Part shown: positions 1 through 22,905 of the stretch, piece by piece
How positions within the stretch are numbered: the stretch's first letter is position 1
How the letters are laid out: each line of letters starts with the position of its first letter
DNA from: a virus
Taxonomy: Duplodnaviria; Heunggongvirae; Uroviricota; Caudoviricetes
DNA: 22,905 nt
Direction: 5' to 3' (one strand)
Virus record (IMG/VR): IMGVR_UViG_2571042690_000020
Made by a program: the position numbers and the translations under genes
The notes under the pieces: model-generated
The model's database searches: none
The model's input: only the letters and a program-made list of their open reading frames with translations
What the model was told of the DNA's origin: nothing

Positions 1-216
1 TTACTCTCCCCGTGCCGCCTTACGACGGTCCTCTCTGATTTTGAAATACAGGTTAGTCAGATATGTCAGCAGCCCAAACAGCAGACTCCCCAGCACGCCT
101 ATTGCCGCCCACTGAGACGGGGAAACCCTGTCCAGCAACTGCAGGAACCAGTAGCCCGTTCCCACCGCTGACGTGGTGTATGACACACCTGTTGTGATTT
201 TTTCCATCTGGTACAT
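1..216 (-). CDS. S: Class II pinholin, phage 21 S-like, with dual start (M-Y-Q-M)
   Basis: The C-terminal 71 aa of the 1..294 ORF ([71 protein letters not shown]) closely match my recollection of the S21 pinholin: two TM segments, a charged [13 protein letters not shown] tail, and Met codons at positions 1 and 4 as in the S71/S68 antiholin/holin pair. GGAG-containing RBS upstream of ATG at 216. The in-frame N-terminal extension to 294 is rejected. Confidence 0.75.
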
Positions 217-366
217 ACCCCGTCTCCCGTTATCCGGAAGCTGACAACAATAAAAAAAGCCACCAGTTAAGTACTGATGGCTCTGATAACTCATGCAGGC
301 ATCTCAGACGACCCACTGACACTACCGGTGAGTTTAACGATACCTTCCATTTGACTGGCTCACTTT

Positions 367-678
367 TTATGATGATGCCGGTGCATTTATCTCCAGCACC
401 AGACTTTCTATCTCAACGCCATACGTTGCATTTTTGGTAATATCCGTCAGCGTCAGCGCATTCAGCCCCAGTGTCAGACTGTCTTTTATGACCTGGAATG
501 CCGGGCCAGCCACTCCATTCAGTTTCGGAGTAACCGTGGCACTGCCGGCGGTGAACACCAGCTCCAGCGTCTGCCAGTCGTTACTGTAATTCCCGAACTC
601 GCCCAACTTTGTGTTTCCTGCTTTCTTGTGATGCATCAGATTCAGTTTGCCGTCTGTGGTCTGGGTGAAGAACGACAT
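367..678 (-). CDS. Hypothetical protein; possibly the detached C-terminal segment of the upstream esterase (frameshift candidate)
   Basis: 103-aa ORF starting 11 nt downstream of the esterase stop, in a different frame. Its reading frame stays open upstream to about 720, overlapping the esterase 3' end. No recognisable motif. Confidence 0.4.
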   Translation of the reverse strand: MSFFTQTTDGKLNLMHHKKAGNTKLGEFGNYSNDWQTLELVFTAGSATVTPKLNGVAGPAFQVIKDSLTLGLNALTLTDITKNATYGVEIESLVLEINAPASS

Positions 679-688
679 CAGGAACGGG

Positions 689-2167
689 TTACCAGTCCCG
701 GGACAGTCGAAACTTACAGCTCAGTCTGCCACCCCGTGTCAGCAGGGAGACTGCGTCATCCACCGGGCGCGTCAGGGACCAGGCTTTATTGCTCTGCTTG
801 GTGATCTTAAATACACCCTCTGACAACTGAATTCCGCCATTCTTAATGCTCCAGCCCTGCGCAGCAGCATCTCCGGCTGTCGGCAACAGGGAGATTGTGC
901 GTACGGATGCATCTTCAGACGGCCCCGATGGCGTGTCGCCGCCGGGCGAGGGTTTGATTTCCGGTGCCTTACCACTGATGAAGGCTAAGGTGCGACCGGC
1001 TACGTTCAGAATAGCGGTTGCCATACGATCGGGAATAATGCCACGACGCGCCCATGAGCTGAAATGCGTCTGGCGATTTGATGATACCCAGTTTTTGTTC
1101 GTTCGGGATGCCGAACCGTAATATCCCTCACTTGCAGCATCCGGATCTTCCGTTGGTGCGTTGGTGGAGGTATTGTTGCCACTACCATCGGTCAGGAACG
1201 GCACAAAGAAAACGTTGTCGCTCTCCCTGTTTTTGTACGCCCCGTAAATGGTGTCGTACTGCGTGCCGTAGGTGTTTTTCCAGTAATACGTCGTGTCACC
1301 ACAAATCCATGGCACACTTGCCGCTCTGCCTCCATGACACTGCGTGTTAAACTCGGTAATGTCCGCACGAAACTGTTTCAGCATGGCCGTAAACAGCGGA
1401 GGTTGCTGTGAGTACGTAGCGGCGCTCATGTCAAATTCGCCCTGCATCCAGCATACGGCCAGCAGCATGTTTTTTGGGTTTTTCTGCAATGCGGCCTTCG
1501 TGCGCAAAATCAGGTCCTGATATAAAGGTTTACCCACACCCCAGCGAGCCGAATCCTGACTGGCTCCTGTGGACTCGCTGAATGTCCCCTCCGCGCCCTG
1601 GGTGAATGCCGAACCACCACGACAGCATGGAACCAGTAAAATCCCGGCATTCTGTGGAATGTAAGGCAACAGGCGTTTGGCAATATGCAAGCCCTGTCCG
1701 ACACAGCCATACTGCCCTTTGCTCAGGTCTGCATTCGGGTGATTCAGTGCGCTCATATCCTGAACATCATGCAGGCAGTGGTCTGCCGGAATGATGTCGT
1801 TAAATGCGCATGCTTTACCACCGGGAGTCACTGTGTTGCGACGGGCCAGTTGCTTAATGCGTGGGTGGGGCGCATCGTAAGAATCCGGCAGCGGCATTCC
1901 CTCACCATATGACATGGCATTGGATTGACCAGCAAGTACCACCACGTAATACCACTCCGGCACGCTGCCGTGCTGGGGGGAATCAGGTGAGATGTCTGTA
2001 GTGCCATCGGCCACCATTGCCTGCATTAGATACCACGGGGTGCCGGGTTCGTAGGCAACCCGCGTCTCCCCCTGAAGATGCCACCCTTTCGCAAGATGTT
2101 CATTCACCTTTTGAGTCAGTTCAGCCTGTGTCATGGCTGTAATCAGTGCAAAGTTCTTACTGGTCAT
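689..2167 (-). CDS. NanS-p-like sialate O-acetylesterase (SGNH/SASA hydrolase with DUF1737-like N-terminus)
   Basis: 492-aa ORF. GQSNAMSYGEG is the GQSN block of SGNH/sialate 9-O-acetylesterase family proteins. The N-terminal ~50 aa (MTSKNFALITAMTQAELTQKVNEHLAKGWHLQG...) resembles the DUF1737 domain found on prophage NanS-p esterases. Its ATG overlaps the o-spanin stop (ATGA at 2164-2167). Confidence 0.65.
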   Translation of the reverse strand: MTSKNFALITAMTQAELTQKVNEHLAKGWHLQGETRVAYEPGTPWYLMQAMVADGTTDISPDSPQHGSVPEWYYVVVLAGQSNAMSYGEGMPLPDSYDAPHPRIKQLARRNTVTPGGKACAFNDIIPADHCLHDVQDMSALNHPNADLSKGQYGCVGQGLHIAKRLLPYIPQNAGILLVPCCRGGSAFTQGAEGTFSESTGASQDSARWGVGKPLYQDLILRTKAALQKNPKNMLLAVCWMQGEFDMSAATYSQQPPLFTAMLKQFRADITEFNTQCHGGRAASVPWICGDTTYYWKNTYGTQYDTIYGAYKNRESDNVFFVPFLTDGSGNNTSTNAPTEDPDAASEGYYGSASRTNKNWVSSNRQTHFSSWARRGIIPDRMATAILNVAGRTLAFISGKAPEIKPSPGGDTPSGPSEDASVRTISLLPTAGDAAAQGWSIKNGGIQLSEGVFKITKQSNKAWSLTRPVDDAVSLLTRGGRLSCKFRLSRDW

Positions 2168-2475
2168 TGTGTTACTCCCGTCTGGTGTGTCAGTTCGGCT
2201 ATTCTCTTATCCAGTTCAGCAATGGCCCGTTTATCCGCGTTACAGGTTTCCAGTGCATCCAGAAGGCGGTCGCCCCATATTCCGAGGTTTCCCCATGTGG
2301 GTGGGTCAGGGAAGGGGGGAGGCGTTACCGGCATGGTCAGCGTCTGCGGTATAAGCCGGACTGACGGCGCTGGCCCTGGCGCGTTCTGCGTGCCTGCGCA
2401 ACCTGTCAGTAAAACGAGCGTCAGGCAAAGCGTGGGCGCATTCATCTTTTGCAATATCGTTGCGTAGCTGTTCAC
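2164..2475 (-). CDS. o-spanin (Rz1/LysC-like outer-membrane lipoprotein)
   Basis: Signal peptide with lipobox (LTLVLLTG-C), a Pro-rich mature part (PVTPPPFPDPP), and a frame partly overlapping the i-spanin gene. GTG start with GGAGAGG RBS; an alternative ATG lies at 2445. Confidence 0.65.
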   Translation of the reverse strand: MNSYATILQKMNAPTLCLTLVLLTGCAGTQNAPGPAPSVRLIPQTLTMPVTPPPFPDPPTWGNLGIWGDRLLDALETCNADKRAIAELDKRIAELTHQTGVTQ

Positions 2476-2701
2476 GTCTTACCTCTCCGTCCTGATTGCG
2501 TTGCTGATTTTCCGCGCGGAGCTGAGCCAGCACCTGCTGCATATCCTGTACCCCGGCGCTGATGATATTCAGTGTGTCGACGGTACTTTTCAGGGTGCTG
2601 GCCTGCGCTTCGTTTCTGGCGTTCTCCCGGCCCAGCGACCACGACAGACGCATGGATGTAATCAGAAGGAAAGCGACGCCAAGCGTGGGCCAGAGCTTCA
2701 T
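2306..2701 (-). CDS. i-spanin (Rz/LysB-like)
   Basis: Internal ATG at 2701 overlaps the endolysin stop (ATGA). N-terminal TM segment (LWPTLGVAFLLITSM) followed by a charged coiled-coil-like region. The upstream part of the 2306..2845 ORF overlaps the endolysin and is rejected. Confidence 0.65.
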   Translation of the reverse strand: MKLWPTLGVAFLLITSMRLSWSLGRENARNEAQASTLKSTVDTLNIISAGVQDMQQVLAQLRAENQQRNQDGEVRREQLRNDIAKDECAHALPDARFTDRLRRHAERARASAVSPAYTADADHAGNASPLP

Positions 2702-3090
2702 GCCGGATAGGCTCCGTGTGGTAACTGAAAATGCGGTCCGTCTTTCAGGGTCTTCCAGTCGCCGCCCCATTCCACCGGAATATTCAGTTCCTGGCTGGCC
2801 TGTCTGAATGCTGCTGCGATTTTTTCGTACAGCGGCCATTCCCATGACACCTGGTTGCCGACATAAGCCACAACATCCACGGCATGCCCTGTGAGATGGC
2901 GACTGTTCATGGTCTGGCTCTTGCCTGTGGTCACGAGCTGCTTCTGACGATAACGACTGCGCAATCCTTCGGTGATACCAAAATCCACTTCCGAGATTTC
3001 CAGCGCCCGTCGGGTCACTTTCACCAGATCAGGATTTACACCCTGCAAATTCTTTTCGCTCCGGCTGCTGAATTTAAATGTGTTGCTCAT
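2698..3090 (-). CDS. Endolysin, peptidase M15 family (L-alanyl-D-glutamate endopeptidase type)
   Basis: 130 aa with an SRHLTGHAVDV zinc-binding block typical of LAS/M15 phage endolysins. AAGGAGAGG RBS; start overlaps the holin stop (ATGA). Confidence 0.8.
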   Translation of the reverse strand: MSNTFKFSSRSEKNLQGVNPDLVKVTRRALEISEVDFGITEGLRSRYRQKQLVTTGKSQTMNSRHLTGHAVDVVAYVGNQVSWEWPLYEKIAAAFRQASQELNIPVEWGGDWKTLKDGPHFQLPHGAYPA

Positions 3091-3410
3091 TCGTTCCTCT
3101 CCTTCACCCTGCGATCAAATATTGCAATAACCTTGTCGCGTGCTTTCTCTGCGCCCATAAAACCGATTGAGGCACCAAAAAACGTCACTGCATCCTCAGG
3201 GATCCCGAAGAAGCGCAGCGACCCGGCCACGGCCATGGCAAGAACGCCGCACGCCAGCGATCCCGTTACGGTCTGAACCAGTGTTCGTCCGTCATAAAGA
3301 CTCATCAGCGCGGAAATGCTGACCGCCGCGCCTACTGCATACACCGTTGGCAGGTGGTCAAAGAGCCACGCAATAACCTGCTCTGTGATCCCTGTTTGAA
3401 TGGTGCTCAC
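3087..3410 (-). CDS. Holin (HP1/P2-region holin family, multi-TM)
   Basis: Hydrophobic segments (AVGAAVSISALM, GSLACGVLAMAVAGSL, FFGASIGFMGA) and a charged C-terminus, immediately upstream of the endolysin. GTG start at 3410 with a GGGGGGAG RBS, just after the X stop; an ATG further in is an alternative. The part of the 3087..3629 ORF overlapping X is rejected. Confidence 0.55.
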   Translation of the reverse strand: MSTIQTGITEQVIAWLFDHLPTVYAVGAAVSISALMSLYDGRTLVQTVTGSLACGVLAMAVAGSLRFFGIPEDAVTFFGASIGFMGAEKARDKVIAIFDRRVKERNE

Positions 3411-3412
3411 TG

Positions 3413-3619
3413 CTACTCCCCCCACAACTGAATCATTTCTCGTTTCTTCTTCTCCGGCTCCGGCATCTCCACTTCCTGCCCGGCGTCCAGAAATACCTGC
3501 TGACAGAGTCCGGGGTTGGCATCCAGCACCTTTTCGGTGACGCCCTGTGTCGTGCCGTAGTACCGGAAACAGAGCGAATCCACGGTGTCGCCTTCCAGTG
3601 CCTTCACTTTCATCAGCAC
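3413..3619 (-). CDS. X: Tail protein X (P2 gpX-like)
   Basis: 68 aa (MLMKVKALEGDTVDSLCFRYYG...) at the P2 gpX position between L and the holin. Confidence 0.8.
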   Translation of the reverse strand: MLMKVKALEGDTVDSLCFRYYGTTQGVTEKVLDANPGLCQQVFLDAGQEVEMPEPEKKKREMIQLWGE

Positions 3620-4116
3620 AGCTCCGCAAACATTCGCGGTCGTCCCAGAATGTCAGAGATGGCCCAGCTCACATCGCGCCACAAATCCGATGTCTGTATA
3701 TCCAGTGCGTCCGCCCGGCGGTCGCCCTTGTCCGTTGTGTCCGCATCGCGGTAACGCTCCAGAATCAGGGCGCGTGTGGCGGTATAAACAGCATTGCGCC
3801 AGTGCCAGAGATTGACGCTTTCTCCGTTAATTACAGGGGCCGGAACATCGGCCAGCGTCTGATAGCCAGCCGCCTGTTGTTCCTGCTGCCATGCTTCCAG
3901 CTCGCGGGTAACGTGTGCTATGGCCCCGGTGGCGGTATGCAGCAGGCGGGAGGTGGTCACGCGGCCCGGCAGTCGTACCGCCAGACGCAGCTCGCGCAGC
4001 ACAATATCCGGCCAGAATGCACCCGCTGAAATACGGGTATCGCCATCATCGGTGTCGGTGATGTCGTCCTCTGCGGGGCCGGGGTTAGTTCTGGCAACCA
4101 TACTCATGGGGTTCAC
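3613..4116 (-). CDS. L: Head completion/stabilisation protein (P2 gpL-like)
   Basis: 167 aa, positioned between terminase endonuclease subunit M and X as in P2/186. Confidence 0.8.
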   Translation of the reverse strand: MNPMSMVARTNPGPAEDDITDTDDGDTRISAGAFWPDIVLRELRLAVRLPGRVTTSRLLHTATGAIAHVTRELEAWQQEQQAAGYQTLADVPAPVINGESVNLWHWRNAVYTATRALILERYRDADTTDKGDRRADALDIQTSDLWRDVSWAISDILGRPRMFAELC

Positions 4117-4208
4117 TCCTGAAAAAATCGGGCGGTGGGTGCGCGGTGTAAACGGTCACGGAGTCAAACCGGAACACCGCGCACGCCGCCCGCTGACGGG
4201 GTCAGTCG

Positions 4209-5009
4209 TTAACCGCGCTTTGCCTTCTGCGTCGCGGTGGTTTTTCGTGTTGCAGGCTTCCGCGTTGTCTTTTTACTTTTGCTGCTTTCGTCCTGCGCCT
4301 GCTGTGCGCTGGCGTCTTCTGGTTCGGCTGCGGAATCGGCTTTTTTCAGGGCGCGGGAAAGGGTTGCAATCTCGCGTTTCACACCTGCGTTCGGGTTCAG
4401 GTGCATCGCTTCGCGCAGCAGCTTCAGTGATGAGGCCATGTTGTCTGCATCGGTCAGGCCACGACGGGCAAAGGCACACGCCTTGCATAATTTGGCGCGC
4501 ACTTCGTCCGGCATGTCCTGGTTGGCGATAATTTCCCAAAGTGTGTCCAGTGGTTCGATAAAGGCGGATAAATCCGCGTCGGCATCCGTCCCAGCCTGCG
4601 TCAGTACCGGGTTGCAGATTTCTTCGGTCAGTACCGTGGCAGCAGTACGGCCAAAGTTATCCGGCATGATGAGGTTGTGACGGACCACATATGCACCAAT
4701 ACGCAGCGCCAGCGGAAGATCGCCGCAGTCAATCGCCCACACCATCAGCGTGGCAATTACTTCGTCCTGTTGCCCGCCGTCAGCCTCCAGCGTTCCCTCA
4801 ATCCAGCCGGAAAAGTCCGGCAACAACTCTTTTTTGATGGCGGCTTTCGCGCTTCTGGCCTGTATGGCCTTTAGCCTGGCCTGTGCCAGACGCAGACGAT
4901 ACAGCACCTCTTCATGCGCGGTACACGCGGCGTGGTCCACACCTTCATTCGCCCGGCCTGCGCGCTGTGCCATCACGTTCTGCCAGTGTTGTTGTGCAGG
5001 AGTAATCAT
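4209..5009 (-). CDS. M: Terminase endonuclease (small) subunit (P2 gpM-like)
   Basis: 266 aa with a basic Lys/Thr-rich C-terminal tail, located between N and L. Confidence 0.8.
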   Translation of the reverse strand: MITPAQQHWQNVMAQRAGRANEGVDHAACTAHEEVLYRLRLAQARLKAIQARSAKAAIKKELLPDFSGWIEGTLEADGGQQDEVIATLMVWAIDCGDLPLALRIGAYVVRHNLIMPDNFGRTAATVLTEEICNPVLTQAGTDADADLSAFIEPLDTLWEIIANQDMPDEVRAKLCKACAFARRGLTDADNMASSLKLLREAMHLNPNAGVKREIATLSRALKKADSAAEPEDASAQQAQDESSKSKKTTRKPATRKTTATQKAKRG

Positions 5010-5054
5010 TTTTTCTCTCCGTTACAGGCGGGCATGATGCCCGCCGTGAGTTGA

Positions 5055-6107
5055 TTAGCTGTCGGCGAACTTCAGGCCAGTGACCATCGCGCACTTGCCA
5101 TAGTCTTCAACGACATAAGCGTCATTGATGGACTGGTAGGTGGCGATGCGGTTGTATTCCGGCTCGTCTTTCATCAGGCGACGCATTGAACCTTTCTGCC
5201 AGTAAATCGACAGGTTGTTGAACGAGGTGATAAGCATCGTTGCATCCGGGAAGAACGGCGCAAGGAACACGCCCAGCCCGCCAATGGTGCGCGATGACAG
5301 GATGAGCTGCCCGGCAAGTAATTCCGCATTGGGATTCTGGCCGCTGATGCTGTTCAGCACGGGCAGACGCAGCGAGTTAAACAGGTTGCGCCCCATAATC
5401 ACCGCGAGGTCGTCAGCTTCCTTGTGCCATTCATCCAGCAGGGATGAGCGCGCATCCTGTACCAGAGCATCGGCATTCGCATACTTACCCGCGTGCGCCA
5501 CAGTGTTGTCCATGTTGCGGGAGGTCAGCGTCACGTCATTCATTACGCGCTCGCTGGCATCGGTTCTGATGTGCTCCAGCCAGCCCACGTTAACGTCCTG
5601 AAGCAGCTTGTTGGTGTGAAAATCAGACTCGTAGGCGTGGGATGTGCCGTTAAAGCCAATCATGATGCGATCAAGCGCTACCTGCCGGGCGATCTGTGTA
5701 CTGATACGGGACTGAAAATCGCTGTGGGCCGCCCAGGTATCAAGCTGTGGGTACGAAATAAAGGTATCGTAGTTCACCTGTTCGCACTGGTACTGACGAG
5801 ACTTCATATCGATCACGTTATTCGGGTTACGGCGTTTGATGCCGTCATAACTGCTATTCGTGCGCGCAATTGGCCCGGTGGTGTCCAGGAGGATTTTTTC
5901 GCCTTTCTGGTCGGTCACGCCGATCACGTTAATTCTTTTCGTAAATTCGGTACTTTCCTTTGAGGCGTTTTCAAAACGCTGCTGCACCGCGGGTTCCACG
6001 GTAAATCGCGATACCAGTGCAGATACCGGGATATTGTTAAGCGACGCCTGCTGCGCCATATAGCAACCCAGCTTGTTGCGGGTAATATCTGACATCACCA
6101 GATTCAT
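5055..6107 (-). CDS. N: Major capsid protein (P2 gpN-like)
   Basis: 350-aa ORF directly downstream of the scaffold gene; size and position match P2 gpN. Confidence 0.85.
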   Translation of the reverse strand: MNLVMSDITRNKLGCYMAQQASLNNIPVSALVSRFTVEPAVQQRFENASKESTEFTKRINVIGVTDQKGEKILLDTTGPIARTNSSYDGIKRRNPNNVIDMKSRQYQCEQVNYDTFISYPQLDTWAAHSDFQSRISTQIARQVALDRIMIGFNGTSHAYESDFHTNKLLQDVNVGWLEHIRTDASERVMNDVTLTSRNMDNTVAHAGKYANADALVQDARSSLLDEWHKEADDLAVIMGRNLFNSLRLPVLNSISGQNPNAELLAGQLILSSRTIGGLGVFLAPFFPDATMLITSFNNLSIYWQKGSMRRLMKDEPEYNRIATYQSINDAYVVEDYGKCAMVTGLKFADS

Positions 6108-6130
6108 AAAAAATTTGCTCCTTTGTCTTA

Positions 6131-6967
6131 TCAGAAGTCAGCCAGCTGGTCGGAGGCTGCGCCCGTTGCGGTGAAGCGGTTCTGCGGATCGCCGTCCTGC
6201 GTGCGCAGTTTTTCCTTCAATGCTGTCAGCTCTGTGGTCAGTGACGTGATTTTCTGGCGGTCCTGCTGATGGCGGGTTTCCAGCACATTAAAACGGTCGA
6301 TAATGTCGGCCTGTGACGTTGCAACGCCTTCCACCGCTTCCTGAATTCGGGAGAAACTGGCGTCATCCGCTTTGCGGCCACGACCAATAATCCCCATTAC
6401 GCGGTTAAACCACTGGGTGCCTTCTTCCTGGCGTTGTTCTGCCATTTCGATGATTTCAGACTCGATGGCTTCGGAGATAAGCGGTGCTTCACCCTGGATA
6501 CTGTTGAACGTCATCACCGCCTGACGTTGCTGTGCCGTGAATTTCAGGCGCTCAGTGCCCAGGCTTGCCGGGGTGTCGGTCATCGCCAGCCCGACCAGAT
6601 AGGCGCGCCCGTTAACGGAGAACTGCGGGTGCAGTTCGATACTGGAATAGATTTTCTTGCCGTCAGCGACAAGCTGCTTCATGCGCTCGGTCGGTTCGAT
6701 TTCTGCATACAGCGCAGTACGTCCGGCCAGCGGACCTTCCGTAATGTCTTCCGTACTCAGTGCGGTGACATCGCCCATTGCGGAAAATTCGCTTGACGGA
6801 CATGGCGAGAGATAGTGCTCAACGTTCACGCGGGCAGCGTAAACATCCGGGTTGAAGTTCTCGGCGGCTTCACGCAGATGCACCGGACTGATTTCACGGC
6901 CATCAACAGTTGATCCGGAGACAGCCACGCGAAACTTTTTGCGGGATGTCTTTTTTTCATTAGCCAT
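6131..6967 (-). CDS. O: Capsid scaffolding protein (P2 gpO-like)
   Basis: Alignable by eye with P2 gpO (FRVAVSGSTVDGREIS..., YLVGLAMTDTPASLGTE). Start set at the internal ATG 6967 (MANEKK...), which has an AGAGGGG RBS, rather than the ORF-track start at 7000. Confidence 0.85.
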   Translation of the reverse strand: MANEKKTSRKKFRVAVSGSTVDGREISPVHLREAAENFNPDVYAARVNVEHYLSPCPSSEFSAMGDVTALSTEDITEGPLAGRTALYAEIEPTERMKQLVADGKKIYSSIELHPQFSVNGRAYLVGLAMTDTPASLGTERLKFTAQQRQAVMTFNSIQGEAPLISEAIESEIIEMAEQRQEEGTQWFNRVMGIIGRGRKADDASFSRIQEAVEGVATSQADIIDRFNVLETRHQQDRQKITSLTTELTALKEKLRTQDGDPQNRFTATGAASDQLADF

Positions 6968-7000
6968 AGTTTTTGCCCCTCTGACTGGTTCTTCAGTCAT

Positions 7001-7121
7001 GATGGCAAAGCGTAACAGGCTGATACAAAGGGCTTTTGTTGTAAGAAAACAGTCAGAACAGAGGGTTAAGGAGAACAGTTTCGCGCGCGGGTAATCTTCC
7101 TGTAATTACTCAGGGGGAGCA
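7001..7121. promoter_or_regulatory. Divergent late-promoter region between O and P operons (putative)
   Basis: About 120-bp intergenic gap between divergently transcribed head operons, where P2 places its Ogr-dependent late promoters. No consensus element was confirmed by eye. Confidence 0.3.
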
Positions 7122-8873
7122 ATGATTCAGGACGCTTTTGTGCGCCAGCGTGCGCGGCAACTTTACTGGCAGGGTTATCCGCCCGCAGAAATATCACGTC
7201 TGATGGGAATAAACCCGAACACGATTTATGCGTGGAAAAAACGTGACCAGTGGGATGAAACGCCACCCGTGCAGCGTGTCACGCAGTCCATCGATGCGCG
7301 CCTCATCCAGCTTACTGAAAAACAGAATAAAACAGGCGGTGACTTTAAGGAAATAGACCTGCTGACCCGGCAGCTTAAAAAGCTGCATGATGGCCAGCCG
7401 GATGTGATGGCCGCAGGAAAGAAAGGCCGGGCGAAAAAACTCAAAAATCATTTCACGCCGGAACAGATTGCCGCACTGCGGGAAAAAATCATCAGCAGGC
7501 TGGAGTGGCATCAGCGGGGCTGGTTTGACTCCCTGACCCTTTGCAGGGAAGCCGGGATACGTAACAGGATGATCCTGAAATCCCGACAGATTGGGGCGAC
7601 CTGGTATTTTGCACAGGAAGCACTGCTGATGGCGCTGCGTGACGATGTGGCGCAACCTTACCAGCGTAACCAGATTTTTTTGTCTGCGTCGCGTCGTCAG
7701 GCGTTCCAGTTTAAAAGCATTATTCAGAAGGCCGCGGCTGAAGTTGATGTGGAGCTGAAAGGGGGCGATAAAATCATCCTCTCCAACGGCGCAGAGCTGC
7801 ATTTTCTCGGCACTTCTGCTGCGTCGGCACAGTCCTATACGGGCAATTTTTATTTTGATGAATTTTTCTGGGTCAGTCGCTTTGCTGAACTGCGCAAGGT
7901 GGCTGGCGCTATGGCAACCCTCAGCGGACTGCGGCGCACCTACTTCTCCACGCCATCCACCGAAACGCACGAGGCATACGCCTACTGGAACGGCGACCGC
8001 TGGAACGAGAAAAAGGCCTCGCATAAACGCCAGCGTTTTTCTGTGGACTGGAAAACGCTGCATAATGGGCTTATCTGCCCTGACCGGACGTGGCGGCAAA
8101 TTGTCACGCTGGAAGATGTGGTTAATCACGGCTGGAAACACACCGATATCGACGAAATTCGTGATGAAAACACCGAAGACGAGTTCCTCAATCTCTATAT
8201 GTGTGAGTTTGTCCGCGAAGGGGAATCGGCATTTAACCTGAATATCCTGATTGGCTGCGGTGTTGACGGATACGACGACTGGAAAGACTGGAAACCTTTT
8301 GCTCCCCGCCCGATGGGGAATCGTCCGGTATGGATTGGGTATGACGCAAACGGCAGTAGTGGCAACGGCGACAGCGGCGCTGTGTCCGTGGTGGTTCCTC
8401 CGGCTGTTCCTGGCGGCCGTTTTCGAACGGTGGAGACGCGACGCGTTCAGGGGCTGGAGTTTGAAGAACAGGCCAGAGTCATTGAAGAGTTCACGTGTCG
8501 CTACAACGTGGAACACATCGGCATTGATGTGACGGGCGGGAACGGGGAGGCTGTTTATCAGATAGTGAAGCGGTTTTTCCCTGCTGCTATTCCGTACACC
8601 TTCACGCTGTCATCAAAACGGTCGCTGGTACTGAAAATGCTGCAAATAATGCGTGCCGGGCGGTGGGAATACGATCGCGCCGAACGCGAGCTGGTCGCGG
8701 CCTTTAACGCCGTGCGTAAGGTGAAAACACCGGGCGGCTTTATCACTTACGAAACGGACCGCGCGAGGGGGATCAGCCACGGCGACCTTGCGTGGGCAAC
8801 CATGCTTGCTGTCATTAACGAACCAATTGGCGGCGAAGGAGAAAACGAGCGTTTCATGGTTATGGAGTTCTGA
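7122..8873 (+). CDS. P: Terminase ATPase (large) subunit (P2 gpP-like)
   Basis: 583-aa ORF upstream of and overlapping the portal gene; size and synteny match P2 gpP. Confidence 0.9.
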   Translation: MIQDAFVRQRARQLYWQGYPPAEISRLMGINPNTIYAWKKRDQWDETPPVQRVTQSIDARLIQLTEKQNKTGGDFKEIDLLTRQLKKLHDGQPDVMAAGKKGRAKKLKNHFTPEQIAALREKIISRLEWHQRGWFDSLTLCREAGIRNRMILKSRQIGATWYFAQEALLMALRDDVAQPYQRNQIFLSASRRQAFQFKSIIQKAAAEVDVELKGGDKIILSNGAELHFLGTSAASAQSYTGNFYFDEFFWVSRFAELRKVAGAMATLSGLRRTYFSTPSTETHEAYAYWNGDRWNEKKASHKRQRFSVDWKTLHNGLICPDRTWRQIVTLEDVVNHGWKHTDIDEIRDENTEDEFLNLYMCEFVREGESAFNLNILIGCGVDGYDDWKDWKPFAPRPMGNRPVWIGYDANGSSGNGDSGAVSVVVPPAVPGGRFRTVETRRVQGLEFEEQARVIEEFTCRYNVEHIGIDVTGGNGEAVYQIVKRFFPAAIPYTFTLSSKRSLVLKMLQIMRAGRWEYDRAERELVAAFNAVRKVKTPGGFITYETDRARGISHGDLAWATMLAVINEPIGGEGENERFMVMEF

Positions 8874-9919
8874 TGAGCAGAAAAAATAAAAAAGTGCGCA
8901 TGAGTTCACGCATTGATCTCGCTGATGCGCTCAGGAAAGAATCATCGCTCAGTGCATTCACATTTGATGGTCCTTATCGCCTGACCGGGCATGACCTGCT
9001 GGACAATATGTACTGTGCTGATAACGGGCGGTGGTATGAAACCCCGGTGGACTGGTACGGTCTGGCAAGAGCAGCCCGGCAAACGTCCTGGCATCAGTCT
9101 GCGCTTTACTTTAAGCGCAATGTATTACTCGGTTGCTACATCCCGCACCCGCTGCTTTCCCGGCAGGATTTCTCGGCGCTGGCGCTGGACTGGTTTGTGT
9201 TCGGTAACGCATTCCTTGAGCTTCGAAGCAATATGCTCGGCGAACCGCTTAAATTACGGCACGCCCTGGCGAAATACATGCGACGCGGAAGCGATCTTGA
9301 ATCATGGTGGTATGTGCAGGATGGCAAGGACGCGTTTCAGTTTCGTCCTGGCAAAGTGTGCCACCTGATGAATCCGGATATTAACCAGGAAATCTACGGC
9401 ATGCCGGAATATCTTGGCGCATTACTCTCGGCCAGCCTTTCTCATTCGGCGGACATGTTCAGAAAACTGTACTACGACAACGGATCCCACGCCGGGTGCA
9501 TCATCTACATCGGTGCAGCGCAGGTAAACCGCGAAAGCATGGACTCCCTGAAAGAAACGCTACAGGGGGCACGTGGTGGTGGTGCGTTTAAAAACGTGCT
9601 CATTCATGCGCCCAACGGGGGCAAAGAGGGGGTGCAAATTTTGCCGTTCCAGCAGATCACCGCAAAAGATGAATTCATGAATGTTAAGGCGGCATCCCGT
9701 GATGATGTGCTGGCTGCGCACCGCGTTCCGCCGCAACTGATGGGGGCGATGCCGGGCGAAAAAAGTGCGTTTGGCGATGTGGAGAAGGCAGCGCGGGTTT
9801 ACGCAATTAACGAGCTGATGCCCGTTATGGAGGCTATGAAGCACATCAATGACTGGCTTGGCGAAGAGGTGATCCGTTTTAACTCTTATGCTCTTCTTGA
9901 TGAAAAAACAGCCCCGTGA
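8873..9919 (+). CDS. Q: Portal protein (P2 gpQ-like)
   Basis: 348-aa ORF whose start overlaps the terminase stop (TGATG), as in the P2 PQ operon. Confidence 0.85.
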   Translation: MSRKNKKVRMSSRIDLADALRKESSLSAFTFDGPYRLTGHDLLDNMYCADNGRWYETPVDWYGLARAARQTSWHQSALYFKRNVLLGCYIPHPLLSRQDFSALALDWFVFGNAFLELRSNMLGEPLKLRHALAKYMRRGSDLESWWYVQDGKDAFQFRPGKVCHLMNPDINQEIYGMPEYLGALLSASLSHSADMFRKLYYDNGSHAGCIIYIGAAQVNRESMDSLKETLQGARGGGAFKNVLIHAPNGGKEGVQILPFQQITAKDEFMNVKAASRDDVLAAHRVPPQLMGAMPGEKSAFGDVEKAARVYAINELMPVMEAMKHINDWLGEEVIRFNSYALLDEKTAP

Positions 9920-9935
9920 TGGGGCTGTCCTTTTT
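9903..9935. terminator. Bidirectional intrinsic terminator between convergent genes
   Basis: AAAAA-ACAGCCCC-GTGAT-GGGGCTGT-CCTTTTT: an 8-bp GC-rich stem flanked by an A-run and a T-run. The portal stop codon lies in the loop. Confidence 0.6.
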
Positions 9936-10458
9936 ACCAGAGTTGAACCATTTTCTGGGTGCCGTCAGGCTTGAGATTATCAATTTCAGAGAGAACGTAA
10001 TATTGAATGGCTTCACAAACGGTGGTGTAGGGTGAATTACCTTCTTTAAGTGGCACGATATTATTATTAACGCGAACCTGTATTTCATCGTTATACATTG
10101 CGATCGAAACAGGAGTGTGCACGAACGCGACTTCGCCAGGTGTGTCGTCAACCACCGTTTCAATACTAAAAGTCAGTTTTCGCTCATCATTGCTGCCCCG
10201 TGCTTTGGGGGTAGCGGCAGGGATCTGGGATAAAGGCATTCTGCGAAATCCTTCGGCTGCTTCCAGTCCGCATGAAACGTAATGCTGGCGATTACCGTCG
10301 CTATCTGTCCAGGTCTGTGATGGCAGCTCCAGCGAGATTTCATAAGCATCAACAATGCCCTGGGCAAGGCGTACAAGCGGGGTCAGATCTTCATTGCGGC
10401 GAAAGCTCTCCTTTACCTGCTCCCGTTTTTCTCTTAACTGCTTGTAATTAATGACCAT
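9934..10458 (-). CDS. Hypothetical cargo protein (unknown function)
   Basis: 174-aa ORF from an internal ATG at 10458 with a GGAGG RBS (the ORF-track start at 10497 lacks one). Convergent with the portal gene, in the position P2 uses for accessory genes such as old/tin. Confidence 0.55.
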   Translation of the reverse strand: MVINYKQLREKREQVKESFRRNEDLTPLVRLAQGIVDAYEISLELPSQTWTDSDGNRQHYVSCGLEAAEGFRRMPLSQIPAATPKARGSNDERKLTFSIETVVDDTPGEVAFVHTPVSIAMYNDEIQVRVNNNIVPLKEGNSPYTTVCEAIQYYVLSEIDNLKPDGTQKMVQLW

Positions 10459-10558
10459 AAGACAGCCTCCATTGATTTCTTTGCTCGTATTTTGCACTTA
10501 TGAAGTATGGTCGGCAAGGTGCCGTATCGCTGACGCGCTTCGCTTGTCTGCTGCTTCG

Positions 10559-10585
10559 CCGGGGCATAAAAAATTTATGCCCCGG
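10559..10585. repeat. Perfect 27-bp palindrome CCGGGGCATAAA-AAA-TTTATGCCCCGG
   Basis: 12-bp perfect inverted arms around a 3-bp centre, about 100 bp upstream of the 9934..10458 gene start. No flanking T-run, so not a classic terminator. Confidence 0.5.
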
Positions 10586-10956
10586 CTCTCCAGCTCCTGT
10601 ATCAATCAGATAATTTCACGACGCCTTCCAGTTTATCGCCACCATCGACGGTCAGACTCTTACGCAATTCCACCGCGTTGACTGCATGTTCTCGCTGCCT
10701 CAGTGCGATTTTGACGGCCTTACCTTTCACCCCATCAAATCAAAAGCCCTCACGCCTTTTTCATGCTCAGCGTGAGAAATATGGCCATTCTGTTGTGTCT
10801 CTGCGACATCGTTCAGGGAATGCTATTTACCCCCTGAAACGCGGGCTGTTCCCCCGTCACCTGCGCGCAGAAAAAGCGCGTTTTTTTGTGCACGCACGGA
10901 TCCTTGACGGATCCAGCCGCCATGCGGGCCGGAAGGGTAAAAAGTCGTTCAAAAAA

Positions 10957-10984
10957 ATTGTGCAAATTTGTGCACTTTTGTGCA
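10957..10984. promoter_or_regulatory. Three phased copies of (A/T)TTGTGCA at 10-bp spacing
   Basis: ATTGTGCA, TTTGTGCA and TTTGTGCA begin at 10957, 10967 and 10977, one helical turn apart, upstream of a TTGACC -35-like hexamer at 11004-11009. Candidate operator or activator array. Confidence 0.35.
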
Positions 10985-11084
10985 GGTAAGCATGCCTATA
11001 TATTTGACCGTGGCTTGCCTTTGATGTAGTTTATACGTCACAAAAACCACAAAACGTGGTTATGATTTCTATGAGGGGGTTGAT

Positions 11085-11120
11085 ATGAAAAAAATGTATG
11101 ATGAATTTGATGGTTTCTAA
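11085..11120 (+). CDS. Candidate 11-codon leader peptide (MKKMYDEFDGF)
   Basis: GAGGGGG RBS five nt upstream of the ATG. The stop sits 19 nt before an intrinsic terminator and about 60 nt before the first operon gene. Confidence 0.3.
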   Translation: MKKMYDEFDGF

Positions 11121-11139
11121 GCTACGTTGACCTCTAATG

Positions 11140-11168
11140 AGGCGGGGATTTGCTCCCCGCCTTTTTTA
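11140..11168 (+). terminator. Intrinsic terminator/attenuator hairpin
   Basis: AGGCGGGGA-TTTGC-TCCCCGCCT followed by TTTTTT, ending 13 nt before the ATG at 11182. Confidence 0.6.
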
Positions 11169-11181
11169 TGGATGAAATAGG

Positions 11182-11679
11182 ATGAACCCAATAACACTAC
11201 AAATCATCAGCAATGCTATTGTTCTGCTTGGCGTTTTGGTTGCCATTGGAACCATTATCTACAATGTGCGTACCGCAAAAAAAACTCAAACGGCCAACTT
11301 TCTTTTTGAGAGTCGGCAAGATATGCAATATATAGAGTCATTGCATACCCTGAAACAAGTGCATCGTTCAGGCAAATCATTTCGTTCTTATGTTTTTCCT
11401 TGTGATGGTTGCATAATAACAGATGAAGAAATGGCCGAGCGTCGAAAATTTCAATATATTTTAAATTTTTACGAGCGAGTTGCTGTAAGTATTCGTGAAG
11501 GTATTTATGATGAAAAAATGATAAAAAGAACATCTTACACAACAGTTGTAGAGACATATGATATTGCCGAGCCATTAATTAAAGCAATCAGAGAAAGCAT
11601 TAATTCGGATACTACATATCAAGAATTCGAATGGTTAGTAAGAAGATGGAAAGCTAATCCTTTACGGAAAAACAAATAA
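11182..11679 (+). CDS. Hypothetical membrane-anchored protein (N-terminal TM helix, ~140-aa soluble domain)
   Basis: 165-aa ORF. Residues 5-27 are hydrophobic (TLQIISNAIVLLGVLVAIGTIIY). Markedly AT-rich coding sequence compared with the flanking phage genes. Confidence 0.6.
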   Translation: MNPITLQIISNAIVLLGVLVAIGTIIYNVRTAKKTQTANFLFESRQDMQYIESLHTLKQVHRSGKSFRSYVFPCDGCIITDEEMAERRKFQYILNFYERVAVSIREGIYDEKMIKRTSYTTVVETYDIAEPLIKAIRESINSDTTYQEFEWLVRRWKANPLRKNK

Positions 11680-11718
11680 TGTTTTACCCTTTAATTTACA
11701 AGTAACACAGGGGGAAGT

Positions 11719-12561
11719 GTGACACAGAATCCGTTTTCATTTTATGACTTTTTGGGCTATCTAATTCCAGGTGGGTTATTCCTGTTTATCCTTTTTTTGT
11801 TTTCTATTGAAATTAACCCTGTTTATATAGAAGGTATTCTTAACCATATCCTGAAATATAAAGAAATAATAAGTGTATTTATATATGTGGTATTAATCGT
11901 TCTATCATATATTTCAGGTCACTTCATATCTATTCTATCATCCTGTTTAATTGAAAAATACATGAACAGTAAACTTGGGTATCCTTCAATTTATCTGTTT
12001 TCTAAAAGAAGCTCCCTGAAAATAAAACGACATAATACTAAGTTCAGTATAGTTAATTTTATTCGTGGAGTTTTTTTATTTCCTGTATCAGCTTTTGATA
12101 AAGCAGAACATCATAAAACCACACTGCATTCTATACTTATTAAAGTCTTTTGGCCGCAAATACGAGATGGTTATATAAATGTTTTTTCTGTATCTACGCT
12201 ATATCGACGTAAGGGCTTGAGGGGCGATCTTTTTCGCCTTGCTTATCATTATGTGTATGAACATTCTAAAAATCATCAGGTGAAAATGCAAAACTATGTT
12301 GCTTTGTATGGTTTTTGTAGAAACATTACATTTGTTTTTCTCGCTTCAGTCTGGTTGCTTATGTTCCTGCTCCTTCTATCCTTTTTAATAGATATAAATA
12401 TCAGACTGTTACCTTTTTGTTTTCTTCTCTTGTTTTGTATTGCTGCATCCCGAGTATTTTATTATGGTTTTGTTAAGTATTATCGCCGCTATTCTCTTGA
12501 GGTTTTAATGGCATTTGCGGTACTTCAGCACGATAAAAAAACTTCGGCAATTTCATCATGA
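11719..12561 (+). CDS. Hypothetical polytopic inner-membrane protein (4-5 predicted TM segments)
   Basis: 280-aa ORF with a GTG start and AGGGGGA RBS, 39 nt after the preceding gene. Several long hydrophobic segments (FLGYLIPGGLFLFILFLF, IISVFIYVVLIVLSYISGHFISIL, ITFVFLASVWLLMFLLLLSFLI, LLPFCFLLLFCIAASRVFYYGF). Very AT-rich. Confidence 0.6.
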   Translation: MTQNPFSFYDFLGYLIPGGLFLFILFLFSIEINPVYIEGILNHILKYKEIISVFIYVVLIVLSYISGHFISILSSCLIEKYMNSKLGYPSIYLFSKRSSLKIKRHNTKFSIVNFIRGVFLFPVSAFDKAEHHKTTLHSILIKVFWPQIRDGYINVFSVSTLYRRKGLRGDLFRLAYHYVYEHSKNHQVKMQNYVALYGFCRNITFVFLASVWLLMFLLLLSFLIDINIRLLPFCFLLLFCIAASRVFYYGFVKYYRRYSLEVLMAFAVLQHDKKTSAISS

Positions 12562-12571
12562 TTTGAAACAT

Positions 12572-12597
12572 TGGCACCCTGTTAGCAAGGGTGCCAG
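12572..12597. terminator. Hairpin between convergent membrane operon and parR (putative terminator)
   Basis: GGCACCCT-GTTAGCA-AGGGTGCC, an 8-bp stem lying between the two convergent 3' ends. No strong T-run. Confidence 0.35.
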
Positions 12598-12644
12598 AAT
12601 GATGTGTTGGTCTGTATTTTATTAGTTCACATACAATTATCAGA

Positions 12645-12959
12645 TTATTCTGGGAATAAGGTCTGAATATTCTTTTTTATTTTATAAAAATTGCATTCAA
12701 CTCCGCTAGGCTGATTATCCTGGTATGTTTCCTTGATGCTAACGGTATTGAAGGGGAGGTTGTCCTCTGGCCATTCGGCCATCCAGTAGGCAAATGCTGG
12801 GTTGCGCTTTATGAGCGCTAGCCCAGCCAGAAAGGCCGCGCGTTGCGCGCGGCTGCGTTCGGAGGCTGGCAGGCTATCGAGGTAATTGCACGCCTCCTGT
12901 TCACTCTTGACGGCGGCGGGCTTCAGATAGAAACTTATCCGTCTGGTTGGTGTCGTCAT
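12645..12959 (-). CDS. parR: ParR-like centromere-binding protein (ribbon-helix-helix adaptor)
   Basis: Internal ATG at 12959 with an AAGGAG RBS, 5 nt after the parM stop. The N-terminus (RISFYLKPAAVKSEQEACNYLDSLPASERSRAQRAAFLAGLAL) resembles plasmid R1 ParR as I recall it. Confidence 0.6.
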   Translation of the reverse strand: MTTPTRRISFYLKPAAVKSEQEACNYLDSLPASERSRAQRAAFLAGLALIKRNPAFAYWMAEWPEDNLPFNTVSIKETYQDNQPSGVECNFYKIKKNIQTLFPE

Positions 12960-12963
12960 TGGT

Positions 12964-13923
12964 TTACTCCTTGTCCATTGCGTACAGCCCATTAACCAGA
13001 GCAAACTGTGGCACCCCGTCCGCGATGAAAGTCGCATTAACTCCGCAGACTTCGCGGATAGCGGGTGCCACAATCTCCGCCCCTCCACCGACAACCATCA
13101 CCCGCCCGTAACCCGAAAAAACCGCCAGCGCGCGGATCACGCGTTGTTTCAGTGTTTCTTCCTTTTCACGAATAACCGCCATCAGGCTGGCGTAATGCGC
13201 GTCATTGTGGATGTGCTGGCGCAGCCAGGCTTCATCATGGCGATGTTCGATAATGGTATTGGCGATGTGGTGACTGGTGCGCATACCGTTAGTGGCCATC
13301 ACCGACAGTACGGCATCGGCCATCAGGGAAACGCCTACGTGTGGATCGCAAAACACCTGGCTGATACCTGCCAGTTGCCCTTGAACCTTTGCCACATCCA
13401 GCGTGGTTCCGCCTAAATCCACAATCAGCAGGGATTCAAACGGACTCATGTCAGCCAGTGCTTTAAAGCCAGCCGGAATGGATTCAGGCATAACCCGCAC
13501 GTTACGGATAGTGAATGCTTCGCCGTTCTGGTATTCCACCGGGCGCATAACGTTCGCTTTTTTGCGGTTGATGTTGGCCATGTCCGGCTGTGCGTTTGTG
13601 TCGAAATACTCGCTCAGTGGCAGGGTGACAACCACATCCACCTCCTGTGGCGTGATGCCTGATTTGACCAGCGCGTGATGAATGGCGATTACATTCACAT
13701 CGCTGTACTGGTATTGCGTGTCGGTCGTCTGGACAAAGCGATCGCTAACCGGATCAAAACCATAGCGCACGCCATCAAGCATGTAGTTCGCGGGCTGCAT
13801 GCCACCGAACGGCGCAGACCATTCCGACTTGAAGCTGTTCGGGCTGATGGCGTTGCGGCGTTCGCCATTCTCAGTCCATGCCAGCTTGATGTTGGTGGAG
13901 CCGTCGTCGATACAAATTTTCAT
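12964..13923 (-). CDS. parM: ParM/StbA-family actin-like segregation ATPase
   Basis: 319 aa. The N-terminus (MKICIDDGSTNIKLAW...ISPNSFKSEW...YSDVNVIAIHHAL...VDVVVTLPL) tracks my recollection of plasmid R1 ParM closely, including the phosphate-binding DDGSTN block. Confidence 0.8.
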   Translation of the reverse strand: MKICIDDGSTNIKLAWTENGERRNAISPNSFKSEWSAPFGGMQPANYMLDGVRYGFDPVSDRFVQTTDTQYQYSDVNVIAIHHALVKSGITPQEVDVVVTLPLSEYFDTNAQPDMANINRKKANVMRPVEYQNGEAFTIRNVRVMPESIPAGFKALADMSPFESLLIVDLGGTTLDVAKVQGQLAGISQVFCDPHVGVSLMADAVLSVMATNGMRTSHHIANTIIEHRHDEAWLRQHIHNDAHYASLMAVIREKEETLKQRVIRALAVFSGYGRVMVVGGGAEIVAPAIREVCGVNATFIADGVPQFALVNGLYAMDKE

Positions 13924-13952
13924 GTCGCTTTTCCTTATGTTGATTAATTAAT

Positions 13953-13993
13953 CGTTTACGGGATTCTGAAATCCCGTTTTTGCCTGTTTTGTG
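13953..13993. repeat. Copy 1 of ~41-bp element with internal dyad (ACGGGATTCTGAAATCCCGT)
   Basis: Lies in the A-parM intergenic region, directly upstream of the parM start. About 85% identical to copy 2. Confidence 0.5.
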
Positions 13994-13999
13994 CGCGCT

Positions 14000-16822
14000 T
14001 CATATATCGCTGCGCGTTTTTTGCTCATTTACGGGATTCGTAAGTCCCGTTTCTGTCTGTTTTTTGTTTCCACTGGTCAGGCCACCCCGCAGCAGGTCTG
14101 CTTTGCGGCTGGCGCGTTCAGTGGTTTCACTGATTCTCTGTGCGTGCTCTGCGTCGCGGATGGCGCGCAGCATGTCAGAAAGCACGGTAACGGGTGTTTT
14201 CATGGTGTTCTGGCCCTGCTGAAGTGTGGATGCCAGGCGTGCGGCGGCTTCAGGGTCTGATGCCCCCAGCTGTGCCAGATAGCTGGCGACCGGGTTATGG
14301 CGGATCTCCGTGCTGCTTACGCCATGATTACGGCTCAGGCGCTGCCAGAGCTGCGTGATTCGGCTGTCCGGGCGGGTATCCGGTTTGCGTACAATTTCAA
14401 ATCCCTGCGGTGCAATGATGCTGCCGTCAACGTACAGACTGCCGCCCCGTAACAGGTGCTGCATCTGTTGTTCACCGATATGCAGGCCGAGAGATTCAGC
14501 AGACTCCCGCCATTCTTTAGCGAGTAATTCGTGGTTATCAGGCAAAGGCCGCTGCTGTTTGCGGCTCTGTGTCCAGCTCTGCATTTCATCGCTGCTGTTT
14601 TTTGCCTGTTTGTCACGAAGCGAACGCATCAGCGCCCGGCGTTCGTGTCGTTTCAGTGAGCGCATCCATTCGTTCACTTCAACGCCGTCAGGGAGCTGCG
14701 GCCACGGTGCTGGCCGTTCTTCCGGCTGTTCTGTCCCGTTGTTGTCCGTTTCCTGTACACGGGGACAGTTATTGCCACGAGTCCAAGGGGCGGCAGGGCC
14801 GCCCTGAAGGTCAAAACCATTTTCGCGGGCGCTGTCTTCCGCTTCCGGTTTACGTCTTACCAGCTTCCAGTTATCCGGATGCGTGCACACACGGGAGGAT
14901 TCCCCGATGAGTGGTGACCAGATCCCGTAAATCTGTACGCTCTGTTCGCCGTAATCGTTCAGCTCATCTGCGAGGTCGTAGGCGGTGCGAATCAGGTAGT
15001 CCTTGCGTGGAACAAGCACGCCACCCTGTTTTTCAATGTAGGTGGCAAAACACCCGGCATCGGCGGCAGCGAGTACCGCATCCATTGCATCATCTTTCAG
15101 CCGTTGCGGGCCTTCCGGATTGCGTGCCATCTGGCTGGCAAGGCGGCGCAGTTCACGCCACACCTGACGGGAGGGGATGCCAAAGAACTGGAACTGACGG
15201 ACCCGGTGAAGGCGCGCCCAGCCGATGGCGCGCTCCACGCTCTCGGCCATTGATTTTCCGGTTTCGTGGTCCACGCGTGGCTTGCCCGTTTTCGGGTCGA
15301 TGCCATCCACGGCGCGGCTGTCCAGGTTCTTTCCGATGTAGGTGGCGATGTAGCTGGTTGGCGTGCCTTTTGAGCCGTCGACATACTCCACCTTAAAGCG
15401 CGGAGTAATATCATTGCCCAGCTCGTGGCGGTCTTCCTGAATGGCAATATCGCGGGTATGGGACACAATGGTGTCGATTTCTTCCGGATGTGCAAAGACC
15501 ATCATATGCCAGTGCACGGTGCCGTCATGATGAGGCTCCACCGTGCGGATGCCATACCAGCGCAGGCCGTCGCGGTTCAGTTTTTTGCGGACCGCCGCAA
15601 AAAACGTGTTAACCAGGTAATCGCTGGAGTCGCGCATTGTGGCCCCGTTCCATTTGGGATTCGGATGACCGTTCTCCGTTGTGGCGTGGTATTTTGACGG
15701 GCAGGTGACAGTCAGAAACACCGCTTTGTCGCCACGGGCTTCGGCCAGAAGTTCCAGTCCCTTCATGGTGGCCATCATTTCTGCCTTACGGTGAACCGGG
15801 TTACTTACTCCCGCGTAATACACTGTCTCGAGATCAATCGTGAACCCGTCTTCATTTTCCAGCATGAAACTTTTCAGGAAATCGCGTGTTTTCTCGCGCT
15901 GTGCGCGAAACTCGCTTAACGCGTCCTGGCTCAGATAGGGTGATGTTTTTCTGGAAACCAGACAGGCGGCGCGGAGTTGTTCTTCTCTCCACTCGCAACG
16001 TAACAGCCACAGTTTGCGTTTCCACCATTCCGCACAGGTCAGGCGAAGGATTGCGCCCGGCAGCAGCTCCGTGTCCGGTTCGTTCCTCCGGTCTTTGTCT
16101 GTTGTCAGTGCGTCATAATGTGGAGGCATGGCGTGCAGGTGTAACGCCATGCGGGCCAGCATCTGATACGCCTTCAGGGTTACATCCATGGTCAGCTCGC
16201 CATCGGTCGCGCCAAAGCCATCGCAGAGTTTTTCGAAGGTGCTGCTGAACATCGCCGCCGTCATGGTGGCCAGCGTCTGTATCTGGTGTTTGTTGAGCTG
16301 CGGCAGGTAAAGCAAATCGTCCAGGCGTTCGCGTCCGGCAAGGGAGCGATAACCCGGTGTCAGCCAGCGTCCGTCAGTGCTATCCAGACGTTCGAATATT
16401 TTGCGCAGGGTTCCGCGTGCATAGCGTTCCGCCTGCCAGCTCTTTTTGCCTTTCCGGCGATCGGCTTCCTGTTTTTTGCGCAGGAAGGAGAGGTGGCGAA
16501 TAAGCGGATCGCGCAGATAGGACGGCAGCAGGCGCAGCGAGGCCATGGCTTCATCCACCGCGCCACGTGCCTGTTTTCTGGCGTCTCCTGCCAGTGTGAT
16601 GGTTTTGTCCTGTTTTTCCTGTGCGTCCAGGCTTTTATTAATCAGGTTGCCCAGCGGCGTGGCTGAGAACGCCGCATCAGCCATTTCCTGGCGGCGCTCG
16701 TTCTCTGCCCGGTAGGCATCCAGCCAGGAGGAAAGCGCGGATTCAGGAGCGGGGATCCCCGTTCCTTCACGCCCCACTGCGTGGCGCGGTTGTTGCCAGT
16801 CCCTGAGGTACTCTGCCGTCAT
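14000..16822 (-). CDS. A: Replication initiation endonuclease (P2 gpA-like HUH rolling-circle protein)
   Basis: 940-aa ORF with an HUH-type metal motif (TVHWHMMVFAH) and a YIATYIGKN catalytic-tyrosine block, downstream of the early operon as in P2/186. Confidence 0.85.
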   Translation of the reverse strand: MTAEYLRDWQQPRHAVGREGTGIPAPESALSSWLDAYRAENERRQEMADAAFSATPLGNLINKSLDAQEKQDKTITLAGDARKQARGAVDEAMASLRLLPSYLRDPLIRHLSFLRKKQEADRRKGKKSWQAERYARGTLRKIFERLDSTDGRWLTPGYRSLAGRERLDDLLYLPQLNKHQIQTLATMTAAMFSSTFEKLCDGFGATDGELTMDVTLKAYQMLARMALHLHAMPPHYDALTTDKDRRNEPDTELLPGAILRLTCAEWWKRKLWLLRCEWREEQLRAACLVSRKTSPYLSQDALSEFRAQREKTRDFLKSFMLENEDGFTIDLETVYYAGVSNPVHRKAEMMATMKGLELLAEARGDKAVFLTVTCPSKYHATTENGHPNPKWNGATMRDSSDYLVNTFFAAVRKKLNRDGLRWYGIRTVEPHHDGTVHWHMMVFAHPEEIDTIVSHTRDIAIQEDRHELGNDITPRFKVEYVDGSKGTPTSYIATYIGKNLDSRAVDGIDPKTGKPRVDHETGKSMAESVERAIGWARLHRVRQFQFFGIPSRQVWRELRRLASQMARNPEGPQRLKDDAMDAVLAAADAGCFATYIEKQGGVLVPRKDYLIRTAYDLADELNDYGEQSVQIYGIWSPLIGESSRVCTHPDNWKLVRRKPEAEDSARENGFDLQGGPAAPWTRGNNCPRVQETDNNGTEQPEERPAPWPQLPDGVEVNEWMRSLKRHERRALMRSLRDKQAKNSSDEMQSWTQSRKQQRPLPDNHELLAKEWRESAESLGLHIGEQQMQHLLRGGSLYVDGSIIAPQGFEIVRKPDTRPDSRITQLWQRLSRNHGVSSTEIRHNPVASYLAQLGASDPEAAARLASTLQQGQNTMKTPVTVLSDMLRAIRDAEHAQRISETTERASRKADLLRGGLTSGNKKQTETGLTNPVNEQKTRSDI
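14027..14066. repeat. Copy 2 of ~41-bp element, inside the 3' end of gene A
   Basis: CATTTACGGGATTCGTAAGTCCCGTTTCTGTCTGTTTTTTG, overlapping the last ~22 codons of A. Confidence 0.5.
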
Positions 16823-16828
16823 AGTGAT

Positions 16829-17194
16829 TTACTTCGTCATGCCATTCAGGGTGTCGCGGCAGACTGTAGCCAGCCGCTGAATTTCCAGCACGGTGTCTTC
16901 TGTGTCGGCATGGCGATGTGTGATGCGGATGCTGTCGGCAATCACATCGACGATTGCAGAGGATGGGCGCTGGTAAATGCCAATAACGGACGGGGTGCCA
17001 CCTTCAATGCGGTAAAGCCTGTAATTTCCCTCGTGGCTGTCAATCATGTAGCGACCATCAATAACAATCTTTCCGTCAGCGAGCTGCGGTACAGGCAGGG
17101 ATTTCAGGTACATGTCATAACGATCACGCACGCGAGCGGCAAGATCACGTTCTGTATTGAGCAGGTATTCAAGAAAGTCGTTGGCGAGAATCAT
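16829..17194 (-). CDS. Hypothetical early-operon protein
   Basis: 121-aa ORF with an AAGAGGA RBS, stopping 4 nt before the A start. Confidence 0.55.
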   Translation of the reverse strand: MILANDFLEYLLNTERDLAARVRDRYDMYLKSLPVPQLADGKIVIDGRYMIDSHEGNYRLYRIEGGTPSVIGIYQRPSSAIVDVIADSIRITHRHADTEDTVLEIQRLATVCRDTLNGMTK

Positions 17195-17266
17195 TGCGGC
17201 AATCCTCTTGTTACAGATGTGCGAAGGCCTCCCGCCGCAAGGTGCAGGAAAGGCCCGGAACAGGAA

Positions 17267-17497
17267 TTAATGGAGTTTGTTTTGCTGCTGGATGAGCTGT
17301 TGAAGCTCGTGCAGATCATCCGCCAGATAGCTGAAAACAGAGGCGGAATAAATGTTTGATAGTGCGTGGCTGCGCTCATGCAGCATATTGATGTGCATGA
17401 TTTGCGCGACGCGTGATGCGCGGGAAAGTCTGCGGTTGATTTCAGTCTGGATGTGACGACGCTCCGCGATAGCGCGGTGCTGTTTGCGGTTTGCCAT
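17267..17497 (-). CDS. Hypothetical small basic protein
   Basis: 76-aa ORF with an AAGGGG RBS. Confidence 0.5.
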   Translation of the reverse strand: MANRKQHRAIAERRHIQTEINRRLSRASRVAQIMHINMLHERSHALSNIYSASVFSYLADDLHELQQLIQQQNKLH

Positions 17498-17676
17498 GGT
17501 GTGGCCCCTTGTGTAGTAAGTTGTGAAAACTCACCATCCAGAGCTGCGAAACTGTGGGTGGCGAGACGTACGAGGTTCGCAGTACCGGCTACACAAGAAC
17601 CCGGCCCGACCGAAGTCGGCCCCGTACGCCCCGCCATAATTCTGACGCGAAAAAAACGTGGCAATACAGTACGCAC

Positions 17677-17698
17677 AAAAAAACCGCTGGCGCGGTTG
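17677..17698 (-). terminator. Intrinsic terminator (minus strand) downstream of the 17820..18119 gene
   Basis: On the minus strand the region reads AACCGC-GCCA-GCGGTT followed by TTTTTTTT. Confidence 0.45.
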
Positions 17699-17819
17699 TG
17701 CGCTTGTGTAGTCAGCAGGCTGCGAAACCCGGCACCCGTTTTATGAGGTGCAGCGGAAATGTAACCTGACTGATTGCGGCATGGCAAGCGGTTTTTTTGT
17801 GTGTGCATGCTCTGGTTTC

Positions 17820-18119
17820 TTACTGGTTCAGAAAAAAATCAAAAACCTTGTCAATACGTTGCAGCAGCTCTTGCTGTATTGCTTCCGGCGTTTCCGGTTC
17901 GCCTGGCACCTCCAATGTCGCGCAGAAATCAGCGATTTCATGATGGAGCGTCAGGCGAATGGCAGGAGCCGTGGTTCTGGCGTGCTCCAGCTCATCCAGC
18001 AATGCCAGCGCAGCAGACGGCGAGAGCATTGCGCGAAATGCCAGTAATTTTTGAGGTGTTGCCATTCGTTGCAGGGCAAATGCCAGTTCGCGTAGCTTCT
18101 GGTGGTTGATGGTGCTCAT
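17820..18119 (-). CDS. Hypothetical early-operon protein
   Basis: 99-aa ORF whose ATG overlaps the upstream stop (ATGA). Confidence 0.55.
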   Translation of the reverse strand: MSTINHQKLRELAFALQRMATPQKLLAFRAMLSPSAALALLDELEHARTTAPAIRLTLHHEIADFCATLEVPGEPETPEAIQQELLQRIDKVFDFFLNQ

Positions 18120-18382
18120 GTTCTGGCTTCCTTCAGTAGCTGGTTAAACATGTGAGTAAGTGGATTGCTACACCCGAACGGCATCGGGTTTACGTGGTAA
18201 GAAGCCTGGCCTCCAGTTTTGCGAGCGCGACCACCTGTGCTGCGGTTTGTTCTGATGACTAAGCCGCCGCGCCAAAGTTGGCGTAACTCAGCATTAATGG
18301 CTGTGGTTGGAGTATTCAGTGCTGCGGCGATCTCTCCGCCGCTACACCCCGGATGAGTAGCGATGTAGTCCAGAATGGTCAT
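18116..18382 (-). CDS. Putative winged-helix DNA-binding protein
   Basis: 88 aa, translationally coupled at both ends (ATGA overlaps). The N-terminal region (ILDYIATHPGCSGGEIAAALN) looks like a wHTH. Confidence 0.5.
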   Translation of the reverse strand: MTILDYIATHPGCSGGEIAAALNTPTTAINAELRQLWRGGLVIRTNRSTGGRARKTGGQASYHVNPMPFGCSNPLTHMFNQLLKEART

Positions 18383-18582
18383 CTGCGTGGCTCCTGTACC
18401 TGTCGGATAAGGTTTACCCGCGCCACATTAGTGGCGCAGAAGTAAGTGCCGTCAGTGAGGTAGATGTGGTGTGCATCCTTTTCCGAACGATGTTTGTCGA
18501 TAGTGGTAATCAGGCGTTCGTCGACCTCGTATTCGCGCCCTCTGGAGGTAAAGCGAACGACGGGAAAATGCTTAATTGCCAT
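18379..18582 (-). CDS. Hypothetical small protein
   Basis: 67-aa ORF with an AAGGGGG RBS. Confidence 0.5.
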   Translation of the reverse strand: MAIKHFPVVRFTSRGREYEVDERLITTIDKHRSEKDAHHIYLTDGTYFCATNVARVNLIRQVQEPRR

Positions 18583-18605
18583 TGCGCCCCCTTTGTCCAG
18601 TAACT

Positions 18606-19016
18606 CTATGCGTTAAATACGGTGCACTGTGCGTCATCAATGAATGCGACTTGAGAGCGCTCTATCAGGCGGAGATTTGTCAGAATTTCTGATTCCCTTA
18701 TGGGGTGAGGAGTGATCAGGTATTTATCCTGTAACCCGGCGATAATGGTGTATCGCTGTAGCTCCGAGCCAATTGTGTAAATAAGGCGTCCGGTGTTAGA
18801 CAAATCCAGTCCGGTGACTGGTTGTGTTCTGAGAACCGCCAGTTCAGCATCCTGTTTTGCGATAATTTCGGCTGCTTCTGCCGTGACTCTTGCGACTATC
18901 AGTGTGTGGGTTGCGACGTCCATATGATTATTTGCTATGGCTTTTTTCGCTACTTCGTTTTCTGTCTTTGAAATTTCTTTCAGTGCTCTGATGATACCTT
19001 CTTCTTTTGCGTGCAT
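18606..19016 (-). CDS. Hypothetical early-operon protein
   Basis: 136-aa ORF with a GGAGA RBS. Confidence 0.55.
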   Translation of the reverse strand: MHAKEEGIIRALKEISKTENEVAKKAIANNHMDVATHTLIVARVTAEAAEIIAKQDAELAVLRTQPVTGLDLSNTGRLIYTIGSELQRYTIIAGLQDKYLITPHPIRESEILTNLRLIERSQVAFIDDAQCTVFNA

Positions 19017-19108
19017 TTTTGTATCTCCGTTATTTGCGTGTGCGAATACCTCCGTTAATACGGATGGTTTTCACGTTTTCTTATTTAATTTGATGTTTTA
19101 TTTGTATC

Positions 19109-19223
19109 GTTATTCACCAGTGAAAAAACGTTCAATCTTTTTTACTGAATGAATAATTCGCACAATGCCAATTGCGCAGACCACTGAAATAATCAGAACA
19201 ATCCATGACATAAATATACTCAT
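19109..19223 (-). CDS. Candidate 37-aa single-TM peptide (MSIFMSWIVLIISVVCAIGIVRIIHSVKKIERFFTGE)
   Basis: Not in the ORF track because it is shorter than the cutoff. Its ATG overlaps the upstream gene stop (ATGA at 19220-19223); hydrophobic core followed by a basic tail. Confidence 0.35.
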
Positions 19224-19462
19224 GCGATATTCCCCAGCTTATACGGTTCAATATGTTCCCCGCATTCTGCGGCACAGATCAGCTCGGAAAGTTCGTTAAG
19301 TGCATCCAGATCATCAGCGTAAAAAGCCACGTCATACAGACTCCGGATTGCCCTGGTCAATGAGTCACGGGCTGCACGTTCAGCATGAGCGCCTGATGCA
19401 CTTAAGCGAAAATAAAAACGCTCAAGTGCTTTGTTAATGAGAGTTTTATATTCTTTGCCCAT
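19220..19462 (-). CDS. Hypothetical protein
   Basis: Internal ATG at 19462 preferred. The ORF-track start at 19513 is a TTG and would overlap the upstream gene. Confidence 0.45.
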   Translation of the reverse strand: MGKEYKTLINKALERFYFRLSASGAHAERAARDSLTRAIRSLYDVAFYADDLDALNELSELICAAECGEHIEPYKLGNIA

Positions 19463-19473
19463 CGCAACGCCCT

Positions 19474-19752
19474 TTAATCTGCTTTCTGAATTTCTGCTTC
19501 TGAATCCATACAAATAATTTCGATATAGGGTTCATCGCCATTAGTCTTACGTGCTTTTTCCGCTTCGCTAATGATTTCGTGTACAGTCTGGTACGGAAGT
19601 TCTACGGTCAGGCGCGTGCCGTTCAGATAAACGTAAGTAGCTGCATTTTTTTCGGATGGAACAACTCCGTCAATGGCTGATGCGCGTAATAACAGTTCAC
19701 CGCGAAAATCAATAAAACGGATAAATACACCTTGTGCATGCTCTTTGGTCAT
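19474..19752 (-). CDS. Hypothetical protein
   Basis: Internal ATG at 19752 with an AGGTG RBS. The ORF-track start at 19812 is a TTG overlapping the upstream gene. Confidence 0.5.
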   Translation of the reverse strand: MTKEHAQGVFIRFIDFRGELLLRASAIDGVVPSEKNAATYVYLNGTRLTVELPYQTVHEIISEAEKARKTNGDEPYIEIICMDSEAEIQKAD

Positions 19753-19762
19753 AAAGCACCTG

Positions 19763-20113
19763 TTATAAATCAGCCTGTTTAATAAAACTTTGCCCGTGAA
19801 GCAGACGATCAACCGTGCGAAGTGCTTCGTATAATGTGAAATCCTGCCCGAACTGATTGTCGCCGTTGCTCAGTGCAAAAATGCGGTTTCCGGTAAATGG
19901 GTTGCGCTGGCATCTGTGAACCACGATTCCTGCTTTTTCAATCAGCCAAGTGTGTTCACCAATTTGTTTTACTGGGTAGCCATCCGGCGTTGCGTGTGTT
20001 TCGCTCAGGCTGTAGCGAGAGTTGCTACGTGATGCACTGGTAGCGAAACGGTTAGCATGGCGTTCCGCACCGTTGCGGAAGCGCTGCTGTGAAGAATTGC
20101 GCTGTAGTTTCAT
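19763..20113 (-). CDS. Hypothetical protein
   Basis: 116-aa ORF with an ATG start, the first gene after a divergent intergenic region. Confidence 0.5.
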   Translation of the reverse strand: MKLQRNSSQQRFRNGAERHANRFATSASRSNSRYSLSETHATPDGYPVKQIGEHTWLIEKAGIVVHRCQRNPFTGNRIFALSNGDNQFGQDFTLYEALRTVDRLLHGQSFIKQADL

Positions 20114-20250
20114 ATTAAAACTCTGTACCTTCGGTAAGGTGTACTCGTGTCACCTTGTATTGATTTGTGGTATTTTTTTTGTGTGTCTAGGACTTGGACT
20201 GGCCGGTTCAGGTCCTGGCTTATGTTTAATTAAATTGTTAAGAGGTTTTC

Positions 20251-20442
20251 ATGTCAGAAGATAAAAAAGTTGTTAATTTGTTGAGTGAACTTAGTGCTGC
20301 TCTGGATAACATTAACCCTCCCAGGGTAAAAACGACGGGTGATAAAGACGCATTAAACACAGAGATTCATATATTACTGGCGTTAGTAACTGACAAAATT
20401 CAGCGTAAATACCCACCTGTCACACAACTGGTTGATTTTTAA
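20251..20442 (+). CDS. Hypothetical small protein (63 aa), plus-strand gene embedded in the minus-strand early region
   Basis: AAGAGG RBS 8 nt upstream of the ATG. AT-rich; convergent with the 20449..20871 gene. Confidence 0.45.
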   Translation: MSEDKKVVNLLSELSAALDNINPPRVKTTGDKDALNTEIHILLALVTDKIQRKYPPVTQLVDF

Positions 20443-20448
20443 TTTGAT

Positions 20449-20871
20449 TTATGCCGGGCTGCTCCCGGCATCTTCTAGCTGCCATAATGTCTCGTCACCT
20501 GATAGAGCAAAACGAAATGAGTGAAGTATATCCCCCCGAGAGAAGCTCACGGCTACAGCTGCGGGAAAGTCAAATATAATCCCACCTTCATTTTTAAAAC
20601 GATTACGCAATTGATAGGCTATCGGTTTGATTTGTGCAGGAAGAGTATCTATATCTCTTCCATTGACAACAGAATCTTTGTTTTCAAGTACTGATTTAGC
20701 GATTAGATATAGATGCCAGTAACTGGTTACAATTGTTACTCCTGTGATGTGTCGTAAATTAATTGCAATTCGTCCGTTATTATGTTTTTCCGCAAGGTAT
20801 TTCAGGTTATCAATTAATGCTTGGTCATTTTTTGAAATAGTTATTGTGAAATCTGACGTGTTTGTTTTCAT
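20449..20871 (-). CDS. Hypothetical protein (cargo/moron candidate)
   Basis: Internal ATG at 20871, 5 nt after the Cox-like stop. The longer ORF-track form (to 21114) overlaps the Cox-like gene. AT-rich. Confidence 0.45.
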   Translation of the reverse strand: MKTNTSDFTITISKNDQALIDNLKYLAEKHNNGRIAINLRHITGVTIVTSYWHLYLIAKSVLENKDSVVNGRDIDTLPAQIKPIAYQLRNRFKNEGGIIFDFPAAVAVSFSRGDILHSFRFALSGDETLWQLEDAGSSPA

Positions 20872-20875
20872 ACGA

Positions 20876-21397
20876 TTAGTTGCCTCTGTTGTTTCTGAGT
20901 TGGTCCAGTTTTGAGCTTCTGCCTGTATAAACTCGCTTACCGTTAATGGTCTGGCAGTCTTCTTTATTAGCTGGAGAGAACTTCCTTTTCTGGCGGTCAT
21001 ACGTCCAGTAACTTTTCCAGTTGTGCCATTCTGGGGGCTCGTGCTCTGGTAGCTCATCAGCCAACTTGTCCCACTCTTTGGCGTTAAACCACCATACTCC
21101 GTCTGAGTTTTCATCTTCCGGGTTTGTGCGCGTCTTGTGTCCCGGCATTTGACCGCGATGAATGGCTACGCGCAGTGCAGATTTTGTTAGCCCAATATAT
21201 GCCGCGCCTTTTTCCAGAGAGCAAAGCCCGGCGATCGGACCATCCAGCCGCAAAGTCGCTCCTTTTTTGTAGGAACGCTTTTTCTTGTTTTCTTCGTGCT
21301 CGTCGTCGTTGGCGGCATCAATGGATCCGCTGAGTGCGTCACTTTCCTGAAGTGGTTGGTGGTCAGATAACTCTTTATCGGCAATGAAGTCCCGCAT
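20876..21397 (-). CDS. Cox/Apl-like DNA-binding regulator with extended termini
   Basis: 173-aa ORF, first gene of the early operon, divergent from the repressor. AAGAGGA RBS. HTH-like segment LTKSALRVAIHRGQMPG. Confidence 0.5.
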   Translation of the reverse strand: MRDFIADKELSDHQPLQESDALSGSIDAANDDEHEENKKKRSYKKGATLRLDGPIAGLCSLEKGAAYIGLTKSALRVAIHRGQMPGHKTRTNPEDENSDGVWWFNAKEWDKLADELPEHEPPEWHNWKSYWTYDRQKRKFSPANKEDCQTINGKRVYTGRSSKLDQLRNNRGN

Positions 21398-21457
21398 TTG
21401 TTATCCTCTTGCGTTGGTGCGCTTGTCGCGCCTTGTGATGGTTTGTTTTGGCTTGTA

Positions 21458-21479
21458 AAGATAACCAAAAGGTTATCTT
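21458..21479. promoter_or_regulatory. Operator palindrome AAGATAACC-AAAA-GGTTATCTT in the immunity switch region
   Basis: Perfect 9-bp inverted arms between the divergent Cox-like and repressor genes. A further GGTTATCT half-site overlaps the repressor start at 21504-21511. Confidence 0.55.
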
Positions 21480-21501
21480 TGTGCGAGAGGTTAATACTCA
21501 A

Positions 21502-21843
21502 ATGGTTATCTTGTCAATAGACTACGCAAAAAAGTTACGTCAGATACGTAAGGCGGAAGGGTTAACACAAAAGCAGTTTGCGGATATTACTGGGTTGTCT
21601 TTGGCAACCATAAGGAATTACGAATCGGGGCAAAAGAACGCTAGAGCAAAAATCGTTGAGGCGGTTCTGCAAGTCGATCGCTTTGAAAAATACATGCTGT
21701 GGCTAATAAAAGATAAGACGCTACCTGTCGCCGGGCAGATTGCTCCGGCTCTCTCTCTTGATGGATCTATTCAGTCGGAGGGCGATCAGGTTTCAATCGG
21801 TATTACCCAAAAATCACCCCGATCAGGCCGCAATGTTGGCTGA
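21502..21843 (+). CDS. C: Immunity repressor, P2 C-like (XRE-type HTH)
   Basis: HTH block (LTQKQFADITGLSLATIRNYESGQ) and a GQIAPAL motif shared with P2 C as I recall it. Start set at ATG 21502; the ORF-track start at 21448 is a TTG that would span the operator. Confidence 0.7.
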   Translation: MVILSIDYAKKLRQIRKAEGLTQKQFADITGLSLATIRNYESGQKNARAKIVEAVLQVDRFEKYMLWLIKDKTLPVAGQIAPALSLDGSIQSEGDQVSIGITQKSPRSGRNVG

Positions 21844-21912
21844 CTCTACACATTGAGCGAATTACATATCGCAAGGAGTGTTTAGTTAATTTATCCGTTG
21901 GAGGGGCTAATC

Positions 21913-22905
21913 ATGTCGATTAAGCAACTCAAAGACGGACGTTATCAGGTCGATGTCAGACCGCAGGGGGCGGAAGGAAAGCGGATTCGAAAAATCTTTG
22001 CCCTGAAATCAAAGGCTCAGGAGTTTGAGAAGTATGTGTTACAGAACTTTCATGACAAGCCATGGCAGGCTAAGCCAGCTGATCAGCGGCGATTATCAGA
22101 GCTGCTTGATGCGTGGTGGATGCTTGATGGGCGTAATCAGGCTTACGGGGATAGCTACAGGGTTAGGCTAGGGAAGGTTGTTCGTGAAATGGGAGATCCT
22201 CGCGCCAGTCAGATGACGCGAAAATTTATGCTTGAATATCGGTCAGAGAAATTACAGGCCGGATTAATGCCGTCCAGTATTAATCGTGACTTATGCGTAC
22301 TGTCTACCATGTTCACGGTGCTGATTGAAGCTGAGGTCTTTCACAACGCGAACCCTGTACGCGGTATACGAAAACTGAAAGTTCAGAACACAGAGATGGC
22401 CTTTCTTTCTGATGATGAGATTGAACGGCTTCTTGAGCGACTGGAGGGTGATGTGCGTCGTGTTGCCATTCTGTGTCTTTCTACTGGTGCCCGATGGAGT
22501 GAAGCATCGGAACTACGTGGAGAGCATATCGTTGGCAACCGGGTGACGTTCTTTAACACCAAAAACGGAAAATCCCGTTCGGTTCCTGTGGCGGATTCGG
22601 TCGTGCCTCTGATTAAAACCCGTCGAACGGGGTTATTGTATCAGGTTGATTATCTGAAGTTCCGGGAGATTCTTCAGGAGGTGAAACCGGATTTGCCGAA
22701 GGGGCAGGCTACGCATGTCATGCGTCATACATTTGCCACACACTTTATGATGAATGGCGGAAATATTGTTACGTTGCAACGAATCCTGGGGCACGCAACG
22801 ATTCAGCAAACAATGACGTACGCTCATTTTTCGCCGGACTTTTTACTGGACGCGATCAACTTTAATCCGCTGGCTGAAAGTGTCCATAAACTGTCCATCG
22901 ATTAG
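21913..22905 (+). CDS. int: Tyrosine recombinase/integrase (P2-type)
   Basis: 330 aa from ATG 21913 with a GAGGGG RBS. C-terminal catalytic region with HxxR...Y context (HVMRHTFATHF...TMTYAH), immediately downstream of the repressor as in P2. Confidence 0.85.
   Translation: MSIKQLKDGRYQVDVRPQGAEGKRIRKIFALKSKAQEFEKYVLQNFHDKPWQAKPADQRRLSELLDAWWMLDGRNQAYGDSYRVRLGKVVREMGDPRASQMTRKFMLEYRSEKLQAGLMPSSINRDLCVLSTMFTVLIEAEVFHNANPVRGIRKLKVQNTEMAFLSDDEIERLLERLEGDVRRVAILCLSTGARWSEASELRGEHIVGNRVTFFNTKNGKSRSVPVADSVVPLIKTRRTGLLYQVDYLKFREILQEVKPDLPKGQATHVMRHTFATHFMMNGGNIVTLQRILGHATIQQTMTYAHFSPDFLLDAINFNPLAESVHKLSID

Follow-up and report, generated by a model that had tools for sequence, protein, structure and literature searches.

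The two lysis modules encoded within 3.4 kb of the window, by which we mean the whole 22,905-nucleotide stretch analysed, belong to two separate known prophages of E. coli ST131, the P2-like Phi1 and the lambdoid Phi4, which are joined here inside a common esterase gene. The original prediction had described a P2-like holin, M15 endolysin and overlapped spanins followed by an esterase and a phage-21-type holin rather than by the tail genes R and S, and this layout was confirmed, with every element it named present on the minus strand where it had been placed. Its proposal that P2-like and lambdoid late regions meet here holds in substance, although the break lies inside the esterase, at positions 701/702, and does not separate the spanins from the esterase; the truncation and frameshift of the esterase, and the breakpoint within it, had been overlooked. 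We give about an even chance to the reading that the window is one junction of a ~489-kb inversion between Phi1 and Phi4. All components of the window are already known, and both lysis cassettes are standard for the prophages from which they derive.

The greater part of the window (702-22905) is 100% identical to Phi1 of strain EC958 (compared as 702-3700, 702-11700 and 11461-22905) and covers the half of that prophage that holds the lysis, head, replication and integrase genes. Phi1 is P2-like and is integrated between serS and dmsA, at ~950-988 kb of the EC958 chromosome (PMC4134206); its close relatives include phages vB_EcoM-569R5 and vB_EcoM-705R2. The window retains the Phi1 gene order gpL, gpX, holin, M15 endolysin, LysB/LysC and esterase, and its P2-type lysis cassette and the gene directly upstream of it are as follows.

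3413-3619, minus strand: gpX, P2-type tail protein X (PF05489, E=9e-21; 100% identity to EC958 Phi1), directly upstream of the cassette with the holin next
3087-3410, minus strand: Phi1 holin, 107 aa, GTG start (PF05106, 69 bits; phrog_126 holin/anti-holin, E=1e-34)
2698-3090, minus strand: M15 peptidase endolysin, 130 aa (PF13539; phrog_465 endolysin, E=4e-76)
2306-2701, minus strand: LysB-type i-spanin, 131 aa (phrog_214 Rz-like spanin, E=1.5e-39; weak DUF2570 match)
2164-2424, minus strand: LysC-type o-spanin lipoprotein, 86 aa (PF23793 LysC, 51.5 bits; lipobox LLTGC)

Hydropathy analysis identified residues 19-39 and 43-72 of the holin as hydrophobic and found no N-terminal hydrophobic segment in the M15 endolysin, which is of the soluble type. 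LysB has an N-terminal transmembrane segment (hydrophobic residues 1-23), and the EC958 counterpart of LysC carries the lysC annotation. The two spanin genes are overlapped rather than embedded, sharing 119 nt in different frames, with LysC running beyond the LysB stop. ATGA stop/start overlaps couple the holin, endolysin, LysB, LysC and esterase genes; the ATGA at 2698-2701 places the endolysin stop over the LysB start, leaving no space for a lysA gene, which is absent between the endolysin and lysB. The holin directly follows gpX and the endolysin directly follows the holin, as in a P2-type cassette. Because P2 gene K belongs to a different enzyme class from the M15 peptidase, the cassette of the window is a P2-like variant. 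With its holin, soluble M15 endolysin and LysB/LysC pair, it appears complete and self-sufficient. The gpR and gpS tail completion genes are not found 3′ of the cassette within the window.

The position of the esterase is not itself a departure from the parental arrangement. When related prophages were compared, as had been proposed in the original prediction, an esterase after LysC proved to be the native, normal state of this P2-like lineage: the relatives whose context was read carry an intact 625/626-aa esterase cargo gene between lysC and gpR, with gpS following, and cassette and esterase are contiguous in 372 closed E. coli genomes. In Phi1 itself an intact 625-aa esterase gene is followed by gpR, gpS and baseplate genes, whereas in the window the gene breaks off at codon 488 and Phi4 sequence follows. 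The Phi1-lineage gene has the same domain order (DUF1737-SASA-DUF6645) as the NanS-p 9-O-acetyl sialate esterases of Stx and lambdoid prophages, but it lies in a P2-type late operon and is translationally coupled to lysC, and the window copy is frameshifted. The remains of the gene, and the join that runs through it, are distributed as follows.

689-2167, minus strand: esterase ORF, 492 aa, with DUF1737 and SASA domains (PF08410, PF03629)
702-2167, minus strand: 5′ part of the Phi1 esterase, 488 codons (100% identity to EC958 Phi1)
701/702, not stranded: breakpoint, a blunt join inside the esterase, lacking 80 bp that both parents have
451-817, not stranded: remainder of a block identical in both parents, 367 of 447 bp (from a mismatch map)
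367-678, minus strand: 103-aa ORF, the C-terminal DUF6645 domain of the esterase in its Phi4 allele, out of frame (PF20350)

The frame shift at the breakpoint leads to a stop at 689-691, and because the 80-bp loss shifts the frame, the esterase is split over two ORFs. All three NanS-p domains are thus detected, but divided between the 492-aa and 103-aa ORFs, the latter matching positions 529-632 of the 634 in phrog_143 and being 100% identical to Phi4. To judge from this sequence, the frameshifted esterase is presumably inactive. Its 492-aa product had no match in the indexed gene collection.

Positions 1-701 are 100% identical to the lambdoid prophage Phi4 in strain 4/1-1 and in many other genomes, and 99.7% identical to Stx2-converting phage 86, whose late region that of Phi4 resembles. 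They represent a piece of the Phi4 late region in the parental order: the esterase 3′ end, a terminator and a class II holin.

256-284, minus strand: intrinsic-terminator-like hairpin and T-run (12-pair stem, then TTTTTATTGTT) between esterase and pinholin, Phi4 sequence
1-216, minus strand: phage-21-type class II holin, pinholin-like, 71 aa (PF04971, 112.5 bits against a cut-off of 26; 100% identity to Phi4)

In Phi4 these 701 bp are contiguous with Q, tRNAs, IraM and the 5′ part of the esterase upstream and with YdfR, lysozyme, Rz and terminase downstream, whereas the window stops at the holin stop and contains no SAR endolysin or spanins beyond it. The holin resembles S21 of phage 21 in its PF04971 family, its 71-aa length and its two Met starts three codons apart (Met1 and Met4 of MYQM). 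Its hydropathy profile shows a single strongly hydrophobic segment (residues 34-58, the only ones above the Kyte-Doolittle threshold) after a weakly hydrophobic one (residues ~8-28), as expected for the family. The likeness extends to the partner enzyme, since the Phi4 lysozyme, like R21, has an Ala/Gly-rich hydrophobic N-terminal segment. Unlike S21, however, the holin of the window has no Lys or Arg between its two starts, so that its MYQ extension does not make antiholin behaviour evident, and Phi4 differs from phage 21 in the YdfR gene between holin and lysozyme, these partner genes lying outside the window. In Phi4 the order after the pinholin is YdfR, SAR-type lysozyme (177 aa, N-terminus MNAKIRYGLSAAVLALIAAGAPAP) and Rz. 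Since these genes follow it there, the pinholin opens the lysis cassette of Phi4 itself, and the suggestion of redundant holin systems finds no support.

A single phage using two redundant or cooperating holin systems, the P2-type holin and endolysin plus the pinholin, is accordingly extremely improbable, although two intact holin genes are encoded within 3.4 kb of one strand. At 100% identity, the pinholin segment matches the other prophage of the same genomes, which has its own SAR-type lysozyme and Rz; the P2-like relatives that were read all have gpR/gpS after the esterase and no pinholin; cassette and esterase adjoin in the 372 closed genomes; and between the upstream operon and the pinholin there is a terminator. 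Furthermore, a pinholin could not release a soluble endolysin such as the M15 enzyme. A double lysis system in one phage is effectively refuted, as the pinholin belongs to Phi4 and normally lies ~489 kb from the P2-type cassette.

The geometry of the parents bears directly on how the join arose. In the single chromosome of strain 4/1-1, the Phi1 match occupies 963310-966705 on the plus strand and the Phi4 match 1455709-1456409 on the minus strand, so that the two loci are in inverted orientation ~489 kb apart. Homology between Phi1 and Phi4 is limited to the esterase gene; their paralogs are ~87% identical overall (85-88% between the window esterase and lambdoid copies) and share a perfectly identical 3′ block of 447 bp, with no more than two copies of it detected in each ST131 genome. 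The change from one parent to the other is masked by this block, lying between the last Phi4-diagnostic base (450) and the first Phi1-diagnostic base (818) on the mismatch map, and is in register except for the 80-bp loss. Because homology ends with the esterase, simple gene conversion could not have introduced the terminator and holin, and a crossover is required.

Such inverted parents in one chromosome, with the breakpoint in register inside a block of identity, are what an inversion predicts, and on this preferred reading the join would be present in the cell. The inverted esterase repeats of Phi1 and Phi4 would have recombined in the source strain, flipping the intervening ~489 kb of chromosome and yielding the window as one of the predicted junctions, while an 80-bp loss at the crossover would have frameshifted the hybrid esterase. 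Phi1 would be cut off from its tail genes (R, S and onward), and the Q/pR′ region of Phi4 would be parted from its late genes. The lambdoid lysis and morphogenesis genes would end up 3′ of the Ogr-dependent P2 late operon, behind a terminator that Q-modified polymerase of Phi4 would be expected to read through, and Ogr-dependent P2 late transcription probably would not. That recombination between esterase cargo genes inverted ~489 kb of the ST131 chromosome and disabled both prophages in one event is, taken as a whole, a claim to which we give slightly less than an even chance. Rearrangements of this kind have precedents: an inversion between Phi1 and Phi2 is present in the closed genome of strain 4/0, and prophage-paralog inversions in E. 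coli likewise have inverted repeats in two prophages and a breakpoint in an identity block. In a survey of closed ST131 genomes, 26 of 222 (~12%) had core-genome synteny changes, mostly inversions (PMC11739808). The present case differs from known prophage-paralog inversions in that the Phi1/Phi4 pair and junction occur in 0 of 5,426 closed genomes and that an 80-bp loss is atypical for homologous recombination.

Several observations count against an inversion. Homologous recombination does not remove 80 bp, and as the loss is blunt, with neither microhomology nor flanking direct repeats at the 701/702 join, a second event or an unusual repair would be needed. A 50-mer spanning the junction (677-726) had no match in the 5,426 closed E. 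coli genomes or in 50,697 phage records, nor was the junction found in IMG/VR, GTDB representatives or JGI metagenomes; the lack of the 492-aa product in the indexed gene collection also counts here. A perfect 447-bp repeat is a classic site of short-read misjoins. Moreover, an inversion of ~489 kb within one replichore near the terminus would be expected to carry a fitness cost.

The same junction data, with flanks at 100% and the switch within the 447-bp block, would also fit a hybrid prophage in which Phi1 gained late sequence, running from the esterase 3′ end through the holin and beyond, from Phi4 or an incoming lambdoid phage by crossover in the esterase. The sequence to the left of the holin stop, where the window ends, is unseen, and the identical 3′ block points to earlier sequence exchange between esterase alleles. 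We nevertheless regard a hybrid as very unlikely, since the inverted position of the parents in one chromosome predicts an inversion directly, there is no homology past the esterase to close a replacement tract, and the 50,697 phage records include no hybrid of this kind. Nor would lambdoid late genes attached to a P2 head form a packageable unit.

The alternative of most weight, which the original prediction had also raised and to which we assign somewhat below an even chance, is an assembly chimera: the source strain would contain a normal Phi1 and a normal Phi4, and an assembler or scaffolder would have linked contigs of the two prophages in the common esterase repeat. The 80 bp may have been lost where contig ends abutted, or there may be a real small deletion in one copy followed by a path switch in the remaining 116-251 bp of identity. 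A misjoin would account for a breakpoint inside a perfect two-copy repeat, a blunt join with 80 bp missing, flanks that are both 100% standard ST131 sequence, and a junction encountered in no closed genome or other collection searched. Short-read contigs often stop in this block, as do L019 and 16 similar contigs, while ON470599 stops at window position 917 and ON470626 at 513; strain NA114 is a documented case of ST131 prophage misassembly (PMC4134206). Conversely, a simple change of path in a de Bruijn graph would leave the 80 bp in place and no k-mer shortcut is present, the block is detected just twice per ST131 genome, and contig extensions into the repeat of 251 and 116 nt are incompatible with a single k.

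A further point against a chimera comes from GenBank PV468777.1, an ST131 prophage record one SNP away from the window. It begins at window position 704, the codon-aligned end of the esterase homology (488 codons). The esterase piece is labelled “similar to DUF1737 protein”, and the Phi1 tail genes are missing from that end of the record; a break at the same codon is hardly explained by random abutment of contigs. Its SNP is found in no closed RefSeq genome, and its source therefore lies outside that collection. We have counted this record in favour of an inversion, yet the link is a record boundary and not sequence that spans the junction.

For lysis biology the join has little consequence, as the cassettes are standard and come from different described prophages. 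It should serve as a warning, however, that what looks like a dual lysis system or a hybrid phage in a prophage prediction may be a junction, real or artefactual, at cargo genes common to co-resident prophages. If the preferred reading of a Phi1/Phi4 inversion is true, a pandemic clone would include a strain-specific inversion of ~0.5 Mb that inactivated two prophages together and destroyed one esterase copy, a case of modest interest for work on genome plasticity and on the domestication of prophages. Common cargo genes would then serve as handles for recombination, immobilising prophages and remodelling the chromosome.

Both lysis modules named in the original prediction, a P2-type cassette and a phage-21-type pinholin, are confirmed by gene order and domain matches on the minus strand, which carries every gene in window 1-4116. 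ATGA stop/start overlaps chain together the holin, endolysin, LysB, LysC and esterase genes.

Features of the lysis region (window coordinates)
3613-4116, minus strand: gpL
3413-3619, minus strand: gpX (PF05489)
3087-3410, minus strand: holin, 107 aa (PF05106, phrog_126)
2698-3090, minus strand: M15 peptidase endolysin, 130 aa (PF13539, phrog_465), N-terminus not hydrophobic
2306-2701, minus strand: LysB-type i-spanin (phrog_214)
2164-2424, minus strand: LysC-type o-spanin (PF23793), lipobox LLTGC, 119-nt overlap with LysB
689-2167, minus strand: esterase ORF, 492 aa, DUF1737 and SASA domains, ending SRDW
367-678, minus strand: 103-aa ORF, C-terminal domain (DUF6645) of this esterase family
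256-284, minus strand: strong terminator-like hairpin
1-216, minus strand: phage-21-type holin, 71 aa, start MYQM (PF04971, 112.5 bits)

The P2-like prophage of the E. coli ST131 strain EC958, named Phi1 in the EC958 genome paper (PMC4134206), is 100% identical to window 702-3700, and the match continues with zero mismatches to position 22905, the stop codon of the integrase gene adjoining dmsA. The esterase gene of Phi1 is intact (625 aa, annotated DUF6645), with lysC on one side and the tail genes gpR and gpS on the other. The P2-type cassette and the esterase gene are contiguous in 372 closed E. coli genomes, the exact LysB protein occurs in 16,858 blocks of the assembly collection, and among the 10 LysB places shown, P2 tail genes are found on every contig that reaches beyond the esterase. 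Because of these closed genomes and the tail genes beyond the esterase, we regard an esterase gene after the spanins as the normal state of this P2-like lineage, with no junction at that point. The esterase had been read as a departure from P2 gene order; comparison with related prophages instead found it to be native and followed by P2 tail genes, so that a junction on this side of the esterase falls away. The boundary between lysC and the esterase gene is likewise rejected as the site of the join, given the ATGA coupling and the 100% Phi1 identity that runs to window 702.

Window 1-701 matches, at 100% identity, another prophage that these genomes carry, the lambdoid Phi4, whose genes run in the order Q, methylase, tRNAs, IraM, SASA esterase, class II holin, YdfR, lysozyme (rrrQ), Rz and terminase. 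The window pinholin is thus the gene that opens the lysis cassette of Phi4 itself. The Phi4 lysozyme (177 aa) has the Ala/Gly-rich, hydrophobic N-terminus MNAKIRYGLSAAVLALIAAGAPAP, as expected of a SAR endolysin such as that of phage 21. Redundant holin systems within one phage, offered originally as an alternative, are therefore rejected, since the pinholin segment is Phi4 sequence and Phi4 itself encodes a SAR-type lysozyme and Rz. The recombinational junction between P2-like and lambdoid sequence survives (702-22905 from Phi1, 1-701 from Phi4), with its position moved to the interior of the esterase gene.

The Phi1 and Phi4 esterase genes share 87% identity over 1671 nt, including a 447-bp block without any difference and an adjoining 306 bp with only four. 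Phi4-diagnostic bases extend up to window 450 and Phi1-diagnostic bases begin at 818, so that the switch is hidden within the identical block. Within this block the window lacks 80 bp that are present in both parents (8318-8397 of the EC958 Phi1 locus, L001). The loss shifts the frame, and the esterase is therefore split into the 492-aa ORF and the separate 103-aa ORF. The loss has blunt edges that have no bases in common and are not flanked by a direct repeat. Slippage and a k-mer shortcut were both rejected as its cause, as there is no direct repeat at ~80-nt spacing and the edges share no suffix. The blunt join creates a CCCGGG palindrome at window 696-707 that neither parent has there, which is probably a coincidence. 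Simple gene conversion is rejected because paralog homology stops at the 3' end of the esterase gene, yet the window continues with 369 nt of Phi4-only sequence. A third esterase copy setting contig ends at 701/702 is not supported either, as window 1-720 and 630-775 match only two places per ST131 genome.

The esterase paralogs are themselves mosaic (window 451-1123; L001 8067-8819 against the Phi4 esterase locus L002), with ~85% identity over the first (5') 1.2 kb, a 753-bp stretch nearer the 3' end that differs at four positions and includes the perfect block, and ~76% identity in the last 63 bp. This pattern suggests an earlier sequence exchange between Phi1 and Phi4. In Phi4-like prophages of Logan assemblies (L006 9180-10312; L007 5223-6355), which are without the Q gene, the tRNAs and the 5' part of the esterase, a DUF968 gene lies immediately next to this 103-aa C-terminal ORF, an arrangement that points to an independent deletion with one end in the esterase. 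A lookup of the 103-aa ORF matched only such unrelated Phi4-like deletion variants.

Strain 4/1-1 has the Phi1 match on the plus strand (963310-966705) and the Phi4 match on the minus strand (1455709-1456409), which makes the two esterase genes inverted repeats separated by ~489 kb. With a crossover between these repeats, the ~489-kb interval would be inverted and two junctions would arise, one of them running left to right from the holin through the 3' end of the Phi4 esterase, the 5' part of the Phi1 esterase, the P2 lysis genes and the head, replication and integrase genes to dmsA. This predicted order matches that of the window exactly. We consider it an even call that a real rearrangement took place in the source strain.

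An assembly misjoin is the main competing explanation, and one that we hold to be plausible at a little under even chances. A junction-spanning 50-mer was found in none of 5,426 closed E. coli genomes and in none of 50,697 phage records, a 31-mer over the same site is absent from IMG/VR, GTDB representatives and JGI metagenomes, and the 492-aa product is not indexed in the gene collection; the absence of all three from these collections either favours a misjoin or is neutral. The same holds for the 447-bp perfect repeat, a typical end point of short-read contigs: contig L019 and 16 similar contigs end within it, and ON470599 and ON470626 end at window 917 and 513, respectively. Misassembly of ST131 prophages also has a documented precedent in strain NA114 (PMC4134206). 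Homologous recombination leaves the 80-bp loss unexplained; however, a plain de Bruijn path switch would keep the 80 bp, and their removal is thus not expected from such a misjoin either. Hybrid prophages or other scenarios take up what remains of our confidence.

Support for a real rearrangement comes from PV468777.1, a PHASTER-style prophage record from an ST131 strain that differs from the window by one SNP. It starts at window 704, the last whole codon (488) of esterase homology before the break, a boundary that coincides with no ORF end and no att repeat, and it labels the esterase piece as a non-coding "similar to DUF1737" feature. The record is without Phi1 tail genes on the side of the break, yet extends through 17 kb of chromosome and then into Phi2 on the other. 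Its SNP is carried by no closed RefSeq genome, and its source therefore lies outside the searched set. Although titled a complete phage genome, PV468777.1 is a prophage-prediction region and not a phage genome, and contains (L003 22500-38500) ~17 kb of host chromosome (dmsABC, pflAB, focA, ycaO, serC, aroA) as well as the beginning of a second prophage. We found no paper naming this accession, and no deposited companion record was found for the side of Phi4. In a preprint on ST131 wound isolates that has the same PHASTER-style names, the inversions described are rRNA-mediated and none is between Phi1 and Phi4. Closed genomes do contain inter-prophage inversions with Phi1 as a partner: in strain 4/0 (NZ_CP023849.1, L020 950000-999900), the inverted segment of ~45 kb lies between the Phi1 and Phi2 invertase/tail-fibre regions and comprises most of Phi1 (fibre, baseplate, lysis, head, replication, integrase) and chromosomal dmsABC through aroA. 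More broadly, core synteny is changed in 26/222 closed ST131 genomes (PMC11739808).

Several other features of Phi1 were observed. At the tail end of the EC958 prophage (L004 15000-23300), the block from tail sheath to gpU lies on the strand opposite to the baseplate and fibre genes, and the gpD homolog is a short protein of 266 aa; even the Phi1 of standard ST131 genomes may thus be rearranged or defective. An AT-rich island (window 10500-12600; GC 0.30-0.38 versus ~0.55 around it) separates the portal gene from the ParM genes and encodes a DUF4760 protein (11182-11679) together with a 280-aa protein (11719-12561) that has no Pfam match and only a weak PADLOC match to Csx27 (E=1e-5). This site in P2-like phages often holds defence or cargo genes. 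A plasmid-type segregation pair at window 12645-13923, consisting of ParM (StbA_N and ParM C-terminal domain, E=3e-82) and a Plasmid_stab_B protein, adjoins the replication endonuclease gene.

The P2-type cassette appears complete in itself, with a holin of the large-hole type, a soluble endolysin and a two-component spanin, and is predicted not to need the pinholin. A pinholin only depolarises the membrane, leading to release of a SAR endolysin, and could not export the soluble M15 enzyme. An intrinsic terminator-like hairpin precedes the window pinholin; in Phi4, Q-modified polymerase from pR' would read through this terminator, and an Ogr-activated P2 late transcript would probably end at it. 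All components are known family members and both parent prophages have already been described. Their joining in the window reflects either an inversion junction specific to the strain or an artefact. A real join would leave both prophages crippled and one esterase copy destroyed.

Follow-up and report, generated by a model that had tools for sequence, protein, structure and literature searches.

A split NanS-p-type esterase gene in the lysis operon of a P2-like Escherichia coli prophage: a probable mis-join of two ST131 prophages

Introduction

Two groups of proteins are among the closest known relatives of the esterase considered here. NanS (YjhS; structure 3PT5), a chromosomally encoded 9-O-acetyl-Neu5Ac esterase, is the product of a sialoregulon gene and not a phage cargo; it contains neither a DUF1737 domain nor a jelly-roll. 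In NanS, Ser19 and His301 are used in catalysis, and Gln18 contributes to the oxyanion hole (PMC9063846). The NanS-p proteins of lambdoid and Stx phages, for example NanS-p of 933W, vb_24B_21 (gp84 of phi24B) and WP_016230612.1, consist of a DUF1737 domain, an SASA/SGNH domain and a jelly-roll in this order (PMC10462455). Their C-terminal jelly-roll has been described as a carbohydrate-binding module, and Y510 and Y515 are among the four aromatic residues of vb_24B_21 that were proposed to bind carbohydrates (PMC10462455). According to a 2026 preprint, the DUF1737 domain of phi24B NanS-p (gp84) binds to the capsid as a decoration protein. The corresponding genes adjoin the lysis genes of the late operon and follow the arrangement Q-stx-nanS-p-S.

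An intact relative from a P2-like prophage is WP_000202148.1 of EC958 (EC958_RS04675), which comprises 625 aa and is annotated as 'DUF6645 domain-containing protein'. Its gene is flanked by lysC and tail gene R. Searches of the literature on NanS-p in ST131 or P2-like phages found nothing relevant.

Here, we analysed a stretch of 22,905 bp of phage DNA (the window; IMG/VR record IMGVR_UViG_2571042690_000020), in which a gene of this type is split into two open reading frames (ORFs). The original prediction, made from the sequence letters, had described a NanS-p-like esterase that is translationally coupled to a P2-type spanin and followed by a possible frameshifted C-terminal segment, which a single indel around positions 689-720 would fuse to it.

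Results

The relevant features of the window are listed in Table 1. Every gene in positions 1-3700 lies on the minus strand. The longer of the two esterase ORFs begins with 489 native codons, which comprise the DUF1737 N-domain, the SGNH/SASA catalytic domain, a linker and the first ~60 aa of the jelly-roll. These are followed by three out-of-frame codons (RDW) and a stop codon at 689-691. Between this stop and the ATG of the shorter ORF at 678 there are 10 nt, and the frame of the shorter ORF is open upstream as far as a TGA at 721-723, as had been noticed originally. The sequence upstream of the second ATG contains no Shine-Dalgarno motif. The Pfam match of the shorter ORF is confined to the second half of DUF6645 (profile positions 50-115 of 119). 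Taken together, the two ORFs align end to end with intact homologues of 617-631 aa, and this homology rules out that they are chance ORFs. They are two pieces of one NanS-p-type esterase gene.

Table 1. Features of the lysis region and of the split esterase gene (window coordinates).
Feature	Coordinates	Strand	Evidence or remark
Lambdoid class II (P21 S-type) holin, 71 aa	1..216	-	Pfam Phage_holin_2_1, E=2.3e-32
Esterase 3' fragment, last 103 codons of the lectin-like jelly-roll (DUF6645), lambdoid-prophage allele	367..678	-	Pfam DUF6645, E=7.2e-10
NanS-p-type sialate O-acetylesterase, 5' fragment	689..2167	-	492 aa; Pfam DUF1737 and SASA
Junction	701..702	.	80 bp missing; lambdoid-prophage copy up to and including 701, P2-like-prophage copy from 702 onwards
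LysC-type o-spanin, 86 aa, lipobox LLTGC	2164..2424	-	Pfam LysC, E=1.6e-13; RefSeq lysC at the identical EC958 locus
LysB-like i-spanin, 131 aa, DUF2570	2306..2701	-	RefSeq annotation of the identical locus; weak Pfam match
M15-family peptidase endolysin	2698..3090	-	Pfam Peptidase_M15_4, E=4e-12; annotation of the identical EC958 locus
Holin of the P2-like cassette	3087..3410	-	Annotation of the identical EC958/strain 2/0 locus; Phage_holin_3_1 in related loci

The 492-aa ORF matches the Pfam families SASA (E=1.1e-11; 45.3 bits versus a cut-off of 24.8) and, with residues 4-53, DUF1737 (PF08410; E=8.1e-7; 29.3 bits versus a cut-off of 24). Residues 69-388 of the intact relative match the catalytic domain represented by the NanS structure 3PT5 (E=1.7e-125), and residues 430-622 match the C-terminal domain of NanS-p, 6YP6 (E=1.7e-29). 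The catalytic residues are conserved: Q81, S82 and H368, which all lie within the 492-aa ORF, align with Gln18, Ser19 and His301 of NanS. The predicted NanS-p-type esterase identity is thus supported, and the assignment to the family rests, at the level of sequence, on domain content and catalytic residues. An SGNH/SASA catalytic domain, a DUF1737 domain and a location in a late operon beside lysis genes are all present in the window. What is missing is a contiguous, in-frame C-terminal jelly-roll (DUF6645; 6YP6): residues 490-515 are deleted and the remainder is out of frame, whereas the 100%-identical intact relatives keep the domain. The intact protein can therefore be classified as a probable NanS-p-type sialate 9-O-acetylesterase with a DUF1737 domain, an SGNH/SASA domain and a C-terminal lectin-like jelly-roll. 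Over its N-terminal ~70 aa, there is essentially no sequence relationship to the lambdoid DUF1737 variants; a search for relatives of these 70 aa returned near-identical E. coli fragments only and did not reveal the origin of the domain.

The genetic context of the esterase is of the P2 type. Its ATG (2167-2165) and the TGA stop codon of LysC (2166-2164) overlap as ATGA (2164-2167), and a Shine-Dalgarno sequence GGGAG is located 8 nt upstream of the ATG. The esterase gene is translationally coupled to the o-spanin gene, as predicted. LysC starts inside the 3' end of the LysB-like gene, and bases 2306-2424 are common to both genes but read in different frames, which is the nested organization of P2-type two-component spanins. 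The exact LysB-like protein is indexed in 16,858 blocks of a public assembly collection; an exact-protein look-up of LysC gave no record. In the ST131 P2-like prophage, the cassette has the order holin, M15 endolysin, LysB, LysC and, as the last gene, esterase; 23 nt separate the intact esterase gene from tail gene R. In contrast to the lambdoid and Stx systems, with which the intact protein shares the domain order and the vicinity of lysis genes in a late operon, the phage is a P2-like myovirus and the esterase gene follows lysC instead of preceding holin S. The holin at positions 1-216 is foreign to the P2-like phage and 100% identical to the holin WP_000284510.1 of an ST131 lambdoid prophage. 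Between the 3' end of the esterase gene and the start of this holin, there is a strong terminator-like hairpin on the minus strand (256-284; 12-bp stem and T-run). In a lambdoid late operon, a Q-modified polymerase would read through it, whereas transcription of a P2 late operon would stop before the holin. At ~12645-13923, the minus strand of the window furthermore encodes ParM-type segregation and partitioning/stability proteins beside a replication endonuclease gene (annotation of strain 2/0), which represent a plasmid-like maintenance cargo in an integrated P2-like phage.

The intact gene is common. At least 80% of window positions 1-3100 is held by 373 of the 5,426 complete E. coli genomes (~7%), and in hundreds of genomes besides EC958 the esterase is a single ORF of 625 aa. 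The gene that underlies the split is therefore a common phage cargo that is already annotated in RefSeq. The premise of the original prediction, that NanS-p is normally a cargo of lambdoid prophages, is fair, but with these numbers the intact gene is also common in a P2-like context. The P2-like prophage has its esterase gene in at least two alleles, which encode 625 and 626 aa and show ~91% nucleotide identity. Among the loci compared, four (L015, L018, L020, L022) differ from three others (L014, L016, L019) by this amount over the 5' 1.8 kb, their context being otherwise identical. Because the alleles diverge in an identical context, the cargo esterase appears to be old and diversifying in the P2-like lineage.

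All intact copies examined have, at the junction, exactly 80 bp that the window lacks, and the flanks match perfectly. These 80 bp are the same in both parental copies, where they separate the two positions that are adjacent at 701/702 in the window. The deletion takes away the last base of codon 489, the whole of codons 490-515 (GALTNNQFGLGIYLYTDVALPDVVAM) and a single base of codon 516; it thus removes 26 residues and shifts the frame. The first ORF accordingly ends with ...CKFRLS-RDW*, and the second one starts at the internal Met524. The deleted block includes F497 and Y502, which correspond to Y510 and Y515 in the 6YP6 alignment. Neither microhomology nor repeats were found at the ends of the deletion. 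A CAGTC pentamer occurs on both sides, and was dismissed because its placement does not explain the product. A CCCGGG (SmaI) site at the junction is a coincidence, as its half-sites are absent from both parents.

The two sides of the junction match different prophages. Window positions 702-22905 are identical to strain 2/0 (100.000% identity, 0 mismatches over 22,204 bp); over positions 702-3100, the P2-like prophage of EC958 is likewise 100% identical. The identity to the EC958 locus extends from 702 through 2167 to the integrase and includes the ATGA coupling; there, however, the esterase gene runs without interruption to a 3' end of its own, and tail gene R comes next, whereas the window lacks the 80 bp and runs into lambdoid sequence. 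For positions 1-701, the match is a lambdoid prophage of ST131 strain AR_0086 (100% identity); Stx2 phage 86 is 99.7% identical over this segment. Compared to the P2-like copy, positions 372-701 are 93.6% identical; the 21 mismatches are all located within 372-450, and at these 21 diagnostic sites the 3' part carries the lambdoid allele. Since the 3' segment and the downstream holin are identical to a lambdoid ST131 prophage, the window is a chimera that is joined exactly at the deletion. The original prediction had correctly seen in the 103-aa ORF the displaced C-terminal segment of the same protein, which aligns to the C-terminus of intact homologues, but had missed the foreign, lambdoid origin of this segment and of the holin. 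Positions 1 and 22905 of the window fall exactly on the ends of the genes for holin S and the P2-like integrase, at their stop codons. The window has thus been trimmed to gene boundaries, which makes its ends uninformative with respect to contig ends.

In EC958, the P2-like esterase copy (965,829-967,706, minus strand) adjoins dmsA. The lambdoid copy (1,454,188-1,456,041, plus strand) is followed by the class II holin, and its prophage adjoins ompW. The two copies are 486 kb apart in EC958; in complete genomes, the distance between the two loci is 486-490 kb, and their orientation is inverted. The junction sits inside a 447-bp exact repeat common to both esterase copies, which is part of a ~720-bp tract of 98-100% identity. 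Counted from the ATG, the two copies are unrelated over nt 1-210, 75-93% identical over nt 211-750, 62-68% identical over nt 751-1050, 98-100% identical over nt 1051-1770 and 65-87% identical over the last ~100 nt. This near-identical tract clearly points to a past exchange of sequence between the two paralogues.

The junction itself was not found elsewhere. A 38/40-mer spanning it is absent from the 5,426 complete E. coli genomes and the phage collection, and from IMG/VR viral contigs, GTDB representative genomes and JGI metagenome contigs. An exact-protein look-up of the 492-aa product among the gene calls of public assemblies gave no record. A link of holin S with the P2 lysis cassette occurs in none of the 5,426 complete genomes, irrespective of whether the 80 bp are present; their best matches to window positions 1-3100 stop at 385. 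In all of ten further loci with an identical LysB, the 80 bp are present, the 3' end is of the P2 type and GpR is encoded downstream.

Draft assemblies repeatedly break inside the esterase gene. PV468777.1 starts at window position 704, the first whole in-frame codon past 702; the opposite end of this sequence is within a repeated gene too, a tail-fibre gene, and no att-like repeats that would explain the start at 704 were found at its ends. ON470599 and ON470623 end at position 917, and ON470626 starts at 513. In large clusters of 'partial' esterases, the proteins stop shortly beyond the junction, by a few residues; examples are P0018 (493 aa, 712 members) and P0035 (489 aa). An ENA scaffold (L010) has a gap of 58 N inside the 80-bp segment. 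This scaffold was considered as an independent P2/lambdoid hybrid and rejected, because it carries the lambdoid alleles at 818 and 977 and is thus the lambdoid copy, interrupted by N. A simple de Bruijn k-mer signature of two abutted contigs was likewise rejected, as no single k fits the distances of 251 bp and 116 bp between the junction and the flanking diagnostic mismatches.

Discussion

The split of the esterase gene is probably an assembly or joining artefact; we put the probability of this reading at about 0.68. The error would have been a wrong join made while a draft ST131 genome was assembled or scaffolded: two contig ends within the repeat would have been abutted and the intervening 80 bp lost, in which case neither the frameshift nor the 103-aa ORF would be biological. 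This reading is favoured because a real origin requires an inversion plus an 80-bp deletion at one base, whereas a mis-join requires only one error. Several observations count against it. The junction is placed asymmetrically in the repeat with respect to the flanking diagnostic mismatches, the window contains no N, the two paralogues do recombine in nature, and the start of PV468777.1 at 704 could reflect a real breakpoint that is present in a second ST131 sequence as well. A real junction, which we consider unlikely, would have arisen by recombination between the inverted esterase paralogues; this event would have inverted ~486 kb of the ST131 chromosome, with the 80-bp deletion occurring at or after the crossover. 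The arrangement in the window is indeed exactly one product of a crossover between inverted repeats, and the 98-100% identical tract indicates that the copies have exchanged sequence before. Moreover, the rest of the window is free of errors, which argues for a high sequence quality, and PV468777.1 begins at the same point. Large inversions also occur in ST131 isolates from chronic infections; those documented lie between rRNA operons (bioRxiv 10.1101/2022.05.07.487787). A real junction would, however, require two independent rare events at the same base, and there is no microhomology for the deletion. Furthermore, neither the junction nor a deletion-free hybrid is present in the 5,426 complete genomes, although ~370 of these contain the P2-like cassette, and the site falls in a region of recurrent contig breaks. 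Finally, the inversion would fall within one replichore, between dmsA and ompW, and intra-replichore inversions in E. coli are usually counter-selected.

Two further explanations take the reading frames at face value. In line with the original prediction, the first of them assumes a small sequencing indel (1-2 nt) in the vicinity of 689-720 and a gene that is intact apart from it. In its favour, the second frame is open to 721-723, and the break at 701/702 does lie inside the predicted interval. The base-by-base alignment nevertheless refutes a single indel: an exact 80-bp block is missing between perfect flanks, and the 3' part is lambdoid at 21 diagnostic sites. A one-base correction would fuse the frames, yet the product would still be devoid of the 26 jelly-roll residues; the probability of this explanation is practically nil. 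It is also highly improbable that the split is functional, with an esterase and a separate 103-aa DUF6645 protein or with programmed frameshifting. Gene calls on a few other contigs do list the same 103-aa ORF as a gene of its own, but these cases are deletion remnants fused behind a DUF968 gene or N-gapped scaffolds. The ATG of the ORF has no Shine-Dalgarno motif in front of it, its 103 aa make up only the second half of a single beta-sandwich domain, and all 100%-identical relatives encode one continuous protein of 625 aa. Programmed frameshifting would call for both frames to be intact in relatives and for a conserved shift site; the relatives examined have one continuous ORF, and a frameshift cannot restore the 26 missing residues. 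The C-terminal frameshift that had been flagged is most probably not genuine, and an artefact remains the preferred reading.

If the junction were real, the gene would be a pseudogene or encode a truncated esterase. Residues 1-489 would keep the catalytic domain intact, while the lectin-like module would be destroyed and two of the four proposed sugar-binding aromatic positions would be gone. The P2-like prophage would be severed from its tail genes and hence defective. A lambdoid holin would lie downstream of a P2 late operon, and the two prophages would be locked together by the inversion. Such a case would be of modest interest for prophage-driven genome rearrangement.

For the intact gene, a mode of action can be proposed. 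With its position at the end of a P2-type lysis cassette and its coupling to lysC, the esterase would be made late in the lytic cycle. As it has no evident signal peptide, it would presumably be freed by lysis. Judged from its family, the SGNH domain may then remove 9-O-acetyl groups from sialic acids, and the jelly-roll may act as a carbohydrate-binding module. By analogy to phi24B, the DUF1737 variant may have been swapped in as a head-binding module, by which a mucin-active esterase would be displayed on the T=7 capsid of the P2 type. A role in the virion is conceivable because this DUF1737 domain is divergent from the lambdoid variants and was found only in the P2-like lineage. That the intact esterase is a structural virion component of the P2-like myovirus and not only a cargo is nonetheless a proposition of quite low probability. 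A real 701/702 junction, as a 486-kb inversion in ST131 mediated by prophage paralogues, would be a second novel reading of lesser weight.

The esterase gene is also rearranged elsewhere. In other lambdoid prophages (L007:5986-6312, L008 and L009; Logan DRR387705, DRR393708 and DRR393713), the same 103-aa remnant is fused directly to the end of a DUF968 gene. There, the homology begins at window position 693; Q, the cargo region and the greater part of nanS-p have been lost, which makes these loci an independent deletion variant with the same C-terminal stub. A protein of 752 aa from a 6.6-Mb NCBI contig (P0011) is identical to the P2-type esterase up to ...LGLNALT and continues with the tail-collar (PF07484) C-terminus of a tail fibre; this fusion is either another rearrangement or another mis-join of the esterase gene. 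In the complete ST131 genome CP013837.1 (L013:4896-7394), no esterase is called and there is a single 1-nt gap relative to the window, which is either a frameshift or a long-read homopolymer error.

The main value of this analysis is cautionary: apparent frameshifts in this esterase gene should not be taken for biology. Between different prophages of one genome, the esterase paralogues have stretches of hundreds of bases in common, and contig breaks and mis-joins recur in them. The NanS-p-type esterase itself, of which we found no mention in the literature for this setting, is a stable and allelically diverse cargo of the P2-like lysis operon in ~7% of the complete E. coli genomes.

Follow-up and report, generated by a model that had tools for sequence, protein, structure and literature searches.

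A 174-residue gene between the putative cos region and the portal gene of a P88-group prophage as a probable accessory moron

Phage P2 carries old and tin on the gpA side of cos, both read in the direction that leads away from cos, and the tQ terminator stands alone between cosL and Q. Tin provides a precedent for exclusion by a protein without known enzymatic activity. Single genes that carry their own promoter and terminator and are inserted between conserved phage genes are termed morons, a concept that reportedly goes back to the work of Juhala and colleagues in 2000 and Cumby and colleagues in 2012. The interval between gpA and gpQ of P2-like phages is a hotspot of variability and defence that holds many validated defence systems, and it also carries non-defence cargo such as cytolethal distending toxin (Rousset et al. 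2022). Three of eight previously untested systems from this hotspot were active in the screen of that study (Rousset et al. 2022). Table S5A of the same work lists the exact protein investigated here, WP_000236495, as 'hypothetical', and the text does not name it among the tested systems (Rousset et al. 2022).

We analysed a window of 22,905 nucleotides, which is a P88-group P2-like prophage (Xuanwuvirus, Peduoviridae) of E. coli. Over positions 9700-13000 it shows 100% identity with the Escherichia phages vB_EcoM-705R2 and 'Entero_P88_NC_026014(23)', from an O25b:H4-ST131 host. The gene under study, hereafter the target gene, lies directly beyond the portal gene. The features around it are as follows, with the basis of each assignment in brackets.

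6131-7000, minus strand: capsid scaffold gene (local gene order)
7122-8873, plus strand: large terminase gene (local gene order)
8873-9919, plus strand: portal gene (Pfam Phage_portal, 8.3e-18)
9884-10529: indel of about 645 bp relative to P88 (alignment with P88)
9908-9928, both strands: credible bidirectional intrinsic terminator, common to the target gene and the portal gene (scan match and folding)
9934-10458, minus strand: target gene, 174 aa, WP_000236495.1 (open reading frame and translation)
10466-10470, minus strand: ribosome-binding site GGAGG, 7 nt before the ATG (read from the sequence)
10489-10517, minus strand: candidate sigma-70 promoter, with -35 TTGCCG at 10517-10512, a 17-nt spacer and -10 CAAAAT at 10494-10489 (manual reading)
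10558-10586, both strands: backbone palindrome upstream of the insert, a hairpin with a perfect 13-bp stem and no U-tract
10602-10730, minus strand: backbone open reading frame of 42 aa, P88 gp22, 'FIG00640306' in PhiR44_2 (outside the insert)
10930-10950: putative cos region (both ends of LR595891, the linear record of P88_4B11, map to 10939/10940, where they adjoin)
11182-11679, plus strand: DUF4760 protein, 165 aa (local gene order)
11719-12561, plus strand: multi-pass membrane protein, 280 aa (local gene order)
12645-13923, minus strand: ParR-like and ParM partition genes, StbA/Plasmid_stab_B (local gene order)
14000-16822, minus strand: GpA replication endonuclease gene (local gene order)

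Position of the gene relative to cos and to P2 old and tin

The position of cos was deduced from where the P88_4B11 record ends. The two ends meet in a G-rich stretch, with GCGGGCCGGAAGGGTA on one side of the junction and AAAAG on the other. The 19-mer of P2 cos was absent from the window when up to 3 mismatches were allowed. Read from these record ends, cos probably lies about 480 bp upstream of the target gene, and the gene thus stands within 500 bp of the putative cos, the end of the packaged chromosome. A stretch of 720 nt without any long gene follows the target gene. Within it, every P88-like phage examined has the conserved 42-aa reading frame, placed between portal and putative cos; in the Salmonella prophage it shows 78.6% identity.

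The first-pass annotation had placed the target gene at the position where P2 encodes old. This was not borne out, since the gene lies between portal and putative cos, in a different sub-slot from old and tin. The P2 old/tin-equivalent position and orientation are taken instead by the DUF4760 gene and its membrane-protein neighbour, because this pair is located on the gpA side and its transcription leads away from the putative cos. Owing to this exact positional equivalence, the pair is a stronger candidate for defence cargo than the target gene.

We also made several observations on the gpA side of the putative cos. The two-gene module has a GC content of 26-39%, compared with about 52% in the backbone, and its membrane protein gave a weak PADLOC match to Csx27 (1.1e-5). 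One paper mentions DUF4760, on Serratia genomic islands. On the plus strand in the region 11086-11163, a mini-ORF of 11 codons (MKKMYDEFDGF, then stop) carries its own GAGGGGG ribosome-binding site, and downstream of it, at 11139-11163 and immediately ahead of the DUF4760 start, stands a strong hairpin with a T-run; together they look like a leader peptide and attenuator. Farther along, the mechanically called ParR reading frame (149 aa, TTG start) overlaps ParM, and annotated records give a shorter form of about 104 aa. The literature already records such ParM/ParR pairs in about a quarter of P2-like phages.

Comparison of the slot across related phages showed that the target gene is either present or absent. 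The segment between portal and cos was empty in P88, P88_4B11, Shae_phiSM, Chuche and phage 503458, and contained this one gene in PhiR44_2, an O111 prophage and a Salmonella prophage, each of which carries different cargo farther along. The variable cargo of the sampled relatives lies on the parR/gpA side of cos. The target gene is located between gpA and the portal gene gpQ, and therefore within the hotspot interval, where 20.8% of the cargo families match DefenseFinder; an exchange of many alternative cargoes at its own position was not seen in this small sample of relatives. The proposal of an accessory, exclusion-type slot thus stood in part: the gene is non-essential and lies in the gpA-gpQ hotspot, but its sub-slot is not multi-cargo in these relatives and PADLOC returned no match for the protein.

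A real gene carried on a sharp-edged indel

The target gene runs on the minus strand from an ATG at 10458-10456 to a TAA stop at 9936-9934. Its stop codon lies 14 nt from that of the portal gene, and the two genes are convergent, as the first-pass annotation had described. Close homologues begin with MVINY and most of the wider family with M-[TSV]-[IV]-[TN]-Y, and in family members that were called longer this motif was found about 12 residues in. On account of this conserved motif the ATG start is favoured, and a longer reading of 187 aa from a GTG at 10497 appears unlikely.

We compared the target gene with its copies in E. coli O111 and Salmonella, and found 21 synonymous and 5-7 non-synonymous differences. 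The dN/dS was 0.086 against the O111 copy and 0.061 against the Salmonella copy, both at a dS of about 0.2, and it ranged from 0.06 to 0.14 over all comparisons of the gene. In the set of complete E. coli genomes, the gene was intact in 395 of 397 carriers. The substitution pattern indicates that the gene is real and under purifying selection.

The strong ribosome-binding site noticed earlier was confirmed at 10470-10466, and GGAGG was unchanged in four of four aligned copies. A sigma-70 scan upstream of the gene gave no site at 9 or more of 12 consensus positions; the candidate promoter agrees at 8 of 12 and lies under the scan threshold. Its hexamers and all but one spacer base were identical in the four aligned copies (ST131-type, O111, Salmonella and PhiR44_2), and the gene may have a promoter of its own. 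A search for the Ogr-type motif TGT-N12-ACA found none upstream of the target gene. The control region between scaffold and terminase was also without it, and the count over the window was below chance, so that its absence says little about the target gene.

The hairpin at 9908-9928 folded at -18.8 kcal/mol (z -4.1) on the plus strand and at -21.5 kcal/mol (z -5.5) on the minus strand. A U-run follows the stem on both strands, and the portal stop codon (9917-9919) lies inside the loop. Because of the folding energies, the z scores and the U-runs, the hairpin is a credible bidirectional intrinsic terminator, in agreement with the earlier proposal that the two genes share one. The backbone palindrome at 10558-10586 folded at -31.6 and -29.3 kcal/mol (z -8.0 and -6.6). 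It is conserved in P88-like phages, stands about 20 nt past the portal stop in P88 and other phages without the insert, and may serve either as an atypical terminator or as a site where a protein binds.

In the alignment with P88, identity ended in the last portal codons (about 9884) and restarted at 10530. The insert of about 645 bp contains a diverged portal 3' end, the terminator, the target gene, and about 70 nt of 5' leader with the candidate promoter. At 9884-9919, many synonymous changes have left the portal residues ..FN(S/P)YALLD intact, and the portal protein ends in five differing residues, EKTAP in the window versus TQPTS in P88. Since the inserted portal end is diverged yet still coding, it suggests that the insert arose by recombination with the diverged portal of another P2-like phage and not by random insertion.

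We then surveyed complete E. coli genomes. The target gene was found at 403 places in 397 of 5426 genomes (about 7%), and the P88-type portal at 1205 places in 1079 genomes, so that about one third of the P88-type portal loci (about 403 of 1205) carry the gene. The junction between portal end and gene end was intact in 397 genomes. As this count equals the number of carriers (397 and 397), the gene always stands at the portal junction. Genomes without it matched the window only up to 9888-9901. The gene is common in ExPEC ST131-type and EHEC O111/O26 genomes.

These data bear directly on the assignment as a moron. The gene is present or absent between collinear close relatives, as a sharp-edged indel relative to P88, and it has a terminator of its own, with a U-run on its strand. 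It is well supported that the gene is real, dispensable and horizontally mobile as a typical moron, and it is very probably a functional accessory moron.

A family without annotated function and its genomic contexts

The target protein matched the PHROG 5091 HMM with an E value of 1.4e-67 over residues 1-168 of 174 and profile positions 1-164 of 164. All 49 of 49 aligned relatives matched PHROG 5091 and nothing else. These matches assign the protein to PHROG 5091, a family without annotated function. An exhaustive profile search over 1.84 billion representatives yielded 87 sequences. The relatives found were mostly 155-175 aa long and aligned end to end at 22-34% identity with the target. A word-indexed search returned enterobacterial relatives only, and a genome-collection scan with a narrow alignment gave two loci. 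Among 50,697 phage records, five carried PHROG 5091, each P2-like or with a Q antiterminator (lambdoid-type). The named members, all called 'hypothetical protein', come from Enterobacterales: E. coli, Salmonella, Trabulsiella, Klebsiella, Serratia, Pectobacterium, Xenorhabdus and Providencia.

In line with the earlier reading that the gene contains no recognisable motif, searches with the target and 49 relatives found no Pfam, NCBIfam or PDB counterpart of the family. A LYR match to the target at E 0.17 was attributed to chance, and Pfam, NCBIfam and PADLOC otherwise returned nothing for it. PADLOC-DB v2.0.0 had no family for the target. Pfam and PADLOC on the 49 relatives gave isolated marginal matches only, those from PADLOC-DB being two single hits (E 0.005-0.009). 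A search for virion or terminase homology in Pfam, PHROG categories, PDB and BFVD found none. Homology to structural or packaging proteins, which would have contradicted the accessory reading, was thus not found, nor was a fixed morphogenetic position, and that reading stands. A search of literature and supplements by accession and PHROG identifier retrieved only the table of Rousset et al. (2022), and no paper found in it names the protein; WP_000236495 was absent from the DefensePredictor supplements searched. The protein is already catalogued, only as 'hypothetical', and no family member is characterised.

Two groups of apparent matches were discarded. Three giant proteins from the exhaustive search, with Ig/cadherin repeats, matched one beta-hairpin motif repeatedly and are not homologues. 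PDB matches to designed helical-repeat proteins, with E values down to 3e-10 under the narrow profile, disappeared with a broader profile and were judged an artefact.

The target is predicted to be an acidic, soluble alpha+beta protein of about 20 kDa, and its AF2 model has a pLDDT of 90.5. Its pI is 5.0; the family median is 5.1 and no member exceeds 6.5. The highest 19-residue hydropathy among 49 family members was 1.73, which indicates no clear transmembrane segment. Aromatic or aliphatic residues make up most of the conserved positions (Y39, L43, L45, W50, Y60, V61 and F97), and we assume that they form the hydrophobic core. A TV-x-DD-x-P loop is conserved in the family, and K152 is nearly invariant but replaced by Q in the E. 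coli clade. Judged from the alignment, nothing among the conserved residues looks catalytic. Comparison with PDB and BFVD found no close solved or predicted viral neighbour of the fold; the nearest folds were the FP domain of PI31/Fbxo7, secretion chaperones and immunity proteins.

The relatives are always single genes and have no constant neighbour. In three lambdoid prophages, locus L010 and phage CharmingMan among them, the relative occupies the slot between Q and the holin gene, and at two further loci it lies just upstream of the lysis genes. At L010 it stands just past a tR'-like terminator, with its own terminator behind it; a terminator also directly follows the homologue at L016. The CharmingMan copy lies beside TerB-like and TciB-like genes. 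In two temperate myophages with E217-type tails (L004 is one), the relative lies between the spike and the sheath initiator. At three further loci of this tail type, L016 among them, it follows an Arc/antirepressor island and lies before or upstream of a Dit-like gene, and at one more it precedes the tape-measure gene. Among P2-like prophages, the relative at L012 comes after ogr and adjoins HicAB, and that of a Trabulsiella prophage adjoins GpA. In several samples, the gene of one clade occupies a non-phage chromosomal site, flanked by metabolic genes. The majority of homologues point in the same direction as late genes. Because the position shifts in collinear tail modules and the inducible phage P88 lacks the gene, a non-structural role is favoured.

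The accessory islands with PHROG 5091 relatives often also hold toxin-antitoxin-like pairs (L016, 3552-4404; L012, 8725-9359; L004, 3097-3692). These pairs are HicA with HicB or DUF1902, or a Gp49 (HigB-like) protein with an HTH protein, and some lie in tail modules.

Possible function, and comparison with known systems

We consider that the target protein may be a prophage-expressed, non-enzymatic protective factor, a reading to which we give roughly one chance in three. The gene itself is very probably a self-contained moron: it brings its own ribosome-binding site and terminator, and probably its own promoter, and would have entered a P88-type prophage between cos and portal by recombination at the portal 3' end. 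Its likeliest role is an accessory one, in conflict. Under the protective reading, the lysogen would express the protein, which might also be made as a phage enters the cell. By binding a protein partner one to one, and not by catalysis, it could protect the lysogen against competing phages or satellites, as P2 Tin does. The reading is based on the hotspot setting, the moron architecture, the restriction to temperate elements, the toxin-antitoxin-like neighbours and the chromosomal orphan copy. The terminators behind the homologues count for a moron, because they would be counter-productive if the gene were merely part of a late operon, and the copy at a non-phage chromosomal site fits a benefit to the host. 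Against a protective factor, the protein has no match to catalogued defence proteins, the portal-cos sub-slot is binary in the relatives sampled, the promoter match is weak (8/12), and only three of the eight systems in the published screen were active. In addition, the co-orientation of homologues with late genes and the tR'-like terminator just before lambdoid copies speak against lysogenic expression, and expression may be mainly late-lytic.

Such late expression would suit the rival explanations. The main one is an anti-defence (counter-immunity) role, in which a small acidic inhibitor or sponge is made on entry or during lytic growth and is perhaps packaged. Small acidic binders are equally typical of anti-defence inhibitors, and we regard this role as somewhat less likely than protection. 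It appears improbable that the protein is a lysogenic-conversion factor which alters the physiology or fitness of the host (stress tolerance, colonisation or virulence) and has no part in phage-phage conflict. Such a factor would agree with the frequency of the gene in ExPEC ST131-type and EHEC O111/O26 genomes, with the chromosomal orphan copy, and with the company of the gene: the Q-holin slot is the lambdoid site for toxin and fitness genes, the CharmingMan copy has its TerB-like and TciB-like neighbours, and the P2 hotspot holds cytolethal distending toxin (Rousset et al. 2022). The protein itself, however, shows no signal peptide, transmembrane segment, or secretion, toxin or regulator domain, and an acidic protein is an unlikely DNA-binding regulator.

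A dispensable helper of phage development, either an assembly or packaging chaperone or a late virion-associated protein, would explain why the gene adjoins the portal and the putative cos here and why relatives lie inside tail modules, and its fold class is shared with secretion chaperones. Yet P88, which is inducible, and other close relatives do without the gene, its placement varies between spike and sheath initiator at some loci and upstream of Dit at others, it is convergent with the P-Q operon and outside it, and one copy lies outside any phage, in addition to the missing structural or packaging homology. We therefore consider a helper rather improbable. A remnant that has no function or is purely selfish, and that simply travels with the portal gene, is hardly credible. 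The single fixed junction of the target gene in E. coli is consistent with one insertion spreading by linkage, but strong purifying selection, the conservation of core residues in a full-length family throughout Enterobacterales, the intact reading frame in nearly all carriers, and the conserved ribosome-binding site and leader all contradict this explanation.

A wider reading concerns the whole family. It is possible, though less likely than not, that PHROG 5091 represents an unrecognised family of single-protein, non-enzymatic phage-conflict factors, active in exclusion or immunity, against satellites, or in counter-defence. Its members would travel as cassettes of promoter, gene and terminator, spread over at least four prophage architectures of Enterobacterales. 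Of the complete E. coli genomes, about 7% have the target gene, ST131-type and EHEC O111/O26 strains among them, and relatives are found in prophages of Salmonella, Klebsiella, Serratia, Pectobacterium, Xenorhabdus and Providencia. If a role in defence or counter-defence were true, it would add to the P2-hotspot catalogue a compact, single-gene, non-enzymatic mechanism of 174 aa with a new fold, and the cos-to-portal segment, which holds only tQ in P2, would prove able to carry cargo. Otherwise, it is a common uncharacterised prophage gene.

Compared with P2 old and tin, the target gene is likewise non-essential, lies in the gpA-gpQ interval of a P2-like prophage and probably forms its own transcription unit. 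It differs in standing across cos, in the stretch that is left to tQ in P2, and, unlike Old, its product has no OLD-type ATPase or TOPRIM domain. A comparison with Tin revealed no similarity (hhalign probability 0.3%, 10 aligned columns). Like the morons HK97 gp15 and lambda bor and lom, the target gene has its own terminator and, as an indel, is present in some and absent from other near-identical phages; it may also have a promoter of its own, and its family recurs at varied insertion points in late regions of several prophage types. Many morons have a lower GC content, whereas that of the target gene (47-50%) is only slightly below the backbone. In contrast to the products of HK97 gp15 and lambda bor and lom, the target protein is cytoplasmic and not a membrane or outer-membrane protein, and its expression in the lysogen is predicted. 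In its fold, it most closely resembles alpha+beta sandwich protein-binding modules, of which the nearest known are the PI31/Fbxo7 FP domain, type III secretion chaperones, polymorphic-toxin immunity proteins, P1 DarA and AcrIIA11.

Follow-up and report, generated by a model that had tools for sequence, protein, structure and literature searches.

Repeats, a promoter-like hexamer, a short ORF and a hairpin with a T-run are crowded in front of a membrane-protein gene at positions 10957–11181 of the window, by which we mean the whole 22,905-nt stretch of the tailed-phage record IMGVR_UViG_2571042690_000020. Do these elements work as one regulatory unit? An earlier note, made from the sequence alone, had read them as a single attenuator-like leader. 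Our analysis indicates that the interval is two separate modules and not a single attenuator: repeats of the packaging site cos (10957–10984), and a conserved leader (10985–11181) of a mobile cargo module, headed by a DUF4760 gene, in a cos-adjacent hotspot. The features of the region are as follows:

10843–10861, no strand assigned: probable cos core of 19 nt, GGGCTGTTCCCCCGTCACC, the likely counterpart of the P2 cohesive ends by homology and architecture.
10863–10892, plus strand: cos-adjacent hairpin (10863–10881) and T-run, then the proximal TTGTGCA, with its TGCA core 28 nt after cos.
10957–10984, no strand assigned: three phased (A/T)TTGTGCA motifs, the distal cos repeat block and probable terminase-binding sites, by position and conservation.
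11004–11032, plus strand: sigma-70 promoter of the leader, TTGACC-17-TAGTTT, conserved in relatives.
11045–11061, plus strand: 5′ stem-loop AACCAC-AAAAC-GTGGTT, at about +6 to +22 of the predicted transcript, with covariation.
11073–11120, plus strand: Shine-Dalgarno (SD) sequence GAGGGGG (11073–11079) and 11-codon mini-ORF MKKMYDEFDGF, from ATG at 11085 to TAA at 11120.
11126–11135, plus strand: anti-SD segment GUUGACCUCU, predicted to pair with 11075–11084 and so to enclose the mini-ORF.
11139–11167, plus strand: intrinsic terminator, GAGGCGGGGA-TTTGC-TCCCCGCCTT followed by T6, by fold energy and covariation.
11170–11679, plus strand: SD-like GGATGA (within the conserved ATGGATGAA) and the DUF4760 gene, ATG at 11182, 165 aa.
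11719–12561, plus strand: second cargo gene, 280 aa with a hydrophobic N-terminus, a part of the module in its E. coli version only.

The three TTGTGCA motifs (10958–10964, 10968–10974 and 10978–10984) have a period of exactly 10 bp, as the earlier note had described, and this arrangement is beyond chance, since the window has the triple pattern once and none of 100 dinucleotide shuffles has it, even with two mismatches allowed. The single heptamer shows no enrichment (7 observed, 6 expected), and an additional, fourth copy that was missing from the earlier list lies at 10886–10892. The inclusion of the repeats in the leader unit could not be upheld: they are cos-site repeats, retained in phages where the next gene is a different one on the other strand. 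Homology to P88, 520873, 500465-2, 503458, Chuche and PhiR44_2 stops exactly at 10984, and the P88-like phages carry different cargo; in P88 and P88_4B11 unrelated minus-strand genes come after the repeats, and in one Klebsiella element the match is limited to the repeat block. Measured from cos, the distal TGCA cores are located at +100, +110 and +120 in the window, at +98, +108 and +120 in P2, and at +98, +108 and +121 in P4 and 186, and the same right-flank layout recurs with matching offsets in P88 and in Citrobacter and Enterobacter phages. Since the backbone homology ends at 10984 and the TGCA offsets are common to P2, P4 and 186, we assign the repeats by their position to the distal cos block. 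Together with the copy at 10886 they would thus be right-hand-flank elements of the cos of a P88-type P2-like prophage, most likely phased sites for the terminase small subunit, as their position and conservation suggest. The gpM homologue is probably the minus-strand ORF at 4209–5009.

The cos core was placed at 10843–10861 because this segment aligns with the P2 cos and its flanking architecture fits. Just 13 of its 19 bases are identical to the P2 core in the same orientation (GTGCTTTCCCCGCCTCGCC), and an intermediate form, GCTTGCTCCCCCGCCTCGCC, is found at the equivalent place in Klebsiella and Xenorhabdus relatives. The core lies ~310 nt past the portal stop codon in P88; in the window, a 187-aa ORF is inserted between the portal gene and the core. 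A cos at 10939/40 was also considered and dropped; it corresponds to the break of P88_4B11, the only linear record, which is cut at the equivalent of this position and not at the core. The likeness to P2, 186 and P4 comprises a GC-rich 19-nt core by the portal gene, a hairpin with a T-run (in these three phages hairpin, TTTT and AATGCA, with TGCA at +26) and three further TGCA cores at about +98 to +121, whereas the repeat unit differs, being TTGTGCA with a spacing of 10 + 10 in the window and (A)ATGCA with a spacing of 10 + 12–13 in P2, 186 and P4. P2 and P4 share nothing but the cos region (PMC9594776), and cos flanks increase transduction more than 1000-fold (PMC9122126); PMC9122126, PMC9594776 and PMC5247547, which cite Ziermann & Calendar 1990 for these sites, describe a conserved cos region of 55 bp. 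The TGCA geometry that P2, P4, 186 and P88-type phages share makes a concrete candidate for the element that terminase recognises, and would be useful for P2/P4 cosmid design. Furthermore, the assignment fixes the boundary between conserved backbone and swappable cargo at 10984/10985, and sets apart a packaging signal and a cargo leader that easily pass for one unit when the sequence is read.

On the cargo side of this boundary, the −35-like TTGACC that the earlier note had pointed out (11004–11009) is paired over a 17-nt spacer with a −10 element, TAGTTT (11027–11032). The pair scores 8/12, slightly under the 9/12 cut-off of the promoter scanner, yet its spacing lies within the 16–18 nt of sigma-70 promoters and it is conserved in relatives: TTGAC[TACG]-17-TA[AG][TA]TT is found at a nearly constant distance 5′ of the mini-ORF in the clade whose DUF4760 proteins are at least 76% identical to that of the window, and in Citrobacter and Xenorhabdus as well. 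The scanner had proposed GTCACA-18-TATGAT at 11037–11066; we preferred the TTGACC pair because conservation in relatives was found for this pair only. Transcription is predicted to start near 11039–11040, which would give a leader RNA of ~128 nt with a folding z-score of −2.6. The inverted repeat near its 5′-end, likewise seen earlier, covaries among relatives (ACCAC/GUGGU, UUCAC/GUGAA and GACUAC/GUAGUC), and in Alteromonas phage P24 an ACCACA...TGTGGT repeat lies immediately 5′ of the ribosome-binding site; at the DNA level the repeat may also be an operator. A search of Rfam with the leader gave no family at the gathering threshold, and only chance-level matches up to E = 10.

The well-positioned ribosome-binding site and the 11-codon ORF are present as the earlier note had stated, and the periodicity of variation in the ORF shows selection on the peptide. 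Over 42 unique sequences, codon positions 1 and 2 of the last six codons show next to no variation (entropy 0 at most sites, 0.65 bit at most) and position 3 is variable (0.9–1.8 bits); purifying selection acts on the mini-ORF peptide. Of 88 unique DUF4760 upstream regions, 68 contain a motif-bearing mini-ORF, compared with none in the reverse complements, 0/81 far-upstream and 0/83 downstream regions, and a mean of 0.64 in shuffles. The form MKKx[YF]DEFDGF-stop followed by a hairpin occurs in Escherichia, Klebsiella, Citrobacter, Atlantibacter and Xenorhabdus, and in Acinetobacter phage BUCTT20 the order is ...NEGWDF-stop, hairpin, DUF4760. Similar mini-ORFs (...DEFDGF-stop, ...EGWDG-stop) precede DUF4760 genes down to ~25% identity, including genes that lack the terminator; in these distant cases the mini-ORF abuts or overlaps the start codon of the DUF4760 gene. 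In the literature, nothing relevant to DUF4760 or to the peptide motifs came up, and a micro-peptide gene 5′ of almost every DUF4760 relative, overlooked by annotation pipelines, appears to be previously undescribed. It offers the first functional handle on this widespread Pfam family of unknown function.

The peptide MKKMYDEFDGF has no run of regulatory codons, and its conserved part is D-E-F-D-G-F. Since the motif is conserved family-wide, terminator-less members included, the peptide seems to matter in itself, which points to a partner or a sequence-specific nascent chain and not to an attenuator leader of the general kind, with its regulatory codons. At the amino-acid level, conservation covers the last six residues and the stop codon, as ribosome-arrest peptides of the TnaC/SecM/Erm-leader type would require, so that this C-terminal conservation is equally expected of a cis-acting arrest peptide. 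DUF4760 proteins, for their part, have an invariant C-terminal QEFEWL motif followed by ~14 further residues, and in 49 of the 68 loci the best match of the peptide tail is this motif of the partner protein; the variants DEFEWV and DEYDWF are even nearer. This similarity covers six residues, effectively one observation, and fails for the distant EGWD-type peptides. Meanwhile, intact leader modules stand alone, with no DUF4760 gene, on four Xenorhabdus contigs and one plasmid; the Xenorhabdus copies could be recent leftovers from cargo swapping. In prophage STEC2018-553, which has lost DUF4760, the leader is decayed: its start codon now reads ATA in place of ATG and the hairpin is disrupted, and this suggests that the peptide is of little value by itself.

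The strong hairpin and T-run reported in front of the first gene are there, at a distance of 14 nt from the ATG and not the 13 nt given earlier. The hairpin (11139–11163) has ten pairs, seven of them G-C, and a 5-nt loop, and the six Ts occupy 11162–11167; its energy of −19.4 kcal/mol corresponds to z = −4.1, and none of 200 shuffles folded equally well. Among relatives (61 distinct leaders), 89.9% of cells pair and all ten pairs show double-sided compensatory changes, as counted on a covariance-model re-alignment, which leans towards the model. RNAalifold on the MAFFT alignment recovered only the terminator, and this in part, because hairpins of unequal length were misaligned, a problem that the re-alignment fixed. 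The order of mini-ORF, hairpin with T-run and start codon is kept in many lineages despite differing stem sequences, and ATGGA(T/A)GAA follows the T-run in most lineages; the spacing from the stop codon to the hairpin is ~15–18 nt in most lineages and 18 nt in the window. The features of the interval exceed chance: terminator-like sites in the region number 8, with 2.6 expected, and each element of the leader is retained in distant relatives. By its G+C-rich stem, U-run and conserved structure, 11139–11167 is classed as a predicted Rho-independent terminator. As the earlier note had also said, there is no room for a promoter behind it: neither by eye nor by the scanner was an acceptable one found after or inside the hairpin. 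Since no plausible promoter follows the hairpin, read-through would be the simplest route to DUF4760 expression.

The earlier note had made this read-through conditional and had proposed that folding might reveal an alternative antiterminator. Truncated and constrained folds yielded none: the pair probability of the terminator is 0.999, the best leader fold without it is 12 kcal/mol worse, it still forms when 11070–11133 are masked in imitation of ribosome cover, and the one structure that competes with it is a CCUC/GAGG pairing of 4 bp. Pfam detected no Q-type antiterminator domain in the ten early-region ORFs that we scanned. Of the attenuator reading, a genuine leader transcription unit in front of the first cargo gene, made up of promoter, short ORF and strong terminator, is supported; an antiterminator and regulatory codons were not found. 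The leader contains one further predicted helix, between the SD and the anti-SD segment, whose energy is −10 to −12.5 kcal/mol in the enterobacterial clade; the anti-SD partners in relatives are GGGGGUUAAC and GUUAACCUCU, and in the model-based alignment 66% of cells pair and nine of nine pairs change on both sides. As a universal feature this helix was rejected, since it is strong in the enterobacterial clade only (means of −7.6 native vs −6.0 shuffled) and is absent from several clades that have both peptide and terminator; as a clade-specific one it is moderately supported. The SD of the DUF4760 gene is unsequestered in the predicted folds.

The DUF4760 protein consists of an N-terminal membrane helix and a helical domain, with PF15956 (E = 1.8e-34) as its sole Pfam match. 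Its AlphaFold2 model (pLDDT 92) has a predicted fold that appears similar to the EP domain of plant EDS1/PAD4. PADLOC and NCBIfam gave no match for DUF4760, and PHROGs only families without an assigned function. The second cargo gene belongs to phrog_12528, a family of unknown function, and has a weak PADLOC match to Csx27 (E = 1e-5). The module lies between the portal gene gpQ and the replication gene gpA, as does the hotspot cargo of P2-like phages (old/tin in P2; Rousset et al. 2022), and shares with that cargo an outward promoter directly beyond the cos repeats. In Rousset et al. 2022, DUF4760 is found only in the locus table and not in the main text or other supplementary text. Since there is no PADLOC match and the mention is confined to the locus table, it is only the location that suggests an anti-phage role.

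The explanation that we prefer, to which we would give an even chance, is a composite of cos repeats and a DUF4760 leader in which a leaky terminator keeps a micro-peptide partner in excess. The sigma-70 promoter would yield the ~128-nt RNA bearing the 5′ stem-loop, the predicted translated 11-codon gene and then the strong terminator. Most transcripts would be expected to end there, producing an abundant short mRNA for the peptide, and a minority would read through into DUF4760 and, in E. coli, the second membrane protein; for this reason we take the terminator to be a constitutive ratio-setting device. Such a device could ensure that the micro-peptide far outnumbers its membrane-protein partner, by analogy with mccA-mccB. 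Since the peptide tail resembles QEFEWL, the peptide may bind, or compete at, the site that this motif occupies, and it may act as an inhibitor or antitoxin-like partner of DUF4760.

In the microcin C (mcc) operon, a terminated mccA transcript of 105–107 nt is present at ~20:1 over the read-through transcript and sets the peptide-to-protein ratio (Zukher et al. 2014, PMC4231749). The two loci have in common a tiny first ORF (7 codons in mccA, 11 in the window), an intrinsic terminator before the next gene, and a short RNA, of ~128 nt by prediction in the window. They are not related in sequence. The gene after the terminator encodes an MccB-type adenylating enzyme in one case and a membrane-anchored helical protein in the other. 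Furthermore, upstream RNA masks the mcc terminator, which depends on ribosome binding (PMC4231749), whereas that of the window is predicted to form regardless. If the leaky-terminator explanation is true, the locus would be a second, independent mccA-type design, and one that sits in a locus enriched for anti-phage systems.

We judge it possible, though on balance unlikely, that the leader is instead a true conditional attenuator or arrest-peptide switch, in which translation of DEFDGF, ribosome stalling or a trans factor decides on read-through, so that DUF4760 would be made only under a particular condition such as phage attack or translation stress. Promoter, short translated ORF, terminator and structural gene make up the trpL, hisL and pheL attenuators and the TnaC and Erm/Cat arrest leaders, and in arrest peptides of the TnaC type conservation is highest at the C-terminal end. 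The window leader matches these leaders in the order of its elements and in classic attenuator geometry, with a short ORF, 18 nt, the terminator and the gene 14 nt on; the stop-to-hairpin spacing is conserved in most lineages, and the conservation of the peptide is concentrated at the C-terminus and stop codon. The helix between the SD and the post-stop segment would limit initiation at the mini-ORF to the time of transcription, and in loci without the terminator, where the stop codon of the mini-ORF and the start codon of DUF4760 overlap, a ribosome that stalls could control initiation. However, in contrast to trp- and his-type attenuators, the window has neither an alternative antiterminator hairpin nor regulatory codon runs, and its terminator outlasts both the 12 kcal/mol comparison and the 11070–11133 mask. 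The helix is missing in several clades having peptide and terminator, the DUF4760 SD is left unsequestered, the early-region ORFs scanned showed no Q-like domain, and the intact stand-alone modules have no gene to regulate. Moreover, unlike trp- and TnaC-type leaders, the peptide motif accompanies its partner gene across very distant lineages, also where there is no terminator.

The remaining alternatives concern single parts of the interval. The TTGTGCA repeats might be operator or activator sites for the leader promoter, in place of or in addition to a packaging role: they are phased at 10 bp, on one helix face, and end 19 nt 5′ of the −35 element, TTGAC follows the third repeat after 19–22 nt in E. 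coli, Citrobacter and Xenorhabdus, and the mapped old promoter of P2 shares part of its −35 with the third ATGCA repeat. The conserved offset, however, is measured from cos and not from any promoter. It is unchanged in P88, P88_4B11 and Enterobacter phiT5282H, which have no outward gene or promoter adjoining, and the repeats are kept in the satellite P4, where they are located behind the end of psu, so that we consider the operator function improbable. We attach very little probability to the leader being a non-functional relic, namely the 3′ end (...EFEWL...stop) and terminator of a former upstream tandem copy of DUF4760. Tandem DUF4760 modules do exist (locus L056), the leader covariance model also matches the 3′ end and terminator of distant DUF4760 genes (L107, L109 and L113), and the peptide tail is similar to QEFEWL. 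Against this, the ORF is complete, has an SD and a start codon of its own and is under strong purifying selection across very large divergence, it ends directly after the motif whereas the protein runs on, and a promoter and a 5′ stem-loop, both conserved, belong to the leader itself. A tandem copy may have been the origin of the leader, but this leaves its maintenance unexplained. Just as improbable is that the short terminated transcript is mainly a trans-acting small RNA in which the ORF is incidental. Its compact form, which combines 5′ stem-loop, internal helix and terminator, and its folding z-score would suit such an RNA, but the 3-nt periodicity of substitutions indicates that the peptide is constrained and not the RNA sequence, and no Rfam family matches.

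The preferred explanation, a peptide partner kept in excess by a leaky terminator, can be extended from the window to the whole family in a tentative proposal that we think more likely wrong than right by a wide measure. In this proposal, DUF4760 and the upstream peptides of 7–12 residues (...DEFDGF, ...EGWDG) would form a widespread, so far unrecognised two-component module of mobile elements, in which the peptide mimics QEFEWL and restrains an EDS1/PAD4-EP-like membrane protein in the manner of an abortive-infection or toxin-antitoxin-like switch. In Proteobacteria the interposed leaky terminator would hold the peptide in excess; when the peptide supply is lost, for example because an infecting phage shuts off host expression, the membrane protein would be released. 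The module would be carried by prophages and other mobile elements, here in the P2 defence hotspot. The prophage itself is present in ~5% of complete E. coli genomes, ST131 among them.

The leader ahead of the DUF4760 gene and the repeats upstream of it, which the earlier note had merged into one attenuator, are two elements: there is good evidence that the leader is a real conserved element, and the repeats belong elsewhere (see below). The described parts are present in the window, namely three TTGTGCA copies at 10958, 10968 and 10978, a -35-like TTGACC at 11004-09, an inverted repeat at 11045-61, and GAGGGGG followed by the mini-ORF MKKMYDEFDGF from ATG 11085 to TAA 11120. The terminator before the first gene is a hairpin of 10 bp (11139-63; -19.4 kcal/mol, z = -4.1) followed by T6, and its distance to the ATG at 11182 is 14 nt instead of the 13 nt first noted.

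The window is a P88-type (Xuanwuvirus) P2-like prophage, and its region 9900-12600 is 100% identical to E. coli prophage records, ST131 among them. The gene order around the leader is as follows.

Features of the window from the terminase gene to the replication gene
7122-8873, + strand, terminase gene
8873-9919, + strand, portal gene
9934-10497, - strand, 187-aa ORF, phrog_5091 (function unknown), an insertion that separates the portal gene from the cos region
between the 187-aa ORF and the DUF4760 gene, non-coding stretch
11182-11679, + strand, DUF4760 gene
11719-12561, + strand, second cargo gene, 280 aa, hydrophobic N-terminus
12645-13923, - strand, ParM/StbA actin-like segregation gene plus Plasmid_stab_B gene, separating the cargo from the replication gene
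14000-16822, - strand, replication endonuclease gene

The conserved cos-region sequence of P88 and several relatives starts directly past the portal gene, so the 187-aa ORF marks a second small variable slot. The ParM/StbA and Plasmid_stab_B genes suggest a capacity of P88-type phages for plasmid-like maintenance or partitioning.

The single TTGTGCA heptamer is unenriched (7 copies observed, 6 expected), the phased triple occurs once with 0 expected, two mismatches being allowed, and a fourth copy lies at 10886. Homology to P88, 520873, 500465-2, 503458, Chuche and PhiR44_2 spans 10526-10984 and stops directly past the third repeat. Beyond the repeats, P88, P88_4B11 and likewise Enterobacter phage phiT5282H carry unrelated sequence and opposite-strand genes, and the match of a Klebsiella P2-like element to the window is confined to the repeat block. 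Upstream of the repeats, this Klebsiella element and Xenorhabdus relatives have GCTTGCTCCCCCGCCTCGCC, which reads plainly as the P2 cohesive end (GTGCTTTCCCCGCCTCGCC in window orientation); the window counterpart is GGGCTGTTCCCCCGTCACC at 10843-61, with 13 of 19 bases shared with P2. A GC hairpin and T-run lie directly past the core in each phage compared.

Offsets of the TGCA cores, counted from the end of the cos core
Window, P88, Citrobacter and Enterobacter phages: +28, +100, +110, +120
P2: +26, +98, +108, +120
P4 and 186: +26, +32, +98, +108, +121

Since satellite P4 has only the cos region in common with P2 (PMC9122126; PMC9594776), finding these offsets conserved in P4 is strong evidence that the repeats are a portion of the packaging signal and not of the leader. 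Flanks outside the 55-bp core have been reported to boost transduction more than 1000-fold (PMC9594776), and the phased repeats are putative sites at which the small terminase subunit binds. They may have a secondary role in transcription as well, since the -35 of P2's mapped old promoter overlaps the third repeat. In itself the repeat block is ordinary, a lineage-specific version of the known cos site of the P2 family. P88_4B11 (NC_049391; loci L003/L004), the only linear record of the group, has a small deletion within the core (10843-10861 equivalent) and is cut at the equivalent of 10939/10940, 78 nt right of the core; this break could reflect either an assembly artefact at the physical ends of the DNA or true ends that lie elsewhere than the assigned core.

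The degenerate pattern MKKx[YF]DEFDGF-stop matched the mini-ORF in Escherichia, Klebsiella, Citrobacter, Atlantibacter and Xenorhabdus. In every case a hairpin and T-run come next, and usually after these a DUF4760 gene with 77-88% identity to that of the window. A DUF4760 alignment retrieved 160 loci (identity 24-100%), and a mini-ORF with a related end motif precedes almost all of these members. The strict motif was present in 68 of the 88 unique upstream regions, compared with 0 of 81 further-upstream regions, 0 of 83 downstream regions, none among the reverse complements and a mean of 0.64 in shuffles; most of the 20 regions lacking it carry a variant, for instance one with a GTG start or one ending in DENDGY-stop or EGWDV-stop. 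The motif, DEFDGF in enterobacteria, drifts with divergence (EEFDGF, DEFEGF, DEYEGV, DEYDWF, DEFEWV), and the remotest homologues have EGWDG, EGWDF or EGWEV. The fourth codon is free to vary. Over the last six codons of 42 unique sequences, the entropy is essentially zero at codon positions 1 and 2 and 0.9-1.8 bits at position 3, the signature of a translated peptide gene under purifying selection. Among cultured phages, Acinetobacter phage BUCTT20 has a peptide ending in MNEGWDF, then a hairpin and then DUF4760, and Alteromonas phage P24 has the same arrangement with MNLRDGWDDI. Homologues of ~25-33% identity retain the peptide gene without the terminator, and there it adjoins the DUF4760 start or runs into it (-1 to about +29 nt). 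Neither the mini-ORF nor its link to DUF4760 is described in Rfam, PADLOC, NCBIfam or the literature searched.

The promoter TTGACC-17-TAGTTT follows the pattern TTGAC[TACG]-17-TA[AG][TA]TT in the clade of at least 76% identity, at a fixed distance from the mini-ORF, and typically begins ~20 nt past the third cos repeat; its position predicts a transcription start near 11039-40 and a terminated RNA of about 128 nt. Most relatives (e.g. loci L047, L051, L132 and L142) carry a perfect, operator-like inverted repeat, ATTACC-N5-GGTAAT, over the promoter spacer and -10 (11010-11032 equivalent), which is lost in the window copy (TTGCC...GTAGT). The 5' stem-loop at 11045-61 covaries (ACCAC/GUGGU, UUCAC/GUGAA, GACUAC/GUAGUC), and the terminator stems vary by lineage (GGCGGGG, GGCGGAGA, GCGGAGC, ACGGGGCC, CGGAGGC). 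A covariance model from 31 leaders gave 68 matches, and in the alignment of 61 distinct sequences, which is biased towards the model, the terminator is 89.9% paired with both sides changed in 10 of 10 pairs and has a covariation score of 0.40, against 0.165 in shuffles and at most 0.17 in slid controls. A second helix joins the SD region (11075-84) to a post-stop segment (11126-35) in the enterobacterial clade (-10 to -12.5 kcal/mol), with G-to-A changes in both strands of the helix; because it is absent in other clades, we treat it as a clade-specific candidate with moderate support. The ATGGA(T/A)GAA conserved downstream of the T-run is probably the SD of DUF4760. A natural leader mutant comes from several strains of E. 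coli and from viral contigs (L005, E. coli LS4; L014, H1827/12; L027; L128), whose terminator hairpin is interrupted by IS421 (IS4-family; 11145-11157 equivalent), so that the right arm and DUF4760 are cut off from the left arm, mini-ORF and promoter.

The leader shares its anatomy with attenuators, as the earlier note had proposed, but neither an antiterminator nor regulatory codons were found in it. Folding for an alternative antiterminator found none (terminator pair probability 0.999; best terminator-free structure 12 kcal/mol worse), the terminator persists when the ribosome-covered region is masked, the mini-ORF holds no regulatory codon runs, and none of ten early-region ORFs scanned has a Q-type antiterminator domain. 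Intact stand-alone modules of promoter, mini-ORF and terminator, without a DUF4760 gene downstream, occur in four Xenorhabdus contigs (L028, L036, L037, L041), where convergent genes come next, and on plasmid pCREC783_47k (L012 2501-2667), where a 33-codon hydrophobic ORF starts from the ATG directly past the T-run. Together with the terminator-less homologues, these results fit a peptide important in itself better than a generic attenuator, while the decayed leader of the STEC2018-553 prophage, which has lost DUF4760, counts against a free-standing role of the peptide.

The closest documented precedent is mccA-mccB, likewise a tiny ORF (7 codons) with an intrinsic terminator, in which a 105-107-nt RNA is abundant, read-through is minor (~20:1), and the peptide thereby exceeds the enzymes in amount (PMC4231749); the downstream protein here is, however, unrelated. 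On the strength of this precedent and of a peptide important in itself, we favour, at roughly even confidence, a constitutive leaky terminator that would set a high peptide-to-DUF4760 ratio. Its main rival, a sequence-specific arrest or attenuation mechanism, would also fit the C-terminal position of the peptide conservation and the conserved 15-18 nt from stop codon to hairpin, but we consider it less likely.

The predicted DUF4760 model, a confident one (pLDDT 92), has a long N-terminal helix including the membrane segment, then a helical domain, and the most conserved motif of the family, ...YQEFEWLxxRW, lies near the C-terminus. In 49 of 68 loci, the six C-terminal residues of the peptide align without gaps better to this motif than to any other stretch of their own partner (DEFDGF vs QEFEWL), which amounts to roughly one observation since the lineages are not independent. 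The DEFEWV and DEYDWF variants are nearer still to QEFEWL, DEYEGV peptides are paired with KEYEWL proteins, and the match fails for EGWD-type peptides. This likeness suggests that the peptide mimics DUF4760's own C-terminal element. The covariance model also matches the 3' end and terminator of distant DUF4760 genes, and contig L056 carries two different DUF4760 modules in tandem (1386-1968 and 3178-3468; same orientation, ~1.2 kb apart) with their own mini-ORFs (MKKWFDEFDGF, MKKFDEYEGV) and terminators; the leader may therefore derive from the 3' end of a gene. In locus L073 and about 41 E. coli genomes, a DUF4760 module ~52% identical to the window protein (MRKFDEYEGV, hairpin ACGGGGCC...) adjoins BRO-N/antirepressor genes in another prophage context, so the module moves between phage types.

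The window cargo occupies the gpQ-gpA interval, a cos-adjacent hotspot according to Rousset et al. 2022 (PMC9122126); within that paper, DUF4760 turned up solely in the locus table and is absent from the main text. When a 781-nt probe (10940-11720) spanning the repeat block, the leader and the DUF4760 gene was run against 5,426 complete E. coli genomes, 342 gave a match, 280 of these with at least 80% query coverage. The second cargo gene (11719-12561), a companion of DUF4760 only in the E. coli form of the module, has a weak PADLOC match (E = 1e-5) to Csx27, a membrane protein associated with type VI-B CRISPR. Inside or adjoining an Ash-family ORF in the prophage early region, we also observed Rfam matches to C4 antisense RNA (17554-17641, - strand, 83 bits) and isrK Hfq-binding RNA (17677-17751, - strand, 65 bits), both over the gathering score.

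Follow-up and report, generated by a model that had tools for sequence, protein, structure and literature searches.

A conserved leader micro-ORF and two separable membrane-protein genes in the cargo island of a P2-like Escherichia coli prophage

The window, a stretch of 22,905 nucleotides from a P88-type P2-like E. coli prophage (IMG/VR record IMGVR_UViG_2571042690_000020), carries between the portal gene Q and the replication gene A an AT-rich island in which two genes for membrane proteins, ORF1 and ORF2, follow each other [Table 1]. The initial annotation had suggested that the two could be one functional pair. Their distribution in other genomes suggests instead that the island consists of two separately mobile prophage membrane-protein genes joined in one E. 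coli P2-like lineage, and that an 11-codon mini-gene and a terminator lying 5' of ORF1 form an overlooked unit that is conserved with it.

Both plus-strand ORFs were confirmed at the positions and lengths first assigned to them, and the hundreds of homologues of each, with conserved motifs, identify both as real genes. The difference in base composition was likewise borne out: the stretch at ~11000-12800 has a GC content of 0.28-0.39 vs 0.45-0.62 on both sides, and ORF1 and ORF2 genes are 30-43% GC wherever seen, in hosts of 50-57% GC. That the Q-A, cos-proximal hotspot of this P2-like phage holds AT-rich cargo agrees with the horizontal acquisition proposed earlier; the P2 cos site itself was not located by a search with its 19-mer at up to 3 mismatches. 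The Q-A hotspot is rich in anti-phage systems (Rousset 2022). The present locus had not gone unnoticed: the same study catalogues it, yet does not include it in its table of tested systems. The identical two-gene cassette was found in 3 GenBank phages and in 289 of 5426 complete E. coli genomes (~5%), chromosomal in every case and many of them ST131 clinical isolates.

Other features adjoin the module. The phrog_5091 gene, devoid of TM segments by hydropathy, lies outside it, being found in some cassette-bearing phages only. StbB and ParM are likewise context; a partition system is present in about a quarter of P2-like phages (Rousset 2022). The GC-rich hairpin between the convergent ORF2 and stbB possibly serves as a terminator; a clear T-tract is absent and the terminator scan made no call there.

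Table 1. Features of the Q-A interval of the window and their flanking genes
Feature	Position	Strand	Basis or remark
Portal (Q)	8873-9919		Flank; PF04860
Cargo gene, no described function	9934..10497	-	phrog_5091; 9934-10458 in GenBank
Promoter-like element TTGACC, 17 nt, TAGTTT	11004..11032	+	Putative, from matching position elsewhere
5' leader hairpin AACCAC-aaaac-GTGGTT	11045..11061	+	Stem-loop at matching position in most loci
Strong Shine-Dalgarno (SD) GAGGGGG of micro-ORF	11073..11079	+	Sequence
Micro-ORF MKKMYDEFDGF-stop (11 codons + stop)	11085..11120	+	Translation
Anti-SD box GTTGACCTCT	11126..11135	+	AACCTC nearly invariant in alignment A4
Intrinsic terminator GAGGCGGGGA-TTTGC-TCCCCGCCTT + T-tract	11139..11169	+	10 pairs, 7 GC
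ORF1, DUF4760 protein, single-pass N-out/C-in	11182..11679	+	ATG, 165 aa
ORF2, Csx27-like four-TM protein	11719..12561	+	GTG, 280 aa, SD GGGGGAAG
GC-rich hairpin GGCACCC-N9-GGGTGCC	12573..12595		Between convergent ORF2 and stbB; read by eye
StbB	12645-12959	-	Plasmid-type partition; PF10784/PF06406/PF21523 for StbB and ParM
ParM	12964-13923	-	Plasmid-type partition; separates cargo from gpA
gpA (replication)	14000-16822		Flank; PF05840

The leader of DUF4760 genes

The micro-ORF upstream of ORF1, whose ATG is exactly the left end (11085) of the region singled out in the initial annotation, has counterparts in 47 of the 48 distinct regions upstream of DUF4760 genes. In the last six codons of 32 distinct leaders, changes are almost confined to wobble positions (GAT/GAC, GAA/GAG, TTT/TTC, GGT/GGC), the stop codon being TAA, TGA or TAG, and it is this codon-level conservation that shows the micro-ORF to be translated. 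GGAGG or GGGGG is found 5-8 nt 5' of its ATG in every locus. The micro-ORF is kept in phages of Pseudomonas (ending in EEYEGI-stop) and Acinetobacter (ending in NEGWDF-stop), and the leader persists where DUF4760 identity is only 26-37%.

At the position of the promoter-like element, other DUF4760 loci carry TTGACT-17-TAATTT, and in many of them the spacer and -10 region are palindromic (ATTACC-N5-GGTAAT), a feature that is degenerate in the window; a consensus scan proposed a second promoter candidate at 11037-11066. The stems of the leader hairpin differ by locus (ACCAC/GTGGT, CTACA/TGTAG, CGACA/TGTCG, GGACTT/AAGTCC), with a compensatory variation that is apparent by eye and carries no statistical score. 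Predicted folds (minimum free energy and centroid) of the window and of a second locus, L014, pair the anti-SD box with the SD of the micro-ORF, thereby enclosing the latter. The terminator is present in all DUF4760 loci, with stems that differ in distant ones, and lies 16-22 nt 3' of the micro-ORF stop codon; in the window it ends 12 nt 5' of the ORF1 ATG, with no space for a separate ORF1 promoter 3' of it. Leader folding yields the SD:anti-SD pairing and the terminator, with a 4-bp overlap at the terminator foot and no clear antiterminator. Promoter-like element, 5' hairpin, SD, micro-ORF, anti-SD, terminator and DUF4760 gene form one conserved unit. Searching Rfam with the leader at E<=1 returned no family, only two sub-threshold chance matches.

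Three further features were considered and set aside. RNAalifold proposed that AUGAAAA pairs over a long range with the U-tract of the terminator, but the support came mostly from A-U pairs with one-sided changes. The conserved ATGGATGAAA 3' of the terminator differs in frame among loci and is therefore inconsistent with an in-frame alternative start of DUF4760. Stop-codon read-through was considered as a coupling of the micro-ORF to ORF1; other loci do not conserve the in-frame stop found immediately 5' of the ORF1 start.

The peptide also occurs outside DUF4760 loci. The pattern FDEFDGF-stop has 41 matches in IMG/VR (about 0.1 expected by chance), 32 upstream of DUF4760 genes and 9 elsewhere, the latter including micro-ORFs of Karamviruses and lambdoid Q-to-holin leaders, some with the motif in tandem. 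Micro-ORF and hairpin precede gene 47 in the Karamviruses and holin genes in the lambdoid phages. Karamviruses are lytic, T4-like Enterobacter phages, none of which carries DUF4760; their Enterobacter hosts do carry it (L013, L020). The 21-aa Karamvirus peptide is too short and too low in complexity for tblastn, which gave no matches with it; the region was recovered by megablast. Alongside DUF4760 divergence the peptide tail drifts: against DEFDGF in the window, it is DEYDWF in Rahnella, DEYEGV in Klebsiella, EEYEGI in Pseudomonas and NEGWDF in Acinetobacter.

The two membrane proteins and their genomic settings

ORF1 matches the Pfam family DUF4760 (PF15956) end to end (residues 12-156 vs model positions 2-141 of 141; 119.3 bits, cut-off 25); all 38 aligned relatives match this family, which is also PHROG 2284. 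The initial annotation had recognised neither protein as a member of a characterised family, and one correction is due, ORF1 being a member of a defined Pfam family that is itself uncharacterised. In the literature searched, DUF4760 is mentioned only in passing, with no function described, and neither a leader micro-ORF with terminator nor an EP-like fold figures in any description of it that we found. The one TM segment claimed for the 165-aa protein and four of the 4-5 claimed for the 280-aa protein are recovered by hydropathy; that of ORF1 spans residues 8-26 and is followed by K/R, from which the topology in Table 1 is predicted. Enterobacterales, Pseudomonas, Acinetobacter and Alteromonas harbor DUF4760 relatives (26-90% identity), whether in temperate phages or on chromosomes. 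An antisense 106-aa ORF (11255-11575), annotated in ON470623 instead of ORF1, was regarded as an annotation error, since it is the plus-strand frame, that of DUF4760, which is conserved.

The cytoplasmic helical domain of ORF1 resembles in fold the EP domain of EDS1, PAD4 and SAG101, and its matches include chains of these proteins solved with pRib-ADP or ADPr-ATP bound. The full EDS1-like architecture is absent, a TM helix alone preceding the ORF1 domain where an N-terminal lipase-like domain would be expected. At the sequence level, no EDS1-type Pfam family was matched by any of the 38 DUF4760 members at E<=10, no PDB sequence was hit by DUF4760 at E<=1, and PDB sequence-profile searches were empty or returned noise only. 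The EP domain is generally regarded as plant-specific, and a literature search for bacterial EP-domain homologues gave plant papers only. The EP-like domain of ORF1 may be a binding or sensor domain.

ORF2 (phrog_12528) matched no Pfam family. Its hydropathy peaks lie at ~12-30, 50-68, 206-224 and 230-248, with a K/R-rich loop at 74-200, and its AF2 model (pLDDT 71) places long helices at the TM positions. ORF2 matches the PADLOC Csx27 model with an E value of 1.1e-5 (residues 6-244 against 4-179 of 206), a remote profile match that may be partly inflated by TM composition. Among 68 diverse relatives, 52 match Csx27 (best 2.2e-10) and 15 the sister model tm_4; the other matches among 5027 PADLOC models at E<=0.01 were to PDC-M48A (two models, 3 and 2 members) and PDC-S47 (1 member). 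The family counts 1087 representatives at 50% identity (E<=1e-3) and is predicted to form membrane channels. Neither cas13b nor a CRISPR array lies beside ORF2, the window and related loci holding phage genes only, and the protein is therefore referred to as Csx27-like, not as Csx27. The Csx27-like family is said to occur in operons with competence, ubiquitin-like, WYL-HTH or DNA-modification genes, none of which was present in the ORF2 loci examined.

With respect to known systems, neither protein matched a housekeeping or O-antigen-modification family in Pfam or NCBIfam (including Gtr and Oac), NCBIfam returning nothing for either, and no PADLOC system was recognized, in keeping with the initial annotation. 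The only PADLOC matches were PDC-S35 for ORF1 (E 0.014) and, for ORF2, Csx27 and a weak PprPIWI. The PADLOC v2 models cover Old, Tin, the Rst_ systems (Rousset 2022) and the PD- systems (Vassallo 2022), and none of the published screens covered by PADLOC brought up the locus.

The idea of a conserved functional pair finds no support in the distribution of the two genes. In about 35 IMG/VR contigs and 11 species-representative genomes, the 5-6 kb around DUF4760 genes (46-90% identity) hold no relative of ORF2, and DUF4760 stands without ORF2 in every non-E. coli locus examined. A phage with the window's own backbone (L059/L060; terminase 100%, ParM 99%) carries a 78%-identical DUF4760 gene directly followed by stbB. 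Outside the joined lineage, DUF4760 is directly followed by its own terminator, and lambdoid prophages carry ORF2 relatives (~45% identity) alone, 5' of xis/int and preceded by an AT-rich region of their own. The two genes occur together in one lineage only, both at least 87% identical to those of the window, and are there separated by 39 nt without a terminator, ORF2 having a good SD.

DUF4760 occupies about 30 different P2-like hotspots, ~600 nt 3' of the portal gene. In P22-like prophages of Klebsiella and Serratia it lies between the ant/tailspike and ejection-protein genes, which we take to be the slot of sieA in P22; Pseudomonas phage vB_PaeS-D14E carries it at the lambda rex position, immediately 3' of cI and in the same orientation; an Acinetobacter phage has it beside int; and in one locus (L076) it is found beside a PHROG 'Sie-like' gene. 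All GenBank phages bearing DUF4760 are temperate. As far as position goes, these slots are those of a membrane protein in a lysogen-expressed accessory slot of the P22 SieA type. Copies on plain chromosomal backbones of Enterobacter, Rahnella, Atlantibacter and Pantoea indicate that the gene is not strictly phage-bound.

Possible functions of the island

We tentatively favor the view that the island is a composite of two mobile cassettes, with peptide-gated read-through of DUF4760 and a membrane-level anti-phage role of both membrane proteins. Two single-gene prophage accessory ('moron') cassettes, at about 11004-11679 and at 11719-12561, would have been fused to one transcription unit. The micro-ORF would be strongly translated, the downstream anti-SD box being able to sequester its SD, and most transcripts would stop at the terminator, so that the peptide would be made in excess and DUF4760 (here together with ORF2) would come from read-through alone, at a dose that is low or conditionally raised. 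DUF4760 would be a single-pass inner-membrane protein whose EP-like cytoplasmic domain binds or senses. Phages without DUF4760 encode the same peptide, for which reason we infer that the peptide may act in trans on DUF4760, as an inhibitor or an antitoxin-like partner. Both cassettes would be expressed in the lysogen in conflict with incoming phages at the inner membrane, with superinfection exclusion or membrane-acting abortive infection (Abi) as the outcome; going by genome position only, such exclusion or abortive infection at the membrane is the most likely function. Several points argue against parts of this view. No experimental or sequence link to a validated defence protein speaks for defence; tight attenuation would be unusual for exclusion proteins, which must precede infection; a purely cis-acting leader accounts for most of the data that a trans-acting peptide would explain; and, with regard to ORF2 as a channel, the channel function of Csx27 is itself only predicted.

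Alternatively, the micro-ORF may act purely in cis, as a translation-sensing attenuator in which a ribosome on DEFDGF-stop sets read-through and the peptide is inert; phage takeover, antibiotics or another disturbance of translation would then induce DUF4760. The succession of SD, short ORF, anti-SD, terminator and promoterless structural gene is that of a leader-peptide attenuator, conservation is limited to the C-terminal residues as in arrest peptides, and micro-ORF and hairpin are also found 5' of unrelated genes (gene 47; holin genes). We nonetheless regard this possibility as rather doubtful: the folds offer no convincing antiterminator, only the SD:anti-SD pairing and 4 bp that overlap the foot of the terminator, the spacing suggests that a ribosome halted on the stop codon would end several nt short of the hairpin, the tail drifts with DUF4760 although the ribosome tunnel is conserved, and tandem motif copies in some phages suit a binding motif better than arrest. 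It is also conceivable, if unlikely, that micro-ORF and DUF4760 constitute a two-part immune module, an abundant, acidic-aromatic peptide of 11 residues (ending in DEFDGF-COOH) restraining the membrane-anchored EP-like protein until infection releases it to exclude or abort the phage, and the stand-alone Karamvirus and lambdoid copies acting as antitoxin-mimic counter-defence; were this true, peptide-gated DUF4760 would be the first EP-domain relative in prokaryotes, and one with a role in immunity. An improbable role outside anti-phage activity would be addiction or maintenance (peptide antitoxin and membrane toxin), by which the prophage or episome is stabilised, or an envelope-altering lysogenic conversion. 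The cassette does adjoin a plasmid-type partition pair, a small gene, a terminator and a membrane protein are suggestive of toxin-antitoxin-like stoichiometry, and chromosomal single-gene islands exist outside prophages. Most DUF4760-bearing P2-like phages lack ParM/StbB, however, similarity to known toxin-antitoxin, Gtr, Oac or other conversion families was not found, and a gene that recurs in the exclusion slots of temperate phages unrelated to one another is more typically one for inter-phage conflict.

Two other proposals draw on the EP-like fold. An obligate two-gene sensor-effector Abi system, with DUF4760 as the sensor and the Csx27-like ORF2 as the pore, would parallel the plant EDS1/PAD4 receptors that activate channel-forming helper NLRs. 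Such a system would fit the fold of ORF1 and the homology of ORF2, the co-transcription across a short terminator-free gap with a good SD, the recurrence of the pair in the 289 E. coli genomes, and its retention in L086, where the two genes have diverged in parallel to 88% and 87% identity. We consider it quite unlikely, as each gene occurs alone far more widely than together, the window's backbone exists with DUF4760 and without ORF2 (L059), and DUF4760 directly precedes its own terminator outside the joined lineage. Phage hotspots may also carry anti-defence genes, and the match to EDS1, PAD4 and SAG101, including the ligand-bound chains, has a counterpart in the idea that DUF4760 is a membrane-tethered sponge for TIR-derived ribosylated nucleotides in counter-defence against Thoeris-like immunity. 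This is very improbable: a sequence-level link to the EP domain is absent (E<=10), the ligand pocket of plant EP domains is formed by a heterodimer of two of them, a sponge would call for the reverse of membrane anchoring and of expression limited by a terminator, and the gene is also present on plain chromosomes.

Whatever their role, DUF4760 modules are widespread in temperate phages of Enterobacterales, Pseudomonas and Acinetobacter. If the preferred reading of exclusion or abortive infection is right, they would represent a new type of component, a peptide-gated, membrane-anchored EP-like protein, with a very small counter-defence gene in T4-like phages, and would for the first time make the large Csx27-like membrane family accessible to experiment outside CRISPR loci. 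The fold of DUF4760 is also relevant to where the EP domain of the plant EDS1 family came from. As a practical lesson, single-gene cassettes that happen to adjoin in a phage hotspot can be taken for a system when genes are interpreted in pairs, and the true partner can be a gene of 36 nt that annotation has passed over.

Comparison with known systems

Csx27 is the accessory membrane protein of type VI-B1 CRISPR-Cas13b (Smargon 2017; Makarova 2019, as cited in PMC7642515 and PMC11662929); in the latter two articles it is described as repressing Cas13b interference and as a predicted channel. ORF2 shares with it four predicted TM helices and a near full-length model match, but is longer than the 206-position model, has a ~125-residue cytoplasmic loop and is a solo prophage gene.

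Among exclusion and Abi genes, P22 sieA, lambda rexAB and sieB, HK97 gp15, YmfE and P2 old and tin are, like ORF1 and ORF2, small AT-rich membrane genes expressed from prophages, and their genome slots also harbor relatives of DUF4760 and ORF2. No sequence kinship with them was found, the SieB models of Pfam and PADLOC matching neither protein. YmfE (Kunado) of e14, an AT-rich prophage TM protein, provides a Sie-like defence that is silenced by H-NS and blocks T5-like phages; kinship with ORF2 was considered and rejected, the ORF2 family aligning to YmfE with an hhalign probability of 0.3%. We know of no conserved leader micro-ORF and terminator in any of these exclusion and Abi systems.

The leader has its nearest likeness in microcin C mccA-mccB, trp, tnaC and topAI toiL, in which a short ORF and a terminator give an abundant small product and read-through into downstream genes. 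The layout is like that of the window; the peptide and the downstream genes are dissimilar, no antiterminator was identified here, and, in contrast to the attenuators and mccA, the peptide described here is also a stand-alone gene in other phages.

The AT-rich island in its prophage setting

The prophage is P2-like (Peduoviridae, P88-type), of E. coli, and reversed in orientation relative to the P2 map. The initial annotation had placed two genes in a GC-poor stretch of the portal/gpA slot, an anti-phage hotspot, and both points were borne out: GC content is 0.28-0.39 there versus 0.45-0.62 in the flanks, and the flanking genes identify the slot as the P2 Q-A hotspot (between portal gene Q and replication gene A), described as rich in anti-phage systems (Rousset 2022). 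Its view of the genes as an undescribed module held in part. The feature is real and lies at a known hotspot, but the locus had already been catalogued, its accessions being absent from that paper's table of tested systems (Rousset 2022), and the pair is the wrong unit. A 2026 survey found only unknown genes at the Q-A locus in 19% of P2-like phages. Three GenBank phages, among them the virion-derived vB_EcoM-705R2, contain identical DNA, and the cassette is carried by 289 of 5426 complete E. coli genomes, in every case on the chromosome.

Features of the window and their positions
Feature	Position	Strand	Remark
Capsid genes	up to about 7000	-
Terminase	7122-8873
Portal	8873-9919
phrog_5091 gene	9934-10497	-	174-187 aa; abuts portal gene
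Cargo region			between portal and stbB/parM
Micro-ORF, MKKMYDEFDGF-stop	11085-11120	+	12 codons including stop; strong SD; immediately 5' of ORF1
Intrinsic terminator	11139-11169	+	strong; ORF1 ATG 12 nt further on
ORF1 (DUF4760)	11182-11679	+	165 aa
ORF2 (Csx27-like)	11719-12561	+	280 aa
stbB/parM	12645-13923	-	plasmid-type partition pair; between cargo and gpA
gpA	14000-16822	-	940 aa
DUF4754	19220-19513		second AT-rich stretch
DUF4761	19763-20113		second AT-rich stretch
Unannotated 221-aa ORF	20449-21114		second AT-rich stretch
Integrase	21898 onward

Several other properties of the backbone were observed. The phrog_5091 gene is found in some cassette carriers only, and the adjoining 10500-11000 is of normal GC content and devoid of a convincing ORF. 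TGTGCA(C) motifs, repeated at about 10953-10985 and recurring just 5' of the DUF4760 promoter in other P2-like loci, are candidate cos or terminase-binding elements; a search of the window for the P2 cos 19-mer, with up to 3 mismatches, found no match. The ParM of comparison loci L059 and L060 is 99% identical to that of the window and their StbB just 52%, suggesting an exchange of the centromere-binding module. The window gpA, with a long C-terminal extension past its Phage_GPA domain (residues 179-503), is much longer than that of the other P2-like loci fetched (roughly 700-860 aa). A second AT-rich stretch (18800-21100, GC 0.37-0.46) lies in the early/immunity region upstream of the integrase. 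Finally, ON470623.1 (vB_EcoM-705R2) is annotated at 1756-2076 with an antisense 106-aa ORF instead of the DUF4760 gene, probably a mis-annotation.

Two proteins from separate cassettes

The initial annotation had recognised neither protein as a member of a characterised family; both do belong to families. ORF1 falls over its full length into Pfam DUF4760 and PHROG 2284, both functionally uncharacterised; its single N-terminal TM helix is followed by K/R residues, which predicts a cytoplasmic C-terminal domain. Its structural model is confident (pLDDT 92.8); a Foldseek search independently ranked an EDS1 chain first, and no PDB entries other than EDS1 chains exceeded a query-normalised TM-score of 0.5. 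The likeness is presumably to the all-helical EP domain of these proteins. ORF2, a protein of four TM helices with a loop of about 125 residues rich in K/R, matched no Pfam or NCBIfam family, and no informative fold match came from its model (pLDDT 71). A profile search collected 1087 representatives (50% identity) at E<=1e-3 and 239 at E<=1e-30, nearly all of about 280 aa and aligned end to end. Since 52 of 68 diverse relatives match the PADLOC model of Csx27 (best E 2.2e-10) and another 15 the sister model tm_4, the only further matches being PDC-M48A and PDC-S47 (1-3 members each), ORF2 is by sequence a distant member, outside CRISPR systems, of the Csx27-like family. Csx27 is a 4-TM accessory protein of type VI-B1 CRISPR systems, and membrane channel formation has been predicted for the family.

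The two genes had been suggested as a possible effector pair; that they are a conserved pair is contradicted by a survey of one genome per species plus IMG/VR. None of the DUF4760 homologues of 46-90% identity had an ORF2 relative within 5-6 kb, and outside E. coli DUF4760 has its own terminator directly 3'. DUF4760 without ORF2, about 600 nt past the portal gene, was seen in about 30 different P2-like phages, whose terminases are 46-100% identical to that of the window; in L059 and L060, which have essentially the window's backbone, DUF4760 (78% identical) abuts stbB and ORF2 is absent. In turn, lambdoid prophages of E. coli, Salmonella, Enterobacter and Klebsiella have ORF2 relatives (about 45% identity) as solitary AT-rich genes immediately before xis/int. 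The genes co-occur only where neither falls below 87% identity to the window, including one metagenomic variant (88% and 87%) with unchanged 39-nt spacing. The "operon" is thus a lineage-specific junction of two self-sufficient cassettes.

A peptide-coding leader and the occurrence of its peptide without DUF4760

The micro-ORF starts exactly where the initial annotation began its feature (11085) and is followed by a conserved AACCTC box, the terminator and the ORF1 ATG. Of 48 distinct DUF4760 upstream regions, 47 keep this arrangement (window 11085-11169; L011-L021, L043-L080, L131, L132); in the remaining one a rearrangement cuts into the terminator. In one E. coli P2-like contig (L040, 4760-5000) the leader is replaced up to mid terminator hairpin; micro-ORF and terminator stem are gone and DUF4760 and ORF2 intact, a natural "leaderless" variant. 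Across 32 distinct leaders the last six codons differ almost exclusively at wobble positions and the stop codon is not fixed, a codon signature of selection on the peptide. In predicted folds the AACCTC box pairs with the SD, so that the micro-ORF is enclosed in a structure adjoining the terminator hairpin; stem sequences of a short hairpin 5' of the SD differ between loci. The architecture persists at 51%, 37% and 26% DUF4760 identity, with the terminator present each time and a drifting peptide tail (Klebsiella, MKKFDEYEGV-stop; Pseudomonas phage, ...EEYEGI-stop; Acinetobacter phage, ...NEGWDF-stop). Neither PV468777 nor ON470623 nor the records of the two distant phages annotate the micro-ORF, and no Rfam family covers this leader. 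As there is no room for a promoter after the terminator, DUF4760, and ORF2 here, would be expressed by read-through, and the peptide-coding leader transcript would be abundant.

Two further elements were seen. In many DUF4760 loci (L012, L014, L015, L020, L043, L044, L054, L080) the conserved promoter carries a palindrome, ATTACC-N5-GGTAAT, across its spacer and -10. The palindrome looks like an operator and is decayed in the E. coli version (window 11010-11032). Directly 3' of the terminator T-tract (11168-11181) is the nearly invariant (C/T)ATGGATGAAA, whose ATGs differ between loci in frame relative to DUF4760; it is a candidate weak RBS, mini-uORF or pairing partner.

An exact degenerate search of 2.9 million viral contigs for FDEFDGF-stop returned 41 matches (roughly 0.1 expected by chance), 32 of them 60-95 nt upstream of DUF4760 and nine not. 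Four of the nine are lytic, T4-like Enterobacter Karamviruses (PG7/CC31 group), in which the region is common to 38 GenBank records: an ORF of 21 codons (MFSLRKFD.ED...FDEFDGF-stop) with an SD and a 3' hairpin, located before gene 47 and annotated in PG7 (34532-34597) as hypothetical CG98_gp053. Others are lambdoid phages, where the motif lies between a Q-like antiterminator gene and the holin gene, in some in tandem (MLDEFEGFDEFDGF-stop), and one 183-kb phage. DUF4760 was absent from all fetched stretches with a stand-alone peptide (L096, L099, L100, L108 and, for PG7, L130; L092, L095, L106, L114, L118) and from Karamviruses in GenBank; their Enterobacter hosts do encode it.

Possible roles and relation to known systems

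Three observations speak for a peptide that binds in trans rather than a mere ribosome-arrest leader: its presence in phages without DUF4760, its motif in tandem, and a tail that drifts together with DUF4760. Lytic phages might carry the peptide as an antitoxin-like mimic. A purely cis-acting attenuator is a less likely rival reading. An obligate sensor-pore pair would suit the constant spacing of the two membrane proteins and sits poorly with their separate occurrence. Addiction or lysogenic conversion is another alternative; neither protein matched a described defence system, toxin-antitoxin or envelope-modification family (Pfam, PADLOC, NCBIfam). A nucleotide sponge is a further alternative.

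A literature search found no description of DUF4760, the DEFDGF peptide or a bacterial EP-like domain. Three things appear unreported, and all are testable: an ancient leader of micro-ORF and terminator as DUF4760's true partner, the occurrence of its peptide in lytic and lambdoid phages that have no DUF4760, and the EP-domain-like fold suggested by modelling.

DUF4760 is confined to temperate phages in GenBank. In P22-like prophages it occupies the slot between ant/tailspike and ejection-protein genes, the place of sieA in P22; in a Pseudomonas phage it lies directly past cI, the position of lambda's rexAB, in an Acinetobacter phage in an int-proximal slot, and in one case it neighbours a "Sie-like" PHROG amid tail genes. 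Relatives of ORF2 are found in the accessory slot close to xis/int. From these positions and the Q-A hotspot, and the parallel of YmfE, both cassettes may act in membrane-level superinfection exclusion or abortive infection, the favoured reading, to which we give slightly less than an even chance. As recently demonstrated for YmfE, a prophage TM protein that is AT-rich and silenced by H-NS can be a Sie-like defence; YmfE is unrelated to ORF2, which puts a Csx27-like protein into prophages.

Follow-up and report, generated by a model that had tools for sequence, protein, structure and literature searches.

Why should a P2-like phage that integrates into the chromosome of its host carry a partition cassette of the kind known from low-copy plasmids such as R1? 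The question is raised by a stretch of viral DNA of 22,905 nucleotides (IMG/VR record IMGVR_UViG_2571042690_000020; the whole stretch is called the window below), for which a preliminary description had reported an actin-type ATPase gene and a coupled adaptor gene downstream of replication gene A, repeats close to them, and an integrase and a repressor in the same element. A dual lifestyle, a remnant of a phage-plasmid ancestor and a co-opted function had been offered as explanations.

The partition pair and its prophage

Analysis of the window upheld the coupled pair downstream of gene A, both genes revealing domains and alignments of the R1 type, as well as the P2-like prophage with its repressor, Cox, and integrase. 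Portal and terminase genes also lie within the window. The features are as follows.

12645..12959, minus strand: parR, ribbon-helix-helix-type adaptor of 104 aa (Pfam Plasmid_stab_B, PHROG 2515)
12964..13923, minus strand: parM, actin-fold partition ATPase of 319 aa (Pfam StbA_N, ParM C-terminal domain, alignment with R1 ParM)
14000..16822, minus strand: replication gene A, rolling-circle initiator (Pfam Phage_GPA, 4.9e-131)
20876..21397: Cox
21502..21843: HTH repressor
21913..22905: integrase

The translated parM gene matches Pfam StbA_N (2.7e-82) and the ParM C-terminal domain (1.1e-68) and aligns over its full length with the R1 ParM structures (1mwk and others) at about 50% identity (E 1e-92), which speaks against its being a member of a different actin-fold family. 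The motifs DDGSTNIK (phosphate-1), MPESIPAG, DLGGTTLD (phosphate-2), and GGGAE (adenosine) are all retained in comparison with R1. For ParR, matches were obtained with Pfam Plasmid_stab_B (1.9e-28) and with PHROG 2515, “partition protein” (3e-54), together with a weak match of the pB171 ParR structure (2jd3) over the N-terminal domain. The parR reading frame 12645..13094 of the program-made list is over-extended; the true start is the ATG at 12959, which is preceded by the Shine-Dalgarno sequence AAGGAG, is the start annotated in RefSeq, and lies 4 nt behind the parM stop. ParR begins with an RRISFYLKP strand region and ends with the tail KKNIQTLFPE. This N-terminus and a C-terminal N-x3-(L/F)FP tail with an invariant Asn are common to the ParRs of plasmids, of phage D6, and of other prophages in our alignment; the conclusions on ParR rest on the retrieved plasmid and phage ParRs and not on the R1 ParR sequence that was also included. 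In R1, the C-terminal tail of ParR is the ParM-binding region. Judged by these domains, motifs, and alignments, parM and parR are confirmed as a bona fide R1-type (type II) partition pair. RefSeq and PHROGs already name both partition genes correctly.

The order of repeats, parM, and parR is the same as in R1 ParMRC and R100 StbAB, with a ParM likeness of 50% over the full length, all nucleotide-binding motifs in common, a shared N-terminal strand-helix region and C-terminal tail motif of ParR, and repeats likewise arranged in two blocks upstream of parM. In contrast, R1 and R100 are theta-replicating low-copy plasmids while the module described here resides in an integrating rolling-circle phage; their centromere consists of arrays of 11-bp direct iterons whereas the prophage candidate consists of two 20-bp palindromes. 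Moreover, the prophage ParRs, with 103-104 aa, are the shortest in the alignment, and the prophage ParMs form a clade separate from the plasmid ParMs.

Prophages of E. coli ST131 strains and induced phage records match the region at 100% identity, phage P88 and other members of Xuanwuvirus (Peduoviridae) at 96-98%. In ST131 strain JJ1887 the prophage was found to be chromosomal, with the integrase adjoining dmsA. The parM start follows the gene A stop after 76 bp, and a terminator scan of the minus strand gave no sense-strand terminator between the two genes. Neither the promoter scan nor inspection by eye revealed a convincing sigma-70 promoter for parMR, and an internal sigma-70 promoter between the repeats, as known from R1 parC, was rejected on the same two grounds. 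The sequence around the gene A stop differs among phages. The annotation lists a single replication protein, the rolling-circle gpA, and no initiator of the plasmid type.

A candidate centromere upstream of parM

The repeats that had been noticed upstream proved to be two direct repeats of 42 nt (13952-13993 and 14025-14066), 73 bp apart, each enclosing a palindrome.

13924..13951, minus strand: conserved leader TTAATTAATCAACATAAGGAAAAGCGAC with the parM ribosome-binding site, near-invariant in 56 upstream variants
13958..13977, no strand assigned: proximal palindrome ACGGGATT-N4-AATCCCGT, 20 bp, parC-like candidate, within repeat 13952-13993
14031..14050, no strand assigned: distal palindrome ACGGGACT-N4-AATCCCGT, 20 bp, within repeat 14025-14066, overlapping the last gene A codons

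The position of both palindromes is nearly constant: the proximal one lies at -54 from the parM ATG in 55 of the 56 distinct upstream variants and at -53 in the other, and the distal one at -127 in 52 of 55 variants. Across the 56 variants the arms of both are conserved while the 4-nt centres vary freely, a pattern expected of sites for a dimeric protein. The palindromes also score as terminator-like on the plus strand, and a third, central palindrome displayed one compensatory change with a G.U intermediate. Reading the palindromes as RNA hairpins was nevertheless rejected: the non-Watson-Crick changes in the 56 variants are of the antisense type distally and of the sense type proximally, and because no single strand is favoured, protein-binding sites are the preferred interpretation. 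The two palindromes are candidates for a parC-like centromere and operator, to which ParR is predicted to bind. Additional ParR may or may not bind to the A-tract-rich sequences that flank them within the 42-nt repeats.

A similar arrangement is found outside E. coli. GGG-N10-CCC pairs lie at -125/-52 in the window, at -131/-59 in a Plesiomonas prophage, and at -128/-55 in a Hafnia prophage, with spacings of 73, 72, and 73 bp, respectively. The Plesiomonas and Hafnia prophages also share the ATTAATCAA...AAGG core of the leader in front of parM. In the Hafnia prophage an extra ORF separates gene A from parM, and the distal site lies inside this different ORF at the same distance to parM; therefore, the sites travel with parM and not with gene A. 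Even an IncF plasmid relative carries iteron blocks upstream of its parM with a spacing of, again, 73 bp. The Serratia/Enterobacter lineage has a different inverted-repeat layout, and its ParR N-terminus (NRKISFYLKP) differs as well.

Descent and conservation of the cassette

Among 5426 complete E. coli genomes, parM was detected in 1303 (24%), with up to three places per genome and all copies at least 90% identical; 1441 places are chromosomal and two are on plasmids (1443 in total). P88-type gene A, counted at a coverage of at least 80%, is present in 1322 of these genomes as compared to 1279 genomes with near-full copies of parM, and about 97% of the genomes with P88-type gene A also carry parM. 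P88-type gene A is present in 14 records of the phage collection, and exactly these carry parMR (14/14), while the other P2-like phages, with about 63% identity over the gene A core, are devoid of it. Because P88-type gene A and parMR co-occur in phage records and genomes alike, the cassette is a lineage trait, a fixed gene block and not shuffled cargo. The statement that type II partition is foreign to integrative P2-like phages was, accordingly, too strong, given this prevalence, the fixation in Xuanwuvirus, and the fact that the module has been published (PMC9122126). Indeed, Rousset et al. (2022) mention a “putative plasmid partitioning system” as one of many systems in the gpA-gpQ hotspot of E. 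coli P2-like prophages, occurring in about a quarter of P2-like phages (PMC9122126). It is the same module at the same locus, though their share refers to P2-like loci and our 24% to complete E. coli genomes; in our data the module is, in addition, tied to one gpA lineage, located at a fixed edge of the hotspot, and almost always chromosomal.

The closest ParMs outside E. coli (54-62% identity) were found in Plesiomonas, Hafnia, Serratia, and Enterobacter, in all cases in P2-like prophages with integrase, repressor, and Cox, where parM and the Plasmid_stab_B gene behind it are situated between gene A and the portal gene. The search of related prophages that had been proposed, thus, recovered the order gpA-parM-parR in all four genera. 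In a neighbour-joining tree of 106 ParMs, calculated without bootstrap support, the ParMs of P2-like prophages form one clade of 14 leaves from five genera, with those of IncF plasmids, ICEs, integrated plasmids, and phage D6 falling outside, and plasmid ParMs reach at most 53% identity to the prophage ParM. The Apirhabdus “plasmid” L123 encodes a ParM with 62% identity, its parM being split into two ORFs. Since the gpA association spans genera, the ParM clade is separate, and plasmid ParMs are at most 53% identical, the sequences point to a single old capture by a P2-like sublineage with subsequent co-descent with the phage, and against a recent pick-up or a decaying relic.

That the cassette is a decaying leftover from a phage-plasmid ancestor and no longer functions might be suspected because the phage integrates, so that a partition system seems redundant, and because a small number of alleles are truncated: large clusters include parM fragments of 188-261 aa, and parR is short in two of 83 further loci from IMG/VR and GTDB genomes (full length in the other 81). 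In those same 83 loci, however, parM is without exception an intact ORF of 319 codons, and in seven P88-like phages its dN/dS amounts to 0.02-0.11 (0.1-0.37 for parR), showing strong purifying selection on parM. Together with non-coding sites that are conserved at a protein divergence of 54-62%, a gpA association that holds over five genera, and the separate ParM clade, this contradicts the remnant proposed in the preliminary description and makes loss of function extremely improbable.

The ParR alleles fall into at least four classes, in which the linker is hypervariable and both ends are kept: the N-terminal sequence hardly varies (MTTPTRRISFYLKP in almost every allele), and the tail NI(Q/R)xxFP at the C-terminus is conserved. 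In comparison with P88-type sequences, the window is near-identical through parM and the first ~18 codons of parR and diverges abruptly thereafter, resulting in 99% identity for ParM and 52% for ParR.

12645..12905, minus strand: recombinant part of parR (codons ~19-104), abrupt divergence from P88-type sequences

Behind parR, each phage examined has different genes, and the sequence comparison places the boundary of the variable gpA-gpQ cargo region inside parR.

This location at the edge of the hotspot, where P2 carries old and tin and other phages carry many defence systems (PMC9122126), the variable cargo next to parR, and the divergent ParR alleles would all fit a factor expressed by the lysogen that disturbs how related phages or plasmids, on entering the cell, are partitioned or replicated. 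Such a competitive role is, nevertheless, very unlikely. The parts that would set its specificity are not diversified, given the near-invariant N-terminal strand of ParR and the conserved palindrome arms, although the linker varies; identity to plasmid ParMs is only about 50%, and the plasmids have other centromere repeats; neither ParM nor ParR is matched by any PADLOC model; and the module is lineage-fixed and not swapped as defence cargo is. On the grounds of the missing PADLOC match and of its presence in all P88-type phage records and nearly all genomes with this type of gene A, an identity as anti-phage defence cargo was rejected.

The module is frequent in successful clones such as ST131, and the partition gene ORF35 of PhiSM has been tabulated as a possible fitness factor (PMC6456863). 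Both could indicate a host-directed function, in which the prophage-expressed pair improves the segregation of the host chromosome or of resident plasmids. We consider this highly improbable, as the candidate centromere lies inside the phage itself and the module has evolved together with the replication gene of the phage across genera and not with the hosts.

A proposed role on circular phage DNA

In the genomes, the prophage state is overwhelmingly integrated. The attP junction is split in 442 E. coli genomes and intact in one place in none, and the plasmid records with the module measure 227 kb to 1.4 Mb and are, therefore, not phage-sized, apart from NZ_CP148288.1 and a partial match in a Shigella record of 26.8 kb. 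NZ_CP148288.1 (PLSDB) is a complete circular P88-like genome of 34,461 bp that includes the integrase and was deposited as a plasmid; a phage 99.9% identical to it is chromosomal in another strain of the same project. This circle may be a true episome or a replicating induced phage. As for the properties used to recognise a phage-plasmid, extrachromosomal maintenance was not observed, this circular record being the one exception, and instead of a plasmid-type initiator and independence from integration the element has gpA and an integrase.

A facultative plasmid or carrier state, in which the phage, by means of the cassette, would be maintained as an episome of low copy number instead of integrating or after excision, is the reading closest to what is in print, since plasmid maintenance was suggested by Rousset et al. 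(2022) (PMC9122126). It would account for the completeness of the plasmid-type partition system and for the candidate centromere, and the circular record and its integrated counterpart would place both states on record. There is also a precedent in D6, a P1-like phage-plasmid whose prophage, a plasmid of 91 kb, has a lifestyle that requires partition: its StbA/StbB pair, with a ParM of 48% identity and a StbB-type ParR, is the only other homologous one in a phage record of the collection, and its annotators remarked on the similarity to P88 StbA, yet its ParM falls outside the P2-like prophage clade. We regard the episomal reading as rather unlikely. All but two of the parM places are chromosomal, no E. 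coli genome record holds an unsplit attP junction, the other plasmid records are, save the partial Shigella match, far from the size of the phage, gpA is the only annotated initiator, and a circular contig can equally be a replicating induced phage. Furthermore, the up to three parM places per genome, if they are separate prophages sharing the ParR N-terminus and the sites, would be incompatible with each other as plasmids. The dual lifestyle considered in the preliminary description, thus, keeps the single circular record of 34.5 kb in its favour, with chromosomal places and split junctions weighing against it. Its boldest form, that P88-like phages represent a new type of facultative phage-plasmid, combining a rolling-circle gpA replicon and an integrase with a low-copy episome stabilised by a two-palindrome ParMRC, the 34.5-kb circle being one such lysogen, is quite doubtful.

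The best reading, in our view, is that the cassette is neither a relic nor an instrument of routine plasmid lysogeny. By analogy, it may be a functional ParMRC for circular phage DNA that is replicating after excision or infection, a role to which we assign a probability of about one half and which agrees best with the third explanation of the preliminary description, a co-opted function, here placed on excised phage DNA. ParR dimers would bind the two palindromic sites 73 bp apart just upstream of parM, the C-terminal tails of ParR would capture the ends of ParM filaments, and polymerisation of ParM would push the DNA copies apart. The pair would be expressed with the early replication operon, by co-transcription with gene A, and its substrate would be the circular phage DNA present after infection or excision, the replicating monomeric circles being separated or positioned; long-term maintenance of a plasmid prophage would not be its task. 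We infer early-operon expression and action on circular phage DNA because neither a terminator nor a promoter was found after gene A and because the phage is integrated in nearly every genome; given that no convincing sigma-70 promoter was recognised, the timing of parMR expression is a guess. Replication of P2 yields monomeric circles, which are the packaging substrate, and such circles are an obvious substrate for a plasmid-style segregation machine.

The best functional analogue is AlpAC of the integrated prophage CGP3 of Corynebacterium glutamicum. There, AlpC and AlpA, an actin-like ATPase and a co-transcribed DNA-binding adaptor, are combined with alpS; AlpAC, which is induced early, binds sites that precede its own operon and acts on the excised circular phage DNA (PMC4446434, PMC5539076). 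It is also needed for efficient replication after induction (PMC4446434). What AlpACS and the prophage ParMR have in common is an architectural resemblance only, namely an actin-like protein with an adaptor, residence in an integrated prophage, and upstream sites, which in our case are candidates. AlpC belongs to a different actin-like family and to a Gram-positive host, and the function of the CGP3 system is experimental whereas that of ParMR is inferred.

Some observations count against a replicative role. Two palindromes make a far smaller centromere than the ten iterons of R1, the repeat layout differs in Serratia/Enterobacter, and both the circular record of 34,461 bp and the published suggestion of plasmid maintenance (PMC9122126) point elsewhere. 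Most P2-like phages replicate well without ParMR, so its benefit may be small or conditional.

In the literature searched, no paper was found that examines the function of ParM in P88, Xuanwuvirus, or P2-like phages, only a one-sentence remark (PMC9122126) and a table entry (PMC6456863). Thus, the presence of the module and the hypothesis of plasmid maintenance were already known, while the fixation in the lineage, the measures of selection, the separate clade of ParMs, the mosaic structure of ParR, and the conservation of the two-palindrome site are new. The cassette is carried by a prophage of about a quarter of complete E. coli genomes, including those of pandemic ST131. If it does organise replicating phage DNA, it would be a Gram-negative and genetically tractable counterpart of CGP3 AlpAC, and integrating phages would be using plasmid cytoskeletal motors in lytic growth. 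Should support of an episome prove true instead, P2-like phages would be reclassified as facultative phage-plasmids, affecting prophage detection and our view of gene flow. In either case, the two-palindrome site offers a compact candidate centromere for studying the assembly of ParR and ParM.

Breakpoint within parR and the adjoining cargo

Comparison of the window with the P88-type phages revealed a sharp recombination breakpoint at position 12905, corresponding to about codon 18 of parR. Upstream of this point in the reading direction of parR, the sequences are near-identical, whereas downstream of it the ParR proteins share only 52% identity. At least four allele classes of ParR were distinguished, all of them having both protein ends in common but carrying hypervariable linkers. 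Directly beyond parR, in the variable gpA-gpQ hotspot, lies the following cargo:

11182-12561, plus strand: gene for a DUF4760 protein, followed by a gene for a multi-pass membrane protein

The DUF4760 protein comprises 165 aa (Pfam, 1.8e-34), and the membrane protein, with a length of 280 aa, gave a weak Csx27-like match in PADLOC (1.1e-05). Together, the two genes could represent a defence or exclusion cargo accompanying the parR allele of the window type.

Variation upstream of parM

Besides the two palindromes 73 bp apart that form the candidate centromere, the region upstream of parM harbours a further one:

about 13994-14024: third, central palindrome CGCGC-N12-GCGCG, flanking the stop codon of gene A on both sides

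In phage 520873, this palindrome occurs in the compensatory form CGTGC...GCACG, and phage P88_4B11 displays an intermediate that is changed on one side. Around the gene A stop, the centre GCGATATATGA is replaced by ATAAAACATGA in some phages. In the region equivalent to window positions 13980-14050, exactly one 73-bp repeat unit is missing in a single one of the 83 IMG/VR or GTDB loci (upstream variant u25, found among L016-L098); the loss leaves one palindrome and a shortened C-terminus of gene A, making this locus a natural one-site variant. As a separate observation, both parM and gene A are broken into several short CDSs in phage 503458 (NC_049341.1) and in this record only, which looks like the outcome of sequencing frameshifts and not of real decay.

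Further prophage genes and the JJ1887 copy

Between the lysis and tail genes, the window carries another gene:

689-2167, minus strand: 492-aa protein combining DUF1737 with a SASA domain (carbohydrate/sialate acetylesterase)

This gene looks like a surface-sugar-modifying moron. For its counterpart in JJ1887, the annotation gives a longer protein with DUF6645; the window may differ from JJ1887 at this gene, since transferred coordinates run into stop codons. To the left of the JJ1887 tail-fibre genes (L001, positions 1-1800), the tail-fibre region borders on a copy of IS1A and on a truncated fragment from a tail-fibre N-terminus; this prophage copy may therefore be disrupted or rearranged.

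Circular and integrated carriers

NZ_CP148288.1 is a complete circular P88-like phage genome of 34,461 bp carrying an integrase, hok/gef and a Com/methyltransferase pair; its E. coli host was isolated from a cat, and the record was submitted as a plasmid. Isolate Z1323HEC0067, of human origin, has a chromosomal copy with 99.9% identity to it. A 226-kb contig from an assembly labelled as the Firmicute Vagococcus sp. WN89Y (NZ_JBQPOM010000071.1) also codes for a ParM, which shares 97% identity with that of the E. coli prophage; this probably reflects contamination or a mislabelled assembly. More distant ParM/ParR pairs, with 49-50% identity, reside in two chromosomes: that of a Dickeya, where the carrier is a conjugative element that has integrated (TraG/TraU, integrase), and that of a Mangrovibacter, where it is an F-like plasmid segment, likewise integrated. 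Phages are thus not the only integrated elements to carry type II partition genes.

Follow-up and report, generated by a model that had tools for sequence, protein, structure and literature searches.

As the textbook case of an actin-like machine for DNA segregation, ParMRC is known from work on plasmids. The parC site of plasmid R1 (Dam and Gerdes 1994) belongs to the type II ParMRC class. It comprises 159 bp, with two sets of five 11-bp iterons arranged around a 39-bp promoter core, is bound by ParR and is intrinsically curved (Hoischen et al. 2008, PMC2241845). The R1-like locus that we examined shows this layout, the homologous block positions being about 72-73 bp apart. In plasmid pB171, the sites parC1 and parC2 are arrays of many short repeats, which also serve the neighbouring type I locus. 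The parC of the Staphylococcus plasmid pSK41, in the 2007 work of Schumacher and colleagues, is said to consist of four 20-bp repeats bound by a ParR dimer-of-dimers. Among phages, partition functions with a cis centromere are borne by the plasmid-prophages P1 and P7 (parS), N15 (sop sites) and D6, the last being a P1-like phage with a StbA-type ParM.

The locus analyzed here lies in a stretch of viral DNA of 22,905 nucleotides (22.9 kb; hereafter, the window), which is a P88-like (Xuanwuvirus), P2-like integrated prophage. A literature search on par in P88-like phages found no paper. A repeat search of the window returned a two-member direct repeat, at 13952-13993 and 14025-14066, near the junction of the replication gene A and the parM gene. 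The local genes A, parM and parR are all encoded on the minus strand. Convergent cargo genes occupy 11182-12561 on the plus strand, and a PADLOC scan of these gave a weak Csx27-like match only. The features of the locus are as follows.

14000..16822, minus strand: gene A, P2-type rolling-circle replication initiator (Phage_GPA, 940 aa); its frame runs through copy 1, with the stop codon at 14000-14002.
14025..14066, minus strand: distal 42-bp unit (copy 1), in the last ~22 codons of A; sense strand CAAAAAACAGACAGAAACGGGACTTACGAATCCCGTAAATGA.
14031..14050, no strand assigned: dyad of copy 1, ACGGGA..TCCCGT, with a GGG-N10-CCC core.
13994..14024, minus strand: inter-unit spacer of 31 bp, which includes the A stop codon.
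13952..13993, minus strand: proximal 42-bp unit (copy 2), within the A-parM intergenic region; sense strand CACAAAACAGGCAAAAACGGGATTTCAGAATCCCGTAAACGA.
13958..13977, no strand assigned: dyad of copy 2, ACGGGATT..AATCCCGT, starting 53-55 nt 5' of the parM ATG.
13940..13948, minus strand: ATTAATCAA box, between copy 2 and the parM Shine-Dalgarno sequence; invariant columns ATTAAT.AA.
13932-13936: parM Shine-Dalgarno sequence, AAGGA.
12964..13923, minus strand: parM, actin-like segregation ATPase of the R1 StbA/ParM family (319 aa; PF06406, 2.7e-82; PF21523, 1.1e-68; phrog_691).
12645..12959, minus strand: parR, ribbon-helix-helix (RHH) centromere-binding adaptor (104 aa, MTTPTRRISFYLKP...LFPE; PF10784, 1.9e-28).

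The two copies are 42 nt each and 83% identical (35/42), start 73 bp apart and are separated by a gap of 31 bp. Each contains a 20-nt ACGGGAT..ATCCCGT dyad, which reads ACGGGATTCTGAAATCCCGT (13958-13977) and ACGGGATTCGTAAGTCCCGT (14031-14050) on the plus strand. The dyad pattern had no other match in the window with 3 mismatches tolerated (chance expectation 0.01), and in a sliding 26-nt comparison the offset of 73 scored 22/26 matches, against a shuffle 95th percentile of 17. The sequence-only reading had described two dyad-bearing copies of ~41 bp, ~85% identical and 74 bp apart; these are real, and its figures were off by only one base or two percent. It had also placed one copy in the intergenic region 5' of parM and the other in the final codons of A, which agrees with the gene coordinates. 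The A-parM intergenic gap of 76 bp holds copy 2, which ends 28 nt from the parM ATG, and parR lies 3' of parM. Gene A is context for the repeats, and not part of the element.

The locus resembles R1 parC in its position, in cis and immediately 5' of parM in a parM-parR operon, in the arrangement of its repeat units in two blocks and in its homologous ParM. Its ParR belongs to the same Pfam family as that of R1 (PF10784), with 36-40% identity over the N-terminal RHH region (63-73 aa, in the comparison with IncF StbB). In contrast, R1 parC consists of ten direct 11-bp iterons (AAAACMMCC-like), whereas the units here are two 42-bp composites built on GGG-N10-CCC dyads, and this small number of large units, against the 10 iterons of R1, is a point against a centromere. 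R1 further possesses a 39-bp core with a ParR-repressed par promoter, whereas no recognisable promoter is present here; the distal unit here lies inside the upstream ORF, and the host element is an integrating phage. The pB171 sites share with the phage locus a ParR fold family (structure 2JD3, which the window ParR matches weakly over residues 6-57, E=0.012) and a centromere 5' of the par genes, but differ from it in sequence motif and unit number. The pSK41 parC likewise has composite repeats that are longer and fewer than the 11-bp iterons, and its ParR is also of the RHH type; its ParM and ParR sequences and its motif, however, are unrelated, and its repeats are contiguous and overlap the promoter. 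P1/P7, N15 and D6 differ in that their lysogenic state is that of a plasmid, which requires partition, whereas the P88-like phage has an integrase and, of its 1424 places in E. coli genomes, 1422 are chromosomal. The phage's need for a centromere is therefore unexplained, which counts against the centromere interpretation.

We nevertheless consider that region 13952-14066 is probably a parC-like centromere bound by ParR (probability roughly 0.7). This ~115-bp region would act in cis as the centromere of the prophage's R1-family ParMR system, with its two 42-bp units set seven helical turns apart and bound by RHH dimers of ParR, which most probably reads the CGGGA-N8-TCCCG / GGG-N10-CCC dyads together with the flanking A-tract motifs. 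The ParR-DNA complex would then capture the ends of ParM filaments, and the growing filaments would push circular phage genomes apart.

Linkage and conservation argue for the centromere. The gene order A-parM-parR is common to P2-like prophages of Hafnia, Plesiomonas and Serratia, and ParM of the Plesiomonas and Hafnia prophages is 62% identical to the E. coli-type ParM. Two 26-nt copies occur in Plesiomonas at a spacing of 72 bp (21/26 matches), and two copies in Hafnia at 73 bp, which with 17/26 matches is the top offset there. All three types (E. coli, Hafnia and Plesiomonas) keep the GGG-N10-CCC core unchanged, while the flanks have diverged; in the three-genus alignment GGGA..AA.CCC appears twice among the invariant blocks, the ATTAATCAA box is also kept, and the remainder has diverged. 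Among the distinct E. coli-type upstream sequences, 132 of 143 had two sites 72-74 bp apart, and the parM start was located 53 or 125-126 nt 3' of the pattern in all 112 evaluable IMG/VR matches. Since the three lineages are related by descent, their agreement indicates constraint on the region, and not which factor imposes that constraint. The Serratia/Enterobacter lineage has another layout, with repeats at a 93-bp offset plus a long inverted repeat. Searches for intermediate relatives by means of the Hafnia and Plesiomonas ParM yielded almost none in viral contigs, and a scan of genome contigs returned near-identical copies only; most of what a metagenome scan recovered was of the E. coli type, the remainder being distant plasmid-like systems.

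The extent of the conserved block is apparent from mosaic variants. One E. coli variant (L070) has another sequence in place of the 3' segment of A, and a different ORF precedes its repeats; its homology to the window begins again precisely at 14064, where copy 1 has its left edge, and then extends to 12905, which is codon 18 of parR. The 12905 boundary recurs in 11 of 14 phage records. The mosaic module thus consists of both copies, parM and the ParR beta-strand, the share of parR being its first 18 codons only. The repeat pair travels with parM, and not with A.

The junction at 14064 also bears on another proposal of the sequence-only reading, namely that the repeats mark a recombination scar where the par module joined the replication gene. 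The mosaic junction stands, and two further observations would suit a neutral duplication or scar devoid of function: an IMG/VR variant (L022) lost 73 bp by recombination between the copies, leaving A fused in frame to the proximal copy, and non-synonymous changes are tolerated in the stretch of the A tail that copy 1 encodes. A mere scar is nevertheless very improbable, given the retention of two copies at 72-73 bp spacing in three genera with unalignable flanks, in the same 132 E. coli-type sequences and in 1283 of the 1288 E. coli genomes that carry the region.

A role in replication, as accessory sites for the A initiator or as part of the origin, had likewise been raised. The element adjoins gene A and lies partly within it, and P2-type origins are located in gene A. 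However, the nick site of P2, which is annotated at nt 29892 of that phage, has a close DNA match at about 14765-14802 (GCGGC..GCCGC.CCT.GGA.TC.TG.CAATAACTGT), some 700 bp upstream of the repeats, and the repeats lack the A-protein nick sequence that marks a P2-type origin (GCGCCTCGG/AGTCCTGTCAA in P2, inside gene A). Another ORF separates A from the repeats both in L070 and in Hafnia, where it encodes 167 aa and contains the distal copy, and the DNA similarity of other P2-like phages to A is limited to the ori segment. Because the P2-type ori homologue maps to about 14765-14802, replication control is extremely unlikely. The phage collection contained no phage with the same A 3' end that lacks the par module.

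Every related ParMR system examined has repeats directly 5' of parM, and the layout of the R1-like locus recurs in plasmid or metagenomic relatives with 47-52% ParM identity. Within the R1-family systems, the repeat co-varies with the N-terminal beta-strand of ParR, in that each beta-strand type has its own motif directly 5' of parM (five types, five motifs):

TRR[IV]SFYL: GGG-N10-CCC dyads.
NRK[IC]SFY: ATTTTTCT.
RRKIQFYI: TCTCA/TGAGA.
RRKI[TL]FY: TTCTC.
RRTIAFKL (R1-like): AAAACMMCC.

This co-variation suggests that ParR is the protein that recognises the repeats. The element could instead be an operator for a non-ParR regulator, of phage or host origin, that controls read-through from A into parMR. 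A conserved dyad whose arms (GGG-N10-CCC) keep their distance while the centre varies is what dimeric DNA-binding proteins commonly recognise, and, with no promoter present, ParMR levels could be set by controlling read-through. Against such a regulator, families that differ in ParR type differ in repeat type as well, and the element passes on as one block with parM and the ParR beta-strand while the genes around it vary. Nor does any other regulator gene accompany it consistently; we therefore regard this explanation as quite unlikely.

The sequence-only reading had proposed a combined centromere and operator. Its centromere part is supported by the linkage to parM, the two-site layout at 72-73 bp and the joint change of motif and ParR type. 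The operator part is less secure. A consensus scan and inspection by eye of the minus strand from 13924 to 14100, including the 31-bp spacer, revealed no sigma-70 promoter, although a weak or activator-dependent promoter could escape such a scan, and none was recognisable by scan at the Plesiomonas units. Blocks flanking a ParR-repressed par promoter were thus found neither in the window nor in Plesiomonas, and autoregulation, the operator half of the parC concept, is unsupported for this reason. The hexamer CAGAAT in the copy-2 loop was considered as a promoter element and rejected, as it has no -35 partner. Plasmid relatives do show a sigma-70-like promoter, e.g., TTTTCA-16-TATAAT in one of them (L177).

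The lack of a recognisable promoter between the units, together with the location of the distal one in the preceding ORF, makes it likely that transcription of the early (cox...A) operon extends into parMR as its tail end. ParMR would then be active when that operon is on, i.e., after infection or induction, and not in the integrated, repressed prophage. It is possible, though on balance doubtful, that a promoter-less and partly coding-embedded centromere lets an integrating P2-like phage run ParMR from its early lytic operon, in order to move or separate replicating or newly circularised genomes during infection, establishment of lysogeny or induction, rather than to maintain a plasmid prophage. 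As a further possibility, ParR bound within the transcription unit may throttle read-through into parMR, a feedback that would dispense with an operator-promoter.

As regards DNA shape, A-tracts recur with a 10-11-bp period more strongly at 13916-14062 than anywhere else in the window, and AAAY phasing in the E. coli type (R=0.80) was matched by 6 of 1000 shuffles. To this extent the E. coli type may resemble R1 parC, which is A-tract rich, helically phased and hence curved, a property that is not strictly required of a parC-type centromere. In Hafnia and Plesiomonas, A-tract phasing was not significant in the shuffle comparison, and helical phasing was set aside as a general trait, since it holds in E. 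coli and R1 and fails in those two genera.

The dyads also have features of Rho-independent terminators, i.e., a plus-strand hairpin followed by a T-rich tail. Tandem intrinsic terminators on this strand, antisense to A and parM, might stop transcripts from the cargo genes (11182-12561) or from within parMR before these reach gene A. The plus-strand dyads form 8-bp hairpins with folding energies of -11.4 and -10.2 kcal/mol, followed by the tails TTTTTGCC and TTCTGTCTGTTTTTT, and were flagged by a terminator consensus scan, which found no convincing plus-strand terminator between 12561 and 12645. The A-rich stretch 5' of each stem (sense strand) is mostly retained in E. coli-type variants, and the Serratia type has two antisense terminator-like hairpins 5' of parM, with different stems. 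A conserved G+C-rich hairpin with a U-run was, however, not the general pattern: the sense-strand hairpins are followed by AAAC/AAAT, and the antisense arrangement fits the E. coli and Serratia types, in contrast to Plesiomonas and Hafnia. In Plesiomonas both dyads are present and the scan found a terminator-like site on neither strand, while in Hafnia an A-run lies 3' of the dyad on the sense strand, such that neither strand reads as a hairpin followed by a T-run. P88 and other relatives carry the same repeats with different genes downstream of parR, and the T-rich tail is simply the AAAAAC motif in front of the dyad read in reverse. Termination as the primary function is thus unlikely, although the dyads may have a secondary terminator role in the E. 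coli type.

As sense-strand RNA, the dyads could form hairpins in the A-parM early transcript that take part in its processing or stability or that modulate translation of parM. These hairpins have energies of -11.6 and -9.0 kcal/mol (z about -3.4 versus shuffles), and the proximal one lies ~30 nt 5' of the parM ribosome-binding site. More than 25 dyad variants, on the other hand, included no compensatory double change that would keep a base pair: all changes were single transitions, those in copy 1 mostly breaking sense-strand pairing and those in copy 2 mostly keeping G.U, with no consistent strand signal. The Hafnia and Plesiomonas stems are reduced to 3-4 bp (GGG/CCC) with a 10-nt loop, and the fold of Hafnia copy 1 is no better than shuffles (z=-0.06). 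The arms of the dyads are conserved in sequence rather than in pairing, which makes an RNA role decidedly unlikely.

The complete and evidently constrained set of a parC-like site, parM and parR is a fixed part of this P2-like prophage lineage, which is present in 1288 of 5426 complete E. coli genomes (about a quarter) and is almost always chromosomally integrated. In 1283 of the 1288 genomes the region is full length; the one inspected of the five partial cases is a decayed prophage, in which A is frameshifted and parM and parR are truncated. A defined cis site provides a handle for asking what ParMR does for an integrating phage. Should ParMR indeed separate phage genomes when run from the early lytic operon, type II partition would be used outside plasmid inheritance. 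The predicted parC would also show that the internal promoter can be lost and a coding region overlapped, which is relevant to the automated annotation of centromeres and to predicting incompatibility between prophages and IncF-type plasmids.

Two coding interpretations of the region were examined and rejected. A programmed -1 frameshift just before copy 1 (C AAA AAA C, 7-nt spacer, hairpin) would lead into a frame of 11 codons before a stop, which adds no domain, and Hafnia and Plesiomonas lack the motif. A 26-codon mini-ORF (MSKKRAAIYEARTKQAKTGFQNPVND) from about 14027, which would read copy 2 in the frame that A uses in copy 1, is frameshifted where the A6 run of the spacer becomes A5 or A7 (variants L033 and L077/L080). 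The frame that this mini-ORF has in common with A is better explained by the L022 variant, where A ends in the proximal copy.

The phage is an E. coli prophage of the P88-like type (Xuanwuvirus, Peduoviridae), integrated beside dmsABC in the deposited record and carrying an integrase, a C repressor and cox. From 12500 to 14500 the DNA matches phage vB_EcoM-569R5 at 100% identity, and P88, 520873, Shae_phiSM and others at 96-99%. In GenBank records only the proteins are annotated, and no paper was found that discusses par in P88-like phages. The relevant features are as follows:

14000-16822, minus strand: gene A (Phage_GPA, 940 aa), stop codon at 14000-14002
14025-14066: copy 1, the distal repeat unit, within the last ~22 codons of A
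13952-13993: copy 2, the proximal repeat unit, in the 76-bp gap between A and parM
12964-13923, minus strand: parM (StbA_N and ParM C-terminal domain)
12645-12959, minus strand: parR (Plasmid_stab_B)

The duplicated dyad element described in the sequence-only reading at the end of A and upstream of parM was borne out: a repeat search of the window returned two 42-nt copies, 83% identical and 73 bp apart, each enclosing a 20-nt dyad. Owing to the position of the A stop codon, one copy is located in A and the other in the gap. A pattern search detected the dyad nowhere else in the window (0.01 chance matches expected), and in a sliding comparison the offset of 73 gave 22 of 26 matches, versus a shuffle 95th percentile of 17. 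No other part of the 22.9-kb window has a 10-11-bp A-tract periodicity as strong as that of 13916-14062, where the AAAY motifs are helically phased (R=0.80, reached by 6 of 1000 shuffles); this phasing was not significant in Hafnia or Plesiomonas. A ATTAATCAA box (13940-13948), just upstream of the parM Shine-Dalgarno and common to E. coli-, Hafnia- and Plesiomonas-type sequences, would make a poor -10 element. A small ORF and a frameshift signal in the repeat region were considered and rejected.

The repeat pair is predicted, with a probability of roughly 0.7, to be a parC-like site of the ParMR operon. This main proposal of the earlier reading is supported by linkage to parM, by a layout common to several genera and by the match between repeat motif and ParR type. 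With respect to linkage, the parM start lies 53 or 125-126 nt downstream in all 112 evaluable IMG/VR matches to CGGGAYTYNNRAATCCCGTAAA, and 132 of 143 distinct E. coli-type upstream sequences contain two GGG-N10-CCY sites 72-74 bp apart. Among 5426 complete E. coli genomes, 1288 contained the 141-bp region (full length in 1283), at 1422 chromosomal and 2 plasmid places; of the five partial matches, the one short case inspected was a decayed prophage. In L022, a natural single-copy variant from IMG/VR, 73 bp have been cleanly lost between the copies (~3930-3970, corresponding to window 13994-14028), and A is fused in frame to the proximal copy, ending in KQTKTGFKNPVTD and a stop.

ParM homologues (54-62% identity) also occur downstream of P2-type gene A in Hafnia, Plesiomonas, Serratia and Enterobacter prophages. 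In Plesiomonas, GCGGGACAACAAAAACCCGAAATAGC and GCGGGACAACACTAACCCACAATGGC are found on both sides of the A stop at a spacing of 72 bp. In Hafnia, GGGATTGAGGAAACCCAAAAACGAAC and GGGTTCATTAAATCCCAGAAACGCAC are spaced by 73 bp, the top offset of that region, and the distal copy is inside a 167-aa ORF between A and parM. Invariant in the three-genus alignment were GGGA..AA.CCC, twice, and an ATTAAT.AA box before the ribosome-binding site, the flanks having diverged. In L070, an E. coli-type variant, similarity to the window stops at 14586 and restarts at 14064, precisely on the left edge of copy 1, from which it extends to 12905 (parR codon 18), a boundary found again in 11 of 14 phage records. 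With regard to the recombination-scar alternative, the element does lie at a mosaic junction, but the conservation of its layout across genera argues for function.

The parR gene is itself mosaic, its first 18-22 codons being identical to P88 parR and the remainder distantly similar. The window and P88 ParR proteins are identical over 22 residues but only 56% identical overall, while identity between their ParM proteins reaches 99%. Hence one parC-parM backbone circulates with at least two alleles of the ParR C-terminus. An N..LFPE C-terminal tail is common to both ParR proteins. Because of the L070 and 12905 boundaries and the ParR mosaicism, both repeat copies, parM and the DNA-reading ParR N-terminus constitute a co-inherited unit, and the element belongs to parM, not to A. 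The segment replacing window 14065-14585 (the last ~520 bp of A) in L070 is 779 bp long, non-homologous (3082-3859) and contains an apparent separate ORF of ~150 codons with a CxxC...CxxC motif, which reads through copy 1 and shares the stop used by A in the window.

ParR beta-strand types and the repeat motifs upstream of parM (L numbers, comparison loci)
TRR[IV]SFYL; window, Hafnia, Plesiomonas: GGG-N10-CCC dyads
NRK[IC]SFY; Serratia, Enterobacter type, L365: ATTTTTCT / AGAAAAAT
RRKIQFYI; L356, L359, L360, L096: TCTCA / TGAGA
RRKI[TL]FY; L175, L177, L367: TTCTC
RRTIAFKL; R1-like L172: AAAACMMCC

The repeat motif varies together with the ParR beta-strand across these five types. This tracking provides the strongest argument, albeit an indirect one, that ParR reads the repeats upstream of parM, and because of it the dyad units are, by extension, predicted sites for the ParR of this phage. 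A cis layout other than that of the window was observed ~130 bp upstream of parM in the Serratia/Enterobacter-type prophages L090, L093 and L094: after AAAAACGGGAACGA comes a long inverted repeat (GAAATAGAAAAATG ... CATTTTTCTATTTC) enclosing a small G+C hairpin, whose stem differs among the loci (GCCGC/GCGGC, AGCCG/CGGCT, TAGCC/GGCTA). These loci also bear direct repeats with the pattern ATGAC(A)CAAAAA..TTAAAC.GG at a spacing of 93 bp, and the first 17 nt (AACAGGCAAAAACGGGA) match the left flank of window copy 2 exactly.

The parC of plasmid R1 comprises 159 bp, with a 39-bp core that contains the par promoter and is flanked by two sets of five 11-bp iterons; the site is intrinsically curved and binds about one ParR dimer per iteron (PMC2241845). 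The R1-like stbAB locus has the same layout, with A-rich AAAACMMCC iterons, and its AAAY motifs are helically phased, as in the window. In all plasmid-like relatives (ParM 47-52% identical to that of the window), parM is directly preceded by two repeat blocks with a good sigma-70 promoter between them. In contrast to plasmid parC, scans of the window and Plesiomonas revealed no recognisable promoter between or near the units, and the distal unit encodes the C-terminal end of whichever ORF precedes it (A in the window, different ones in L070 and Hafnia). Type II centromeres in front of parM are a well-known kind; the variant layout here consists of two dyad-bearing composite units, partly coding and with no recognisable promoter, in an integrating phage. 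Since a scan also detected no sense-strand terminator between A and parM, parMR is probably the last part of an early operon that runs from cox through A, and would not be expressed while the prophage is integrated and repressed.

On the opposite strand, the repeats may have a secondary role in E. coli as antisense terminators: a consensus scan of the plus strand identified a hairpin with a T-run, and two such sites occur in the Serratia type, but none in Plesiomonas, and the Hafnia A-run is on the opposite side of the dyad. Although folding of the E. coli dyads is favourable (-9 to -11.6 kcal/mol), as for RNA hairpins, their variants show single transitions only and zero compensatory pairs, the strand that would keep G.U pairing differs between copies 1 and 2, and in other genera GGG/CCC alone is left around a 10-nt loop. 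Replication control, also suggested earlier, was not upheld: the P2 nick site, annotated at nt 29892 within A, has its counterpart, with close DNA similarity, at ~14765-14802, ~700 bp from the repeats, which argues against their being part of the origin. Within the 3' ~1.2 kb of A (13924-15100 searched), DNA similarity to other P2-like phages, including Fels-2, SopEPhi, RE2010 and Klebsiella P2-like phages, is confined to this nick homologue (minus strand, inside A; GCGGCCCTGCCGCCCCTTGGACTCGTGGCAATAACTGT versus P2 GCGGCATCGCCGCGCCTCGGAGTCCTGTCAATAACTGT).

As a parC-like site, the pair would have ParR dimers bound at both 42-bp units, which, being seven helical turns apart, would face the same way on a curved segment; the two ParR-bound units would jointly form the partition complex capping ParM filaments. 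Such a machine could segregate replicating or not-yet-integrated circles, or could serve occasional plasmid-like carriage. One full P88-like genome (NZ_CP148288.1, L379; 34,461 bp), which still has its integrase, cox, A and parMR, was deposited as a circular 'plasmid'; this may reflect either excision of the phage as a circle or genuine carriage as a plasmid.

A hairpin (GGCACCCT..AGGGTGCC, ~12590-12612), with no clear T-run on either strand, separates parR from two cargo genes (11182-12561, plus strand) that converge on parR. The cargo genes occupy the P2 old/tin hotspot position, where P88 has other genes, and encode a 165-aa DUF4760 protein and a second protein of 280 aa (phrog_12528; weak Csx27-like PADLOC match, E=1e-5).
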